Source: an uncultured Fibrobacteraceae bacterium | Lineage (GTDB): Bacteria > Krumholzibacteriota > Krumholzibacteriia > LZORAL124-64-63 | Length of the DNA stretch: 53,506 nucleotides | Reading direction: 5' to 3' | NCBI GenBank assembly: GCA_964630845.1 | Contig: CAZVWL010000001.1 | Coordinates: 1 to 53,506 of the forward strand | Shown: one piece after another, positions 1 to 53,506 of the stretch | How positions within the stretch are numbered: the stretch's first letter is position 1 | Layout: each line of letters opens with the position of its first letter | The notes under the pieces: model-generated | Seen by the model: the letters and a program-made list of their open reading frames with translations, nothing else | What the model was told of the DNA's origin: nothing | Databases searched by the model: none | Made by a program: the position numbers and the translations under genes

Positions 1-227
1 CTCATGATCCCGACCCCGCCGACGGCGCGGTCGAGACCATCATGACCTTCGTGGTCGAGGATGAGGCCGGCGTGCGCATCGAGCACGACCGGCACGTGAC
101 GGGCCTGTTTCCGCGGGCCACCTGGCTGGCGTTGCTCGCGCGGGCCGGCTTCCGGGTCGAGGCGCGCGCCTTCGCGCTCGAGGGGCTCGCGCGGCCGTAC
201 GAGCTGCTCGTCGGGGTGCTGCCTTGA
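1..227 (+). CDS. C-terminal fragment of a probable class I SAM-dependent methyltransferase (5' end outside window)
   Basis: Frame is open from the window edge to TGA 225-227. The tail ...VTGLFPRATWLALLARAGFRVEA... resembles the C-terminal end of small-molecule methyltransferases. Its stop overlaps the TTG start of the next gene (TTGA). Confidence 0.4.
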   Translation, partial: HDPDPADGAVETIMTFVVEDEAGVRIEHDRHVTGLFPRATWLALLARAGFRVEARAFALEGLARPYELLVGVLP

Positions 228-1430
228 GCGGGGCGCCGCGCCGCCTGGTGACCGCGGCCCTCGCGTGGACCTTCGCCGTCACCCTCGCGCGCGGCCTCTG
301 CCCGCCGAACGACTTCGCCGAGGCCCACTGGCTCGTGGACTACCGCTTCGGCCTGATCAAGCGCGGCCTGGCCGGCAGCCTCGCGTCGCTCGCGGCCGGG
401 GTGACCGGCGGCGCGGCGACGCCGCTGGTGATCGCGGTCATCTCGGGCCTGATCCTGGCCGCGGCCTGCGCGGTGCTGTGGTTGCTCGTGCGCCGCGCCT
501 GGCAAGCGGCGCCGGGCGACCCCGCGACCGGCACGCTCGTCGCCCTGGTCGTGCTGGCCTCGCCCTTCACCGTGATGACCGCGCACCTCTGGGGCTACTT
601 CGACGCGCTGCTCTTCGTGGCGACCGTCGCGGCGATCGCCCTGGTGCGCCGTGGCCGGCCGCTCGTGGCCGGCGCCGTGCAAACCGCCGCGGTGCTCGTG
701 CACGAGAGCCAGCTGCTGGTCGGCTGGCCGCTGGTCTGTTTGGCGGTCTGGTGCGCCGGCGCACCAGGGTGGTCGCGGCGCCGCCAGCTCGTCGGCCTGG
801 CGATGCCCGTGCTCGCGGGCGTGGCGCTGTTCGTGACGCACGCGGTGATGCCGGGGCCGACCATGCGCGCGCAGCTCGCCGCGCGCCTCGACGCGGCCGG
901 CTTCGTGGGTTCGATCGGCCCGCTGGTGGCCCTCTATCAGACCACGGGGTTCCTCGACTTCTTCGCGCAGAACCGCGGCGCGTTCCTCGCGCGCCTGCTC
1001 GACGCGCGCGTGCTGCTCTCGGTGGGGCCCACGCTCGTGGTCTGCGTGCTGTGGCTGCACGCGCGGTACGGGCTGCGGGCGCTGTCGCGCGGCTCGCTCG
1101 TGCTGCTCGCGGCGACGTTCATGCCGCTGGCGATGCACGCGGTGGCCTGGGATACCGAGCGCATCGCGACGCTCGCGATCGGCAACGCGCTGGTGGCGGG
1201 CTGGGTGCTGGCGACGAGGCCGGCCACGGCGGCATGGCCGGCGGCATCGCCCCGCGTGTACGACGCCGTCGTGCTGGTGGCCGTGCCGGCGCTGCTGCTG
1301 AACCTCTTCTACCGCATCCCGCTGATGCTGGGCATGGCCGAACGCTTCGGCCTGGCCGAGCGGGCGCTGCTCTACCTGCCGGCGCTCGCGCTGGCGGCCT
1401 GGGTGTTGTGGCGGCGCGGCCGCGACGCGG

Positions 1431-1450
<20 letters not shown>
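224..1450 (+). CDS. Polytopic integral membrane protein, function unknown
   Basis: 408-aa ORF with many hydrophobic Leu/Ala/Val-rich segments of TM length and an ordinary, non-Arg/Pro-rich composition. Start is coupled to the upstream stop. Confidence 0.6.
748..767. repeat. Perfect 20-bp palindrome CTGGTGCGCCGGCGCACCAG (copy inside a CDS)
   Basis: Read directly. It is self-complementary and has the same core as the copies at 7205, 11317, 12595, 22194 and 27514. Confidence 0.8.
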
Positions 1451-2225
<775 letters not shown>

Positions 2226-2306
2226 CGGGCGGATCCTCAGGTTGGGGGCCGTGCACAACCTAGGGCCGACTTGCGGGAGGCGCCGTTCCGGAAAGGCGAC
2301 GCGACG

Positions 2307-2894
2307 ATGCTGATCGCTAGGCTGCTGGCTCCATACCTGGCCGTCGGCGTCTGCTGGCTGCTGCTGCGCGACGCCTGGCTGACCGTCCTCTTCTACCATC
2401 TGCAGATCATCCTGTGGTCGCGCGGCCGACCCTGGCCGGATCTGCGCGCTCGTCCCGGCTGGTCACGGCGCTGGCTGCTGGCCGCGGCGCCATGCGTGCT
2501 CGCCGGGCCGGCGCTGCTGGTGGTGATGCCATGGGCGGCGTCGGTCGAGCTGGGCGCCTGGCTCGCGGGTTTCGGCTTGAGTGGCACGTCCCTGGCGCTG
2601 ATGGTGCCCTACTACGGCCTGGTCCATCCCCTGCTCGAGCAGCGCCACTGGGGGCCGTTGCGCCGGCGCACGCCGGCCGCGCACGTGGTGTTCGCGGCGT
2701 ACCACATGCTGGTGCTGGGGTCGTTGCTGCGTCCGGGCTGGCTCGTCGCGGTGTTCGGGACGCTCGTGGCGGCGTCGGTGGCGTGGGGCTGGCTGGATCG
2801 GCGCAGCGGCAACGCGCGGGCGGCGGTGCTGGGGCACATGGTGGCCGATCTGGGTACGGTGCTGGTGGCGTGGTGGTGGGTGGCTTGGCGTTGA
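2307..2894 (+). CDS. Small polytopic membrane protein (weak CPBP-like His motifs), function unknown
   Basis: This is the 3' part of track ORF 1467..2894, starting at ATG 2307 (MLIARLLAPYLAVGV...). It has about 5-6 hydrophobic helices and Trp-rich ends. The upstream part of the ORF is antisense to otsB. Confidence 0.5.
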   Translation: MLIARLLAPYLAVGVCWLLLRDAWLTVLFYHLQIILWSRGRPWPDLRARPGWSRRWLLAAAPCVLAGPALLVVMPWAASVELGAWLAGFGLSGTSLALMVPYYGLVHPLLEQRHWGPLRRRTPAAHVVFAAYHMLVLGSLLRPGWLVAVFGTLVAASVAWGWLDRRSGNARAAVLGHMVADLGTVLVAWWWVAWR

Positions 2895-2955
2895 CAGCGG
2901 GCGCCGTGCGGGCGCATTGTCGCGCTGACGCCCCGTTCAACCCAAGGAGCCCGCA

Positions 2956-3453
2956 ATGATGACCAACCACACCAGAACGTTCACGCTGACCGTCGCCGTC
3001 GTCGGCGCGCTGGCCATGGCCGGCTGCGGCGGCGACACCCGCCCCGCCGGCGAAGGCGGCTGGCTCGCCGGCGACACGCACGCCAAGTTCGAGATGGTCG
3101 CCGACCAGTTCGGCGGGATCGACCAGACCATGATGGAGGTCGGTTACCGCTACCAGGTGCTCTACTGGGCCGGCGAGGACGGCAACTGGGCGCTGGCCGA
3201 CTACCAGATCCACGAGCTCGAGGAGACGCTCGAACGGGGATTCACCCGCCGGCCCGAGCGCCGCAAGTCGGCCGAGGTCTTCATGACCGTGGCGTTGCCG
3301 CAGCTCGAGGAAGCCGTCGCCATGAAGGACCAGGCCCTGTTCCGTGAGCGTTTCGAGGCCCTGCGGGCCAACTGCATCTCGTGCCACGCGCTCGAGGACG
3401 TGGCGTTCATGAACGTGACGATCCCTGAATACCGTATCCAGCCCTTGAAGTAG
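2956..3453 (+). CDS. Lipoprotein mono-haem cytochrome c with C-terminal CXXCH (class II / cytochrome c'-like architecture)
   Basis: Signal peptide with lipobox LAMAGC. A single haem motif CISCH lies about 25 residues from the C-terminus and the body looks helical. Confidence 0.6.
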   Translation: MMTNHTRTFTLTVAVVGALAMAGCGGDTRPAGEGGWLAGDTHAKFEMVADQFGGIDQTMMEVGYRYQVLYWAGEDGNWALADYQIHELEETLERGFTRRPERRKSAEVFMTVALPQLEEAVAMKDQALFRERFEALRANCISCHALEDVAFMNVTIPEYRIQPLK

Positions 3454-3463
3454 CGGCACGGCC

Positions 3464-4507
3464 ATGATCGATCAGCAGCCGGAGGGCAGCCGGCACGGCA
3501 TCTGGGGCCTCGCGTTCGGCTACTTCGCCTGCTACGTGCCGTACAGCTTCCTGACCAAGGTGCTCTCCGACGGCGCCCTGGCCGGTCTCGCCGGCCAGGG
3601 GCTGCCGGGCGTCTCGTTGCTGCCCGTGTCGGTGGCCGCCTCGGCCGCGGCCATGCTCCTGTTCATCACGGCGATGGGCTGGTGGCGCTTCGCGAGCCGA
3701 CGCCGCCTCGCCGGCCGGAGCCTGCCCTGCCCCACCCGCTGGACCTTCCTGTCCGGACTCTGCACCGCCCTGATCATCGCGACCACGACCCTGGCCTACA
3801 CGTTCGAGGGCATCAGCATCGTGTTCGCCATGCTCCTGATGCGCGGCGGCCTGCTGATCATGGCGCCGGTGGTCGACGCCCTGTCGAGGCGCCGCGTGCG
3901 CTGGTATTCCTGGGCGGCGCTGGCCTGCGCCATGGCGGCGTTGCTGATCGGCCTGGTCGACACCGCGAGCTACGCGCTCTCGGCCGTCGCCATGGTCGAC
4001 ATCGCCGTCTACCTCGCCGCCTACTTCCTGCGCCTGCGCTTCATGAGCCGCCTCGCCAAGTCGGCCGACCCGGCCGCCAACCGCCGCTACTTCGTCGAGG
4101 AGCAGATGACGGCGGCGCCGGCCCTGCTGCTGCTGCTGGGTCTGGCCGCCCTGGCCGGCGACGCCGCCGCGCAGACCGCCGCCGTGCGCGACGGGTTCAC
4201 CGCCTACTGGAGCGCGCCGTTCCTGTGGGCGATCATCGCGCTCGGCGTGCTGTCCCAGGGCACCGGCGTCTTCGGCAGCCTGATCTTCCTGGACCGGCGC
4301 GAGAACTCGTTCTGCGTGCCGGTGAACCGCTCGTCGAGCGTGCTGGCGGGCATCCTCGCCTCCTGGTGGGTGGCCACCATTCCCGGGCAGACCCCGCCGT
4401 CGGCCAGCCAGCTGGCCGGCGCGGCCATCATCGTCGTGGCGATCCTGTTCCTGTCGCTTCCCCCGTGGCGCGAGGCGCGCCGGACGGCGAGGTCGACCAG
4501 CCGCTAG
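3464..4507 (+). CDS. Multi-pass membrane protein (DMT/EamA-like transporter candidate)
   Basis: 347 aa with about 10 hydrophobic segments. No catalytic motif recognised. Confidence 0.5.
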   Translation: MIDQQPEGSRHGIWGLAFGYFACYVPYSFLTKVLSDGALAGLAGQGLPGVSLLPVSVAASAAAMLLFITAMGWWRFASRRRLAGRSLPCPTRWTFLSGLCTALIIATTTLAYTFEGISIVFAMLLMRGGLLIMAPVVDALSRRRVRWYSWAALACAMAALLIGLVDTASYALSAVAMVDIAVYLAAYFLRLRFMSRLAKSADPAANRRYFVEEQMTAAPALLLLLGLAALAGDAAAQTAAVRDGFTAYWSAPFLWAIIALGVLSQGTGVFGSLIFLDRRENSFCVPVNRSSSVLAGILASWWVATIPGQTPPSASQLAGAAIIVVAILFLSLPPWREARRTARSTSR

Positions 4508-4938
4508 CGGCGCTTCGGGTCGGGCCGCGCGCCGGCGATCAGCGCCAGGCTCACGCCCGAGCCGATCACCACCGCGAGCAGCTGACCGCTCAGGAACGTC
4601 AGCACGAAGCCCACGAGGGACGCCACCTCGAAGCATACCCAGCGCACGATCATCGCGGCCTGGAACGCGGCCAGCTGCTCCTCGGTGAGCTGCGGTTCGA
4701 GCGAGAGGCCGGGCTTCTGCAACGCCGCCAGCATCCGCCCCGACAGCGCGTTGCCCGCCACCACGGCCGCCATGGCGGCCAGGACCAGGATCGCGGTCAG
4801 CGGCTGCGGGAACGATCGCGGCTCGAGGTTCTGGACGACCAGCGCGGCGATCATGACGTAGGCCACGGGCGCGACCAGGAACGCGAACCACATCGAGCGG
4901 ACCGTGCGCAGGCTGGCCGGCTTCTGATCGAACTGCAT
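4504..4938 (-). CDS. Small membrane protein, function unknown
   Basis: 144 aa with 4 hydrophobic segments. Convergent with the previous gene, sharing a 4-nt overlap (CTAG). Confidence 0.45.
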   Translation of the reverse strand: MQFDQKPASLRTVRSMWFAFLVAPVAYVMIAALVVQNLEPRSFPQPLTAILVLAAMAAVVAGNALSGRMLAALQKPGLSLEPQLTEEQLAAFQAAMIVRWVCFEVASLVGFVLTFLSGQLLAVVIGSGVSLALIAGARPDPKRR

Positions 4939-5123
4939 GATATACCTCTAGTTAGGATTCGCTGGCAACAGTTCCGACGGCATCGCAAGCTTGACGGAGC
5001 CGCTCGGGCGGGTCAAGATCGGAAGTGACTTGCAAATATCGGGACATCTTACTACAGTTGGCGATTGAGTTGGCTGCCCCGACCCGAATTGGCTGTTCCG
5101 ACCCCTGGCAAGGACGTGCCGCC

Positions 5124-5639
5124 ATGAGGTCCTTCACCACGACCAGCGTCCTGACCCTCGTCTTCGCCGTCGTGGTCGGCCTGTGCGTGGGCGTCGGGCT
5201 CTTCACCTTCGGCTACGGACGCGGCCACGCCTACCTCAGCAGCGACCCGCAGGCCTGCAGCCAGTGCCACATCATGCAGGACCAGTACGACTCCTGGCTC
5301 AAGAGCAGCCACCACGCGCACGCCACCTGCAACGACTGCCACCTGCCGCACAACGTCGCCGGCAAGTGGCTGGCGAAGGCCGACAACGGCTTCTTCCACT
5401 CGTGGGCCTTCACCTTCCAGGACTTCCACGAGCCGATCCAGATCAAGCGGCGCAACCTCAAGATCCTGCAGGACAACTGCGTCGCGTGCCACCAGACGCT
5501 GGTGTCGCACATGGCGCACGCCTCGGACACCGGCGAGGAGCTGTCCTGCTTCCAGTGCCATCATAGCGTCGGCCACGGCGCCCGCGGCGCGGGCATGCCG
5601 CGGCGGTTCCCCCTGATCGTGACAGGAGAGACCCCATGA
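5124..5639 (+). CDS. nrfH: Cytochrome c nitrite reductase small subunit NrfH (NapC/NirT tetrahaem quinol dehydrogenase)
   Basis: N-terminal TM helix followed by four CXXCH motifs (CSQCH, CNDCH, CVACH, CFQCH). ATGA overlap with nrfA. Trimmed from track start 5025 to ATG 5124. Confidence 0.9.
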   Translation: MRSFTTTSVLTLVFAVVVGLCVGVGLFTFGYGRGHAYLSSDPQACSQCHIMQDQYDSWLKSSHHAHATCNDCHLPHNVAGKWLAKADNGFFHSWAFTFQDFHEPIQIKRRNLKILQDNCVACHQTLVSHMAHASDTGEELSCFQCHHSVGHGARGAGMPRRFPLIVTGETP

Positions 5640-7165
5640 ACAGGTATTCCGGCAACCAGGCCGGGCGTTCGCGCGCCCTCTTGATCGCGGTCATCCTGCT
5701 GACCGCGCTGGTGACCATCGCCGTGGCGGCCCTCCTGATCAACATTACCGAGCGACGCTGGGAGGCGCGCCACCCGTTCGTGCGCCTGGTCGAGATCGAG
5801 GAACTCGAGGTCGACCCCGCCGTCTGGGGCCAGAACTGGCCCCACCAGTACGACAGCTACCTGCGCACGGTCGATTACGAGCGCACCCGCTACGGCGGCA
5901 GCGACGCCATCCCCAAGCAGAAGCTCGACAGCGACCCCTGGCTGCGCCTGATGTGGGCCGGCTACGCCTTCTCGCTCGACTACCGCGAGGCGCGCGGCCA
6001 CGCCTACATGCTCAGCGACCAGGACCACACCGAGCGCGTGCTGCAGCGCTCCCAGCCCGGCGCCTGCTTGCACTGCCACTCGTCGATCCTGCCCGCGTAC
6101 GCCCATGCCGGCCAGGGCGACATCATGGAGGGCTTCCGCATCGTCAACGCCATGACCTGGAACGAGGCGCGCAACCTGACCGACGACCAGGGCGAGAAGC
6201 TGGTCACCCACCCGGTCAGCTGCGTCGATTGCCACGATCCCGGCACCATGGCGCTGCGCGTCACGCGCCCCGGCTTCATCGAGGGCGTCGCGGCCCTCGC
6301 CGCGAGCGACGACCCCGTGCCCCACCTGCCCAGCATCGAGCGCTGGCGCCAGGGCGACCGCGCCGAGCCCTACGACGCCAACGAGCTCGCGTCACGCCAC
6401 GAGATGCGCAGCTTCGCCTGCGCCCAGTGCCACGTGGAATATTACTTCACGCCGGCCACCGACCCGCGCGGTCGCAACCAGCTCGTCTTCCCGTGGCACA
6501 AGGGCCTGAAGCTCGAGCAGCAGGAAGCCTACTACGACGAGATCGGCTACAGCGACTGGTCGCACGCCGTCACCGGCGGCGGCATGATCAAGGCCCAGCA
6601 CCCCGAGTTCGAGATGTGGAGCCAGGGCATCCACGCCCGCGCCGGCGTCTCCTGCGCCGACTGCCACATGCCGTTCGAACGCGTCGGTGCGATGAAGGTC
6701 TCCAACCACCATGTGCGCAGCCCGCTACTGAACACCGCCCAGGCCTGCCAGGTGTGCCACAACGTGCCGGAGACCGAGCTGCAGGCGCGCGTCCATACGA
6801 TCCAGGACCGTACGCGCGGCATGGTCGACCGTGCCTCGGCCGCCCTCGTCGACCTGATCAGCGCCGTGAAGACCGCGCAGGACCTCGGCCTGCCCGCCGA
6901 CGAGCTGGCCCCCGCGTTGCAGCTGCAGCGCCGCGCGCAATGGCGCCTGGACTGGGTCTACTCGGAGAACTCCCACGGCTTCCACGCGTCGCACGAGTCG
7001 GCGCGGCTGCTGGGCGAAGCGATCGACTACGCACGGCAGGGCGAGGCCATGGTGCGCCAGATGCTGACGCCCCAGCAGCCGGTGCGCAAGGTGGAGCCGC
7101 CGCGGATCGAGTCGGCGACGCCGACGGCGGAGGCGCCGCCGGGGCCGTCGGGGGTGGGGCCGTAG
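5636..7165 (+). CDS. nrfA: Pentahaem cytochrome c nitrite reductase NrfA (CXXCH-type first haem)
   Basis: Five haem motifs: CLHCH, CVDCH, CAQCH, CADCH and CQVCH. NrfA-like blocks are present (WAGYAFSLDYREARGH, EFEMWSQGIHA) and it sits directly after nrfH. Confidence 0.9.
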   Translation: MNRYSGNQAGRSRALLIAVILLTALVTIAVAALLINITERRWEARHPFVRLVEIEELEVDPAVWGQNWPHQYDSYLRTVDYERTRYGGSDAIPKQKLDSDPWLRLMWAGYAFSLDYREARGHAYMLSDQDHTERVLQRSQPGACLHCHSSILPAYAHAGQGDIMEGFRIVNAMTWNEARNLTDDQGEKLVTHPVSCVDCHDPGTMALRVTRPGFIEGVAALAASDDPVPHLPSIERWRQGDRAEPYDANELASRHEMRSFACAQCHVEYYFTPATDPRGRNQLVFPWHKGLKLEQQEAYYDEIGYSDWSHAVTGGGMIKAQHPEFEMWSQGIHARAGVSCADCHMPFERVGAMKVSNHHVRSPLLNTAQACQVCHNVPETELQARVHTIQDRTRGMVDRASAALVDLISAVKTAQDLGLPADELAPALQLQRRAQWRLDWVYSENSHGFHASHESARLLGEAIDYARQGEAMVRQMLTPQQPVRKVEPPRIESATPTAEAPPGPSGVGP

Positions 7166-7204
7166 GGGGCAAGGCTGGGTGGCGCACCGTGGTCGAAGGA
7201 CGGC

Positions 7205-7222
7205 TGGTGCGCCGGCGCACCA
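7205..7222. repeat. Perfect 18-bp palindrome TGGTGCGCCGGCGCACCA, 40 nt after the nrfA stop
   Basis: Read directly. Possible terminator-like or REP-like element. Confidence 0.8.
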
Positions 7223-7242
7223 AGGTGCAGTTGGTCATATGT

Positions 7243-7271
7243 TTGACAGTGTCCAATGATTGCCATATAAT
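7243..7271 (+). promoter_or_regulatory. Consensus sigma70-type promoter for abiEi-abiEii
   Basis: TTGACA (7243-7248), a 17-nt spacer, then TATAAT (7266-7271), 47 nt upstream of the abiEi ATG. It lies in an AT-richer patch. Confidence 0.55.
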
Positions 7272-7317
7272 TTCTTTATCGGTTTGCAATAGACAGCCAA
7301 ACCTTGGACTGTATCCA

Positions 7318-8157
7318 ATGAATGCCGACAAGAAGCAAAAGCGGTCCTCCATCGGAATCGACCTGGTCCGGCTTCTGGCCGCCCAGGGCATTCGCATCTT
7401 TTCCACCGCGCAAGTTCGCGCCCTGGCGCCTCAGGTCGGTCTGAAAGACGACTACCTGCTTGAGGCCCTGCACCATCTTCGTTACGACGGTTGGATCGTC
7501 CAGCTCCGACGAGGGCTCTATGCCCTGGCCGCGGGGGTGCCCGGGGTAGCTCCAGTCCACGAGTTCGAGATTGCCATGGCCCTGGTCCAGCCGGCGGCCG
7601 TGTCGCACTGGTCGGCGATGCATTTCCATGGGCTCACGCAGCAGGTGCCGCGCCAGGTGCATGTCCTGACGACGGCGGCCGTTTCCGCGCCCCGGGTGAG
7701 AGGAAGTGGGGCGGTAGCAGGGGATGACGGCTATAAGGCGGGCGGCGCGGTCTTCACCTTCGTGAGGGTCGCCCCCACGCGGTTCTTCGGCACGGAGCCG
7801 GTCTGGATCGGTGAGGCCCGCGTGACGGTGACTGATCCGGAGCGCACGTTGATCGACGGCCTGTCGAAGCCACAGTATTGCGGAGACTTCGCGGAGGTCC
7901 TGCAGGCGTTCCAGGTCCGGCTGGCCAACCTGGAGCTTGACCGGATCATCGACTACGCCGTCCGCCTCGATGGGGCCACAGCCAAGCGGCTTGGCTGGGT
8001 GCTCGAGCATCTGGGGTTGGCCTCCGCGCGCCTCGAGCGACTCCTGTCCATCCCCGTCAAGGGATACCGGACCCTGGATCCCACCGGGGAGCGGCGGGGT
8101 CCTTGCGACAAGCGCTGGATGATCCAGGTGAATCTGTCGGGGAGGATCGGGACATGA
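7318..8157 (+). CDS. abiEi: AbiEi-family antitoxin / transcriptional regulator (type IV TA)
   Basis: This is the 3' 279 codons of track ORF 5953..8157, from ATG 7318. It has an N-terminal wHTH-like segment (...LEALHHLRYDGWIVQLRRGLYAL...) and an ATGA overlap with a DUF1814-type toxin gene. Confidence 0.8.
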   Translation: MNADKKQKRSSIGIDLVRLLAAQGIRIFSTAQVRALAPQVGLKDDYLLEALHHLRYDGWIVQLRRGLYALAAGVPGVAPVHEFEIAMALVQPAAVSHWSAMHFHGLTQQVPRQVHVLTTAAVSAPRVRGSGAVAGDDGYKAGGAVFTFVRVAPTRFFGTEPVWIGEARVTVTDPERTLIDGLSKPQYCGDFAEVLQAFQVRLANLELDRIIDYAVRLDGATAKRLGWVLEHLGLASARLERLLSIPVKGYRTLDPTGERRGPCDKRWMIQVNLSGRIGT

Positions 8158-9020
8158 AACCGCTGCGCACTCGGCTTCAAGAAGCCCGGAGAGACCTCGG
8201 CCTGCCGTGGGAGGTCCTCGAGCGGGACTATCTACTCTCGTGGGTCCTGGCCGGGATCGGCCAAGTAGAGCGCTTGCGGGAGTCCCTTGTCTTCAAGGGA
8301 GGTACGGCGCTCAAGAAGTGCTACTTCGGGGAATACCGATTTTCAGAGGATCTGGATTTCACCGGGCTACCAGGCGTCCCAAGGGGCGAGGCATTGCTCG
8401 CAGCCGTAAGCGAGGCCTGCGCGGCCGCGGTCAGGCTCCTCGACGAATATGCCCCCGTCGGCATCGATTGCGACCGCTACACGGAGCGGGAGGCTCATCC
8501 CAGCGGCCAGGAAGCTTTCGCGATCCGTGCGAGGCTGCCGTGGCAGAACGAGCACACAACGCGCGTGATGGTCGAGGTGACGGTGGACGAGCCTGTCATG
8601 CGGCAAACGACCCGGCGCCTGATCCTCCACGAATACGGCGAGACGATTCTCGCCGACGTTCAGGTGTACGCGCTGGAAGAGATCGTGGCGGAGAAGCTCC
8701 GGGCGATCCTGCAGCATGCGCGCAAGCTGGAGACGCGGGGCTGGAGCCGATCACGGGCTCGCGACTACTACGACCTCTGGCGCCTGTTCGACGCGTACGG
8801 CGAACGGATGGACCAGGCGGGTTTTGCCGAACTGCTGAGCGGGAAATGCGCCGTACGGTCCGTAGCGTTCGCCGGTCCTGATGACTTCTTCCCCGATGTC
8901 ATTCTTGACCATGTGGAGAGGACCTGGGAGCAATGGCTCGGTCCCTTGGTAGCCGAACTGCCGTCATTCAAGACGGTGATCACGGCGCTACGGCCGCGGA
9001 TAGATGCGTTGCTTCGGTAG
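8154..9020 (+). CDS. abiEii: AbiEii/AbiGii nucleotidyltransferase toxin (DUF1814)
   Basis: Signature ...ERDYLLSWVLAGI...LVFKGGTALKKCYFGEYRFSEDLDFTG.... Start trimmed to ATG 8154, which overlaps the abiEi stop. Confidence 0.85.
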   Translation: MKPLRTRLQEARRDLGLPWEVLERDYLLSWVLAGIGQVERLRESLVFKGGTALKKCYFGEYRFSEDLDFTGLPGVPRGEALLAAVSEACAAAVRLLDEYAPVGIDCDRYTEREAHPSGQEAFAIRARLPWQNEHTTRVMVEVTVDEPVMRQTTRRLILHEYGETILADVQVYALEEIVAEKLRAILQHARKLETRGWSRSRARDYYDLWRLFDAYGERMDQAGFAELLSGKCAVRSVAFAGPDDFFPDVILDHVERTWEQWLGPLVAELPSFKTVITALRPRIDALLR

Positions 9021-9131
9021 GCATGGAGCTGCTGCCCGATCGGTCGTGTCCCCTCCATTGTCGCGCATCCCTGCCGTTTTAGTATCGTTTCCAGGGTCGC
9101 CCAGATCACCCCAACCCCCGAAAGGCCCCCC

Positions 9132-10805
9132 ATGCCCACATGCCACCGCCTGCCTCGCCCCGGCGCGGTCCTGCTCGCCCTCTTGCTCCTGGCCCCCGCC
9201 GCCGCCCCGGCCTACGAGTGCCTCACCCTGAATCTCCCCCGCCCGACCGAAGACTACGCCACGATCCGCGCCGGCCTCGAAGCCGCCGGCCAGTGGAAGC
9301 GGTCCGATGACCCGCTGCTCGGCCCGCCCGCCGATCCCCAGGTTGGCGACACCTGGCTCTGGTACGTCTGGAACCTCGGCGGCTTTCCCGTCGCCACGCT
9401 CAAGCCCGCCACCGTGCGCGGCATGGGCGAGCATTGCTACGTCGTGGTCGACGACGACGAGTGGAACGTGCGCATGAACCAGGCCGACGTCGATCGCATC
9501 GTGGCCAGCTTCGATGCCGAGAGCGTCGGCAACTTTCCCGACCAGGGCATCTGGGACCTGAACACCTCGCACTTCGGCCCGCCGCCCGACTTCGACGGCC
9601 TCGAGCGCGTCTTCCTCTTCTACTACCGCTTCAACATCGCGGCCGACGGCTACTTCTGGGTCTACGACCAGTTCCCCGACGGCTCGCAGGCGTTCGCGAG
9701 CAACGAGTGCGACGTGGTGTACCTCGCGACCGACAGCGGCCAGCCGGCCAGCGACTACATGCTGGCCGTGGCGGCCCACGAGTTCCAGCACCTGACCCAT
9801 TACAACCAGGACAGCAACGAGATGTCGTGGGTCAACGAGGGCCTGTCCGGCCTCGCGATGTGGCTCTTCGGCCGCCCCGACACCATCGCCAGCTTCAACA
9901 ACCAGTCCGACAACAGCCTGTTCACCTGGACCGGCGCCTGGGCCGACTACATCAAGACCTACCTGTGGACCCTCTACGTCTACGAGCAGTACGGCGGCCG
10001 CGACACGATCTGGGAGGTGACCCACGAACCCGCCAACGGCATCCAGGGCTACCAGCTGGCCCTCGACCGCCTCGGCTACCTGACACCCACCGAGGACATC
10101 TTCGGCGACTGGACCGTGGCCAACTACCTCGACGACACCTCGATCCCCGACGGCCAGTACGGCTACGAGGGTGACGACCTGCCGGCGTTCCAGTCGTTCA
10201 TCACGCACAGCACCTACCCGGCGTCGTTCAGCACCACCGTGCAGCCGCACGCGGCCGACTACGTGCGCCTGGTGAACCTCGGCGGTCCGGCGACCCTGAC
10301 CTTCAACGGCGCCAACGCACGCGAATTCCGGGTCACGCTGATGGGTCTTGACCCCGTGCTGCCGACGGTGGTCGAACAGCTGGACCTCGACGAGTTCCAG
10401 GACGGCGTCCTGACCTTCTCGGCGGCAGCGAACCACGCGACGGTCGTGATCGCGGTCGCCAACGTCTCGCTCAGCGGCACCGGCCTCTATGAGTACAGCG
10501 TTGCCCTGGGTGCGACATCGGTGGACGACGTGCCGGCGCTCGCGGCGTCGCTCGGCGCCTACCCGAACCCATTCAACCCGCGGACCTCGTTCAGCTTCAT
10601 GGTGCCGCAGACCGGCGCCGTGGCGTTGACCGTGCACGACGTGCGTGGGCGCGAGGTCGCGCGGCTGGTCGATGCCCAAGTGGCGGCAGGGCGGCACGAG
10701 GTCGCCTGGGAAGCGGGCGAGACCGTGCCGGCCGGGGCGTACCTCGCGAGGTTGAGCGTGGCGGGGCGTGAGGCGGCGCTGTGTAAGGTGATGGTGGTCA
10801 AGTGA
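9132..10805 (+). CDS. Secreted MA-clan zinc metallopeptidase (HEFQH; M30/hyicolysin-like?) with FlgD-Ig/Por-tail-like C-terminal domain
   Basis: Signal peptide. The HEXXH motif is in AVAAHEFQHLTHY, with NEGLSG downstream. The C-terminal roughly 80 aa read AYPNPFNPRTSFSF...LTVHDVRGREVARLV...AGAYLARL.... Confidence 0.7.
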   Translation: MPTCHRLPRPGAVLLALLLLAPAAAPAYECLTLNLPRPTEDYATIRAGLEAAGQWKRSDDPLLGPPADPQVGDTWLWYVWNLGGFPVATLKPATVRGMGEHCYVVVDDDEWNVRMNQADVDRIVASFDAESVGNFPDQGIWDLNTSHFGPPPDFDGLERVFLFYYRFNIAADGYFWVYDQFPDGSQAFASNECDVVYLATDSGQPASDYMLAVAAHEFQHLTHYNQDSNEMSWVNEGLSGLAMWLFGRPDTIASFNNQSDNSLFTWTGAWADYIKTYLWTLYVYEQYGGRDTIWEVTHEPANGIQGYQLALDRLGYLTPTEDIFGDWTVANYLDDTSIPDGQYGYEGDDLPAFQSFITHSTYPASFSTTVQPHAADYVRLVNLGGPATLTFNGANAREFRVTLMGLDPVLPTVVEQLDLDEFQDGVLTFSAAANHATVVIAVANVSLSGTGLYEYSVALGATSVDDVPALAASLGAYPNPFNPRTSFSFMVPQTGAVALTVHDVRGREVARLVDAQVAAGRHEVAWEAGETVPAGAYLARLSVAGREAALCKVMVVK

Positions 10806-10852
10806 CGACGGCGCCGCGGCTGCTGTGGTCGAAACGGACGAAAGGACCAGCC

Positions 10853-11260
10853 ATGACGTGGAAGGTTACAGTTCTACTGGCGATACTGGCGAACGCAGCC
10901 GTGGCGCAGTCCAGACCACAGGCCGACGAACCTGGCGCTCCGCGAACCGATAGTCACTTCATGGCCAGCGTGCTTGCGGGCGCCGGACTCGGCGTGGCCA
11001 TCTCCGGTTGGGCGCTGAAGTCCGCTCACCTGGAGACTTCTGATGGAAGTGAGTTTGATTCCATTCCGATGATGATCACCGGCTTTGCAGTATTTGCCGT
11101 CGGCGCGCTCTGGTTAGCGGTGTCCGGAGACAAGGACGAGGATTCCGCTAACCGGAGTGCTGCTGCCGTGTGTCCGGACCGAAACGGATGGCCGTTGGCC
11201 GTGGGGATCGGACCTGGAGAGTGTCCCGGGGCGGCCGTCATTTTCAGGACCAGCTTCTGA
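10853..11260 (+). CDS. Hypothetical small membrane/secreted protein
   Basis: ATG 10853 follows AAAGGA. It has a signal-like N-terminus (MTWKVTVLLAILANAAVAQ) and two hydrophobic segments. Local GC is lower and no family was recognised. Confidence 0.35.
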   Translation: MTWKVTVLLAILANAAVAQSRPQADEPGAPRTDSHFMASVLAGAGLGVAISGWALKSAHLETSDGSEFDSIPMMITGFAVFAVGALWLAVSGDKDEDSANRSAAAVCPDRNGWPLAVGIGPGECPGAAVIFRTSF

Positions 11261-11316
11261 GGGGGCCTCGCTGAATATCGCGTTAATGAGCGATTGCGGG
11301 CCGTCTGAGAAGTTCT

Positions 11317-11334
11317 TGGTGAGCCGGCGCACCA
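11317..11334. repeat. Palindrome-family copy TGGTGAGCCGGCGCACCA (17/18 match)
   Basis: Read directly. Intergenic, downstream of 10853..11260. Confidence 0.7.
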
Positions 11335-11636
11335 TCGTCGACGGCTATGAGAAGCTCCGAGCTCCGCCTGCTTGAATTGACTCATTCAACACTTAATTGG
11401 ATTAAAATGCGGCCATGATGATCCTTATCCCTGGACAAATGGATCACGGATGCCTAAGATGATCCTAAACGCACAACGATGATCCCATTCTCCAACCCTC
11501 GAAAGCGAACGCCGTGCGATCCTTGTCGCAAGCCTACCTGGACGAACTCCAGTTCTCCGCCCGCCAGCTCGAGACGCTGAACCGGATCGGCGAGTATCAG
11601 GGCAAGCAGGTCCTCTACGCGGAGCGCCTGCCCTAG

Positions 11637-12560
11637 GTGCTCAAGACGATGCGCCGGGTGGCTCAGATCGAGTCGGCCGAGTCCTCCAACCGCATCGAAG
11701 GAATCGAGGCCCCGCGTCGGCGCATCCAGGGCCTGGTCATGGGGGGGGCCGCACCGGAGAATCGATCGGAACAGGAGATCGCCGGATACCGCGATGCTCT
11801 GTCCCTTGTGCACGAATCGGCTGCCCACATCGAGCCGACCGCCAACGTCATCCGGCAGCTTCACACGACCATGTACCGCTACCTGCCTCAGCCCGGCGGC
11901 AACTGGAAGATGGTCGACAACGAGATCGTCGAGCGCGATGCGACCGGAGTCCTGCGCGTGCGGTTCAGGCCGGTCTCCGCGGTAGCCACGCCGCAGGCCA
12001 TGGACGACCTCGCGATAGGATTGCGGCGTGCCCTGCACGCGGAGCAGCGCCCGGGGCTCATCGTCGCGCCCCTGGCCGTGCTCGATTTCCTCTGTATCCA
12101 CCCGTTCACCGACGGCAACGGCCGTGTGTCGCGGCTGCTGACCCTGCTGCTGCTCTACCGCCTGGGCCATGAGGTTGGACGCTACATCAGCCTCGAGCGC
12201 ATCACCGAGGAGTCGAAAGAGACCTACTACGAGGCGCTCGAAACGAGTTCGCGCGGCTGGCACGAGGGCCGGCACGATGCCCATCCGTGGCTCGACTATT
12301 TCTGGGGCGTTCTGCTGCGGGCCTATGCCGAGTTCACCGAGCGTGTCGGCAGCTTGCAACAGGGTGCCGGCAGCAAAGCTGCTCTCGTGCGCGAGGCCGT
12401 CGCGCGCATGATCGGCCCGTTCGCCCTGAACGACATCGAGCTCCAGTGCCCTGGAGTCGCCTTGCCCACGATCAAGCGGGTACTGGCGGCCATGCGCGAT
12501 GAGGGGCTGGTGTTGCTCGAGGGCCGGGGGCGGGGGGCGCGGTGGCGGCGGGTATCATAG
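11637..12560 (+). CDS. Fic family protein (class II, N-terminal inhibitory helix), N-terminally truncated by an in-frame TAG
   Basis: Fic motif HPFTDGNGRVSRLL and inhibitory-helix motif SNRIEG. A GTG at 11637 immediately follows TAG 11634-11636. Family-like coding sequence continues upstream in the same frame from GTG 11514. Confidence 0.8.
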   Translation: MLKTMRRVAQIESAESSNRIEGIEAPRRRIQGLVMGGAAPENRSEQEIAGYRDALSLVHESAAHIEPTANVIRQLHTTMYRYLPQPGGNWKMVDNEIVERDATGVLRVRFRPVSAVATPQAMDDLAIGLRRALHAEQRPGLIVAPLAVLDFLCIHPFTDGNGRVSRLLTLLLLYRLGHEVGRYISLERITEESKETYYEALETSSRGWHEGRHDAHPWLDYFWGVLLRAYAEFTERVGSLQQGAGSKAALVREAVARMIGPFALNDIELQCPGVALPTIKRVLAAMRDEGLVLLEGRGRGARWRRVS

Positions 12561-12594
12561 CAGTTACGTAAAACCGGACAAACGGATGCCGATG

Positions 12595-12622
12595 CCTGCT
12601 GGTGCGCCGGCACACCAGCAGG
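12595..12622. repeat. 28-bp near-perfect palindrome CCTGCTGGTGCGCCGGCACACCAGCAGG after the Fic stop
   Basis: Read directly, with one central mismatch. A related 18-mer CGTTGCGCCGGCGCACGC sits at 12759-12776 and, identically, at 2656-2673. Confidence 0.8.
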
Positions 12623-12775
12623 CCCCAACCGAATCCGCCTGGCGTCGCCCGTGATGGCTGCCGCGGCCTGCAATACTGTAGACAGCGTCCGGCGTCGTCG
12701 AGCCAGCGTGGGGGGCTGTTGGCCCAAATCGGCAAATGGAGGCCATCCACGGGGTTTTCGTTGCGCCGGCGCACG

Positions 12776-14248
12776 CTAGAGCCCCGCGCTCACCTGCCGA
12801 AAATGATACCCCGTGATCGCCAGCGTCACCGCCACCCCGAACCGATCCGGATGCCGCACCAACACCCGCGTCAAGAACCCCCAGTAAGCGCGGCGCCCAC
12901 TGTCGACGACCCCCATCAACCACAGCGACCGCAGCAACGCCCCGATGTCGCTCCGGCTGTAAGGCATCCGCGGCCCCCGCGGCCGGTGCGTCTCCAGGAA
13001 CGTCTGAATGCGGTGGTAGTACACGCCCGGCTCGTACAGCCGCTGCATGAGCAAGCGGTAGTTGCGCAGCAGGAAATCCGCGTCCAGCTTCGGCTCGAAA
13101 TTGAGGCCAGCCTGGGTGTTGTCGCCGGTGCTCTGGCCACGCAGGCGGCCTTCGCCCGCGAGGCGGCGGTAGAGGCGCGTGCGGGGCACGGCTTGCAGGA
13201 GGCCGACCATGGCCGTCGCGACGCCGGCCTGCTGGATGAACTCGTACTGGCGTTCGAAGATGTCGGGCTGGTCGCTGTCGAAGCCGATGATGAAGCCGCC
13301 GATGACCTCGATGCCGGCGGCCTGGATGGTGCGCACGGAGGCGGCGAGGTCGGCGCGCAGGTTCTGGTGCTTGCGGCATTCGCGCAGGCTGTCGGCGCTC
13401 GGGGTCTCGATGCCCAGGAAGACCTTCTTGAAGCCGGCCTCGGCCATCAGGCGTAGCAGCTCGGGGTCGGCGGCGATGTCGACCGACGCTTCGGTCATCA
13501 GCACCATGCGGCTGCCGGTGGCTTCGCGCCAGCGGATGACGTCGCGCAGGAGGTCGCGGCAGCGGGGGTGGTTGCCGGCGAAGTTGTCGTCGACGACGAA
13601 GGTCATGCCGCCCCAGCCGCGCCGGCGCAGGGCGTCGAGTTCGGCGATGAACTGGGCGTTGCTCTTGTGGCGCGGCACGCGGCCGTTCAACGCGACGATG
13701 TCGCAGAACTCGCAGTCGAACGGGCAGCCACGGCACCACTGGACCGACATGCTGGCGTAGTTGGCGAGGTCGATCAGGTCCCAGCGCGGTAGCGGGGTCA
13801 ACGCGAGGTCGGGAAAGCCTGATGCCCGGTAAGTGCGCTGGAGGCGGCCAGCGGCGAGGTCAGCAATCAAGAACGGGGCGAGTTCCTCGACCTCGCCGAC
13901 TACGACGTGGTCGACGCCGTGGCGGTCGGCGCTGTCGCCGGTGAAGGCGGGGCCGCCGGCGGTCACGGGTTTGCCCGCGGCGTGGCTGCGGCGCACGATG
14001 TCGTCCAGCGCGGCGGTCTGGGCGAGCATGGCGCTGGTGAGCACGTGGTCGGCCCAGGCGAGGTCACGGTCAGAAAGCGGGCGCACGTTGAGGTCCACGA
14101 GGCGGCAGGACCAATCGAGGGGCAGGAAACCGGCGACGGTCAGCAGGCCGAGCGGTGGGTGAGCCGCGTGCTTGTGCACGAAGCGCAAGGCGTGGCGCAT
14201 GCTCCAGAAGGTGTCGGGAGTGCGGGGTTCGACGAGGAGGATGTTCAT
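12776..14248 (-). CDS. B12-binding-domain radical SAM protein (DUF4070-type C-terminus)
   Basis: The N-terminal cobalamin-binding-like domain starts MNILLVEPRTPDTFW...PPLGLLTVAGFLP. The radical SAM cluster motif is CPFDCEFCD. Trimmed to ATG 14248, which is preceded by AGGAG. Confidence 0.85.
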   Translation of the reverse strand: MNILLVEPRTPDTFWSMRHALRFVHKHAAHPPLGLLTVAGFLPLDWSCRLVDLNVRPLSDRDLAWADHVLTSAMLAQTAALDDIVRRSHAAGKPVTAGGPAFTGDSADRHGVDHVVVGEVEELAPFLIADLAAGRLQRTYRASGFPDLALTPLPRWDLIDLANYASMSVQWCRGCPFDCEFCDIVALNGRVPRHKSNAQFIAELDALRRRGWGGMTFVVDDNFAGNHPRCRDLLRDVIRWREATGSRMVLMTEASVDIAADPELLRLMAEAGFKKVFLGIETPSADSLRECRKHQNLRADLAASVRTIQAAGIEVIGGFIIGFDSDQPDIFERQYEFIQQAGVATAMVGLLQAVPRTRLYRRLAGEGRLRGQSTGDNTQAGLNFEPKLDADFLLRNYRLLMQRLYEPGVYYHRIQTFLETHRPRGPRMPYSRSDIGALLRSLWLMGVVDSGRRAYWGFLTRVLVRHPDRFGVAVTLAITGYHFRQVSAGL

Positions 14249-14321
14249 CGCTCGCTCCTGTCGAAGGGTAGACCTATAATATAGTGCCAATCAGCGATTT
14301 TCGCCCTTCACGAGGAGGCCT

Positions 14322-16526
14322 ATGTCGTTCCTCGCCTCGGTCACCCCCGTCGCCACCACCCAGGTCGTCTTCGTGCAAACGGCCCTCGTGCTCGTGCTGG
14401 CGGCGGTCGTCGGTTTCGTCGGCAGCAAGCTCAAGCAGCCGCTGATCGTCTCGTTCATCGCCGTGGGCATCCTGGCCGGGCCCTACGTGCTGAACCTCGT
14501 CAACGACCCCCACTCGCTCGAGCTGCTGGCCGAGATCGGCATCTGCATCCTGCTGTTCATCGTGGGGCTCAAGCTGGACCTCGTGATGATCCGCACCATG
14601 GGGCGCGTGGCGCTGGCGACGGGCCTGGGGCAGGTGCTGTTCACGTCGCTGGGCGGGTTCGGGCTGGCGCGGCTCCTGGGCATGGAGACCACGGCGGCGA
14701 TCTACGTGGCGGTGGCGCTCACCTTCTCGAGCACGATCATCATCGTCAAGCTGCTGTCGGACAAGCGCGAGATCGACGCGTTGCACGGCCGCATCGCCAT
14801 CGGCTTTCTGATCGTGCAGGACCTCGCCGTGGTCCTGGCCATGATCGCACTGTCGGCCTACGGGGCGGGCGAGGCCGGCGAAGAGACGCTGCTCTGGAAG
14901 TTCGGCAACGTGATCCTTTACGGCGTGCTGTTCCTGGGGGGCGTGCTGCTGCTGATGCGGCGGCCGCTGCCGTGGTTGCTGAACCAGCTCTCGCGCGCGC
15001 CCGAACTGCTGGTGCTGTTTGCGATCGCCTGGGCCGTGGGGCTGGCGGCGTTCGGCGACTGGCTGGGTTTCAGCAAGGAGGTGGGGGCGTTCGTGGCGGG
15101 CATGTCGATCGCGTCCACGCCGTACCGCGACGCGATCGGGTCGCGACTGATCAGCCTGCGCGACTTCCTGCTGCTGTTCTTCTTCATCCACCTCGGGTCC
15201 ACGTTGAACCTGTCGTTGCTGGGCGGCGAGGTCGTGCCGGCGGTGGTCTTCTCCGTGTTCGTGCTCGTGGGCAACCCGTTGATCGTCATGGCCATCATGG
15301 GGCGCATGGGGTATCGCAAGCGCACGGGCTTTTTGGCGGGTCTGACCGTGGCGCAGATCTCCGAGTTCTCGCTGATCCTCATCGGGCTGGGCTACACGCT
15401 GGGGCACGTCGACGAGGCCACGGTGGGGCTGGTGACCCTGGTCGGGCTGATCACGATCGGCCTGTCCACCTACATGATCCTCTACTCGGGCACGCTGTAC
15501 CGCTGGATCGGGCCGGTGCTGGGCGTCTTCGAGCGCAAGGTGCCGTTCCGCGAGGAGACGCCGGACGAGCAGAACGCCCTGGCGATGGAGCGGGTCGACG
15601 TGCTGGTGGTGGGGCTCGGCAACTACGGCGGGGCCATCGTGCGGGGGTTGATCAAGCGAGGGCAGCAGGTCGTGGGTGTGGACTTCGACCCGCAGGCGCT
15701 GCGGTACTGGCGCGAGCAGAACGTGCCGGTGATCTACGGCGACATGGAGGACCCCGACCTGCTCGAGCACCTGCCGATCCGCAACACGCGCTGGGTGCTG
15801 GTGGCGGTGCCCGACCGGCAGGTGACCACCGCGCTGGTCAACCTGCTGCGGGCGGCGAAGTACCCCGGCAAGCTGGCGTTGGCGGCGCGCACGCGCACCG
15901 ACGCGAAGCACTACGAGACCCTCGGGGCCGACCTCGTGCTGCGGCGCTACGCCGACGCCGCCGAGCTGGCGGTCGACGCCATGGACACGGCCCTGCACCA
16001 GCTGCCGCTGGACATCGAGTGGCCCACCTCGGTGCAGGAGGTCAGGCTGGAGACCGGCAACGTGTGGGCGGGCAAGCCGCTGGGCAAGATCCCCCTGCGC
16101 CAGCAGACGGGGGTCAGCATCCTGGCCGTGAGCCGCGCCGGCCAGACCACGTTCGACCCCGCCGCGAGCTTCGTGCTCTATCCCGGCGACCGGGTCGTGC
16201 TTTTGGGCGAGCCGGAGAACCTGAAGGCCGCGGCGGCGTTCATCACGCGGCGGGAGTTCGGAACCCAGGACCGCGACGACACGTTCATGATCGCGGCCGT
16301 CGACGTGCCGGCCGCCTGCGGCCTGGGCGGCAAGACCTTGGGAGAGCTGCACTTCCGCCGCGATTTTGGCGTCACGGTGATCGGCATCGAGCGTGGCCGG
16401 CAGCGCCTGCGCACGCTGACGGCGGCCACCACGATCGAGAGCGAGGATCGCCTCATCGTGGCCGGCTGCGGCCGGGCCGTGGCCATCCTGCAGGCGGCGA
16501 TCACCAACGCGTGCGGGATCGACTGA
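14322..16526 (+). CDS. CPA2-family cation:proton antiporter with TrkA-N and two RCK_C (TrkA-C) domains
   Basis: About 12 TM helices at the N-terminus, a Rossmann motif VVGLGNYGG, and two C-terminal repeats of the ...PLGKIPLRQQTGVSILAV.../...TLGELHFRRDFGVTVIGI... type. RBS is GAGGAGG. Confidence 0.85.
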   Translation: MSFLASVTPVATTQVVFVQTALVLVLAAVVGFVGSKLKQPLIVSFIAVGILAGPYVLNLVNDPHSLELLAEIGICILLFIVGLKLDLVMIRTMGRVALATGLGQVLFTSLGGFGLARLLGMETTAAIYVAVALTFSSTIIIVKLLSDKREIDALHGRIAIGFLIVQDLAVVLAMIALSAYGAGEAGEETLLWKFGNVILYGVLFLGGVLLLMRRPLPWLLNQLSRAPELLVLFAIAWAVGLAAFGDWLGFSKEVGAFVAGMSIASTPYRDAIGSRLISLRDFLLLFFFIHLGSTLNLSLLGGEVVPAVVFSVFVLVGNPLIVMAIMGRMGYRKRTGFLAGLTVAQISEFSLILIGLGYTLGHVDEATVGLVTLVGLITIGLSTYMILYSGTLYRWIGPVLGVFERKVPFREETPDEQNALAMERVDVLVVGLGNYGGAIVRGLIKRGQQVVGVDFDPQALRYWREQNVPVIYGDMEDPDLLEHLPIRNTRWVLVAVPDRQVTTALVNLLRAAKYPGKLALAARTRTDAKHYETLGADLVLRRYADAAELAVDAMDTALHQLPLDIEWPTSVQEVRLETGNVWAGKPLGKIPLRQQTGVSILAVSRAGQTTFDPAASFVLYPGDRVVLLGEPENLKAAAAFITRREFGTQDRDDTFMIAAVDVPAACGLGGKTLGELHFRRDFGVTVIGIERGRQRLRTLTAATTIESEDRLIVAGCGRAVAILQAAITNACGID

Positions 16527-16614
16527 GCTGTTGCATGTTATCCTTGCCGAACGCCCACGACACCAACCCTGGCGCCGCGCGAACCCTGGCGCGCGCCGAG
16601 AGGAGACCGCGCCG

Positions 16615-18774
16615 ATGTTCCCGCGACCGTCACGCCTGACCGCTGCTGCGCTCTGCTTCGTCGTCGTCCTTGCCGGGACCGCCACCTGTCCAGCCAGCGA
16701 GAAGAGTCTGCCGATGCTCGATGCCGCCAACCCCTTCGCTGCCCCCAGCGAGTTGCCCTACAAGATGCCGCCGTTCGACCGCATCACCGACGACCACTAC
16801 CTGCCGGCCTTCGAGGTGGGCATGGCCCAGCAGCTGGCCGAGGTCCGCCTGATCCGCGAGGTGAAGTCGGCGCCGACGTTCGCCAACACGATCGAGGCGC
16901 TGGAGCGGTCGGGCCAGCTCCTGGACCGGGTCAGCCGGGTGTTCAGCAACCTGAACTCCGCGCACACCAACCCGCAGATGCAGGAGATCCAGAAGACGGT
17001 GGCGCCGCTGTTGGCCGCGCACCGCGACGCGATCTTCATGGACGGCGCCCTGTTCGCGCGCGTCAAGACGCTCCATGACCGGCGCGACGAGCTGGGCCTG
17101 GACGCCGAGTCGTTGCGGGTGCTCGAGCGCTACCACACCGACTTCCTGCGGGCCGGGGCCAACCTCGACGAGACGAGCCGCGCCCGCCTGAAGGAGATCA
17201 ACGCCGAGCTGGCCTCGCTGTCGGCCGCCTTCAGCCAGAACGTGCTCAAGGAGACGCTCGACTCGGCCGTCGTGGTCGACGACGTCCAGCAGCTCGCGGG
17301 CCTGAGCGAAGCGCAGATCGAGGCCGCCGCCCAGGCCGCGGCCGCGCGCGGGCTCGACGGCAAGCACCTGCTGCCCCTGCAGAACACCACCATCCAGCCC
17401 GTGCTCAAGTCGCTGCACGACCGCGCCCTGCGCGAGCGCGTGCACCGCGCCTCGGTCCTGCGCGGCGCGCGCGACAACGACCACGACAACCGGCCCATCG
17501 TCCTGAAGATGGCGGCTTTGCGGGCCGAGCACGCCCGCCTGCTCGGTCATCCCGACCAAGCCACCTACGTCCTGGCCGACCAGACCGCCGGCACCACCAA
17601 GGCCGTCAACGACATGCTCGGCCAGCTGGCGCCTGCCGCGGTGGACAACGCGCGCCGCGAGGCCGCCGACATCCAGGCGCTGATTCGCAAGCAGGGCAAG
17701 GATTTCACCGTGGAGCCATGGGACTGGTTCTACTACGCCGAGCAGGTGCGCAAGGAGCGCTTCGACATCGACGAGGCGCTGATCAAGCCGTACTTCGAGC
17801 TGAACAACGTGCTGCAGAACGGCGTGTTCTTCGCCGCCAACAAGCTCTTCGGCGTGACGTTCGTCGAGCGGCCGGACCTGCCGGTCTACCACCCGGACGT
17901 GCGCACCTGGGAAGTGTTCGACGCCGACGGCTCGCCGCTCGGCCTGTTCCTGGGCGACTTCTGGGCCCGCGAGAGCAAGCGCGGCGGCGCCTGGATGAAC
18001 CAGTACGTGCTGCAGTCCGACCTGCTTGGCAACCGGCCCGTGGTGGGCAACCACCAGAACATCCCCAAGCCGCCGGCGGGCGAGCCCACGCTGATGACCT
18101 TCGACGAGGTCGAGACCATGTTCCACGAGTTCGGCCACGCGGTGCACGGGCTGTTCTCGGCCGTGCGTTACCCGCGCTTCGGCGGCACCACGGTGCCGCG
18201 CGACTTCGTGGAGTACCCCTCGCAGGTCTTCGAGATGTGGGCGTACTGGCCGGAGGTGCTGGCCAACTACGCGCGCCACTACCAGACCGGCGAGCCGATC
18301 CCGCAGGACCTGCTCGGCCGCGTGATGGCCGCCGAGCAGTTCAACCAGGGCTACGCGACGACCGAGTACGTCGCCGCCGCCGTGCTCGACCAGGCCTGGC
18401 ACCAGCTCGCGCCGGCCGCGGTGCCGAGCAGCGTCGAGGCCTTCGAGGCCTCGGTGCTCGAGGCGGCCGGCATGAAGCTAGGGCCCGTGCCGCCGCGGTA
18501 CCTCAGCACCTACTTCTCGCACGTGTTCTCGGGCGGCTACGCGGCCGGCTACTACGCCTACATCTGGGCCGAGGTGCTGGACGCCGACAGCGTCGACTGG
18601 TTCAAGGAGAACGGCGGCCTCAGCCGCCGGAACGGCGACCGGCTGCGCCGGTACATCCTCTCGCGCGGCGGCAGCGACGAGGCCATGGACCTGTACCGCC
18701 AGTTCGCGGGCCGCGACCCGTCGCTGCGCCCGCTGCTGGTGCGGCGCGGTCTGCTCGACGATCCGCAGGGTTGA
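16615..18774 (+). CDS. dcp: M3-family peptidyl-dipeptidase Dcp
   Basis: Zinc motif HEFGHAVH with a downstream E (EYPSQ). Dcp-like length and signal peptide. Trimmed to ATG 16615 after GAGGAG. Confidence 0.85.
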   Translation: MFPRPSRLTAAALCFVVVLAGTATCPASEKSLPMLDAANPFAAPSELPYKMPPFDRITDDHYLPAFEVGMAQQLAEVRLIREVKSAPTFANTIEALERSGQLLDRVSRVFSNLNSAHTNPQMQEIQKTVAPLLAAHRDAIFMDGALFARVKTLHDRRDELGLDAESLRVLERYHTDFLRAGANLDETSRARLKEINAELASLSAAFSQNVLKETLDSAVVVDDVQQLAGLSEAQIEAAAQAAAARGLDGKHLLPLQNTTIQPVLKSLHDRALRERVHRASVLRGARDNDHDNRPIVLKMAALRAEHARLLGHPDQATYVLADQTAGTTKAVNDMLGQLAPAAVDNARREAADIQALIRKQGKDFTVEPWDWFYYAEQVRKERFDIDEALIKPYFELNNVLQNGVFFAANKLFGVTFVERPDLPVYHPDVRTWEVFDADGSPLGLFLGDFWARESKRGGAWMNQYVLQSDLLGNRPVVGNHQNIPKPPAGEPTLMTFDEVETMFHEFGHAVHGLFSAVRYPRFGGTTVPRDFVEYPSQVFEMWAYWPEVLANYARHYQTGEPIPQDLLGRVMAAEQFNQGYATTEYVAAAVLDQAWHQLAPAAVPSSVEAFEASVLEAAGMKLGPVPPRYLSTYFSHVFSGGYAAGYYAYIWAEVLDADSVDWFKENGGLSRRNGDRLRRYILSRGGSDEAMDLYRQFAGRDPSLRPLLVRRGLLDDPQG

Positions 18775-18780
18775 GCGGCG

Positions 18781-20532
18781 ATGCGCCCGCGCCGCTCATT
18801 CGTCCCCGGCCGGCTGCCCCGCGGCAGCCGGCCGCTGCTTGCCGCCGTGCTGCTCGGAGGTCTCGCGTTGAACGCCGCCGCCGCCGACCGCATCACCGGC
18901 CAGCCGTTCGCCACGCGCTCGGAGGTCATCGCGCCGCGCGCGATGGCCGCCACCAGCCAGCCGCTCGCCACGCAGATCGCCCTGGAGATCATGCGCGCCG
19001 GCGGCAACGCCGTGGACGCGGCGATCGCCGCCAACGCCGCCCTCGCGCTCATGGAGCCCACCGGCTGCGGTCTGGGGGGCGACCTCTTCGCCATCGTCTC
19101 GGTGGGCGGAACGGGCGACCTCGTAGGCCTCGACGCCAGCGGCCGCTCACCGCGGGGTCTGTCGCTCGAACGTTTGCGCGCCGAGGTGGCCGCTCTCGGT
19201 CACCAACGCATCCCGCCACGCGGCGCCTTGCCGATCAGCGTGCCCGGCTGCGTGGATGGCTGGTTCATGCTGCACGAGCGGTTCGGCAAGCTGCCGATGG
19301 CCGACATCCTGGCGCCGACCATCCGCTACGCCCGCGAGGCCTTTCCCGTCAGCGAGCTGATCGCGCACTACTGGCAACGGTCGGTGCCCATTCTGGCCGA
19401 CCAGCCCGGCTTCCTCGCCACCTTCACCCAGGGCGGCCGCGCGCCGCAGAAGGGCGAGATGTGGCGCAACGAAGGCCTCGCGCGCACGCTCGAGATCCTC
19501 GCCCGCCATGGCCGCGACGCCTTCTACCGCGGCGAGCTGGCCGAAGCGATCGCCGCCGCCGTCCAGGACGCCGGCGGCTTCCTGACGATTGACGACCTCG
19601 CCGCCCACCGCGGCACCTGGCTCGACCCCGTCTCGGCCACCTACCGCGGCTGGCAGGTCTTCGAGCTGCCGCCGGCCGGCCAGGGCATCGCCGCCCTGCA
19701 GATCCTCAACATCCTCGAGGGCTACGACCTGCGCGGCGCCGGCTTCGGCAGCGTCGACCACGTGCACTGGTTCGTGGAGGCCAAGAAGCTCGCCTTCGCC
19801 GACCGCGCCCGCTTCTACGCCGACCCCGACTTCGTGACTGTGCCCACCACGACGCTCATCAGCAAGCCGTACGCCGCCGAGCGACGCGCGCTCATCGACC
19901 CCGCGCGCGCCGCGCGCGCCGTCGAACCCGGCAACCCGGCGCTGCAACAGGGCGACACCATCTACCTGACGGTCGCCGACCCCGCCGGCACCATGGTCTC
20001 CCTGATCCAGAGCAACTACCGCGGCATCGGCAGCGGCGTGTGCCCGCCGGGCCTGGGCTTCGGCCTGCAGAACCGCGGCGAGCTGTTCGACCTCGACGAA
20101 GGCCGCGCCAACACCTACGCGCCGGGCAAGCGGCCCTTCCACACGATCATCCCCGCGTTCGCCCTCGCGCCCGACGGCCGCCGCCTCAGCTTCGGCGTCA
20201 TGGGCGGCGCCACGCAGCCGCAGGCGCACGCGCAGATCATCATCAACCTCGTGGACTTCGGCATGAACCTGCAGGAGGCGGGCGACGCGCCGCGCATCCT
20301 GCACGAGGGGTCGTCCGAGCCCACCGGCGAGGTGATGACCGACGGCGGCACCGTGCACCTCGAGAGCGGCTTCGCCTACCTCGTGCAGCGCGAGCTGGCC
20401 GCGCGCGGCCACCACATCGCGCTGGACATCGGCTCGTTCGGCGGCTACCAGGCCATCCTGCACGACCCCGCCGCGGGGGTCTACTACGGCGCCAGCGAGT
20501 CCCGCAAGGACGGTCAGGCCGCGGGCTTCTAG
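18781..20532 (+). CDS. ggt: Gamma-glutamyltransferase
   Basis: GGT blocks TGCGLGGDLFA, GDTIYLTVADPAGTMVSLIQSNY (autoprocessing Thr) and SFGVMGG. Signal peptide present. Confidence 0.9.
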   Translation: MRPRRSFVPGRLPRGSRPLLAAVLLGGLALNAAAADRITGQPFATRSEVIAPRAMAATSQPLATQIALEIMRAGGNAVDAAIAANAALALMEPTGCGLGGDLFAIVSVGGTGDLVGLDASGRSPRGLSLERLRAEVAALGHQRIPPRGALPISVPGCVDGWFMLHERFGKLPMADILAPTIRYAREAFPVSELIAHYWQRSVPILADQPGFLATFTQGGRAPQKGEMWRNEGLARTLEILARHGRDAFYRGELAEAIAAAVQDAGGFLTIDDLAAHRGTWLDPVSATYRGWQVFELPPAGQGIAALQILNILEGYDLRGAGFGSVDHVHWFVEAKKLAFADRARFYADPDFVTVPTTTLISKPYAAERRALIDPARAARAVEPGNPALQQGDTIYLTVADPAGTMVSLIQSNYRGIGSGVCPPGLGFGLQNRGELFDLDEGRANTYAPGKRPFHTIIPAFALAPDGRRLSFGVMGGATQPQAHAQIIINLVDFGMNLQEAGDAPRILHEGSSEPTGEVMTDGGTVHLESGFAYLVQRELAARGHHIALDIGSFGGYQAILHDPAAGVYYGASESRKDGQAAGF

Positions 20533-20554
20533 CGGCGGCGAGGGAGGCGGACCG

Positions 20555-22051
20555 TTGACCACCGCGCGCCTGGCCATATGCTGCACCGCCCTGGCCGCGT
20601 CGAGCCTCGCGCTCGGCCTGGTGGGCCTGCCGCCCGCCTCGCTGTGGATGGACGAGGTGTGGTCGGCCACGAGCGCCGCCGCCACACCCTGGGACGCGGT
20701 CGCCCTCACCCTGCGCCACGACCTGCACCCCCCGCTCTACTACCTGCAGATCAGCCTCTGGGGCCTCGGCGGCCAGCACGACCGCTGGCTCTTCCTGAAC
20801 AGCCTCCTGTGGGCGGCCGCCGCGGTCTGGCTGTTGACCTGGTTCGCCGCCCGCCGGCACGACCCCGCCGTGGGCCTGGCCGCCGGACTCCTGCTGGCCA
20901 CCGCCCCCTTGTCCGGCCTCTACCAGCACGAGCTGCGCATGTACACCATGCTCATGGCGCTGGCCGTGCTCGCCTGGGCCGCGGCCGAGTGGCTGGCCAC
21001 CACGCCGCCGGGCGCCCGCCTGCGGCCGTGGTGGCGCCTGGTCGTCGTGCAGTGGCTGATGGCCTACACGCACGGCGTGGCGCCGCTGATGGCCGGCACG
21101 GTGGGCCTCTACGCGCTGATGCGCGCGCACCAGACCGGCGGCCGCCGCCGCACCCTGCGGGCGCTACAGGCCCAGGCCGTCTTCGCGGTCGGCTGCGTGC
21201 CCGTGCTGATCAACTCGTGGCTGCGCACGGTGGGCTACCCGGCGCCCTCGTGGCGCGAGGTGGCCGGCACCCTGGCCACGTTCACCGCCGGCGATGCTCA
21301 CGGCGCCGCGCTGGTGATCGGCGTGATGGTCTACGCCGTGCTGATCGGCCTCGGCGCAGCGCGCGCCGACACGCGCCCCTTGGCGCTCACGGTCGCCGCG
21401 CCGCTGCTCTTGATCGGCGCGGTGACCGTCGTGGTCAAGCCCGTGTGGCAGACGCGGCTGGTGGTCTACGCGCTGCCGCTGGCTTGCTTGCTGGCGGCGC
21501 TGCTTCTCGGCCGTTTGCGCGCGGGCCGACCGCGCCTGGCGACCGCCGTGCTCGCCGCCGTGGCCGTCGCCGCCGCCGCGCAGACGGTCGCGATCAACCG
21601 TGATGCCCCGCTCGTGCACGACTACCGCTCCGCGGCGGTCGCCCTGCAGGATCGCCTCGAACCCGGCGACACCGTCTACGCGGCGCGCGTGTGGGACCAC
21701 TGGGGTGTGCTGCGCTACACGCACGGACCCCGCTGGGGCGACCCGCTCACCCTGCTAGGTGCCGCCGACCAGCCACGCTGGGCCGCCCGCGCCGAACGCG
21801 TCGGGCCGGTGCTCGCCGGCCTGCTGCGCCTGGGCCCGACGAGTGACCGGATCGTCAAGGGCGGCGTCACCTGGGTGATCGGTCCGGCGACGGTGGACGC
21901 GCTGGCGGACTGCGACCGCATCTGGGTGCTGCAGTCGCTGTGGCATGGGGAGGAGCGCGATCTGTTGCCGGGGCATCGGCTGGTCGAGAGCGTCGACGTG
22001 CCCACCATGCGCCTGGTGGGCTACACCAGGGTTATTCCGCGAAGAATGTAG
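20555..22051 (+). CDS. GT39/ArnT-like membrane glycosyltransferase
   Basis: Polytopic protein with an N-terminal ...SLWMDEVWSA... loop typical of PMT_2/ArnT-like enzymes. TTG start follows GGGAGG. Confidence 0.6.
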   Translation: MTTARLAICCTALAASSLALGLVGLPPASLWMDEVWSATSAAATPWDAVALTLRHDLHPPLYYLQISLWGLGGQHDRWLFLNSLLWAAAAVWLLTWFAARRHDPAVGLAAGLLLATAPLSGLYQHELRMYTMLMALAVLAWAAAEWLATTPPGARLRPWWRLVVVQWLMAYTHGVAPLMAGTVGLYALMRAHQTGGRRRTLRALQAQAVFAVGCVPVLINSWLRTVGYPAPSWREVAGTLATFTAGDAHGAALVIGVMVYAVLIGLGAARADTRPLALTVAAPLLLIGAVTVVVKPVWQTRLVVYALPLACLLAALLLGRLRAGRPRLATAVLAAVAVAAAAQTVAINRDAPLVHDYRSAAVALQDRLEPGDTVYAARVWDHWGVLRYTHGPRWGDPLTLLGAADQPRWAARAERVGPVLAGLLRLGPTSDRIVKGGVTWVIGPATVDALADCDRIWVLQSLWHGEERDLLPGHRLVESVDVPTMRLVGYTRVIPRRM

Positions 22052-22193
22052 CTGGCCTGGATATCGCTCTAAAGTGTTGTTGATGTTGAGGATACGGCGT
22101 AGTCGAACCAGTCCCAGAGGTTTGTCATCCTGGCGGCTCAGTCGATCCTCGGACGAAACCAGTCTCAGGCCGGACGTGTCGAGAGACGCCGGC

Positions 22194-22208
22194 TGGTGCG
22201 CCGGCGCA
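22194..22208. repeat. Palindrome-family copy TGGTGCGCCGGCGCA (right arm degenerate)
   Basis: Read directly, in the 368-nt intergenic region between the two GT39-like genes. Confidence 0.65.
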
Positions 22209-22419
22209 TTCGCGCAACTTCTTGCGCGGCAAGCGGTGTCGCAGTTGGCCGGGATGAGTCAACTGCGGTGGACGGCGGGTGGTGCTGCGGCCAGTGTTCG
22301 AGAAGGCCGGGACCGGAGGGGAGGGGTTACCCCGCGGCACGAGTTGTGGTATATGTATCAAGGATATATAGTTACGTCCGCGGAGGGCCAGCAACATTCT
22401 TGGTGGAATAACATAAGCG

Positions 22420-24456
22420 ATGACACGCCGCGACCATGCCGACTGGATCGTCCCCGCCCTGGTAGCCACCATGGCCGTCGCCATCCGCCTACCAAACCTC
22501 GGCTGGGGCCTGCCCGACATCGAGGAAGAAGCCCTGCCGCTCAAGAAGGCCTTCACGATGGGCGGCTGGGACACCGGCCGCCTCTCGCTTAACCCTGAGA
22601 CCGCCGGCTGGCCGTCCCTCTCCTTCTACGTGCACCTCCTCTTGCAGCACCTGCAGTACCTGGTCGGCCGCTACGACGGCCGCGCCGACTTCCATCACCA
22701 CCACCAGGACCTCGCCTCCCTCGTCGTGGCGGGCCGCGCGCTCGGCGTGCTCGCCGCCGGCATCGTGGTCGCCGTCGCCGTGCGCCTGGGCCGCCGCCTG
22801 GCCGGCAGCTGGGCCGGCATCCTCGCCGGCTGCGCGCTCGCCTTCAATCCCCTGCTGTACGCCGAATCACGCATGGTCTCGCCCGACATCCTGCTGACCG
22901 CCCTGGCCGCGCTCGCCGTGGCGCGCCTCGTGGCCCTGCACGAGCACGGTCGTCCCCGCGATTATGTGTGGGCGGCCGTCTGGATCGGCCTCGGCGCCTC
23001 GGCCAAGTACTCGCCCGTGCTGCTGGTGCCCGTGCTCTACGGCGTGCACGCGTGGCGCGAGCGCCACCCCGCCCTTACCGACCGCCGCCTGCTGTGGGCC
23101 GCGGCCGCCTGCCTGGGCGCCTTCGTGCTCACCAGCCCGTACCTGCTGCTCGACCTCGCCGTCCTGCAGCGCGACGTCCTGGCCCAGGTCACGCACATGA
23201 AGGGCGGCCACTTCGGCCACGAAGACCGCGCCGCGCTCTTCTACTTCGGCGACGTGCTCGCGCCGGCGTTCGGCTGGCCGGGCCTCGTGCTCGCCACGGC
23301 CGGCCTCGGCTGGGCCGCCTGGCGACGTCGCGGCGCCTGGCTCGTGATCGCCGCGTGCGCCGTCGCGTTCTACCTCGGCCTGGGTTTCCTGAGCACCAAG
23401 TTCGACCGCTACATGCTGCCGGTGCTGCTGCCGCTCGCGCTCGGCCTGGCCGCCGCGGTCGCCTGGCTAAAGACGACCCTGCAAGGCCGCCCGCGCCTGC
23501 TGCGCCACGCGGTCTTCGCCGCGCTCGCGGCCGCAGTCCTGTTGCCGCCCGCCATGACCACCTGGGCGCTGGCCCGCAGTCAGGCCGCGCCGGGCACGCT
23601 GCAGCTCGCCCGCGCGCACCTGCTCGCCGAACTAGAACGCCAGGACGACCTCATCCTGGCCATGGAGCACTACACGCCGTCGTTGCCGGACACCGCCCAC
23701 GTCCTGGGCATCCCCCTGTACAGCGTGCGCCCCGAGCTGGCCGACTTCTACTACGACCTGCGCCACTTCCTGCCGGTCGACCTCATCGTGACCTCGGGCG
23801 CCGTGCGCGGCCGCTTCGAACAGGCGCCCGACCGCTACCCGCGCCAGGCCGCCTTCTACCGCGACCTCGAGCGCTACGCGCCGCCCATCCACGTGGTCAG
23901 CCCCGGCCCCCGGGCGCGCGGCCCGGAGATCCGCATCCACCGCCTGACCCCCGCGGGCCGCGAGCGCCTCTTGCGCGACCGCGGCCCCCTCGAGCCCGGC
24001 TTCTGGCGCCCCTACGAGGCCAACCTGCACGCCCCGCACTTCCTGTCCTTCGTGGGCGACCTCGCCTGGCACGCCTACCAGCGCGACCTCTACGCCCACG
24101 CCGACCTCTTCTACGAGGCGCTCGCCGCCACCACCCCGGCCGACCAGCCGCGCGTCTTCATGAGCCCGCACGTGATGGCCCGCCTGCAGGTCGGCCGCAC
24201 GGCCGACGCCCGCCGCATGTGCGAGGAGCAGCTCGCGCACGACCCCGCCCACCTCGAGGCCCTCACCCTGCTGGGCGTCGTGCTCCTGAACGAGGGCGAC
24301 ACCACGGGCGCCATCGCCGCCTGGCAACGCTGCCTGGCGCTCGCCGCGGCCGACCCCACCCCCGCCGCCGACCAGCCCGCCTTCTTCGACGCCCCCGCCC
24401 GCGCCCGCGCCCTGCTGGCCGACCTGCAGGCGCGCCTCGAGGGCGCGAACAACTAG
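22420..24456 (+). CDS. GT39/PMT_2-like membrane glycosyltransferase with C-terminal TPR region
   Basis: The polytopic N-terminal roughly 400 aa contain ...RLPNLGWGLPDIEEEALPLKKAF.... The C-terminal part is soluble and TPR-like (...HDPAHLEALTLLGVVLLNEGDTTGAIAAWQRCLAL...). Confidence 0.7.
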   Translation: MTRRDHADWIVPALVATMAVAIRLPNLGWGLPDIEEEALPLKKAFTMGGWDTGRLSLNPETAGWPSLSFYVHLLLQHLQYLVGRYDGRADFHHHHQDLASLVVAGRALGVLAAGIVVAVAVRLGRRLAGSWAGILAGCALAFNPLLYAESRMVSPDILLTALAALAVARLVALHEHGRPRDYVWAAVWIGLGASAKYSPVLLVPVLYGVHAWRERHPALTDRRLLWAAAACLGAFVLTSPYLLLDLAVLQRDVLAQVTHMKGGHFGHEDRAALFYFGDVLAPAFGWPGLVLATAGLGWAAWRRRGAWLVIAACAVAFYLGLGFLSTKFDRYMLPVLLPLALGLAAAVAWLKTTLQGRPRLLRHAVFAALAAAVLLPPAMTTWALARSQAAPGTLQLARAHLLAELERQDDLILAMEHYTPSLPDTAHVLGIPLYSVRPELADFYYDLRHFLPVDLIVTSGAVRGRFEQAPDRYPRQAAFYRDLERYAPPIHVVSPGPRARGPEIRIHRLTPAGRERLLRDRGPLEPGFWRPYEANLHAPHFLSFVGDLAWHAYQRDLYAHADLFYEALAATTPADQPRVFMSPHVMARLQVGRTADARRMCEEQLAHDPAHLEALTLLGVVLLNEGDTTGAIAAWQRCLALAAADPTPAADQPAFFDAPARARALLADLQARLEGANN

Positions 24457-24531
24457 GACATTGCGCGGCGATATCCCGTTTGTTATTGCTTCTGCGTCCT
24501 TCTCGCCTCCCCCGAACGCCCCAGGAGCCGC

Positions 24532-26094
24532 ATGAAGCCCAACGCCGCCTCGACCACCCGCTCGGCCGGACGCGTGTTGACCCGCTCCCTCGACCTCATC
24601 GAGCTGCTCGGCAACAAGCTGCCGCACCCCGCCACCCTGTTCGCGCTGCTCGCGTTGACCGTGGCGGTGCTGTCCTGGATCTGCGCCAAGGTGGGCCTGT
24701 CGGCCGTGCACCCGGTGCAGGACACGGTCATCACGGTCAACAGCTTGCTGAGCGCCGACGGCCTGCGCTGGATGTACAGCAACGTCACGCACAACTTCGT
24801 GAACTTCCCGCCCCTGGGCTACGTGCTGGCCGTGATGGTGGGCATCGGCCTGGCGGAGGGGTCGGGCCTCTTGGCGATCTTGATCCGCGCGCTGGTGCTC
24901 AACGCGCCGCCACGCCTGATCACCGGCTCCATCGTGCTGGCCGGCATCATCTCGCACCTGGCCTCCGAGGCCGGCTACGTGATCCTCATCCCGCTGGGCG
25001 CGATGATCTTCCACGCCCTGGGCCGCCACCCGATGGCGGGCCTGGCCGCGGCCTTCTGCGGCGTGAGCGGCGGGTTCGGCGCCAACTTCCTGATCGGCTC
25101 GGTCGACCCCATCCTGGCCGGGCTGTCGACCACCGCCGCGCAGATCCTCGTGCCGGACATGGTGATCAACCCGGCGGTGAACTTCTACTTCATGTTCGTG
25201 TCGGCGATCCTCATCGTGATCCTCGGCACCTGGGTCACCAGCGCGATCGTCGAGCCGCGCCTGGGCCCCTACCAGGGCAGCACGCCGCGCATCGCGGTCG
25301 ACCAGCTGACGCCGCTCGAGCGCAAGGGCATGCGCCTGGCCGGCCTGTCGCTGCTGGTCACGCTGGGCCTGCTGGTCTGGAGCGCGGCGCCGGCCAACGC
25401 GCTGCTGCGCAACCCGGCCAACGGGTCGCTGCTCAACTCGCCCTTCTTCGACGGCCTGATCACGGCCATCCTGATCTTCTTCTTCGTGCCGGGCCTGGTG
25501 TACGGCTTGGTGACGCGGTCGATCCGCAACGACCACGACGCGGTCAAGCAGATCACCAAGTCGATGAGCGGCATGGCGGGCTACATCGTGCTGGTGTTCT
25601 TCGCCGCGCAGTTCGTCTACTTCTTCCGCTACAGCAACCTCGGCCTGATCCTGGCCATCAACGGCGCCGAGTCGCTGCGCAACGTGGGCCTGACGGGCGT
25701 GACCCTCGTCGTGGCCTTCGTGCTGCTCGCCTCGTTCATCAACCTGTTCATGGGCAGCGCGTCGGCCAAGTGGGCGATCATGGCGCCGGTGTTCATCCCC
25801 ATGTTCATGCTGCTCGGCTACCACCCCGCGCTCACGCAGGCCGCGTTCCGCATCGGCGACTCGGTCACCAACCTGGTCACGCCGATGATGAGCTACTTCG
25901 CGTTGATCGTGACCTTCGCCCAGCGCTACGACGAGCGCTACGGCATCGGCACCATCATCTCCACCATGCTGCCCTACACGTTCATCTTCACGGTGTTCTG
26001 GACCCTGCTCCTGGTCGGCTGGATGTTGCTCGGCCTGCCGCTGGGTCCGGGCGGACCGCTGTTCATGGACGGCACCATGCCGGGAGCCCAGTAA
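24532..26094 (+). CDS. abgT: AbgT-family transporter (p-aminobenzoyl-glutamate/antimetabolite efflux family)
   Basis: The N-terminus ...LDLIELLGNKLPHPATLFALLALTV... and the overall polytopic layout are typical of AbgT/MtrF. Confidence 0.8.
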   Translation: MKPNAASTTRSAGRVLTRSLDLIELLGNKLPHPATLFALLALTVAVLSWICAKVGLSAVHPVQDTVITVNSLLSADGLRWMYSNVTHNFVNFPPLGYVLAVMVGIGLAEGSGLLAILIRALVLNAPPRLITGSIVLAGIISHLASEAGYVILIPLGAMIFHALGRHPMAGLAAAFCGVSGGFGANFLIGSVDPILAGLSTTAAQILVPDMVINPAVNFYFMFVSAILIVILGTWVTSAIVEPRLGPYQGSTPRIAVDQLTPLERKGMRLAGLSLLVTLGLLVWSAAPANALLRNPANGSLLNSPFFDGLITAILIFFFVPGLVYGLVTRSIRNDHDAVKQITKSMSGMAGYIVLVFFAAQFVYFFRYSNLGLILAINGAESLRNVGLTGVTLVVAFVLLASFINLFMGSASAKWAIMAPVFIPMFMLLGYHPALTQAAFRIGDSVTNLVTPMMSYFALIVTFAQRYDERYGIGTIISTMLPYTFIFTVFWTLLLVGWMLLGLPLGPGGPLFMDGTMPGAQ

Positions 26095-26098
26095 CGCC

Positions 26099-26782
26099 AT
26101 GGCCAAGCCATACTTCACGCGCGGTCTCTTCGAGTTCCTGAACGACCTCGCCGCCAACAACGACCGCGCCTGGTTCGAGGCCAACCGCGACCGCTACGAG
26201 GAGCACGTGCGCGGCCCGGCCCTGCGATTCATCGGCGACTTCGGCCCCTGGGTGCGCGCGGTGAGCCCCCACCTGGTGTGCGACCCGCGCCCGAGCGGCG
26301 GCTCGCTCTTCCGCATCCACCGCGACATCCGCTTCAGCGCCGACAAGAGCCCCTACAAGACCCACGCCGCCATCCAGTTCCGCCACGAGGCCGGCAAGGA
26401 CGCGCACGCCCCCGGCCTCTACCTGCACCTCGAACCCGGCGCCTCGGGTGCGGCCGCCGGCGTCTGGCGCCCGCCGACCGCCGCCCTGCGCGCCATCCGC
26501 GCCCACGTGGCCGCGCACCCCGACCGCTGGCTGGCCATCACGGACGACCGCGCCCTCGCCCGCGCCGAGCGCTTCGGCGAGCGCCTGCAACGCGTGCCGG
26601 CCGGCTACCCGACCGATCATCCGGCCGCCGACGAGCTGAAATGGAAGGACTGGGGGGTGTGGGTCCCGCTCTCGCAGCAGGACATCACGGCGCCCGACGC
26701 CATGGAACGCATCGGCGGCGTCTACGCCGCGATGCGTCCCATGCTCGCGTTCCTGTGCGAGGCGCTCGGCGCCCGGTTCTGA
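26099..26782 (+). CDS. DUF2461 (TIGR02453) family protein
   Basis: Signature ...FFEFLNDLAANNDRAWFEANRDRYE...GGSLFRIHRDIRFSADKSPYKTH.... Confidence 0.85.
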   Translation: MAKPYFTRGLFEFLNDLAANNDRAWFEANRDRYEEHVRGPALRFIGDFGPWVRAVSPHLVCDPRPSGGSLFRIHRDIRFSADKSPYKTHAAIQFRHEAGKDAHAPGLYLHLEPGASGAAAGVWRPPTAALRAIRAHVAAHPDRWLAITDDRALARAERFGERLQRVPAGYPTDHPAADELKWKDWGVWVPLSQQDITAPDAMERIGGVYAAMRPMLAFLCEALGARF

Positions 26783-26834
26783 CCGCGCCTGGCGCCGCTT
26801 GGCCCGCCGCGCGAGCTACCGCGCCAGCCGCTGC

Positions 26835-27464
26835 TCAGCGGAAGCCCGCGTCGAGCTTCACGCCCTCGCCGTTGATCGTCGCCACGTACGGCGGGATGTC
26901 GCCCGAGGCCACCGCCTCGGTGCACCCGCTGTGCGACCACGGCGTGTAGTTGACACGCGCCAGCTCCCCGTCGACCACCAGGGCCGGCGCCGCCCCCCCG
27001 AGGCTCGACCCCGCCGGCGGCACCAGCCGCAGCTCCGCCTTGGTGTCCGTCACGAGGGGGAACAGCGTCCAGTGGCCCAGCTTCACCACACCGCCCGGGT
27101 TCGGCTGCGGAAAACCGAAGGCCGACATGTGCTGCATGTCGTTGCCCACGTTCAGCCAGCCGGAGTCGGGCACCGGCACCCAGCTGGTGATGAACATGCC
27201 CTCGGGCAGCCCCTCCAGGCGCATCTCGTACGCCGAGACCGGCTGGGGCGCGCTGATCACCACGAGGTGCAGGTAGGCCATCTGGTGCTGCACGGGGACC
27301 AGGTTGGTGGCCTCGGCGGTTACCTCGAAGGCGTCGGGGGAATTCGAGAAGAACAGGCCGAGGCGATAGTTGCAGGGCTCGTAGAGGTGCGGCGTCTCGA
27401 AGGGGGCGGCGAGGGTGGGGGTGGACAGGAGGAGCGCCAGGGTGACAACAAGCAACCTCTTCAT
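26835..27464 (-). CDS. Secreted protein of unrecognised family (paralog A)
   Basis: Signal peptide MKRLLVVTLALLLSTPTLAA. It shares PCxYRxGLFFS, AFGFPQPNP, LGHW, YVAT and a ...GFR C-terminus with 27749..28411. RBS is GGAGG. Confidence 0.6.
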   Translation of the reverse strand: MKRLLVVTLALLLSTPTLAAPFETPHLYEPCNYRLGLFFSNSPDAFEVTAEATNLVPVQHQMAYLHLVVISAPQPVSAYEMRLEGLPEGMFITSWVPVPDSGWLNVGNDMQHMSAFGFPQPNPGGVVKLGHWTLFPLVTDTKAELRLVPPAGSSLGGAAPALVVDGELARVNYTPWSHSGCTEAVASGDIPPYVATINGEGVKLDAGFR

Positions 27465-27513
27465 CTTAGCCTCCAGGTTGTGCCCCGGAGAATGTTGCTG
27501 GCCGGCCGAGGAT

Positions 27514-27530
27514 CGTGCGCCGGCACACCA
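27514..27530. repeat. Palindrome-family copy CGTGCGCCGGCACACCA
   Basis: Read directly. It lies between the two paralogous secreted-protein genes. Confidence 0.65.
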
Positions 27531-27684
27531 AGACCCTCACGGAAGGCATTCAATCGGCGTATAGCGCGGTTTTCTCCCGGTTTTCGCCAGGCCCGCCGCG
27601 GCGCCTGGGAGCGCCGTTTCTGGCCAGCAACAATCTCAAGGGCACAGCCTAGGGGATACAGGGAGGGGGCTCAAGCGGTTCCCC

Positions 27685-27728
27685 AAAAAAAGCCCGCGCC
27701 CCAGGACCACCCAGCCCCAGGGCGCGCG
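27685..27728 (-). terminator. Rho-independent terminator after paralog B
   Basis: On the minus strand, a 7-bp all-GC stem (CGCGCCC...GGGCGCG) with an 18-nt loop is followed by GGC and T7. It lies 21 nt after the stop at 27749. Confidence 0.45.
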
Positions 27729-27748
27729 CGATCAACCCACCGCTCTCC

Positions 27749-28411
27749 CTACCGGAAAAGCCCCTTCACCCCCGACAACGTGCGCGAATGCACCGCCACG
27801 CTCGGGTACAGCTCGATGCCGCTACCATGGGTCGTGGCCACGTAATCGGGGAACTGGCCGGGCGGCAGGTGGCCGTCGCAGCCGCTGTAGCCCAGCCAGG
27901 GCGAGAAGTTCAGGCGCACCAGCCGCTCGCCCAGGACGATGGCCGGGCCGTCGCCGTTGATGCTCGACGGCGTCGACGGCAGGATGCGGAACTGATGCGT
28001 CTCGGGCGCCGTCGTGGCGATCAGGCGCCAGTGGCCCAGCCGGACGCGCTGGTTCGGGTTCGGCTGCGGGAAGCCGAAGGCGGCGATGTGGTTGAACTCG
28101 TCGCCGACGTTGATCCAGCCGACGTTGGGCACGGGCTCCCAGATGGCCAGCATCGAGGCGGGGATGCCGGTGACCTTCAGCTCGTACGCGGGGATGCGCT
28201 GCTGCGCCCCGAAGATGACCAGGTGCATGAAGAACTCCTCAAACGGCACATAGTCGAAATTCGTGGACGCGGCGTTGAACTGGTAGTGGTCGTTCGAGGT
28301 GGAGAAGAAGAGCCCGACACGGTACTCGCAGGGGTAGTAATCGTAGTCGGTCTGGGCCAGGGCGCCGCCGGCCAGCAGGCCGAGGCAGAGAAGCGTGAGC
28401 AGAGACTTCAT
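27749..28411 (-). CDS. Secreted protein of unrecognised family (paralog B)
   Basis: Trimmed to ATG 28411, preceded by GGAGG. Signal peptide MKSLLTLLCLGLLAGGALAQ. It shares the conserved blocks of paralog A. Confidence 0.6.
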   Translation of the reverse strand: MKSLLTLLCLGLLAGGALAQTDYDYYPCEYRVGLFFSTSNDHYQFNAASTNFDYVPFEEFFMHLVIFGAQQRIPAYELKVTGIPASMLAIWEPVPNVGWINVGDEFNHIAAFGFPQPNPNQRVRLGHWRLIATTAPETHQFRILPSTPSSINGDGPAIVLGERLVRLNFSPWLGYSGCDGHLPPGQFPDYVATTHGSGIELYPSVAVHSRTLSGVKGLFR

Positions 28412-28515
28412 GGCGTTGTCCTCCAGGTTGTCGTCCGTGTGGGGCGAACTGTCGGCGGGGTATACGGGGTTGCGCGTAGAAGGTTGCACGCGGTGATCCG
28501 TGCGGATTTCGGCGA

Positions 28516-28529
28516 TTGACACCTTTCAA
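28516..28529 (+). promoter_or_regulatory. FNR/Dnr-type box candidate TTGAC-N4-TTCAA upstream of the NO reductase gene
   Basis: 8/10 match to TTGAT-N4-ATCAA, about 100 nt upstream of ATG 28625 in the AT-richer divergent promoter region. Confidence 0.25.
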
Positions 28530-28624
28530 TATATTATGGATATTTGGGTCTGCATATCGTGTATGGTGGGTGCCACCTGCCGCGCGCGAGAAACCGGGTC
28601 GGGACAACCGAGGAGCGTGTTGCG

Positions 28625-30901
28625 ATGTCGATCGAGAAGCTGAGATGGGCCGCGATCATCTGCTTCGTGGTCGCCCTGGGCGGCCTGCTGGTCCTGGGTT
28701 ACTTCGCCAACCGGGAGGCGCCGCCGTACCCGGGCCGGGTGGTGTCGCCCGACGGCGACGTGCTGTTCACGCGGGCCGACATCTTCGCCGGCCAGCACGT
28801 GTACCAGCGTTACGGCCTGATGGACCACGGCAGCGTGTGGGGTCACGGCACCCAGCGCGGCATGGAGTTCTCGTCGGTCACGCTGCGCCGCATGGGCGAG
28901 GCGGTGCGCGAGCCGATCGCGCGTCGGGAGTTCGGCGCGCCGTACAGCGACCTCAGCCCGCAGCAGCGCGAGGTCGTCGATCTGCACACCACCCACCAGC
29001 TCAAGGAGAACCGGTACGACCCCGCCACCGACACCCTCACCCTGACCAGCGACCAGGTGGTCGCCTTGCAGGGCAACGAACGGTTCTGGGAGCGCACCTT
29101 CGGCGAGGGCGACCGCAATTACGGGTTCTTGCCGGGTCAGGTGCCGTCCGTGGAGGAGCGGCGGCAGCTGGGTCGCTTCTTCTACTGGACGGCGTGGGTG
29201 GCGGTCACCAACCGGCCGGACGGTGACTACTCCTACACGAACAACTGGCCGCCCGACCGCACCGTGGGCAACGTGGCCACCACCGAGACGTACATCTGGA
29301 CGATCGGCGGCATCCTCTCGTTGTTCCTGGCGCTCGGCTTCTTCATCTACTGGGTGCACCGCTACAACATCTGGTACGGCGAGGCCAAGGGCATCCCGCT
29401 GGCCGACAAGCTGATCGCGATGCCCCTGACCTCGAGCCAGATCAAGGCCGCGAAGTTCTTCCTGGTGGTGATCCTGTTGTTCCTCTTGCAGACGTGCTTC
29501 GGCGGTCTGCTGGCGCACTACACGGTGCATCCGGGCAGCTTCTACATCGGCGGCATCGCCGAGGTGATCCCGTACTCGTGGGCCAAGACGTGGCACCTGC
29601 AGCTGGCGATCTTCTGGATCGCGACCACGTGGGTGGCGTCGGCGATCTACCTGGCGCCGATCATCGGCGGCCGGGAACCGAAGGGTCAGGGCGCGCTCGT
29701 GCAGGTGCTGTTCACCGCGGTGATGATCGTCGCGGTCGGCAGCCTCACCGGCCACGTGCTGGGCATCAAGGGGCTGCTGGGCGACTGGTGGTTCTGGCTG
29801 GGTCACCAGGGCTGGGAGTACCTCGAGCTGGGTCGCCTGTGGCAGATCCTGCTGTTCGTGGGGTTGCTGGGATGGCTGGGCATCGTGTATCGCGGCGTGG
29901 TCAACACGTTCCGCGAGGGCAAGGACCCGCACTTCAAGGACCTCGTGCGCTTCTACGTGTTCAGCGCCACGCTGGTGGTGATCTTCTTCGCGTTCGGCCT
30001 GCTCTACGGCAAGGACACGCACCTGACCGTGGCCGACTACTGGCGCTGGTTCGTGGTGCACATCTGGGTGGAGAGCATCTTCGAGTTCTTCGGCGTCGGC
30101 GTGATCGCGGTGCTGATGGTGGCCATGGGCCTGGTGACCGCGCGCGGCGCGCTGGTGGTGGCGTACTTCACGGCGGCGATCACCTTCCTCAGCGGCATCC
30201 TGGGCACGGCGCACCACTACTTCTGGTACGGCGGGTCGTCGCTGTGGCTGGCGATCGGCTCGGTGTTCTCGTCGATGGAGCCGGTGCCGCTCTTCGGCCT
30301 GGTGGTGCGCGGCATGCTCGAGTACCGGTCGATCCGGGCCGAGGGTCGCGAGTTCCCGTACAAGTGGCCGATGTACTTCATCGTCGCCTCGACGTTCTGG
30401 AACTTCCTGGGCGCCGGCGTCTTCGGCTTCCTGATCAACCTGCCGCTGGTGAACTACTTCGAGCACGGCACCTACCTGACCATGAACCACGGTCACGGGG
30501 CGCTGTTCGGGGTGTACGGCATGCTGTCGATCGCGCTGTTGCTGTTCTCGTGGCGGGGTCTGGTGAAGAAGGAAGTGTGGAGCGACAAGCTGCTGGCGAC
30601 GTCGTTCTGGGGCCTGAACGTGGGCCTGTTGCTGCTGACCTTCCTGACGCTGTTCCCCGTCGGCGTGATGCAGGCCTGGACGAGCTTCCAGGAAGGCATG
30701 GTGGTGGCGCGTGACGCGTCGTTCTTCCAGCGGCCGGCGGTGATGTTCCTGGGCAACCTGCGGCTGCTTCCCGACCTGGTGATCATCCTCGGCGGCGTGG
30801 TGCCGCTGGTAGTGTTCCTGTTCCGGACGTACCCGCATCTGAAGGCGCAGGAGATCAAGGATGGGGAGTCGGTGTGGGAGCGGTTGGGGGTGAAGCTGTA
30901 G
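28625..30901 (+). CDS. norZ: Quinol-dependent nitric oxide reductase (qNor, single-subunit NorB/NorZ type)
   Basis: 758 aa. An N-terminal TM helix and periplasmic extension (...FAGQHVYQRYGLMDHGSVWGHGTQRG...) are fused to a haem-copper-oxidase subunit-I-like 12-TM core with conserved His residues (...GTAHHYFWYG..., ...MNHGHGALFGVYG...). Trimmed to ATG 28625 after GAGGAG. Confidence 0.9.
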   Translation: MSIEKLRWAAIICFVVALGGLLVLGYFANREAPPYPGRVVSPDGDVLFTRADIFAGQHVYQRYGLMDHGSVWGHGTQRGMEFSSVTLRRMGEAVREPIARREFGAPYSDLSPQQREVVDLHTTHQLKENRYDPATDTLTLTSDQVVALQGNERFWERTFGEGDRNYGFLPGQVPSVEERRQLGRFFYWTAWVAVTNRPDGDYSYTNNWPPDRTVGNVATTETYIWTIGGILSLFLALGFFIYWVHRYNIWYGEAKGIPLADKLIAMPLTSSQIKAAKFFLVVILLFLLQTCFGGLLAHYTVHPGSFYIGGIAEVIPYSWAKTWHLQLAIFWIATTWVASAIYLAPIIGGREPKGQGALVQVLFTAVMIVAVGSLTGHVLGIKGLLGDWWFWLGHQGWEYLELGRLWQILLFVGLLGWLGIVYRGVVNTFREGKDPHFKDLVRFYVFSATLVVIFFAFGLLYGKDTHLTVADYWRWFVVHIWVESIFEFFGVGVIAVLMVAMGLVTARGALVVAYFTAAITFLSGILGTAHHYFWYGGSSLWLAIGSVFSSMEPVPLFGLVVRGMLEYRSIRAEGREFPYKWPMYFIVASTFWNFLGAGVFGFLINLPLVNYFEHGTYLTMNHGHGALFGVYGMLSIALLLFSWRGLVKKEVWSDKLLATSFWGLNVGLLLLTFLTLFPVGVMQAWTSFQEGMVVARDASFFQRPAVMFLGNLRLLPDLVIILGGVVPLVVFLFRTYPHLKAQEIKDGESVWERLGVKL

Positions 30902-31045
30902 GTCGTGGTGGTGGTGGGCGGCCCCTGTTCGGGTGCGAGCAGGGGTCGCCCCGATGCGGATGTTCACCCGATTCCTGCTGCAACGCCCCGCCCGGTGTGG
31001 TAGAATCTCCAACGGGGGCGCCCGCGACCAGGAAACGAGCACCGC

Positions 31046-34000
31046 ATGAACAACGCCTCGCGTGTATTCTTCATTGGATCTCTCTGGCTGCTGGTGACCT
31101 CCGTCGCCGCATTGGCGCAAACGCCCCTGATCAACGAGTTCATGGCGTCCAACGCGACCACGATCGCCGACGAAGACGGCGACTATTCGGACTGGATCGA
31201 GCTATATAATCCTGGCGCCGCGTCCATCGATCTGACCGACCATTACCTCTCCGACGACCTCGCCAACCCCCTGCGCTGGCGATTCCCGGCCGCCACGCTC
31301 CCGGCGCAGGGGCATCTGCTGGTCTGGGCCTCGGGCAAGGACAAGGTGGGTGCCGGCGGTGAACTGCACACCAACTTCGCGATCAGCGCCGGCGGCGAAC
31401 CCTTGCTGCTGACCGCCCCGGACGGTGTCACACGCCTCGACGAGGTCGAGCCGATCGCCCTGGTGACCGACACCTCCTACGGCCGCCTACCCGACGGCGC
31501 CGATGAGTGGATCGTGTTCGCCGAGCCCACGCCGGCCGCGCCCAATGGCGAGGGTCTGCAGCACCTCGCGCCGCCTCAACTCGGCGCCACTCCCGGCCTC
31601 TACACCGACCCGATCACGCTCGCCCTGACGCACGACGATCCCCAGGCCGTGATCACCTACACGCTGGACGGCAGCGAACCGACGCTCGCCTCCGAGCGCT
31701 ACACCGAGCCCCTGGTCCTCGAGAGCCGCGCCGGCGATCCGAACGTCTTCTCCCTGATCCGGACCAACTTCCGGCCGCCGTCGGAGCTGCACGGCTGGCG
31801 GCCTCCCCGCGGCGAGGTCTTCAAGATCAACGTGGTCAGGGCGCGCGCGTTTCGGCCCGGGCATGCGCCGAGCCGGGTGGTGACCGGGTCGTTCGCGGTC
31901 GGGCCGGATCTACCGGTGCACCTGCCGTTGCCGATGGTCTCGGTGGCCACCACGGCGGCGAACTTTTTCGACGACACGATCGGCATCTACGTGCCGGGCG
32001 ACACCTACGTGCCCGGCAACTACGGCACGGGCAACTACTTCCAGACCGGCGACGCGTGGGAGCGACCGGTGCACATCGAGATCTTCAGGGCCGACGGCAG
32101 CCTGCTTCTCGCGCAAGACGCCGGCGTGCGCATTCACGGCGGCATGACCCGCCATCTGCCCCAGAAGACTCTCCGCCTCTACGCGCGCTCGGCCTACGGT
32201 CCGTCGCAGTTCGACGCGGCGTTGTTCCCGGACCTGCCGTACACGTCGTACGAGCGGTTCCTGATCCGCAACTCCGGCAGCGACTGGGCGCAGGCGGCGT
32301 TTCGCGACCTCGCCGCCCAGACCGTCTCCGCCCAGATGGGGTTCGACACGCAGGCCGGCCGTCCGGTGGTGCACTTCGTCAATGGCGAGTACTGGGGGCT
32401 GGCCAACCTGCGCGAGCGCTACGACGAGCACTACCTGGCCCGCGTGTACGGCGTGCCCGAGGACGAAGTCGCGATGCTGGCGAACAACGCGGTGCTGGAG
32501 CTGGGCACCGCCGCCGACCGCGCCGATTACCTCGCGCTCCGCTCCTTCGTGCTGAACAGCAACATGACCCTGCCGGCCAACCTGGCCCACGTCGCCGAGC
32601 GCATGGACATCGAGCAGTTCATCCGCTACTGCGTGGCCCAGATCTACTGCGCCAACCACGACTGGCCGGGTCAGAACATCCGCTTCTGGCGCCGCACGCT
32701 GCCCGCCTACGACCCCAACGCGCCGTACGGTCACGACGGCCGTTGGCGCTGGATGATGTACGACGTCGACGACGGCTTCCTGTTCTACGACCGCAACACG
32801 CTGGCCCACGCCACGGCGACCGACGGCCGCGCGGGGTCGAACCCGCCCTGGTCCACCGAGCTGCTGCGCGGCCTCCTGGTCAACCCCTGGGTGCGCCAGC
32901 TCTTCATCAACACCTTCGCCGACCACCTGAACAGCACCTTCAAGGTCAATCGCGTCACCGGGATCGTCGACGACTTCTCCGACCTCTACGCGCCGGCCAT
33001 CGCCGCCTGGCACGACCGCTGGGACATCAACAACTCCTGGCACGGCGTGGTGAACCTGTTGCGCGCCTTCAGCGATCAACGACCCGCGCACCAGCGGCAG
33101 CACATCGTGGACCATTTCGACCTCGCCGGCACCGGCCTGGTCATCGTCGACGTCAACGACGTTGCCATGGGCGCGGTCCGGCTCAACCAGCTCGTGATCG
33201 ACGCCGACCTGCCCGGCCTTGCCGACCCCGCCAACCCCTACCCCTGGGTCGGCACCTACTTCCAGGGCGTGCCGATCACCGCCACCGCCCTGCCCGCGCC
33301 CGGCTACCGCCTGCTGCGGTGGCAGGAGCAGGGCACCAGCAACCCGACGCTCACGATCACGCCCGGCCCGAACCTCATCCGCGCGACGGCGGTCTTCGCG
33401 CTCGACCCCTACCAGTTCGTGCCCATCCACGCCTGGCACTTCAACGACCTGCCGGCCGGCACGCTGACCGCGGTTGAGGCCGACCTCTCGCTCGTCGCCA
33501 CCGGGATGATCACCTACCCCGGCACCGGCGCCGGTTACCTGGACCGGGTCGACGACGGCACCCTGCTCGGCGCGTTGCCCGACACGCCGGCCGGCTACGC
33601 CCTGCGCGTGCGCAACCCGAGCGACACGCGGCAGCTGCACCTGCACCTGCCGACCACGGGCTACGTGGAGCCGCGTCTGAGCGTGGCCGCCTGGCGGACC
33701 GTCAACGGGGCGCAGGAGGTGGCGCTCGAGTACAGCGCGACGGGCGAGGCGGGGTCGTGGCAGCCGCTCGGCGAGGCGGTGATCCTGACCGAGGAGCCGG
33801 CCCTCCATGCCTGGGACCTCGGCGCGGTGGAGGCGGCGAGCAACAACGCCGATTTCCAGGTGCGGTTGCGGTTCGGAGGCTCGAACGCGGGGGGCGCCTC
33901 GGGCAACACGCGGTACGACAACATCGTGCTGCAGGCCAAGCCTTACCTGAGCGATCCCACGGCGGCTCCGGAGGTCCCCGAGACCCCGGAAGCGGCCGGG

Positions 34001-34273
34001 CTGCGGCTCGACGCGTATCCCAACCCGTTCAACCCGGCGTGTTCGATCCGATACACGGTTCCGCTCGATGGCCCGGTGACCCTCGCGGTGTACGACCTGC
34101 GGGGCAGGCGGGTGCGGACGCTGCTGGCCAGGCAGCACGTGGCGGCCGGGGCGGGGGTCGTGGTCTGGGACGGGGTCGATGAGCTTGGTCGGCCGGTGGC
34201 CAGCGGGGGGTATCTGTGCCGGTTGGTGACGGGGGGCGGGGAGGTGGTCAGCAAGGTGCAGGTGATGAAATGA
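31046..34273 (+). CDS. Secreted lamin-tail-domain + CotH kinase-family protein with FlgD-Ig/Por-tail-like C-terminal domain
   Basis: Signal peptide. LTD signature LINEFMASN...DWIELYNPG...DLTDHYLSDD. CotH-like core ...RNSGSDWAQAAFRD...HFVNGEYWGLANLRERYDEHYL.... C-terminus AYPNPFNPACSIRY...LAVYDLRGRRV...GGYLCRL.... Confidence 0.8.
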   Translation: MNNASRVFFIGSLWLLVTSVAALAQTPLINEFMASNATTIADEDGDYSDWIELYNPGAASIDLTDHYLSDDLANPLRWRFPAATLPAQGHLLVWASGKDKVGAGGELHTNFAISAGGEPLLLTAPDGVTRLDEVEPIALVTDTSYGRLPDGADEWIVFAEPTPAAPNGEGLQHLAPPQLGATPGLYTDPITLALTHDDPQAVITYTLDGSEPTLASERYTEPLVLESRAGDPNVFSLIRTNFRPPSELHGWRPPRGEVFKINVVRARAFRPGHAPSRVVTGSFAVGPDLPVHLPLPMVSVATTAANFFDDTIGIYVPGDTYVPGNYGTGNYFQTGDAWERPVHIEIFRADGSLLLAQDAGVRIHGGMTRHLPQKTLRLYARSAYGPSQFDAALFPDLPYTSYERFLIRNSGSDWAQAAFRDLAAQTVSAQMGFDTQAGRPVVHFVNGEYWGLANLRERYDEHYLARVYGVPEDEVAMLANNAVLELGTAADRADYLALRSFVLNSNMTLPANLAHVAERMDIEQFIRYCVAQIYCANHDWPGQNIRFWRRTLPAYDPNAPYGHDGRWRWMMYDVDDGFLFYDRNTLAHATATDGRAGSNPPWSTELLRGLLVNPWVRQLFINTFADHLNSTFKVNRVTGIVDDFSDLYAPAIAAWHDRWDINNSWHGVVNLLRAFSDQRPAHQRQHIVDHFDLAGTGLVIVDVNDVAMGAVRLNQLVIDADLPGLADPANPYPWVGTYFQGVPITATALPAPGYRLLRWQEQGTSNPTLTITPGPNLIRATAVFALDPYQFVPIHAWHFNDLPAGTLTAVEADLSLVATGMITYPGTGAGYLDRVDDGTLLGALPDTPAGYALRVRNPSDTRQLHLHLPTTGYVEPRLSVAAWRTVNGAQEVALEYSATGEAGSWQPLGEAVILTEEPALHAWDLGAVEAASNNADFQVRLRFGGSNAGGASGNTRYDNIVLQAKPYLSDPTAAPEVPETPEAAGLRLDAYPNPFNPACSIRYTVPLDGPVTLAVYDLRGRRVRTLLARQHVAAGAGVVVWDGVDELGRPVASGGYLCRLVTGGGEVVSKVQVMK

Positions 34274-34372
34274 GCTGGCGCAACTACAGATCAGCCATAT
34301 TGACAACGCCTATTCGACGGATCTAGCCTTCTCGCCAACTGCCTCGCTTCCCCTCGATCCGGGAGGTGGCCC

Positions 34373-35593
34373 ATGCGCGCCACGACCGCCCTCCTGCTCG
34401 CCGGATGCCTCGCCCTCAACGCCTGCTCCTCGTCCTCCGGCCCGGACGGCGACGACGACGGCCAGGCCCCATCACCCATCACCGACCTCGCCGTGCTCGA
34501 CTTCACCGTCAACTCGGTGACCCTCACCTGGACCGCGCCCGGCGACGACGGCGACGTGGGCACCGCCACGCGCTACGAGGTGCGCGGGTCGCTCGACTTC
34601 ATCCACCCCGGCAACTGGGCCGACGCGATCGTGGCGCCGGATGCGCCGACGCCGGGACCCGCCGGCACGGTCGAGACGATGACCATCGTCGGCCTCGAGG
34701 AAGACGAGCACTATTTCTTCGCCGTGAGGGCGTTCGACGAGGCCGGCAACTCGCCCGGCTGCTCGAACTGCGTCGACGTGACCTGCTTCGACAACACGGC
34801 CGTCGTGTTCGCCGACCCCGCCATCGAGGCCGCCGTGCGCGCCGTGCTCTCGTTGCCCGACGGGCCGCTGCTGCGGTCGCGGGTGCGCGAGGTGGTCGAG
34901 CTGCAGGTCGAAAGCGAGGGCGTGGCGGACCTCGGCGGGCTCGAGTTCTGCGCCGCGCTGGCGTTCGTGAAGATGCGCGGCAACGCGATCGTCGACCTCG
35001 GGCCGCTGGCGAACCTGACCGCCCTGTTCGACGTCGACCTGCGTGAGAACGCGATCGTCGACCTCACGCCCCTGGCCGCCCTACCCAACCTGCGCCACCT
35101 GCAACTGGACGACAACCAGATCGCCGACGTGTCGCCGCTGGCCGGGCTCGTCGGGCTGGAGATCCTGTATCTGGCGCGCAACCAGTTCGTCGACATCGGG
35201 CCGCTGGCGTCGTTGACTTCGCTACTCAGCTTGCGGCTCGACGGCAACGGTGTGGCGGATCTGGGGCCGCTCGTGGCGATGACGGCGCTGGAGAGTTTGG
35301 CGGTGCAGCAGGCGGCGGTGTCGAGCCTGGTGCCGCTGGCGGGGATGATGTCGCTTGGCGTGTTGCTGGCGGGGAACAACTCGCTGGGTTCGTTGGAGGG
35401 GCTGGCGGGGTTGAGTGCGTTGACGTTGGTGGTGGTGAATCAGAATCAGGTCACGGATCTGCAGCCTTTGGTGGATAATGCGGGGTTTGGGGAGGGGGAT
35501 GTGCTGTATGTGATGGGGAATCCGTTGTCGGGGGAGGCGGTTTCGGTGCAGGTGCCGGTGTTGGTGGGGAGGGGGGTGGGGGTTTATTATTGA
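34373..35593 (+). CDS. Lipoprotein with FN3-like domain and leucine-rich repeats
   Basis: Lipobox LLAGC..NAC. FN3-like segment ...SVTLTWTAPGDDGDVGTATRYEVR.... It is followed by about 10 LRRs of 22 aa (...NAIVDLxPLAxLxxLxxLxLxxN...). Confidence 0.75.
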   Translation: MRATTALLLAGCLALNACSSSSGPDGDDDGQAPSPITDLAVLDFTVNSVTLTWTAPGDDGDVGTATRYEVRGSLDFIHPGNWADAIVAPDAPTPGPAGTVETMTIVGLEEDEHYFFAVRAFDEAGNSPGCSNCVDVTCFDNTAVVFADPAIEAAVRAVLSLPDGPLLRSRVREVVELQVESEGVADLGGLEFCAALAFVKMRGNAIVDLGPLANLTALFDVDLRENAIVDLTPLAALPNLRHLQLDDNQIADVSPLAGLVGLEILYLARNQFVDIGPLASLTSLLSLRLDGNGVADLGPLVAMTALESLAVQQAAVSSLVPLAGMMSLGVLLAGNNSLGSLEGLAGLSALTLVVVNQNQVTDLQPLVDNAGFGEGDVLYVMGNPLSGEAVSVQVPVLVGRGVGVYY

Positions 35594-35671
35594 AGGGATT
35601 CGCGAGGGGCCAGGTAACGGTTTCTTCTTCGGGTTCGGTGCGGCTGGCATGGACCCTTCAAGGAGTTCGGC

Positions 35672-36133
35672 GTGTCTACGGTCATCCGTTTGCGTGTATC
35701 CTTGCTCGGGTCTATGAAGGTATACCGAGTTCTAGATGCGGCCTCGAATGCCACGTTTAAGGCTCTTCATGATGCGATCTTCCATGCGTTCGATCGGAAT
35801 GACCCGCATCTGTACAGCTTCTACATGACGGGAGTTGACACTAAAAGCATTCAGCGGATCCGGCGATCCCCCGAAATTGCCGCGCCTGCGGTCGGGGTTG
35901 GAATCGGTATATTCGGACCCAGGGGTTCCGGTACTTCGGCAGCGAAAGCCAGGATCCGAGATTTCGAACTCGAAGAGGGGGATGTGTTCCACTACTTGTT
36001 CGACTACGGAGACGAATGGTGGCATCGGATCCTGGTCGAGGCGGTCTTGGAATCGGAAATCTCAAAGAAGAGCGGCGTTGTCCATGCGAAGTCGATCGGG
36101 GCGTCGCCGCCGCAGTACTCTGATTTCGATTAG
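35672..36133 (+). CDS. pRiA4b ORF-3-like (PRiA4_ORF3 / IS1096-TnpR-like) domain protein
   Basis: Pattern ...LRVSLLGS..VYRVLDA..ATFKALHDAIFHAFDRNDPHLYSFYM...GDVFHYLFDYGDEWWHRILVE.... GTG start follows AAGGAG. This is the first gene of the lower-GC region. Confidence 0.6.
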   Translation: MSTVIRLRVSLLGSMKVYRVLDAASNATFKALHDAIFHAFDRNDPHLYSFYMTGVDTKSIQRIRRSPEIAAPAVGVGIGIFGPRGSGTSAAKARIRDFELEEGDVFHYLFDYGDEWWHRILVEAVLESEISKKSGVVHAKSIGASPPQYSDFD

Positions 36134-36447
36134 GGGCGCGATGGCGGCCTCCCCTGTATCGGGTATCGGCTTGTTTAGTGTAGCTCACCCTCGCTAGCCA
36201 CATTGGCTTCCTCTCCACGTGCCCGTCGCAGGATCGGTCCTTTGTCAGGTGCTGCGTGAAGAGCTTGCGGATTGTCGACGCGAAAGCCGCGGCTTCGGCA
36301 GACGGTTCGCGATACGTGGTTCATGAGGTTGTGATTCAGATCCGCAGCGCGATGGAGCGGCTCAATGCGACCCGTAATAGAGATAGTTCCGGTGATCTGC
36401 CACTGCCGAATTCCGATTTCGTGACGAGGGCCCGGACTTTCGGCCTC

Positions 36448-39400
36448 TCACCCCGATGCCCGGTACGTCAGCCCGAACACCGTGTCCGTCATCCAGCGCC
36501 TGAAGCCCTCGTTGTCCATAAACTGCTTGAACAGCTCCGTGTCGTCCTTGAGGACGGCGGTCATAACGCGCTTCAGGGCCTCGTCGTGCTCGATCTTCGC
36601 GTTCTGCCGGTCGGAGTTCTTGCGAGCGTTCTGGTACCGCGGATCGGCGGCTACGCGCGCGGGGATGTCCTCGGTGATGAGCTTGTGCACGCGGTCCTTG
36701 TCGGTCCATGGGATGTTGCCGAACTGATCGTTGAAGGTCTTGAGGATGTTCGACAGCAGGTCCAGTTCGGGCTCGGGCTTGTGGCCACCGCCGGTGGTCG
36801 GTACGGGGTCAATCTCGGAGTCCGCGTCGGGGAGAAGGATCTTCGCCGCCGCCTTCTTCTCCACCCGGTAGCTGTCCATATCGATCGCTTCGAGGATACC
36901 CTTGGCCAGGTCCTCCTCGACGGGCGCCGGCAATTTGGGCACGAGGAAGTTGAGGAAGATTGAGAGCTTCTCCCAGTCGGCATTGGAGTAGGGCAGGATC
37001 GACGAGAGGAAGCCGTATGCACGCAGGAAAGCCTTAGCTTTGCCCTTGAAGTCCACCTGCCCGTCCTCGTCGAGCCGCTCGCGGTAGTCGGCGACGCACG
37101 CGTCGAGGATGGGGTCGAGCCGATCGCGGTCCGCCCCGCCCAAGTAGAGCGCTACCAGCTCGTCCACCTGTGCTGGGGCATAGACCTGGTAGCCGTCGAG
37201 CGCGCTCTTCAGGTCGTGCAGCTTGTTCGGGTCGGTCTCCTCGGCCAGGATCGTCGTGCGGTAGTAGTCGGCGAACGCCTGCTGGATGACGTCGGCGTCG
37301 TTCATGAAGTCGAGCACGAACACGTCGTGCTTCTTGGGGTGCGCGCGGTTGAGCCGCGAGAGTGTCTGCACCGCCTTGATGCCAGAGAGCACCTTGTCGA
37401 CGTACATCGTGTGCAGCAGCGGCTCGTCGTAGCCGGTTTGGAACTTGTCGGCGCAGATCAGGAAGCGGTACGGGTCCTTCCGAATCGTGTTGGCGATCTT
37501 GCTTGATGCGAATCCGTTGAGCGACGCTTCGGTCACCTTCGCGCCGCCGTACTCGTGCTCGCCCGAAAAGGCTACGATCGCCTGGTAGCGGCTCTTTCGC
37601 TCGGCCAGGTAGTCGCCGAAAGCGTGGTAGTACTGAATCGCACGTTCGATCCCGCTGGTCACCACCATCGCGCGCGCCTCACCGCCGATCTTGCGCAGCG
37701 CCAGGACTTGCTCGTGGAAGTGGTCCACCATGATCTCGGCCTTGAGCCGGATCGCGTGGTCGTGGCTCTCGACGTAGCGGCGCAGCTTCTTCTTCGCCCG
37801 CTTGGTGTCGAACTCCGGGTCGCCCTCGACCTTCTTGACGAGCTTGTAGTAGCTCTCGACCGGCGTGTAGTGCTTGAGCACGTCCAGGATGAAGACCTCC
37901 TGGATGGCTTGCTTCATCGTGTAGCTGTGGAAGGGCCGGTGCTTCACCGTGCCGTCGGCCTGTGGCTCAGGCGCGCCGAAGATCTCGAGTGTCTTGTTCT
38001 TGGGCGTGGCGGTGAAGGCGAAGTAGCTGGCGTTGGGTAGCAGCTTCTTCGCTTCCATGAGCCGGATAATCGCGTCTTCGAGCGTCTCGTCGTCTTCCTC
38101 GACGCCGGCCGTGGAGAGCGCCATCGAAAGCGAGGCCGAGGTCCGGCCGCCCTGGCTCGAGTGTGCCTCGTCGATCACGATCGCGAAGCGCCGTCCGCGG
38201 TGCTCGCTGCCAATCTCGTCGAGGATGAACGGGAACTTCTGCACCGTGGAGATGATGATCTTCTTGCCCTCGGCGATGTACTTGCGGAGATCCCCGGAGC
38301 GGTCGGCGTGCCCGACCGTGGCGCCCACCTGGGCGAACTGCTTGATGGTGTCCTTGATCTGCTGGTCGAGGATTCTGCGGTCGGTGACGACGATGATCGA
38401 GTCGAAGACCGTCGCTCCATTCTTTTTGAGCCCGATGAGCTGGTGCGCGAGCCAGGCGATGGAGTTCGACTTGCCGCTGCCCGCCGAGTGCTGGATCAGG
38501 TAACGCCTGCCCGCGCCGTTCGCCCGCGCGTCGGCGAGCAACCGGCGCACCACGTCGAGCTGGTGGAAGCGCGGCCAGATCTGCAACGTCTTCTTCCGAC
38601 CGGTCTTCTCGTCCTTGGTCTCGACGACCTGCGCGTAGTTCTCGAGGATGTCGGTCAGGCCGTCGCGGGTGAGGACCCGCTTCCAGAGGTAGTCGGTCTT
38701 GAGGCCGTCCGGGTTGGGCGGATTGCCTGCGCCGTCGTTCCAGCCCTGGTTGAAGGGCAGGAACCACGAGTCCTTGCCCTTCAGGTGCGTGCAGAAGCGC
38801 ACCTCGTGGTCGTCCACGGCGAAGTGCACCACGCAGCGGCCGAACTCGAAGAGCTTCTCGCGCGGGGCCCGGTCACGCTGGTACTGCTCGACGGCGTCGG
38901 CGACCGTCTGCTTGGTCAGGCTGTTCTTTAGCTCGAAGGTGGCGACGGGCAGGCCGTTGATGAATAGGCCCAGGTCGAGTGCGCGTTGAGTCTCGTCGCA
39001 GCTGTACTTGAGTTGCCGCGTGACGCTGAAGCGGTTCTGGGCGTAGCGCTCGGCGGCCTTTGTGTTCCCCGGCGATGGCGTGCCGTAGAAGAGGTCGAGG
39101 TGGTGCGGCCCGTGCTTGAGCCCGTGGCGCAGCACGTCAATGGTGCCGCGCTTGGTGATCTCGCCCTGGAGCCGCGCCAGGCACTTGCGCCTCGTCGGCC
39201 CGTCCTGACCGAGGTCGAGGGCGTCGGCCACGTCCGGCTGGGTCTCGCGCAGGAAGGCCGAGAATTGGGCTAGGTCAACGCAGTATTCGCGGTCGTAGTC
39301 CTCGGGGGCACCGCAGATCCAACCTGCGCCGTAGGCGGCCGGGCGTTCGTGGACGGCGTTGGCCTTGAACGTGCCCGGATCGCAGGCCGCGCCGGTCAGG

Positions 39401-39450
39401 GCCGTGCAGATGAGGCGTTCGAGGCCGCGCTCGGAGGTGTCGGTGGTCAT
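36448..39450 (-). CDS. hsdR: Type I restriction endonuclease subunit R
   Basis: PD-(D/E)xK motif DLGLFINGLPVATFELK, Walker A HSAGSGKSNS and DEAH box VIDEAHSSQ. The SF2 motor and C-terminal helical domain total 1000 aa. Confidence 0.9.
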   Translation of the reverse strand: MTTDTSERGLERLICTALTGAACDPGTFKANAVHERPAAYGAGWICGAPEDYDREYCVDLAQFSAFLRETQPDVADALDLGQDGPTRRKCLARLQGEITKRGTIDVLRHGLKHGPHHLDLFYGTPSPGNTKAAERYAQNRFSVTRQLKYSCDETQRALDLGLFINGLPVATFELKNSLTKQTVADAVEQYQRDRAPREKLFEFGRCVVHFAVDDHEVRFCTHLKGKDSWFLPFNQGWNDGAGNPPNPDGLKTDYLWKRVLTRDGLTDILENYAQVVETKDEKTGRKKTLQIWPRFHQLDVVRRLLADARANGAGRRYLIQHSAGSGKSNSIAWLAHQLIGLKKNGATVFDSIIVVTDRRILDQQIKDTIKQFAQVGATVGHADRSGDLRKYIAEGKKIIISTVQKFPFILDEIGSEHRGRRFAIVIDEAHSSQGGRTSASLSMALSTAGVEEDDETLEDAIIRLMEAKKLLPNASYFAFTATPKNKTLEIFGAPEPQADGTVKHRPFHSYTMKQAIQEVFILDVLKHYTPVESYYKLVKKVEGDPEFDTKRAKKKLRRYVESHDHAIRLKAEIMVDHFHEQVLALRKIGGEARAMVVTSGIERAIQYYHAFGDYLAERKSRYQAIVAFSGEHEYGGAKVTEASLNGFASSKIANTIRKDPYRFLICADKFQTGYDEPLLHTMYVDKVLSGIKAVQTLSRLNRAHPKKHDVFVLDFMNDADVIQQAFADYYRTTILAEETDPNKLHDLKSALDGYQVYAPAQVDELVALYLGGADRDRLDPILDACVADYRERLDEDGQVDFKGKAKAFLRAYGFLSSILPYSNADWEKLSIFLNFLVPKLPAPVEEDLAKGILEAIDMDSYRVEKKAAAKILLPDADSEIDPVPTTGGGHKPEPELDLLSNILKTFNDQFGNIPWTDKDRVHKLITEDIPARVAADPRYQNARKNSDRQNAKIEHDEALKRVMTAVLKDDTELFKQFMDNEGFRRWMTDTVFGLTYRASG

Positions 39451-39816
39451 GGGGCCATCCCTCTTCTGCTCGCGATCAAGTACCCGTCAAGGACCGCGCG
39501 TCGCGCCGCCCTGTGGCGGGTCGCTGGGCCGGCTTGACTAGGTCCTTTACTAATTCCTTTGCTAATCACGCCTTACTCACCGAAATCTAGTAAAGGCGTA
39601 ACTATTTGTTTCGTCGCGACTTGCGCGTTTCTTGGCGCTTTTTGAACTACCACCCCAAGGTCGTTTGCAACGGTCTACTCGTTCAGCCGTGTCTGGACTC
39701 CATCAACTACCCGTCAACTACCCGAAAACCAGTATAACGCGTTGGTCTGCCTACGTTTCCAACGCAGTGCACCCCGATTGGCCACGCTAGTCCCCGTTGT
39801 TCGTCAACAAAAACGG

Positions 39817-41283
39817 TTAGGCCCAGTAGGGGACATAGGCCCGCAGTTTGTCGGCCACATCCTCGTTCACCAGCCGGATCATTCCGGCTTCGAGTGCCTC
39901 CCGGAGCAGCCGCGACGCCGTAGCCTTATTCGCCGGCGCAATCCCAAAGCGCGCCCGAACCGAGGTATTGTTCATCGGCGTTCGGGTCACATACCGCAGA
40001 CACGCGTGCAAATAGCACGCCCGGACGCGGTCCTGTCGATCCATGTCCCGCAGATCCCTGTGGGCGAAGAGGACCGTCCGAGTGAACCCCTCCGGGCTCT
40101 CGAAAAGCGGCGCCGGGAGCTGGAACAGCTCGACCTGGAAGACGACCTTGTCGATCCCGCTACCGCGCTCCTCGCAAATCCGGAACCGCCGCATCAGCGA
40201 AGCGAGAGCCTCGTTGCGCGAGCGGGGCGGCGTGTCCACGAAGCGTTGCGTGTCGACCAGCGGCTCGCCGGGATTCGTGATCTCGATGCGGTCGTCGAAG
40301 ATCTCGACCATCGGCCCGCTGCCGGTGACGAAGAAGTCCTGGTGGATCAGCGCGTTGGCCACCAGCTCACGCACCGCCAGCTCCGGGAACATAGGCACGG
40401 ACCTGCGCAGCGCCTGTTCGATCACCTCGTTGGCCGGTAGCAGACCGTTGATGTACCCGACCAGCCCTTCGAAGCCGCAGGCGTAACCCTTGGCGCCTTC
40501 CTGCTCCTTGAGTGTCTCCGTGCGGCCTTTGCCGCGGTACTGGATCATGCGCACGGCCTTGCGCCGCAGCGTGTGGAAGGCGTCGAGCCGCTTGGCGAAT
40601 AGGACGGCGCCAAGGTTCGTGATATCCCAGCCGCCGGCGTCACTTCGGCGGATCAGTCGGTCATCGGCGAGGGCTGCGAGGATGCCGTCGCGGTTCGAGG
40701 GTAGGGTCCGCTCCAGCAGGTCGAAGTATGCCGGGTAGTCGAGCAAGCGGAGCACGTCATCGCCGGTCGCGCGCTCGGCCGCGATCCCGTCCTCGAAGGG
40801 AGTCTGGTCGAAGATGCGCCACAGGGCCCGTTCCTTCTCCGGGTAGTCCTTGAGCTTCTTTTTGTAGGTGCCGATGCGGATGAACTCCTGGCCCGAGAAG
40901 CGCACGGGGCGGCGGGCGGCCCGCGCGATCTCCAGCAGGACGACGCGGTGTCCGTCGATTTCGACCGTGAAGAAGCGAAAGTCGATCTTGGGGTCGAGCA
41001 GCCGCAGCAGCCAGCTCTCCAGCTCCTCGTTGCCGACCTTGGCAGAAAGAGGATTGAAGGTGGTCCCAATCACCGTGTGGTCCTCGTCACGCACGCCCCA
41101 GACCAGATAGGCGAAGGCCTTGCCCACGAGCGCGGCCGCGTTGGCCAGCGCTGAGATGTACTCGCCGATGGCCTGCGGCTCGGTCTCGTTAACCTTGAAC
41201 TCGAGAAACTCGGTCTCGCGCGGCAGCGCGCACAGCTCGCGCACGAGGCTTGCGAGGTAGTCGGCAGGCCGGTCGCCGGTCAT
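39817..41283 (-). CDS. AlbA_2 (Schlafen-like) + HATPase_c_4-like + C-terminal wHTH protein embedded in the R-M operon
   Basis: N-terminus ...ETEFLEFKVNE...GEYISALANAAALVGKAFAYLVWGV... is AlbA_2-like. The middle segment ...RELVANALIHQDF...IEITNPG... is HATPase-like. ATGA overlap with the hsdS stop. Confidence 0.7.
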   Translation of the reverse strand: MTGDRPADYLASLVRELCALPRETEFLEFKVNETEPQAIGEYISALANAAALVGKAFAYLVWGVRDEDHTVIGTTFNPLSAKVGNEELESWLLRLLDPKIDFRFFTVEIDGHRVVLLEIARAARRPVRFSGQEFIRIGTYKKKLKDYPEKERALWRIFDQTPFEDGIAAERATGDDVLRLLDYPAYFDLLERTLPSNRDGILAALADDRLIRRSDAGGWDITNLGAVLFAKRLDAFHTLRRKAVRMIQYRGKGRTETLKEQEGAKGYACGFEGLVGYINGLLPANEVIEQALRRSVPMFPELAVRELVANALIHQDFFVTGSGPMVEIFDDRIEITNPGEPLVDTQRFVDTPPRSRNEALASLMRRFRICEERGSGIDKVVFQVELFQLPAPLFESPEGFTRTVLFAHRDLRDMDRQDRVRACYLHACLRYVTRTPMNNTSVRARFGIAPANKATASRLLREALEAGMIRLVNEDVADKLRAYVPYWA

Positions 41284-42197
41284 GCCTCGGCCCCCTCGGG
41301 GATCTCATCGGCATCGTTGGCGCTTGCCTCGTCGATGTCGTCGTCGGCTTCATCGAGTGGCTCGTGCTCCTCGGCCTCGTCCGGCAGCCGCGCCGCCGCC
41401 TCGCGCACGTCGAGCTTGCCGGTTACAACGTCGGCGATCAGGCGGGTGCGGTACTCGCGGAGGAGGGCGATTTCGTTGCGCACGCGACCGGCCGTCGAAT
41501 CGATCTCACGGCAGGCTTCATCAAGCGCGTCAGCGATCTCCTTCTGTTCATCGGGTGGCGGGTAGGCGGACGGCATTCGCTTGAAGTCCTCCCAGTACAA
41601 ACGATTGCGGTCCTTCACAATTCCGCGCGAGAACTTGTCCACCTCTCCCATGTAGGCGGCCGTCTTGAAAAGTCGCTCGAAGTACCGTGGCACTGTCCCC
41701 TGCAGCGGCTTGGCCACGACGTAGGCTGGGCTCACCAAACCGTCGATCGGTGCGAATCCGACCGCACCCTGCCACATGCGCATCATATTGTATGCGATGT
41801 CGCCGCTCCGAGCGCGCTTGTACTTGTTGCGATCCGTCATCACCTGTTTGCGATCGGGACTATCGAGATCACGGATGCGTACGCCCGTCCGCAGTGACAC
41901 CGCGAGAATGGGTAGATCTCCAAAGCCAACCTCGTTCCTCTGAACGAACAGGCGTCCGTTCCGTCGTACCTCCCAATGCTCCGGCACATCCCCCAGCCAC
42001 TCCACGCCGGAGGGCTTGAGGCGGACGTTGGGGTCGAGGCCGCGGGTGACGGCGCGGTGGATGATGGCCTGCTTCTGCTCCTCCAGCAGCTTGATCAGCT
42101 TCTGCTTGGCGCGGATGTAGCGCCGGATCCGCCGGTCCGCGTGGTCGAGGAAGCGGACGATGGCGGTTTGTTCGGGGAGGGGGGGGCAGAGAGCCAA
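41280..42197 (-). CDS. hsdS: hsdS C-terminal half (central conserved region, TRD2, distal conserved region, acidic tail); downstream frame of a frameshifted hsdS
   Basis: It contains ...PPLPEQTAIVRFLD... and a second ...WLGDVPEHWEVRR... TRD entry motif, then ...EQKEIADALD...LLREYRTRLIADVVTGKLDV. It overlaps ORF 42095..42712 in a different frame. Confidence 0.85.
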   Translation of the reverse strand: MALCPPLPEQTAIVRFLDHADRRIRRYIRAKQKLIKLLEEQKQAIIHRAVTRGLDPNVRLKPSGVEWLGDVPEHWEVRRNGRLFVQRNEVGFGDLPILAVSLRTGVRIRDLDSPDRKQVMTDRNKYKRARSGDIAYNMMRMWQGAVGFAPIDGLVSPAYVVAKPLQGTVPRYFERLFKTAAYMGEVDKFSRGIVKDRNRLYWEDFKRMPSAYPPPDEQKEIADALDEACREIDSTAGRVRNEIALLREYRTRLIADVVTGKLDVREAAARLPDEAEEHEPLDEADDDIDEASANDADEIPEGAEA

Positions 42198-42712
42198 ACG
42201 GACTTGATTGCTGCATGCGAGAGCCCATATCGCGTGACACCGTTTGCCTCGACGTGAAACTGGTACTGCGCAGCCGTGCTCTGAAGCGCGCGAAGAAGAT
42301 ACTCTCCCGATAGGTGCGTACTGAACGGGCGAAGAAGAGCCAAGTGGTATCCGCTAATGAGATCGGTCGCGGTCTCTCGCACAAGCGCAGGGACCCCGAT
42401 GTCATCCCAGGCTTCCGAGTCTTTCGTGATGAGTACGTCGCCAACGGTTAGGCGGAAACGCTCGACTTCATCCCTCGTCGCCGTAGCCCGCATGAGGCCC
42501 ATACTCGGGCGGATGTAGTCGTTCTTGTAGACGTCAACGTAGTTGCAGAGGCGAACAGTTTCCTCGTCATCTTTGGTGTGCTTGTCTACGTTACTGACGC
42601 GCACGTCGACCAGGTTGCGGAGCCGTCTCACCGCCCAATGCTCCGGCACCTGTCCCAGCCACGGCACGCCGGAGTCCTTCATCGCGGGATAGGGCTTGAG
42701 GCCGTCGATCAT
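42095..42712 (-). CDS. hsdS: hsdS N-terminal half (TRD1); upstream frame of a frameshifted hsdS
   Basis: Entry motif ...VPWLGQVPEHWAVRRLRNLV.... After the C8 tract the frame runs into a Pro/Ser-rich nonsense tail. ATGA overlap with the helicase stop. Confidence 0.85.
   Translation of the reverse strand: MIDGLKPYPAMKDSGVPWLGQVPEHWAVRRLRNLVDVRVSNVDKHTKDDEETVRLCNYVDVYKNDYIRPSMGLMRATATRDEVERFRLTVGDVLITKDSEAWDDIGVPALVRETATDLISGYHLALLRPFSTHLSGEYLLRALQSTAAQYQFHVEANGVTRYGLSHAAIKSVWLSAPPSPNKPPSSASSTTRTGGSGATSAPSRS
42179..42186. repeat. G8 (C8 on the coding strand) homopolymer at the hsdS frameshift point
   Basis: Counted directly. C9 or C6 would join the two hsdS ORFs as ...IKSVWLSAPPLPEQTAIV.... 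Confidence 0.85.
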
Positions 42713-45700
42713 GACTCACCTTCCATAATCGACCAAACCCGATGGTAACTAGACCCGCGTTCGCCCATTGCCTTCGTCCACACGTTTACGTCGGCTGCGC
42801 GGAGCCGACCGCGAAGTCGGTGAAGAGGTTCGTCGGCCTTGACCGCGAGTTCCTTTGAAAGCGCCGGCGCTGCCGTCCTAGGTACGCCGAGCAACCTGAG
42901 CGCGACCGCCTCGTCGGTGTCTACGCCGTAGTACACACGGGCCGGGATATTGCGAAGGCTTCGCTGGTCGTCGGGTGACAACTCGTCAATGCTGCTCCCC
43001 AGCGTCAGAGACTGAAGAGCGGACAGCCCCCACGATGTGGTCTGGGTTAAGCGCCCGAAGATACTTTTGCAGCACTTCGTCATTGCGTCGACAGGATCGG
43101 TGGCTGCTTCGTCGCTCTCTTCCTCGACAGATTGGCTGAAGTAGTCTATCGCCATCTCAGTGAGCGGACGCCCCTGTACCCAATCGCAGACGATTCTAGC
43201 CAGCTTGTCGCCGTCTGGGCTTGTTCCCCCTGTCACATCTTCGAGTGACTCTCGTAGCTCTGGGACTTGCAGCAGTAGCCCCATCAGTCGCCGCAGGTCA
43301 TCTCTGCGACCTGTGAATAGCTCGGGTGACCAGACGTCATTCGGTAGATTCTCTTGACCGATCCGCGCGAGGGTGGCGTTGACCGACTCCCACGAGAACC
43401 CAGTGGCATCGACGAGGGCGAGCGGTTTTCCCTTGATGCGCTCGGCATACGCATACACGCCTCGCACTAAGGCGTCGGCCCAACCCTTGTGGCTTCTTCG
43501 GAGAGCTTGGAAGCCGAGCGTGCCCCGCAGTACCTGCTCCACCTGTGCTGCGAACAGTTCGTGGTCGCCAATCTGACGGTAGGTATGCGCCAGGTACTGG
43601 ACGAAGGCGGACCAGCCTGGCTGGTGTGACAGGGACTCCAACCTCAGCAGCTCGTCCGTGTTAGCCACTGACTTCACCATGTCGACCAGAGTCGAGTTCA
43701 GCTCGGCGACCGCTTCGTCGATGAACGCCTCGAGCTTCTGCTGCTTGGCGTCATCCTGAGCCGCGAGGGCCACGACGCCGAGATCTCCCTGGTCCACACG
43801 GCCGGCCCGCCCAGCGATGTTCCAGAAGTCCTGGGGGGGCATGTCAATGTGGTACGGGAACTTCCGCGACTGGTACTGATGGCTGGCAAATACGACTCCA
43901 GACACCGGGAAGTTCACACCCTGCGCGATGGTTGTTGTCGCAACTAGCACGCCCAAGCGGTCGTTCTCCGTCAACCACTCCACGAGTGCGCGAGTGTCCT
44001 CGGACATGCCTGCGTGGTGCACGCCGACACCGTATTCCAGCAAACTCGCTAGCGGGAAATCTTGTCCCATCTCGTCGACCAGGAATCGCCGAATGTGCCC
44101 GAGGTCGTCATCGTTGACGGTGCGCTTGTTCTCATCGACCTTGAGCGTGGCGGCAATTTGCCAAGTTGCCCGTGGTGTGCCAGCGAGTACGATGACCGTG
44201 CCCCGCTTCTGAAGGACTTGGGCCGTGGTTGCGGCGATCTTTCCGGGCGAATTCTTCACCGCTGACCAAGCCAAGCCGAGCGGGCGCGAGCCTCCGATGC
44301 AAATCTGCTCGGGAATGTCGAGGGTCTTGCGCGTGGTGTGTCGCGTATGAAGGGACAAGCTGAACTCGCCCTTGCCCTCGCCACGGTCCACCCGGGCAAT
44401 CGCCACCACGCGGTCGTTAGGTGTCCAGTCCACGCCGAGGTCGATGCTTTTGTTGCTGTCGGGGGAAAGCCAGCGAGCGATCTCCGCGCCATTCTGGATG
44501 AACGGCGTCAGCAGGAGGAACTGCGCGTAGCGACACTCTCGGTTGATTGTTGCAAGAAGCAGTTCGAGCTTGAGACCGCGGGCCCCGGAAGACAGTCCGT
44601 GTGCCTCGTCCACGACGACCAGCGTAAGGGGACGCCCGATCTTCTCTTCCCAGCCCCCTCGGAGCATCAGGTCCAGCTTCTCGGGCGTAGTCACAAGGAT
44701 GCGGAACTGCTGGTTTCGGTCGGCCTCAGTCAACATCCCGGCCTCAAGGCCATCGACCTCAAGTGCTGGGCTCACCTTCTCTACGACGGTCCGAAGGTGG
44801 GCGAAGTCTCGACGCAAGCGCGTGGTTAGCTGATTCACTAGAGCCCGCGTAGGCGCCAGGTAGGCGATCCAGCCGTTCTCCTGGTCGAACTGATTCAGCG
44901 CCTGGAGGATCCGAAACTCCGCGATGAACGTCTTGCCGCTCGACGTTGGCAAGCTCACTACGACCGAGCGATGACCTGAAACAAACAGACCTTCTTCGCG
45001 AAGCGTCCGCCTTTGGGGCGGCAGCATCTCGAAGATGGGGCGCCTTCGATCCCGGGCGGTTAGCGACTCAACGAACCTGGTTACCGTACTGTTCACCGCG
45101 CGAGTGACTGTCCATATGCTGTTGTCGACCATCACCCTAGCGGACAGCGCCAGAAGCCGCGACATCGTCTCTCGCTCAATCAACTGCCCGCGGGCTGAAG
45201 CCCCGATTGCTCGGTCGAACTGGGCCTCGAGCTGCTCGCGGATGTCGAAGTGACCATCGACTGATCCCTGGCTGACGTAGGCGCCCAGAATCTCCGCGGC
45301 CCTCGCCAAATGATAGTTGGCTATCAACTCCCACGCTGGCCGCGCGTCCTCGCGCGCTTCAGCTTCCTTCAGGAATCCTGGCTCGACAGTCCGCTGGGCC
45401 TGACGAATTGCGACGATCCGCTTCTGGACAGCATCGAGGTCGTCCCAGCCCTTCTTTCTTAGGAGCCGCAACCAAACGTCCAGGACCGATGACCAGACCC
45501 GGACACCCCAGTCAGGCGAATCGAGAGGGAGGGCTGGAAGTTCGCACTCCGTGACGATGCGCCGGAAATCGGCCGAGCGATCACCCAGGGCCGCAATGCA
45601 GCCCAGGCGTACGAGCCACTCCGCTACGGCAATGGGCTCGTCAGGCCACGCCAGCGTTCTGGCGATCTGGAACGTCTCCGCAGCTACGGCACGGAGTTCG

Positions 45701-45897
45701 GCCACGCGCTCCTCGTCTTGCATGGCATCGAAAAGCTGCAGCTCCAGCGCATTGGCGACGAACTGAAGCTCACGGTCGTCGACCTCTCCAGTCGGCGTTC
45801 CGAGTGCGTTCGTGAGCCTGCGTCGACTTGCCTCGGTCGCTGAGAGGCGAAGCCGATCCTCGCCGACTGCCGTTTTGAGCCAAGCGCCTGCTGTCAT
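42709..45897 (-). CDS. Large SF2 (Ski2/COG1204-like, DEAH) helicase; HamB-like candidate
   Basis: Motifs LPTSSGKT, YLAPTRALVNQ, VVVDEAHGL, LVATTTIAQGVNFP and NIAGRAGR. They are flanked by an N-terminal region of about 300 aa and a C-terminal region of about 350 aa with no recognised motif. Start set to ATG 45897 (ATGA overlap) rather than the track start 45927. Confidence 0.8.
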   Translation of the reverse strand: MTAGAWLKTAVGEDRLRLSATEASRRRLTNALGTPTGEVDDRELQFVANALELQLFDAMQDEERVAELRAVAAETFQIARTLAWPDEPIAVAEWLVRLGCIAALGDRSADFRRIVTECELPALPLDSPDWGVRVWSSVLDVWLRLLRKKGWDDLDAVQKRIVAIRQAQRTVEPGFLKEAEAREDARPAWELIANYHLARAAEILGAYVSQGSVDGHFDIREQLEAQFDRAIGASARGQLIERETMSRLLALSARVMVDNSIWTVTRAVNSTVTRFVESLTARDRRRPIFEMLPPQRRTLREEGLFVSGHRSVVVSLPTSSGKTFIAEFRILQALNQFDQENGWIAYLAPTRALVNQLTTRLRRDFAHLRTVVEKVSPALEVDGLEAGMLTEADRNQQFRILVTTPEKLDLMLRGGWEEKIGRPLTLVVVDEAHGLSSGARGLKLELLLATINRECRYAQFLLLTPFIQNGAEIARWLSPDSNKSIDLGVDWTPNDRVVAIARVDRGEGKGEFSLSLHTRHTTRKTLDIPEQICIGGSRPLGLAWSAVKNSPGKIAATTAQVLQKRGTVIVLAGTPRATWQIAATLKVDENKRTVNDDDLGHIRRFLVDEMGQDFPLASLLEYGVGVHHAGMSEDTRALVEWLTENDRLGVLVATTTIAQGVNFPVSGVVFASHQYQSRKFPYHIDMPPQDFWNIAGRAGRVDQGDLGVVALAAQDDAKQQKLEAFIDEAVAELNSTLVDMVKSVANTDELLRLESLSHQPGWSAFVQYLAHTYRQIGDHELFAAQVEQVLRGTLGFQALRRSHKGWADALVRGVYAYAERIKGKPLALVDATGFSWESVNATLARIGQENLPNDVWSPELFTGRRDDLRRLMGLLLQVPELRESLEDVTGGTSPDGDKLARIVCDWVQGRPLTEMAIDYFSQSVEEESDEAATDPVDAMTKCCKSIFGRLTQTTSWGLSALQSLTLGSSIDELSPDDQRSLRNIPARVYYGVDTDEAVALRLLGVPRTAAPALSKELAVKADEPLHRLRGRLRAADVNVWTKAMGERGSSYHRVWSIMEGES

Positions 45898-46694
45898 GGT
45901 GTTCCCCCATGGAGCAAAGCTGGCCAATCCTCGATCGGGACAGGAAGATACCAGGCCGTAATCTCAATGCGCGTCGGGCTGCCCAGGCTCTCCGCGAGGT
46001 ACTTGGCGCGGGTAGTCACATCTAACTCATTGGGATCCGTATCGCGAAGGAGAATTCCCACGAGGAGGATTTCCTTCCCAAGAGACTGCACATACCGCTG
46101 AACCGCTGCCTGATAGAGCGCCCTGTGCTCCCTCGATTCGCACCGCGCGCGAAGCCACTTCAGCAAAGCGTGCTGGATGTCGAGGCGTGTTGCTTCGTCC
46201 TTCAGCTGCCACGGCATGCCCCCGCTCCCGTTCATGACGTTGGGGGGCGTTTTTGCGTCGGAGGAGGTCTTCACCTCTCCGAAGAGCAAGAGGACCGCGT
46301 CGTCCTCCTTGCAGAAACCGACCAGATCGGCGCCGGGCAGGCTTGCCCTAGGCGTGCGGCGGTCGCGCACGAGATTCCATGGCCAGCAGATCTCTCGCGC
46401 GTCGTCGTCAGCTAGAACACACTCGGCCAGGGCTTCGCCGACCGCCCATGACTTCTCCATTGGGACCGCTCGAAGGAGCTTCTCGACGAACTCGATGGCC
46501 ATCCCTGTTGTGGCCATGCCGCGGAGTTCGGCGGCGAACGGATCCCGGGCTTCGTCGTCTTCTACACGCGCGCTGACTCGGTCTGCGACGTAGGATTTGA
46601 ATCGGTTCTCGTCCACGACCGCATGGCCACGCCACCGCGCAGAGCCCATGATCCCCGAGTAGCAGAGTTCCGGTGCGAGAGCAGCAACCGTCAT
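45894..46694 (-). CDS. PD-(D/E)xK-like nuclease candidate; HamA(DUF1837)-like?
   Basis: This is the 266-aa 3' part of track ORF 45894..47321, from ATG 46694, which overlaps the hsdM stop. The motif is SLPGADLVGF, 11 aa, then LLLFGEVKTS (D123/E140/K142). The upstream part of the track ORF is out-of-frame over hsdM. Confidence 0.6.
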   Translation of the reverse strand: MTVAALAPELCYSGIMGSARWRGHAVVDENRFKSYVADRVSARVEDDEARDPFAAELRGMATTGMAIEFVEKLLRAVPMEKSWAVGEALAECVLADDDAREICWPWNLVRDRRTPRASLPGADLVGFCKEDDAVLLLFGEVKTSSDAKTPPNVMNGSGGMPWQLKDEATRLDIQHALLKWLRARCESREHRALYQAAVQRYVQSLGKEILLVGILLRDTDPNELDVTTRAKYLAESLGSPTRIEITAWYLPVPIEDWPALLHGGTP

Positions 46695-48673
46695 GGCTTG
46701 CCTCTCCCGGTGATCTCGCCCAGCAGTCCCTCGGTCTCCTTCTCCAGCGCCAGGATGTCCGCCCGGATCTCCTCCAGCGTGCGCAGCGGTTGCGGCTTGT
46801 AGAAATAGCGGGTGAAGCTGATTTCGTAGCCTATCTTGACGCTGTCCTCCACGTACCAGGCGTCGCGGGCGTGCGGCAGCACCTCGCGACGCAGGAAGGC
46901 CTCGATGCCGCCCTCTTCGAGCAGCGGCACCTGTTCGGTGTCGCGCAGATCGGTGTCGGGCTCGTACTCGACCACGGCAGGCTTGCCACCGATGGTGGCC
47001 TCGAACAGGCCGCGCAGCCGATCGGCCGCGATGCCCTTCTTGTGGATCTTCCTGATGACCGGCGGGGCGTCGTCGGCGCGCTCGGTCGTCTCCTTGAGCG
47101 CCTTGATCTCCTTTGCGGCGTAGGCGCGCTCGGGATCGATGCCGTTCAGACGCAGCGGGCGCTCGACGGTGACCTTCCAGTAGCCGAAGGCGGGGTTCGG
47201 GAAGATCTTCGACTGCTCGGTCTCCTGGAAGGCGAGGAAGGTGTCGCAGATGCGCACGATGTCTTCGCCCGACAGCTCGCAGTTCTTCTTGCCCAGGTTC
47301 TTGCGCAGCGGCTTGAACCACTGCGTGGCGTCGACGAGCTGCACCATGCCCCTGCGGTTCTCCGGCTTGCGGTTCGACAGCACCCAGATGTAGGTGGCGA
47401 TGCCGGTGTTGTAGAACATGTTGAGCGGCAGGGCGACGATGGCCTCGAGCCAGTCGTTCTCGATGATCCAGCGGCGGATGTTGCTCTCGCCCTGGCCGGC
47501 GTCGCCGGTGAAGAGCGAGCTGCCGTTGTGCACCTCGGCGATGCGGCTGCCGAGGGCGGTGGCGTGCTTCATCTTGGAGAGCATGTTGGCCAGGAAGAGC
47601 ATCTGGCCGTCGCTCGAGCGGGTGACTAGCGAATACTCCGGATCGCCCGCGTGCTCGATCAGGAAGCGCGGGTCCTTGAGTCCGCCCTTGCCGCCCATGC
47701 GCTCGAGGTCGCCTTTCCAGCTCTTGCCGTACGGCGGATTGGAGAGCATGAAGTCGAACTCGCGCGAGGGGAAAGCGTCGTTGGCGAGCGTGGAGTGCTC
47801 CGGCCCGCCAACGATGTTGTCCGCCGCGTCGCCCTCGCCCTTGAGCAGGAGGTCGGCCATACAGATCGCGTAGGTCTCGGCGTTGATCTCCTGGCCGTAG
47901 AGGTGGGTCGCGACCTCCTTACCGTGCTGCCGCGCGAGTTCCTGGAGCGTCTCCTCCGCGACCGTGAGCATGCCGCCCGTGCCGCAGGCGCCGTCGTAGA
48001 GCAGGTAGGTGCCCGACTCGATCCGGTCGGCGATGGGTAGGAACATGAGCTTCGTCATGAGCCGCACTGCGTCTCGCGGCGTCCAGTGCTCGCCGGCCTC
48101 CTCGTTATTTTCCTCGTTGAACTTGCGAACCAGCTCTTCGAATATCGAGCCCATCCCATGGTTATCGAGGCCGGGATGCTTCACCGAGCCATCGCCGTTC
48201 ATGACCGGGTTCGGGCTCAGGTTGATGTCGGGCGAGAGAAACTTCTCGATCAGCGTGCCCAGCGCGTCGGCCTTCGAGAGTCGCGGGATCTGGTTGCGGA
48301 ACTCGAAGTTCTCGAGGATGTCCTGGACGTTCGGGGAGAAGCCGTCGAGGTAAGCCTCGAAGTCGGCTTTGAGCTGCTGCTGGCTGGCGCGGGCCTTGAG
48401 GTCGCGGAGCGTGAACTTCGAGGTGTTGTAGAACGCCTGCCCGGCTGCCGTGCGCAGGGCCTGGTCCTGGTTGGTGATCTCGGCTTTGTCGAGCGACGCC
48501 TTCATGTCGAGCACGGCCTGCTTCGTCGGCTCAAGCACGGCGTCGAGACGGCGTAGGACCGTCATGGGGAGGATCACGTCGCGGTACTTGCCACGGACGT
48601 ATAGGTCGCGCAGGACGTCGTCGGCGATGCCCCAGATGAAGTTCGCGATCCAGTTCAGCTGGCCTTGTTCCAT
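46691..48673 (-). CDS. hsdM: Type I R-M N6-adenine DNA methyltransferase subunit M
   Basis: HsdM N-terminal domain (...IANFIWGIADDVLRDLYVRGKYRDVILPMTVLRRLD...), SAM motif DGACGTGGML and catalytic NPPYG. Confidence 0.92.
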   Translation of the reverse strand: MEQGQLNWIANFIWGIADDVLRDLYVRGKYRDVILPMTVLRRLDAVLEPTKQAVLDMKASLDKAEITNQDQALRTAAGQAFYNTSKFTLRDLKARASQQQLKADFEAYLDGFSPNVQDILENFEFRNQIPRLSKADALGTLIEKFLSPDINLSPNPVMNGDGSVKHPGLDNHGMGSIFEELVRKFNEENNEEAGEHWTPRDAVRLMTKLMFLPIADRIESGTYLLYDGACGTGGMLTVAEETLQELARQHGKEVATHLYGQEINAETYAICMADLLLKGEGDAADNIVGGPEHSTLANDAFPSREFDFMLSNPPYGKSWKGDLERMGGKGGLKDPRFLIEHAGDPEYSLVTRSSDGQMLFLANMLSKMKHATALGSRIAEVHNGSSLFTGDAGQGESNIRRWIIENDWLEAIVALPLNMFYNTGIATYIWVLSNRKPENRRGMVQLVDATQWFKPLRKNLGKKNCELSGEDIVRICDTFLAFQETEQSKIFPNPAFGYWKVTVERPLRLNGIDPERAYAAKEIKALKETTERADDAPPVIRKIHKKGIAADRLRGLFEATIGGKPAVVEYEPDTDLRDTEQVPLLEEGGIEAFLRREVLPHARDAWYVEDSVKIGYEISFTRYFYKPQPLRTLEEIRADILALEKETEGLLGEITGRGKP

Positions 48674-49074
48674 GTTGCTCCGTGTTCGTGGGCCACTCAG
48701 GGTTTGCCGGGAGGCCTAACGACGTGGCATTAAGCTGCAAGCGATTCTGGCGCGCAGCTGGCGCTAGCCTTACGCGTGACAGAGCCGATCGTCAGCTTGA
48801 CGGCTTCTTATACAATCACGTCTAGGGCTTTGGCACCTTCTTCGTGACTTTCTTCACGCGTGCCGCGCGAGGTACTCCCCGCTTACCTGGATAACCCTCG
48901 AAACGTCGGACGAGTACGTGGGTCACAACCGTACTTCCGGCGTCGGTGGTAACGGAATCATCCCAAGAATCAGCGATGAGCGTCGAATCCTGGGGGTAGA
49001 AACATGCCTTATAATCGGCGTACTCGATGCCGTGTGCCCCTTTTACGTGCTTACTCAGGGCGCCACCCTTTCCG

Positions 49075-49082
49075 CAATTCAG
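49075..49082. repeat. Target-site duplication CAATTCAG (left)
   Basis: An identical 8-mer abuts both IS ends. Confidence 0.8.
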
Positions 49083-50458
49083 GGCTCTCCTGGTATGATT
49101 ATGGGCGAAACTGCCCCGCCCAACCCAGTCTAACCTCTATTCTATCATAGAAATACGCACGGAACCATGGCTCAATGGAGTTGCAACACTTCAAAACGAG
49201 CCAAGGAGGGTTCCGTGCGCCTGACTACTGTACTGCATCGGCTGATCGCCGTCACGTCCATCTTCGTGCGCGAGTTTGAGCTGACCAAGGGGGGCCTGAT
49301 CCTCGATGTCCGCCCGACCTGGCGCCGGCCTCGGTGCAATCGGTGCCAACGTCGCGGCGCGATCTACGACACCCAGGCGCCCCGGCGATGGCGGCACCTC
49401 GGCCTCGGCAGCCTGCGCGTCTGGTTGCGGTACGCACCCCGGCGAGTCCATTGTCGCCACTGCGGCGTCATCCGCGTCGAGCACCTGCCGTGGGCCGTCT
49501 CCGGCTCCGGGTTCACGCTCGCCTTCGAGGAGTTGTGCGCCTACCTGGCCCAGATCACCGACCGGACCTCGGTCACCAGGTTGCTGGGGATCGACTGGCG
49601 TACCGTCGGCGTGATCGTCGGCCGGGTCGTCGATCGCAAGCTCGATCCAGGCCGGCTGAAGGGCCTGCGCAGGATTGGTGTCGACGAGTTCAGCTACCGC
49701 AAGCGCCACCGCTATCTGACGATCATTGTTGACCACGACCGGCGTAGCGTCGTCTGGACTGGCGAGGGCAAGGGCAGAGAAGCCCTGACACGGTTCTTCG
49801 CGGAGATCGGCGCAGAAGCCTGCCAGCAACTCGAAACAGTGACCATGGACATGTCGGCCGGATACCGTCGGGCCGTCCTCGATCACGCACCGCAGGCGCT
49901 CATCGTCTTCGACCGCTTCCACGTCCAGAAGCTCGCCGGAGAGGCGCTCGACGAGGTGCGCCGCGAGGTCATGCGAGGAGCCGACGACGGGGATCTCAAG
50001 AGAGCCATCAAACGGTCGCGCTGGTCGCTGCTGAAGGCCGCCGACGATGTCACCGAGAAGGACGAGCGCAAACTTAGTGACATCGAGCGAGCCTACAAGC
50101 CGCTCTACCGGGCGTACCTGCTGAAGGAGGTCCTGCGACGTGCGCTCTCCAGAAAGCAACCGTGGCGGGCGCGGCGCGATCTTCAGGAGTGGATCGGCTG
50201 GGCAGCACGGTCGCGTCTGGAGCCATTCAAGCGCCTCGGCAAGACCATCCGCAACCATCTCGATGGCATCTTGGCCTACGTCGAGATGCAGCTGACCAAC
50301 GGGCTGGTCGAGGGGATCAACGCCAAGTCAAGAATGATCGCCCGGCGAGCGTACGGCTTCCATAGCGCTCACGCGCTGATGGCCATGATCATGCTATGTA
50401 GCGGGGGCATCATGCTGTCGCCGGCGCTGCCGTGACCCACAATGTTACCAGGAGAGCC
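49083..50458 (+). mobile_element. ISL3-family insertion sequence (1376 bp)
   Basis: The terminal inverted repeats are GGCTCTCCTGGTA... at 49083 and its complement ending at 50458, with 13 nt perfect. They are flanked by the 8-bp direct repeat CAATTCAG and enclose one transposase gene. Confidence 0.85.
49167..50435 (+). CDS. ISL3-family transposase
   Basis: zf-ISL3 cysteines (...RCNRCQRRG...HCRHCG...). DDE_Tnp_ISL3-like core ...IGVDEFSYRKRHRYLTIIVD...VTMDMSAGYRRAV...DRFHV.... Confidence 0.9.
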   Translation: MAQWSCNTSKRAKEGSVRLTTVLHRLIAVTSIFVREFELTKGGLILDVRPTWRRPRCNRCQRRGAIYDTQAPRRWRHLGLGSLRVWLRYAPRRVHCRHCGVIRVEHLPWAVSGSGFTLAFEELCAYLAQITDRTSVTRLLGIDWRTVGVIVGRVVDRKLDPGRLKGLRRIGVDEFSYRKRHRYLTIIVDHDRRSVVWTGEGKGREALTRFFAEIGAEACQQLETVTMDMSAGYRRAVLDHAPQALIVFDRFHVQKLAGEALDEVRREVMRGADDGDLKRAIKRSRWSLLKAADDVTEKDERKLSDIERAYKPLYRAYLLKEVLRRALSRKQPWRARRDLQEWIGWAARSRLEPFKRLGKTIRNHLDGILAYVEMQLTNGLVEGINAKSRMIARRAYGFHSAHALMAMIMLCSGGIMLSPALP

Positions 50459-50466
50459 CAATTCAG
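50459..50466. repeat. Target-site duplication CAATTCAG (right)
   Basis: An identical 8-mer abuts both IS ends. Confidence 0.8.
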
Positions 50467-50731
50467 TCCACAGATGTTGCACATAGTGCCGTGGCCGGTG
50501 CGTACTGCGCCCTTTTTCCTTGCTGCCATTTCATTCTCCTCCCCATCTTGACAACGTTCAATAGCAAGGCTCGTTCAACGTATTGCCACTCGATGCGATC
50601 TCACTCACTAATGCAGACGCTAGCGTTGCAGGTTTTTTGATCCTCCCCACTCCAGAATCAACGAGAATACACCGATGTCACTTATCTGTAAACCCTGTGT
50701 GCTTCCGGTGCCTCACTTCAACTTGGCTACC

Positions 50732-51409
50732 TCAGGCAGTACGACCCACCGATGTGGATTGTAGACTCGACGCCCGTGTATCCAGCAAGTCCTCGGAAGG
50801 TAGAAAGCGCCCCTCCACCCGGCCGGCCACCCCTAGTTGCGCGGCGCGGGCCCGGACCGTGACGTCCTCGGCCTGCAGCAGTCCCGCCGGATCGATGGCG
50901 CCGCGGCGCACGTACCGGTTGTCGACGTGCATCACCGCCAGCCGGTCCAGGACCAGGCCCGACTGTTCGATGACCTGGGCCTGGAACGCGACGTCCTCGA
51001 TGTTGACGTCCTTGACCGCGGTCCCGCTCTTGACCTCGTACAGGTCCCAGGCGCCGGCGCCGGTCGGCACCAGGATGTCGGCGCGGCAGTAGCTGCGGTC
51101 GTGCTCGAAGCTGGCCTCGAAGATCGGCCGGCGCGCGGCCAGTAACTCGCGCGTGACGGCGACAGTCTGCGCCAGGTCGCCGCTCCAGGGCACCTCGACG
51201 CCGTCGGGGAATAGCTGCTTGGCCAGGTCGCCCACTGCGTGGCCGGTTTCGAAGATGGCCTGCAGGGCGGGGTCCGGCGACGGTACCAGGTCTGGCGCGT
51301 TGAGTTGGTGCCAGAGCAGCTTGGGGCACTGCAGGCCGGCGAGGTACTTGGATTTCGAGATCGTGGCGGTCAATCTGGGTCCTGCTTCCTTTCGGGGGGT
51401 GGGGATCAT
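50732..51409 (-). CDS. DUF2779-type PD-(D/E)xK (Cas4-like) nuclease, C-terminally truncated
   Basis: N-terminus ...ISKSKYLAGLQCPKLLWHQL... and ...DILVPTGAGAWDLYEVKSGT.... It ends after 225 aa, without the C-terminal Cys cluster expected for the family. The tail is encoded where GC drops. Trimmed from track ORF 50732..51970. Confidence 0.65.
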   Translation of the reverse strand: MIPTPRKEAGPRLTATISKSKYLAGLQCPKLLWHQLNAPDLVPSPDPALQAIFETGHAVGDLAKQLFPDGVEVPWSGDLAQTVAVTRELLAARRPIFEASFEHDRSYCRADILVPTGAGAWDLYEVKSGTAVKDVNIEDVAFQAQVIEQSGLVLDRLAVMHVDNRYVRRGAIDPAGLLQAEDVTVRARAAQLGVAGRVEGRFLPSEDLLDTRASSLQSTSVGRTA

Positions 51410-51536
51410 GGCATGCTGGTGTTCCAGGAGACGGAATGCAATGGGGATTGGGGATCCCAGGGTGATAGGACGTGGCTGATGACCTGCCGCGACAGGTCGA
51501 TCTCGATCTCGCCAAGTTGATGTCTCGGTTACCCCG

Positions 51537-52712
51537 CTACGGTCGCGCCTCAGCGATCTCGCGCGCCAGCGCAGGCAGCGATACCGCCTGGACGTCGCCG
51601 CTAATCGGATACGTCTCTTCGCCCGGATACACCAGGTACCGGCGCTCGGGCGACAGGTCTGCACACGCGCTGAAGTAACCCTTCCTCGGGTGTGGGGCGA
51701 GGCTGCGCTTGACCTCGACCGACCAGAGACGTCCGCCTGGAAAGTGCAGAAGCAGATCGATCTCGGCGCCGCCACTGGTGCGGTAGAAGAAGCCGTGCAC
51801 CCCCTCCGGGGCGGCGGCCAGGAGCTGCTCGATCGCGAATCCCTCCCAGCTCGCGCCCACCACCGGATGAGCGAGCAGGGTCTCCTTGTCCCCGATGCCC
51901 AGCAGGGCATGGACCAGGCCGCTGTCGCGAACATAGACCTTCGGCGACTTGACCAGACGCTTGCCGACATTGGTGTGCCAGGACGGCAGCCGCCGCACCA
52001 GCAGCAGGTCTACCAGCAGGTCGATGTAGCCGCCCACGGTCTTGACGTCGACGCCGAGGTTGCGCGCCAGCTGCGCGACGTTGAGCAGCGAACCCTGGCC
52101 GTGGGCGAGCATGGTCCAGAAGCGGCGCAGACGCTCGGCGGCCAGGCGTGGACCGAACTGCGGGATGTCGCGCTCCAGGTAGGTGCGGATGAAGTCCTGA
52201 CGCCAGCGCAGGCTGCGTGGGCCGCTGGGCGCCAGGAAGCTCTCGGGAAAGCCGCCCCGCAGCCACAGGCGGTCGCGGTCGGCTGCCTCTGCACCGACCT
52301 CGAGGACATCGAAGGGATGCAGTTCCAGGTAGCTGACGCGGCCGGCGAGGGTCTCACCGGACTGGCGCAGCAGGTCGAGCGATGCGGAGCCCAGGAGCAG
52401 ATAGAGTCCGCTGCGCCGGCCGGCGCGCCGCGCGCGATCGATCAGCCCGCGCAGGACGGGGAAGAGCCCGGGCGCACGATGGACCTCGTCCACGACGACG
52501 AGCTTGTCCAGGTGATCGGCCAGATACAGCTCCGGCTCGGCGAGCTTGGCGCGGTCCTGCTCCGACTCCAGGTCCAGATACAGGGCGTCACGCTGGCTGG
52601 CCAGGGCCAGGGCGAGCGTGGTCTTGCCCGCCTGGCGTGGTCCAAGTAGCACGACGGCAGGGACTTCGTCGAGTCGTTGCGTGAGTTCGGGGAGGATTCG
52701 CCTGGTTTTCAT
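51537..52712 (-). CDS. AAA-family ATPase (AAA_14 + DUF4143 type)
   Basis: Walker A GPRQAGKTT and Walker B LVVVDEVH. The DUF4143-like C-terminal half reads ...LAHGQGSLLNVAQLARNLGVDVKTVGGYIDLLVDLLLVRRLPSW.... Confidence 0.85.
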   Translation of the reverse strand: MKTRRILPELTQRLDEVPAVVLLGPRQAGKTTLALALASQRDALYLDLESEQDRAKLAEPELYLADHLDKLVVVDEVHRAPGLFPVLRGLIDRARRAGRRSGLYLLLGSASLDLLRQSGETLAGRVSYLELHPFDVLEVGAEAADRDRLWLRGGFPESFLAPSGPRSLRWRQDFIRTYLERDIPQFGPRLAAERLRRFWTMLAHGQGSLLNVAQLARNLGVDVKTVGGYIDLLVDLLLVRRLPSWHTNVGKRLVKSPKVYVRDSGLVHALLGIGDKETLLAHPVVGASWEGFAIEQLLAAAPEGVHGFFYRTSGGAEIDLLLHFPGGRLWSVEVKRSLAPHPRKGYFSACADLSPERRYLVYPGEETYPISGDVQAVSLPALAREIAEARP

Positions 52713-52890
52713 GTGTGCAATTGTGGACTAACGCTCCATGTTTTACAAGCTTAAAAATGGTCACTGGATGCGTGTCTAGCCGCGCGAGGATCTGCCCGCC
52801 CCTGGCGGACTTCCCCGTTCTGGACAGAATGTGGGCACCGTCGTTTCCCGATGCCGGCTCGACGAACCGACGAAGCCGCGGAGAACCACC

Positions 52891-53506
52891 ATGAAACGTA
52901 TCTATCTTCTGCTCCTTCTCGCCCTCTCCGCCTGCAGCGAAACCAACACCATCGTCGACCCCCCACCCGGCGAACCAACCCACGACCTCCTATTCGAAGG
53001 CACCCAGACCACCCACCCCGAACTCTGGCTCCACGACCCCGCCACCAACGACCTCCGCCGCCTCCTCCCCGAAGGCACCATCGCCAAGGACCCCGCCCCA
53101 TCCCCCGACGGCGCCCGCATCGCCTTCGTCGTCTCCGACGAGACCGAGTGGACCGGCGACATCTTCGTCGTCAACCGCGACGGCACCGGCCTGACGCAGC
53201 TCACCTTCGCGCCCGAGATGGACGACCAGCCGGCGTGGTCACCCGACGGCTCCCGCATCGCCTTCCGCAGCTACCGCACCCAGCGCGACGGCGACATCTG
53301 GGTGATGGACGCCGACGGCGCCAACCCCGTCAACCTCACGCCCGACCCGCTGCCCGGCGTCTGGGACGAGCGCCGCCCCGCCTGGTCGCCCGACGGCACG
53401 CTCATCGCGTTCGCCACCAACGCCGCCGGCAGCGTCTGTATCTGGACCATGCGCCCCGACGGCTCCGACCCCCGCCAGCTCACCGACACCATCGACCTCG
53501 ACAACG
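52891..53506 (+). CDS. TolB-like PD40 beta-propeller lipoprotein (3' end outside window)
   Basis: Not in the ORF track because it has no stop in the window. From ATG 52891: MKRIYLLLLLALSAC (lipobox), then PD40 repeats SPDGARIAF, WSPDGSRIAF and WSPDGTLIAF. Confidence 0.75.
   Translation, partial: MKRIYLLLLLALSACSETNTIVDPPPGEPTHDLLFEGTQTTHPELWLHDPATNDLRRLLPEGTIAKDPAPSPDGARIAFVVSDETEWTGDIFVVNRDGTGLTQLTFAPEMDDQPAWSPDGSRIAFRSYRTQRDGDIWVMDADGANPVNLTPDPLPGVWDERRPAWSPDGTLIAFATNAAGSVCIWTMRPDGSDPRQLTDTIDLDN

Follow-up and report, generated by a model that had tools for sequence, protein, structure and literature searches.

Gene Content and Organization of the Locus

Examination of the window, the whole stretch of 53,506 nucleotides analyzed here, revealed a type I restriction-modification (R-M) operon on the reverse strand which, judged by Pfam domains, has a complete set of hsdM, hsdS, and hsdR, with hsdS frameshifted. 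The methyltransferase gene hsdM (46691..48673, reverse strand) encodes 660 aa with HsdM_N and N6_Mtase domains, and hsdR (36448..39450, reverse strand), preceded by an intergenic gap of 366 bp, encodes a restriction subunit of 1000 aa with HSDR_N, SWI2_SNF2, ResIII, and T1R_D3-like domains. The specificity subunit gene hsdS (41280..42712, reverse strand) is split by a -1 frameshift into open reading frames at 42712..42095 and 42197..41280, with the Methylase_S domain on the second part. The shift lies at a C8 homopolymer read directly from the sequence (42179..42186, reverse strand), in which one extra C would restore ...SAPPLPEQTAIVRFLD..., and an intact hsdS homolog is present in the related locus L007; the single-C shift may reflect either phase variation or an error in sequencing. 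Owing to this 1-nt frameshift, R-M activity is uncertain and the locus may be partly decayed. An ISL3 transposase gene adjoins hsdM, and no tRNA genes mark the borders of the island.

Between hsdM (upstream) and hsdS (downstream) lie two adjacent, co-oriented genes, the first encoding a putative HamA-like PD-(D/E)xK nuclease of 266 aa (45894..46694, reverse strand) and the second a predicted HamB-like helicase of the Ski2/Hel308 type of superfamily 2 with 1062 aa (42709..45897, reverse strand). Overlaps of 4 nt (ATGA) occur at all four junctions, namely between the stop of hsdM and the nuclease start, between nuclease and helicase, between the helicase stop and the start of hsdS, and between hsdS and the next gene. 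As an embedded copy, the nuclease-helicase pair has, by these junction sequences, no intergenic stretch in which a separate promoter could lie. The gene following hsdS (39817..41283, reverse strand; 488 aa) encodes a protein with Schlafen-like SLFN_AlbA_2 (1.4e-17) and HATPase_c_4 (1.9e-23) domains and is a second embedded gene of the operon, between hsdS and hsdR.

The first-pass annotation had placed two genes between hsdM and hsdS, for a 266-aa protein and an SF2 helicase of 1062 aa, and had listed their motifs; both the arrangement, by the coordinates of the reading frames, and the motifs proved correct. The nuclease contains SLPGADLVGF and LLLFGEVKTS, and its putative catalytic stretch D123 ... 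E140-x-K142 (GADLVGF ... FGEVKTS) occupies 46269..46328 on the reverse strand, D123 to K142 running from nt 46328 to 46269 as the annotation had placed them. In the helicase, PTSSGKT, VVVDEAHGL, ATTTIAQGVNFP, and AGRAGR were all found. Motif I (Walker A, PTSSGKT, residues 317-323; 44929..44949, reverse strand) and motif II (DEAH, residues 430-433; 44599..44610, reverse strand) are invariant in 66 homologs obtained with a distant homolog as protein query, and DEAH corresponds to the motif in which the D431A mutation abolishes function of ECOR31 HamB (Tuck et al. 2024, PMC12278908).

Correspondence to the PADLOC Candidate System PDC-M23

Both proteins match models of the PADLOC candidate system PDC-M23 from end to end, the 266-aa protein with PDC-M23A (PDLC04527; 6.1e-92, residues 8-262 against positions 6-259 of 263) and the helicase with PDC-M23B (PDLC04531; E = 0, 1342.9 bits, residues 5-1061 against positions 5-1060 of 1060). 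The pair is therefore a recognizable kind of system and not, as had been considered, an undescribed nuclease-helicase module. In Payne et al. 2024 (bioRxiv 10.1101/2024.01.29.577857), PDC-M23 is a 'guilt-by-embedding' candidate (cassette CAS_00096, count 161) whose definition rests on its occurrence within BREX, DISARM, and type I R-M loci, and it is placed among 145 predicted candidates rather than among the seven validated systems; it was kept separate, although the Gabija and IetAS models absorbed other cassettes listed in that table. By the account of Payne et al., embedding in a type I R-M operon is not unusual; the first-pass annotation had regarded full translational fusion into such an operon as unusual. 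The gene order and embedded context given there are those of the window, with no architectural difference, and the window locus is another instance of this catalogued system.

The searched parts of Payne et al. contain no link between PDC-M23 and Hachiman, the main text being free of the terms 'Hachiman' and 'HamB'. Literature searches for 'PDC-M23', 'Hachiman-like', 'HamA-like', and 'HamB-like' gave nothing relevant, and the searchable literature yielded no experimental work on PDC-M23.

Relationship of the Helicase to HamB

Regarding the larger protein, HMM searches, a sequence search of the PDB, and full-length structure comparison all identify it as a HamB. It has the Pfam domains DEAD, ResIII, and Helicase_C, and is matched by more than 20 PADLOC HamB1/HamB2 HMMs, the HamB1 models covering residues 169-925 and giving the best value (1.1e-53), and by E. 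coli HamB in the PDB (8vx9_B; 7.7e-20). In the AF2 model (pLDDT 86.5) residues 1-300 are all-helical, and the best three PDB matches retrieved with this model by Foldseek are HamB chains (E 1.9e-27, TMq 0.70-0.71). With the best of these, 8VX9_B (TMq 0.71), the model aligns over its full length in about 1146 columns, a span that takes in the helical domains at both termini; the helicase flanks, in which no motif had been recognized at first, both superpose on the terminal domains of HamB. The model thereby provides a predicted counterpart of the N-terminal HamA-binding helical domain (NAH) of HamB, which is absent from other Ski2 helicases. Hel308 and Hjm align with the core only (TMq 0.42-0.48; 0.45 for Hel308); identity as a Hel308 ortholog was rejected since HamB is clearly closer in the Foldseek comparison.

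Relationship of the Small Protein to HamA

The smaller protein is, on profile and alignment evidence, a remote homolog of HamA with the catalytic D...ExK motif in register. Among 84 diverse relatives (mean column identity 34%), E87, G121, K142, S144, and Q163 never vary, and the conservation of D123 and E140 is 90% or more; conservation across relatives of such diversity makes the D...ExK motif more than a chance occurrence. The sole match of the resulting profile among 177,635 PDB sequences is HamA (8vx9_A/8vxy_A, E 0.058). In this alignment the GE, GxD, and ExK motifs of the nuclease fall on GE, GED, and E138-A-K140 of HamA, such that E87, D123, E140, and K142 correspond to the HamA catalytic motifs and the D123...E140-x-K142 stretch to GEDVIG ... 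TEAKS; PDB entry 8VXY (Tuck et al. 2024, PMC12278908) carries mutations at E138 and K140 of HamA. Pfam PF08878 HamA (formerly DUF1837), the only Pfam family matching more than one of the 84 relatives, matches 16 of them (best E 2.4e-5), and PADLOC HamA1 (PDLC00159) matches 17 (best E 2.5e-6). Comparison by hhalign with nine full-length annotated HamAs gave a probability of 92.7% (E 4e-7, 183 columns) in local and 96.4% (225 columns) in global mode. These full-length proteins came from plasmids, as a search with a 103-aa HamA fragment yielded only truncated HamAs, against which the match was weaker (75% probability), and a scan of viral contigs for HamA gave two loci only. Furthermore, partners of related helicases carry the precomputed Pfam mark 'HamA', mostly flagged as weak. 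A Cap4- or Mrr-type nuclease was rejected for the small protein, no such family recurring among the 84 relatives.

The 266-aa protein itself has no match to any Pfam or NCBIfam family and none to PADLOC HamA models, and none of its relatives reaches the Pfam gathering score for HamA (19.8 bits in P0146 against a cut-off of 25), which vindicates the caution of the first-pass annotation regarding DUF1837 membership. The profile searches suggested there thus matched the PDC-M23A/B and HamB models and left the small protein without a DUF1837/HamA assignment. A phmmer search of the PDB with this protein gave only a chance match to a sugar kinase. The AF2 model of the nuclease (pLDDT 95.6) has the core order alpha-beta-beta-beta-alpha-beta expected of PD-(D/E)xK enzymes, with E87 in a helix, D123 starting the second strand, and E140-x-K142 in the third. 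Foldseek found no significant match for this model in the PDB and BFVD (none with E < 0.001 in the PDB), and HamA is absent among the 50 PDB matches listed; the proposed comparison with HamAB structures retrieved HamB as best match for the helicase and, among the matches listed, no HamA for the nuclease. The top matches of the nuclease model are weak (E about 0.1) and are the type IIS nucleases Nt.BspD6I and FokI, members of the class reported to be closest to HamA (Tuck et al. 2024, PMC12278908).

Distribution, Selection, and Mobility of the Pair

The search with the small protein found 1211 homologs, from bacteria to Methanosarcina, and a single-protein query for related loci gave close relatives only. 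All 15 informative close loci have the helicase gene directly after the nuclease gene, and this pairing is kept in distant subfamilies down to 31-35% identity. Compared with several relatives, both genes have dN/dS values of 0.05-0.13 at dS of about 1-2.9, and the pair is under strong purifying selection.

The pair is a self-contained cassette. Roughly one in two of its close relatives (70-89% identical) is free-standing, with no R-M genes nearby (L001, L002, L004, L006, L012, L013, L015, and Methanosarcina barkeri L034); it is therefore not tied to R-M loci, and the notion of a module riding in such loci does not hold. At least three type I R-M arrangements embed the pair (the window with L007, L010, and L014; L003 and L005; L022), and in other loci it adjoins IS elements or genes for AbiEii, NACHT, or DUF6361 proteins. 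Its distribution across bacterial phyla and archaea is patchy. The pair has a GC3 of 0.72 compared with 0.91-0.92 in hsdM and hsdR, and a dS of 1.6-1.7 compared with 0.5, values which set its codon composition and history apart from those of the flanking R-M genes.

Proposed Function and Alternative Explanations

We consider it likely that the pair is a divergent Hachiman-type defense module, brought into a type I R-M operon as a cassette by recombination and expressed as part of it. The suggestion of a Hachiman-like system in the first-pass annotation gains support from the assignment of the helicase to HamB by HMM, PDB, and structure and from the remote homology of the small protein to HamA in profiles and catalytic register. 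By homology to HamAB of E. coli ECOR31 (Tuck et al. 2024, PMC12278908), on which the following mechanism is modeled, the function is most likely DNA degradation triggered by DNA damage. The N-terminal helical domain of the helicase would bind the HamA-like nuclease in a complex and hold it inactive; single-stranded 3' ends made during infection, or other DNA damage, would enter the helicase as the trigger, and its ATP-driven ratcheting would release or activate the nuclease. The latter would then degrade DNA non-specifically through E87, D123, E140, and K142, aborting infection and conferring an anti-phage phenotype. Weighing against this reading are the missing Pfam and PADLOC HamA matches of the small protein, the lack of HamA among its listed Foldseek matches, the place of PDC-M23 among the predicted candidates, the hsdS frameshift, and the want of room for a separate promoter of the pair.

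It is unlikely that the pair, instead of being autonomous, serves the type I R-M enzyme as a functional accessory. In this role it could act as a back-up effector, firing once anti-restriction proteins inhibit R-M, as PrrC does with EcoprrI, or a processor that loads on DNA ends from HsdR cleavage. The ATGA coupling to hsdM and hsdS on both sides and the repeated presence of the pair inside type I R-M operons from different lineages, at two positions (between hsdM and hsdS, and between hsdS and hsdR) are consistent with such a role, as are the activation of Hachiman by DNA ends and damage, which restriction would supply, and the citation of PrrC, in Payne et al. 2024, as found almost only inside type I R-M. 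The stand-alone loci among close relatives and the separate history seen in dS and GC3 argue against it, and no domain is specific to the embedded copies.

That the locus is a decaying or silent remnant, its genes intact by chance or recently inactivated and idle in the genome, is decidedly improbable. The frameshifted hsdS, the ISL3 transposase next to hsdM, and frameshifted or truncated copies of the pair in L013, L014, L015, and L016 would fit decay, but both reading frames of the pair are full length with every catalytic motif, the dN/dS values are low, and the hsdS shift amounts to a single C. Least probable is a housekeeping or mobile-element repair or recombination helicase-nuclease of the Hel308 kind in an incidental R-M location, since the resemblance of the helicase to Hel308/Hjm/PolQ repair helicases and the position of the Methanosarcina barkeri pair among metabolic genes are set against a clearly better structural and HMM match to HamB, a HamA-like nuclease partner, the patchy distribution, and repeated embedding in, or adjacency to, defense genes and IS elements.

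Returning to the Hachiman-type module, it is conceivable, though rather doubtful, that its R-M-embedded form is more than a passenger, i.e., that the cassette moves between type I R-M operons and then acts with the R-M enzyme. Transfer may occur by homologous recombination in which the 3' end of hsdM and the 5' end of hsdS, both conserved, serve as arms, and footprints of such recombination are visible in L014 and in the mosaic of the window and L007. The trigger for the HamB-like sensor could be the DNA ends that arise when HsdR cleaves unmodified phage DNA, or a failure of restriction; if true, a single transcript would join a sequence-specific first line to an abortive second one that is independent of sequence.

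The assignment to a Hachiman-type module links the widespread, uncharacterized candidate PDC-M23 to a mechanistically understood family and so provides it with a testable mechanism and named catalytic residues. It also means that a whole branch of Hachiman is missed by current HamA/DUF1837 models, and that Hachiman is therefore probably under-counted in defense censuses. The operon mosaic is a clear example of defense cassettes swapped into type I R-M operons.

Comparison With Known Systems

Hachiman type I (ECOR31 HamA-HamB, PDB 8VX9/8VXA/8VXY; PMC12278908) has the same nuclease-to-helicase order with overlapping reading frames, a HamA which, like the window nuclease, has about 260 aa with GE, GxD, and ExK in the same register, and a HamB in which, as in the window helicase, a Ski2/Hel308-like protein carries additional helical domains at both termini. 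The window nuclease differs in being only about 17% identical to HamA in the hhalign alignment, below the Pfam and PADLOC HamA thresholds and not retrieved by Foldseek, and in having conserved features of its own (W83, PP150-151, Q163, R217, D225, and Y249). ECOR31 HamB exceeds the window helicase in length by about 110 residues, the two being 16-18% identical in the structural alignment, and the window pair, nested in a type I R-M operon, would be expressed from within it.

AbpAB, an E. coli variant of Hachiman activated by DNA damage or phage SSB, likewise combines a Ski2-like helicase with a HamA-related partner, in which a Cap4-type nuclease domain is fused to an inactive HamA-like domain, whereas the window nuclease is single-domain, keeps the catalytic D/E/K, and has no Cap4 domain. 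PrrC is an anticodon nuclease that acts on tRNA and occurs with EcoprrI. The window pair resembles PrrC/EcoprrI in that a second-line effector gene is nested between hsd genes and co-transcribed; the proteins and the tRNA target are unrelated, and PrrC is almost always embedded while pairs of the window type are often free-standing. Hel308/Hjm and Brr2/ASCC3 share the RecA1-RecA2-WH-ratchet core and strong sequence matches with the window helicase, but they do not have its HamB-aligned helical domain at the N-terminus and are not paired with a nuclease gene.

Organization of the operon

The operon lies on the minus strand of the window and is tightly packed. It comprises hsdM (48673..46691, 660 aa), the small ORF (46694..45894, 266 aa), the SF2 helicase gene (45897..42709, 1062 aa), hsdS (42712..41280, two ORFs), a gene encoding an AlbA_2/HATPase_c_4 protein (41283..39817, 488 aa) and, after a gap of 366 bp, hsdR (39450..36448, 1000 aa), with ATGA overlaps at the hsdM/small gene, small gene/helicase, helicase/hsdS and hsdS/AlbA_2 junctions. 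The motifs quoted for the small protein and the helicase in the first-pass annotation were all found at their positions. A frameshift at a C8 homopolymer (42179-42186, minus strand) breaks hsdS into ORFs 42712..42095 and 42197..41280, and one extra C in this tract would restore the conserved hsdS central region '...SAPPLPEQTAIVRFLD...'. Possible causes are a sequencing error in the homopolymer, decay of hsdS to a pseudogene, or phase variation of R-M specificity by slipped-strand mispairing.

Relationship of the pair to Hachiman

The helicase is a HamB. More than 20 PADLOC HamB1/HamB2 HMMs match it (best 1.1e-53), with two HamB models spanning residues 169-743 and 201-925, and a phmmer search of the PDB returned HamB (8vx9_B) at 7.7e-20 among Ski2-like helicases. 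An AlphaFold2 model based on 66 diverse homologues (pLDDT 86.5, pTM 0.86) has residues 1-300 and about 730-1062 all-helical, and three HamB chains top its Foldseek PDB ranking (E 1.9e-27 to 1.2e-24; query-normalised TM-score 0.70-0.71, about 1146 aligned columns), followed by Hel308/Hjm, which match the core only (TM 0.42-0.48). The flanks, regarded as unrecognisable in the first-pass annotation, thus correspond in the superposed model to the HamB accessory domains, including the N-terminal helical domain, the part of ECOR31 HamB that binds HamA and that other Ski2 helicases lack (Tuck et al., PMC12278908). On the helicase side, HMMs, PDB match and Foldseek ranking therefore bear out the Hachiman-like reading proposed earlier.

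Homology of the small protein to HamA is well supported. The protein alone had no match in Pfam, NCBIfam or the PDB, and no PADLOC HamA model matched it. An exhaustive search yielded 442 cluster representatives, of which 84 full-length ones, 28-65% identical to the query, were aligned (alignment A1); E87, G121, K142, S144 and Q163 are invariant in these relatives and D123 and E140 are kept in at least 90% of them. Compared with the whole PDB, the A1 profile gave exactly two matches, both HamA, namely 8vx9_A (E 0.058) and the E138A/K140A mutant 8vxy_A. The profile alignment pairs 'GEalA', 'GaDLVGf' and 'GEVKt' with HamA 'GEIFA', 'GEDVIGI' and 'TEAKS', so that E140 and K142 of the small protein sit on HamA E138 and K140, which are experimentally essential (Tuck et al., PMC12278908).

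Scanned one by one, 16 of the 84 relatives matched Pfam HamA (PF08878, formerly DUF1837; best E 2.4e-5), the only Pfam family matched by more than one of them, and for PADLOC HamA1 models the counts were 17 and 11 (best E 2.5e-6). The Pfam gathering score was reached by none of the 84, as for the relative P0146 (19.8 bits vs 25). With hhalign, A1 aligned to HamA fragments at 75% probability and to nine full-length HamAs from annotated plasmid and viral Hachiman loci at 92.7% locally (E 4.3e-7, 183 columns) and 96.4% globally (225 columns). Regarding the DUF1837 question raised at first pass, strict membership thus fails at the gathering score, whereas HamA homology holds by profiles and hhalign. 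In a separate locus, a single 1409-aa CDS annotated as HamA (L033, Nostoc sp. UHCC 0926 plasmid pn3, 4342-8571) is a HamA-HamB fusion, and its N-terminal 265 aa gave the best score to the PDC-M23A profile (25.9 bits) among the canonical HamAs tested.

The AlphaFold2 model of the small protein is very confident (pLDDT 95.6) and has the order helix, three strands, helix, strand of a PD-(D/E)xK fold, in which its conserved acidic and lysine residues occupy the expected places. The nuclease signature D123/E140/K142 read at first pass is upheld both by its conservation in the family and by this fold order. Foldseek gave no significant match for this model in either the PDB or BFVD, and HamA was not among the 50 matches listed; the best of the listed matches were weak ones to type IIS nucleases (Nt.BspD6I, FokI), the class reported as structurally closest to HamA (Tuck et al., PMC12278908).

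In PADLOC-DB, both proteins match the candidate defence system PDC-M23 end to end, the small protein PDC-M23A (6.1e-92) and the helicase PDC-M23B (E=0, 1343 bits). The locus is an instance of this catalogued candidate instead of an undescribed nuclease-helicase module, the alternative entertained earlier. According to its source (Payne et al., bioRxiv 10.1101/2024.01.29.577857), PDC-M23 stems from a 'guilt-by-embedding' screen for cassettes located inside Hma, BREX, DISARM and type I R-M loci, from which seven cassettes were validated and 145 untested 'phage defence candidates' released; in a supplementary table, cassette CAS_00096 (count 161) carries the entry 'Assign as candidate PDC-M23'. 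By the same preprint, nested defence genes are not unusual in type I R-M loci, contrary to what had been supposed of the embedding. A literature search found no paper naming or testing PDC-M23 in its text. The present analysis places PDC-M23, including the locus in the window, as a divergent branch of Hachiman.

Conservation, genomic context and mobility of the cassette

The helicase gene directly follows the small gene in every informative case among 16 genome loci with small proteins 70-89% identical, from Acidobacteriota, Gemmatimonadota, Gamma- and Alphaproteobacteria, Bdellovibrionota and Desulfobacterota MAGs and Thiorhodococcus. The pairing is kept in relatives down to 31-35% identity and also occurs in two culturable carriers, Geobacter sulfurreducens (L036, CP074693.1) and the archaeon Methanosarcina barkeri Wiesmoor (L034, CP009526.1). 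Both proteins are unusually conserved, with 70-89% amino acid identity across Acidobacteriota, Gemmatimonadota, Proteobacteria and Bdellovibrionota. Since synonymous sites of both genes are near saturation (dS 1-2.9) and dN/dS is 0.05-0.13, indicating strong purifying selection, this cross-phylum conservation reflects very strong constraint and not recent transfer alone.

The pair is an autonomous, mobile cassette. Among the compared loci, the window, L007, L010 and the degraded L014 carry it between the hsdM and hsdS of a single R-M lineage, and remnants in this arrangement persist in L008 and L016. In L003 and L005 it sits between the hsdS and hsdR of another type I system, as confirmed by Pfam, and in L022 it follows yet another hsdM. 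L001, L002, L004, L006, L012, L013, L015, L024 and L034 have no R-M genes near the pair, whose neighbours there are often IS elements or other defence genes. GC3 in the window is 0.72 for both pair genes vs 0.92 for hsdM and 0.91 for hsdR, a contrast repeated in L007.

Between the window (36448-48673) and L007 (1129-13380), nucleotide identity is about 0.87 in hsdM, falls at the hsdM/small gene junction to about 0.75 across the pair, and is about 0.45 in the AlbA_2 gene and about 0.86 in hsdR; the hsdS target-recognition domains are unalignable and the hsdS central region is 0.97 identical. Synonymous divergence is 0.49-0.56 for hsdM and hsdR vs 1.6-1.7 for the pair, and cassette and R-M backbone thus have different histories. 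The operon is a mosaic in which hsdM, the hsdS central region and hsdR form a conserved backbone; what has been swapped is the pair, the two hsdS target-recognition domains and the AlbA_2 gene.

The gene for the Schlafen-like AlbA_2 and HATPase_c_4 protein (39817-41283, minus strand, 488 aa) is itself embedded, sitting after hsdS, whose stop overlaps its start, and before hsdR. The L007 gene in this slot shares only 34% identity with it and PADLOC gave only weak matches, to Argonaute-associated models; this seems to be a second place in the operon at which cassettes are exchanged.

L014, a Gemmatimonadaceae MAG locus with a frameshifted pair, carries duplicated hsd sequence directly before the small gene (9575-9852): first 78 nt of the hsdS 5' end, then about 197 nt of the hsdM 3' end. 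Second copies of these ends occupy their normal places (13811-13888 and 8183-8380). The duplication looks like a scar left when the cassette arrived with hsd 'arms' by recombination, whether homologous or illegitimate. It suggests a cassette that travels from operon to operon with such short arms attached, which would also account for the ATGA junctions on both sides. This evidence for cassette exchange inside R-M operons is a useful by-product.

The embedded copy has no room for its own promoter. The stand-alone copies L001, L002, L005, L006 and L012 have in common about 100 nt of conserved sequence before the small gene. This stretch can be read as the C-terminal end of a decayed ORF ('...LIEHGI.V.KRT.EVLTVD.DTFADLEGDA*') and runs into the small gene through an ATGA or GTGA overlap. 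The encoded end presumably resembles the C-terminus of Mrr-type restriction endonucleases, and a promoter or leader belonging to the cassette itself may lie in the stretch.

Regarding other genes, an ISL3-family transposase (49167-50435, plus strand) lies about 500 bp upstream of hsdM, with an AAA_14/DUF4143 ATPase beyond it (51537-52712, minus strand), and a PRiA4_ORF3-like gene (35672-36133, plus strand) is found past hsdR at the opposite end of the operon. The first 34 kb of the window have a G+C of 0.70-0.75 and the part from about 35 kb on has 0.60-0.66, a drop consistent with an acquired island. Genes for an AbiEii-type nucleotidyltransferase toxin (8103-9020) and a Fic/DOC-domain protein (11637-12560), both on the plus strand in a patch of lower G+C (0.61-0.68), are further candidate defence or toxin genes. 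In L012, the stand-alone pair adjoins a cluster of three genes on the minus strand (2341-8583), which encode a DUF6361 protein, a 604-aa protein without family assignment and a 1079-aa DEAD/Helicase_C protein and may form a further defence system of that island.

Proposed mechanism and comparison with known systems

By homology with ECOR31 HamAB, the helicase would most likely hold the nuclease inactive on its N-terminal domain and survey DNA; 3' single-stranded ends or other infection damage entering its active site would cause it to release or activate the nuclease, which would then degrade DNA indiscriminately, resulting in abortive infection. The sequences show the parts needed for such a mechanism to be in place and conserved; that the two proteins form a complex, and what their trigger, activity and phenotype would be, we infer from the ECOR31 system. 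Embedding most simply gives co-transfer and co-expression. Functional coupling of the pair with restriction is possible, DNA ends made by HsdR being the kind of substrate that Hachiman senses, but the many free-standing copies disfavour coupling as a requirement.

The link from PDC-M23 to Hachiman, with named catalytic residues and culturable carriers, is a useful by-product for testing. The pair shares its architecture with Hachiman type I and differs from it in the sequence distance of the nuclease and, here, in the operon context.
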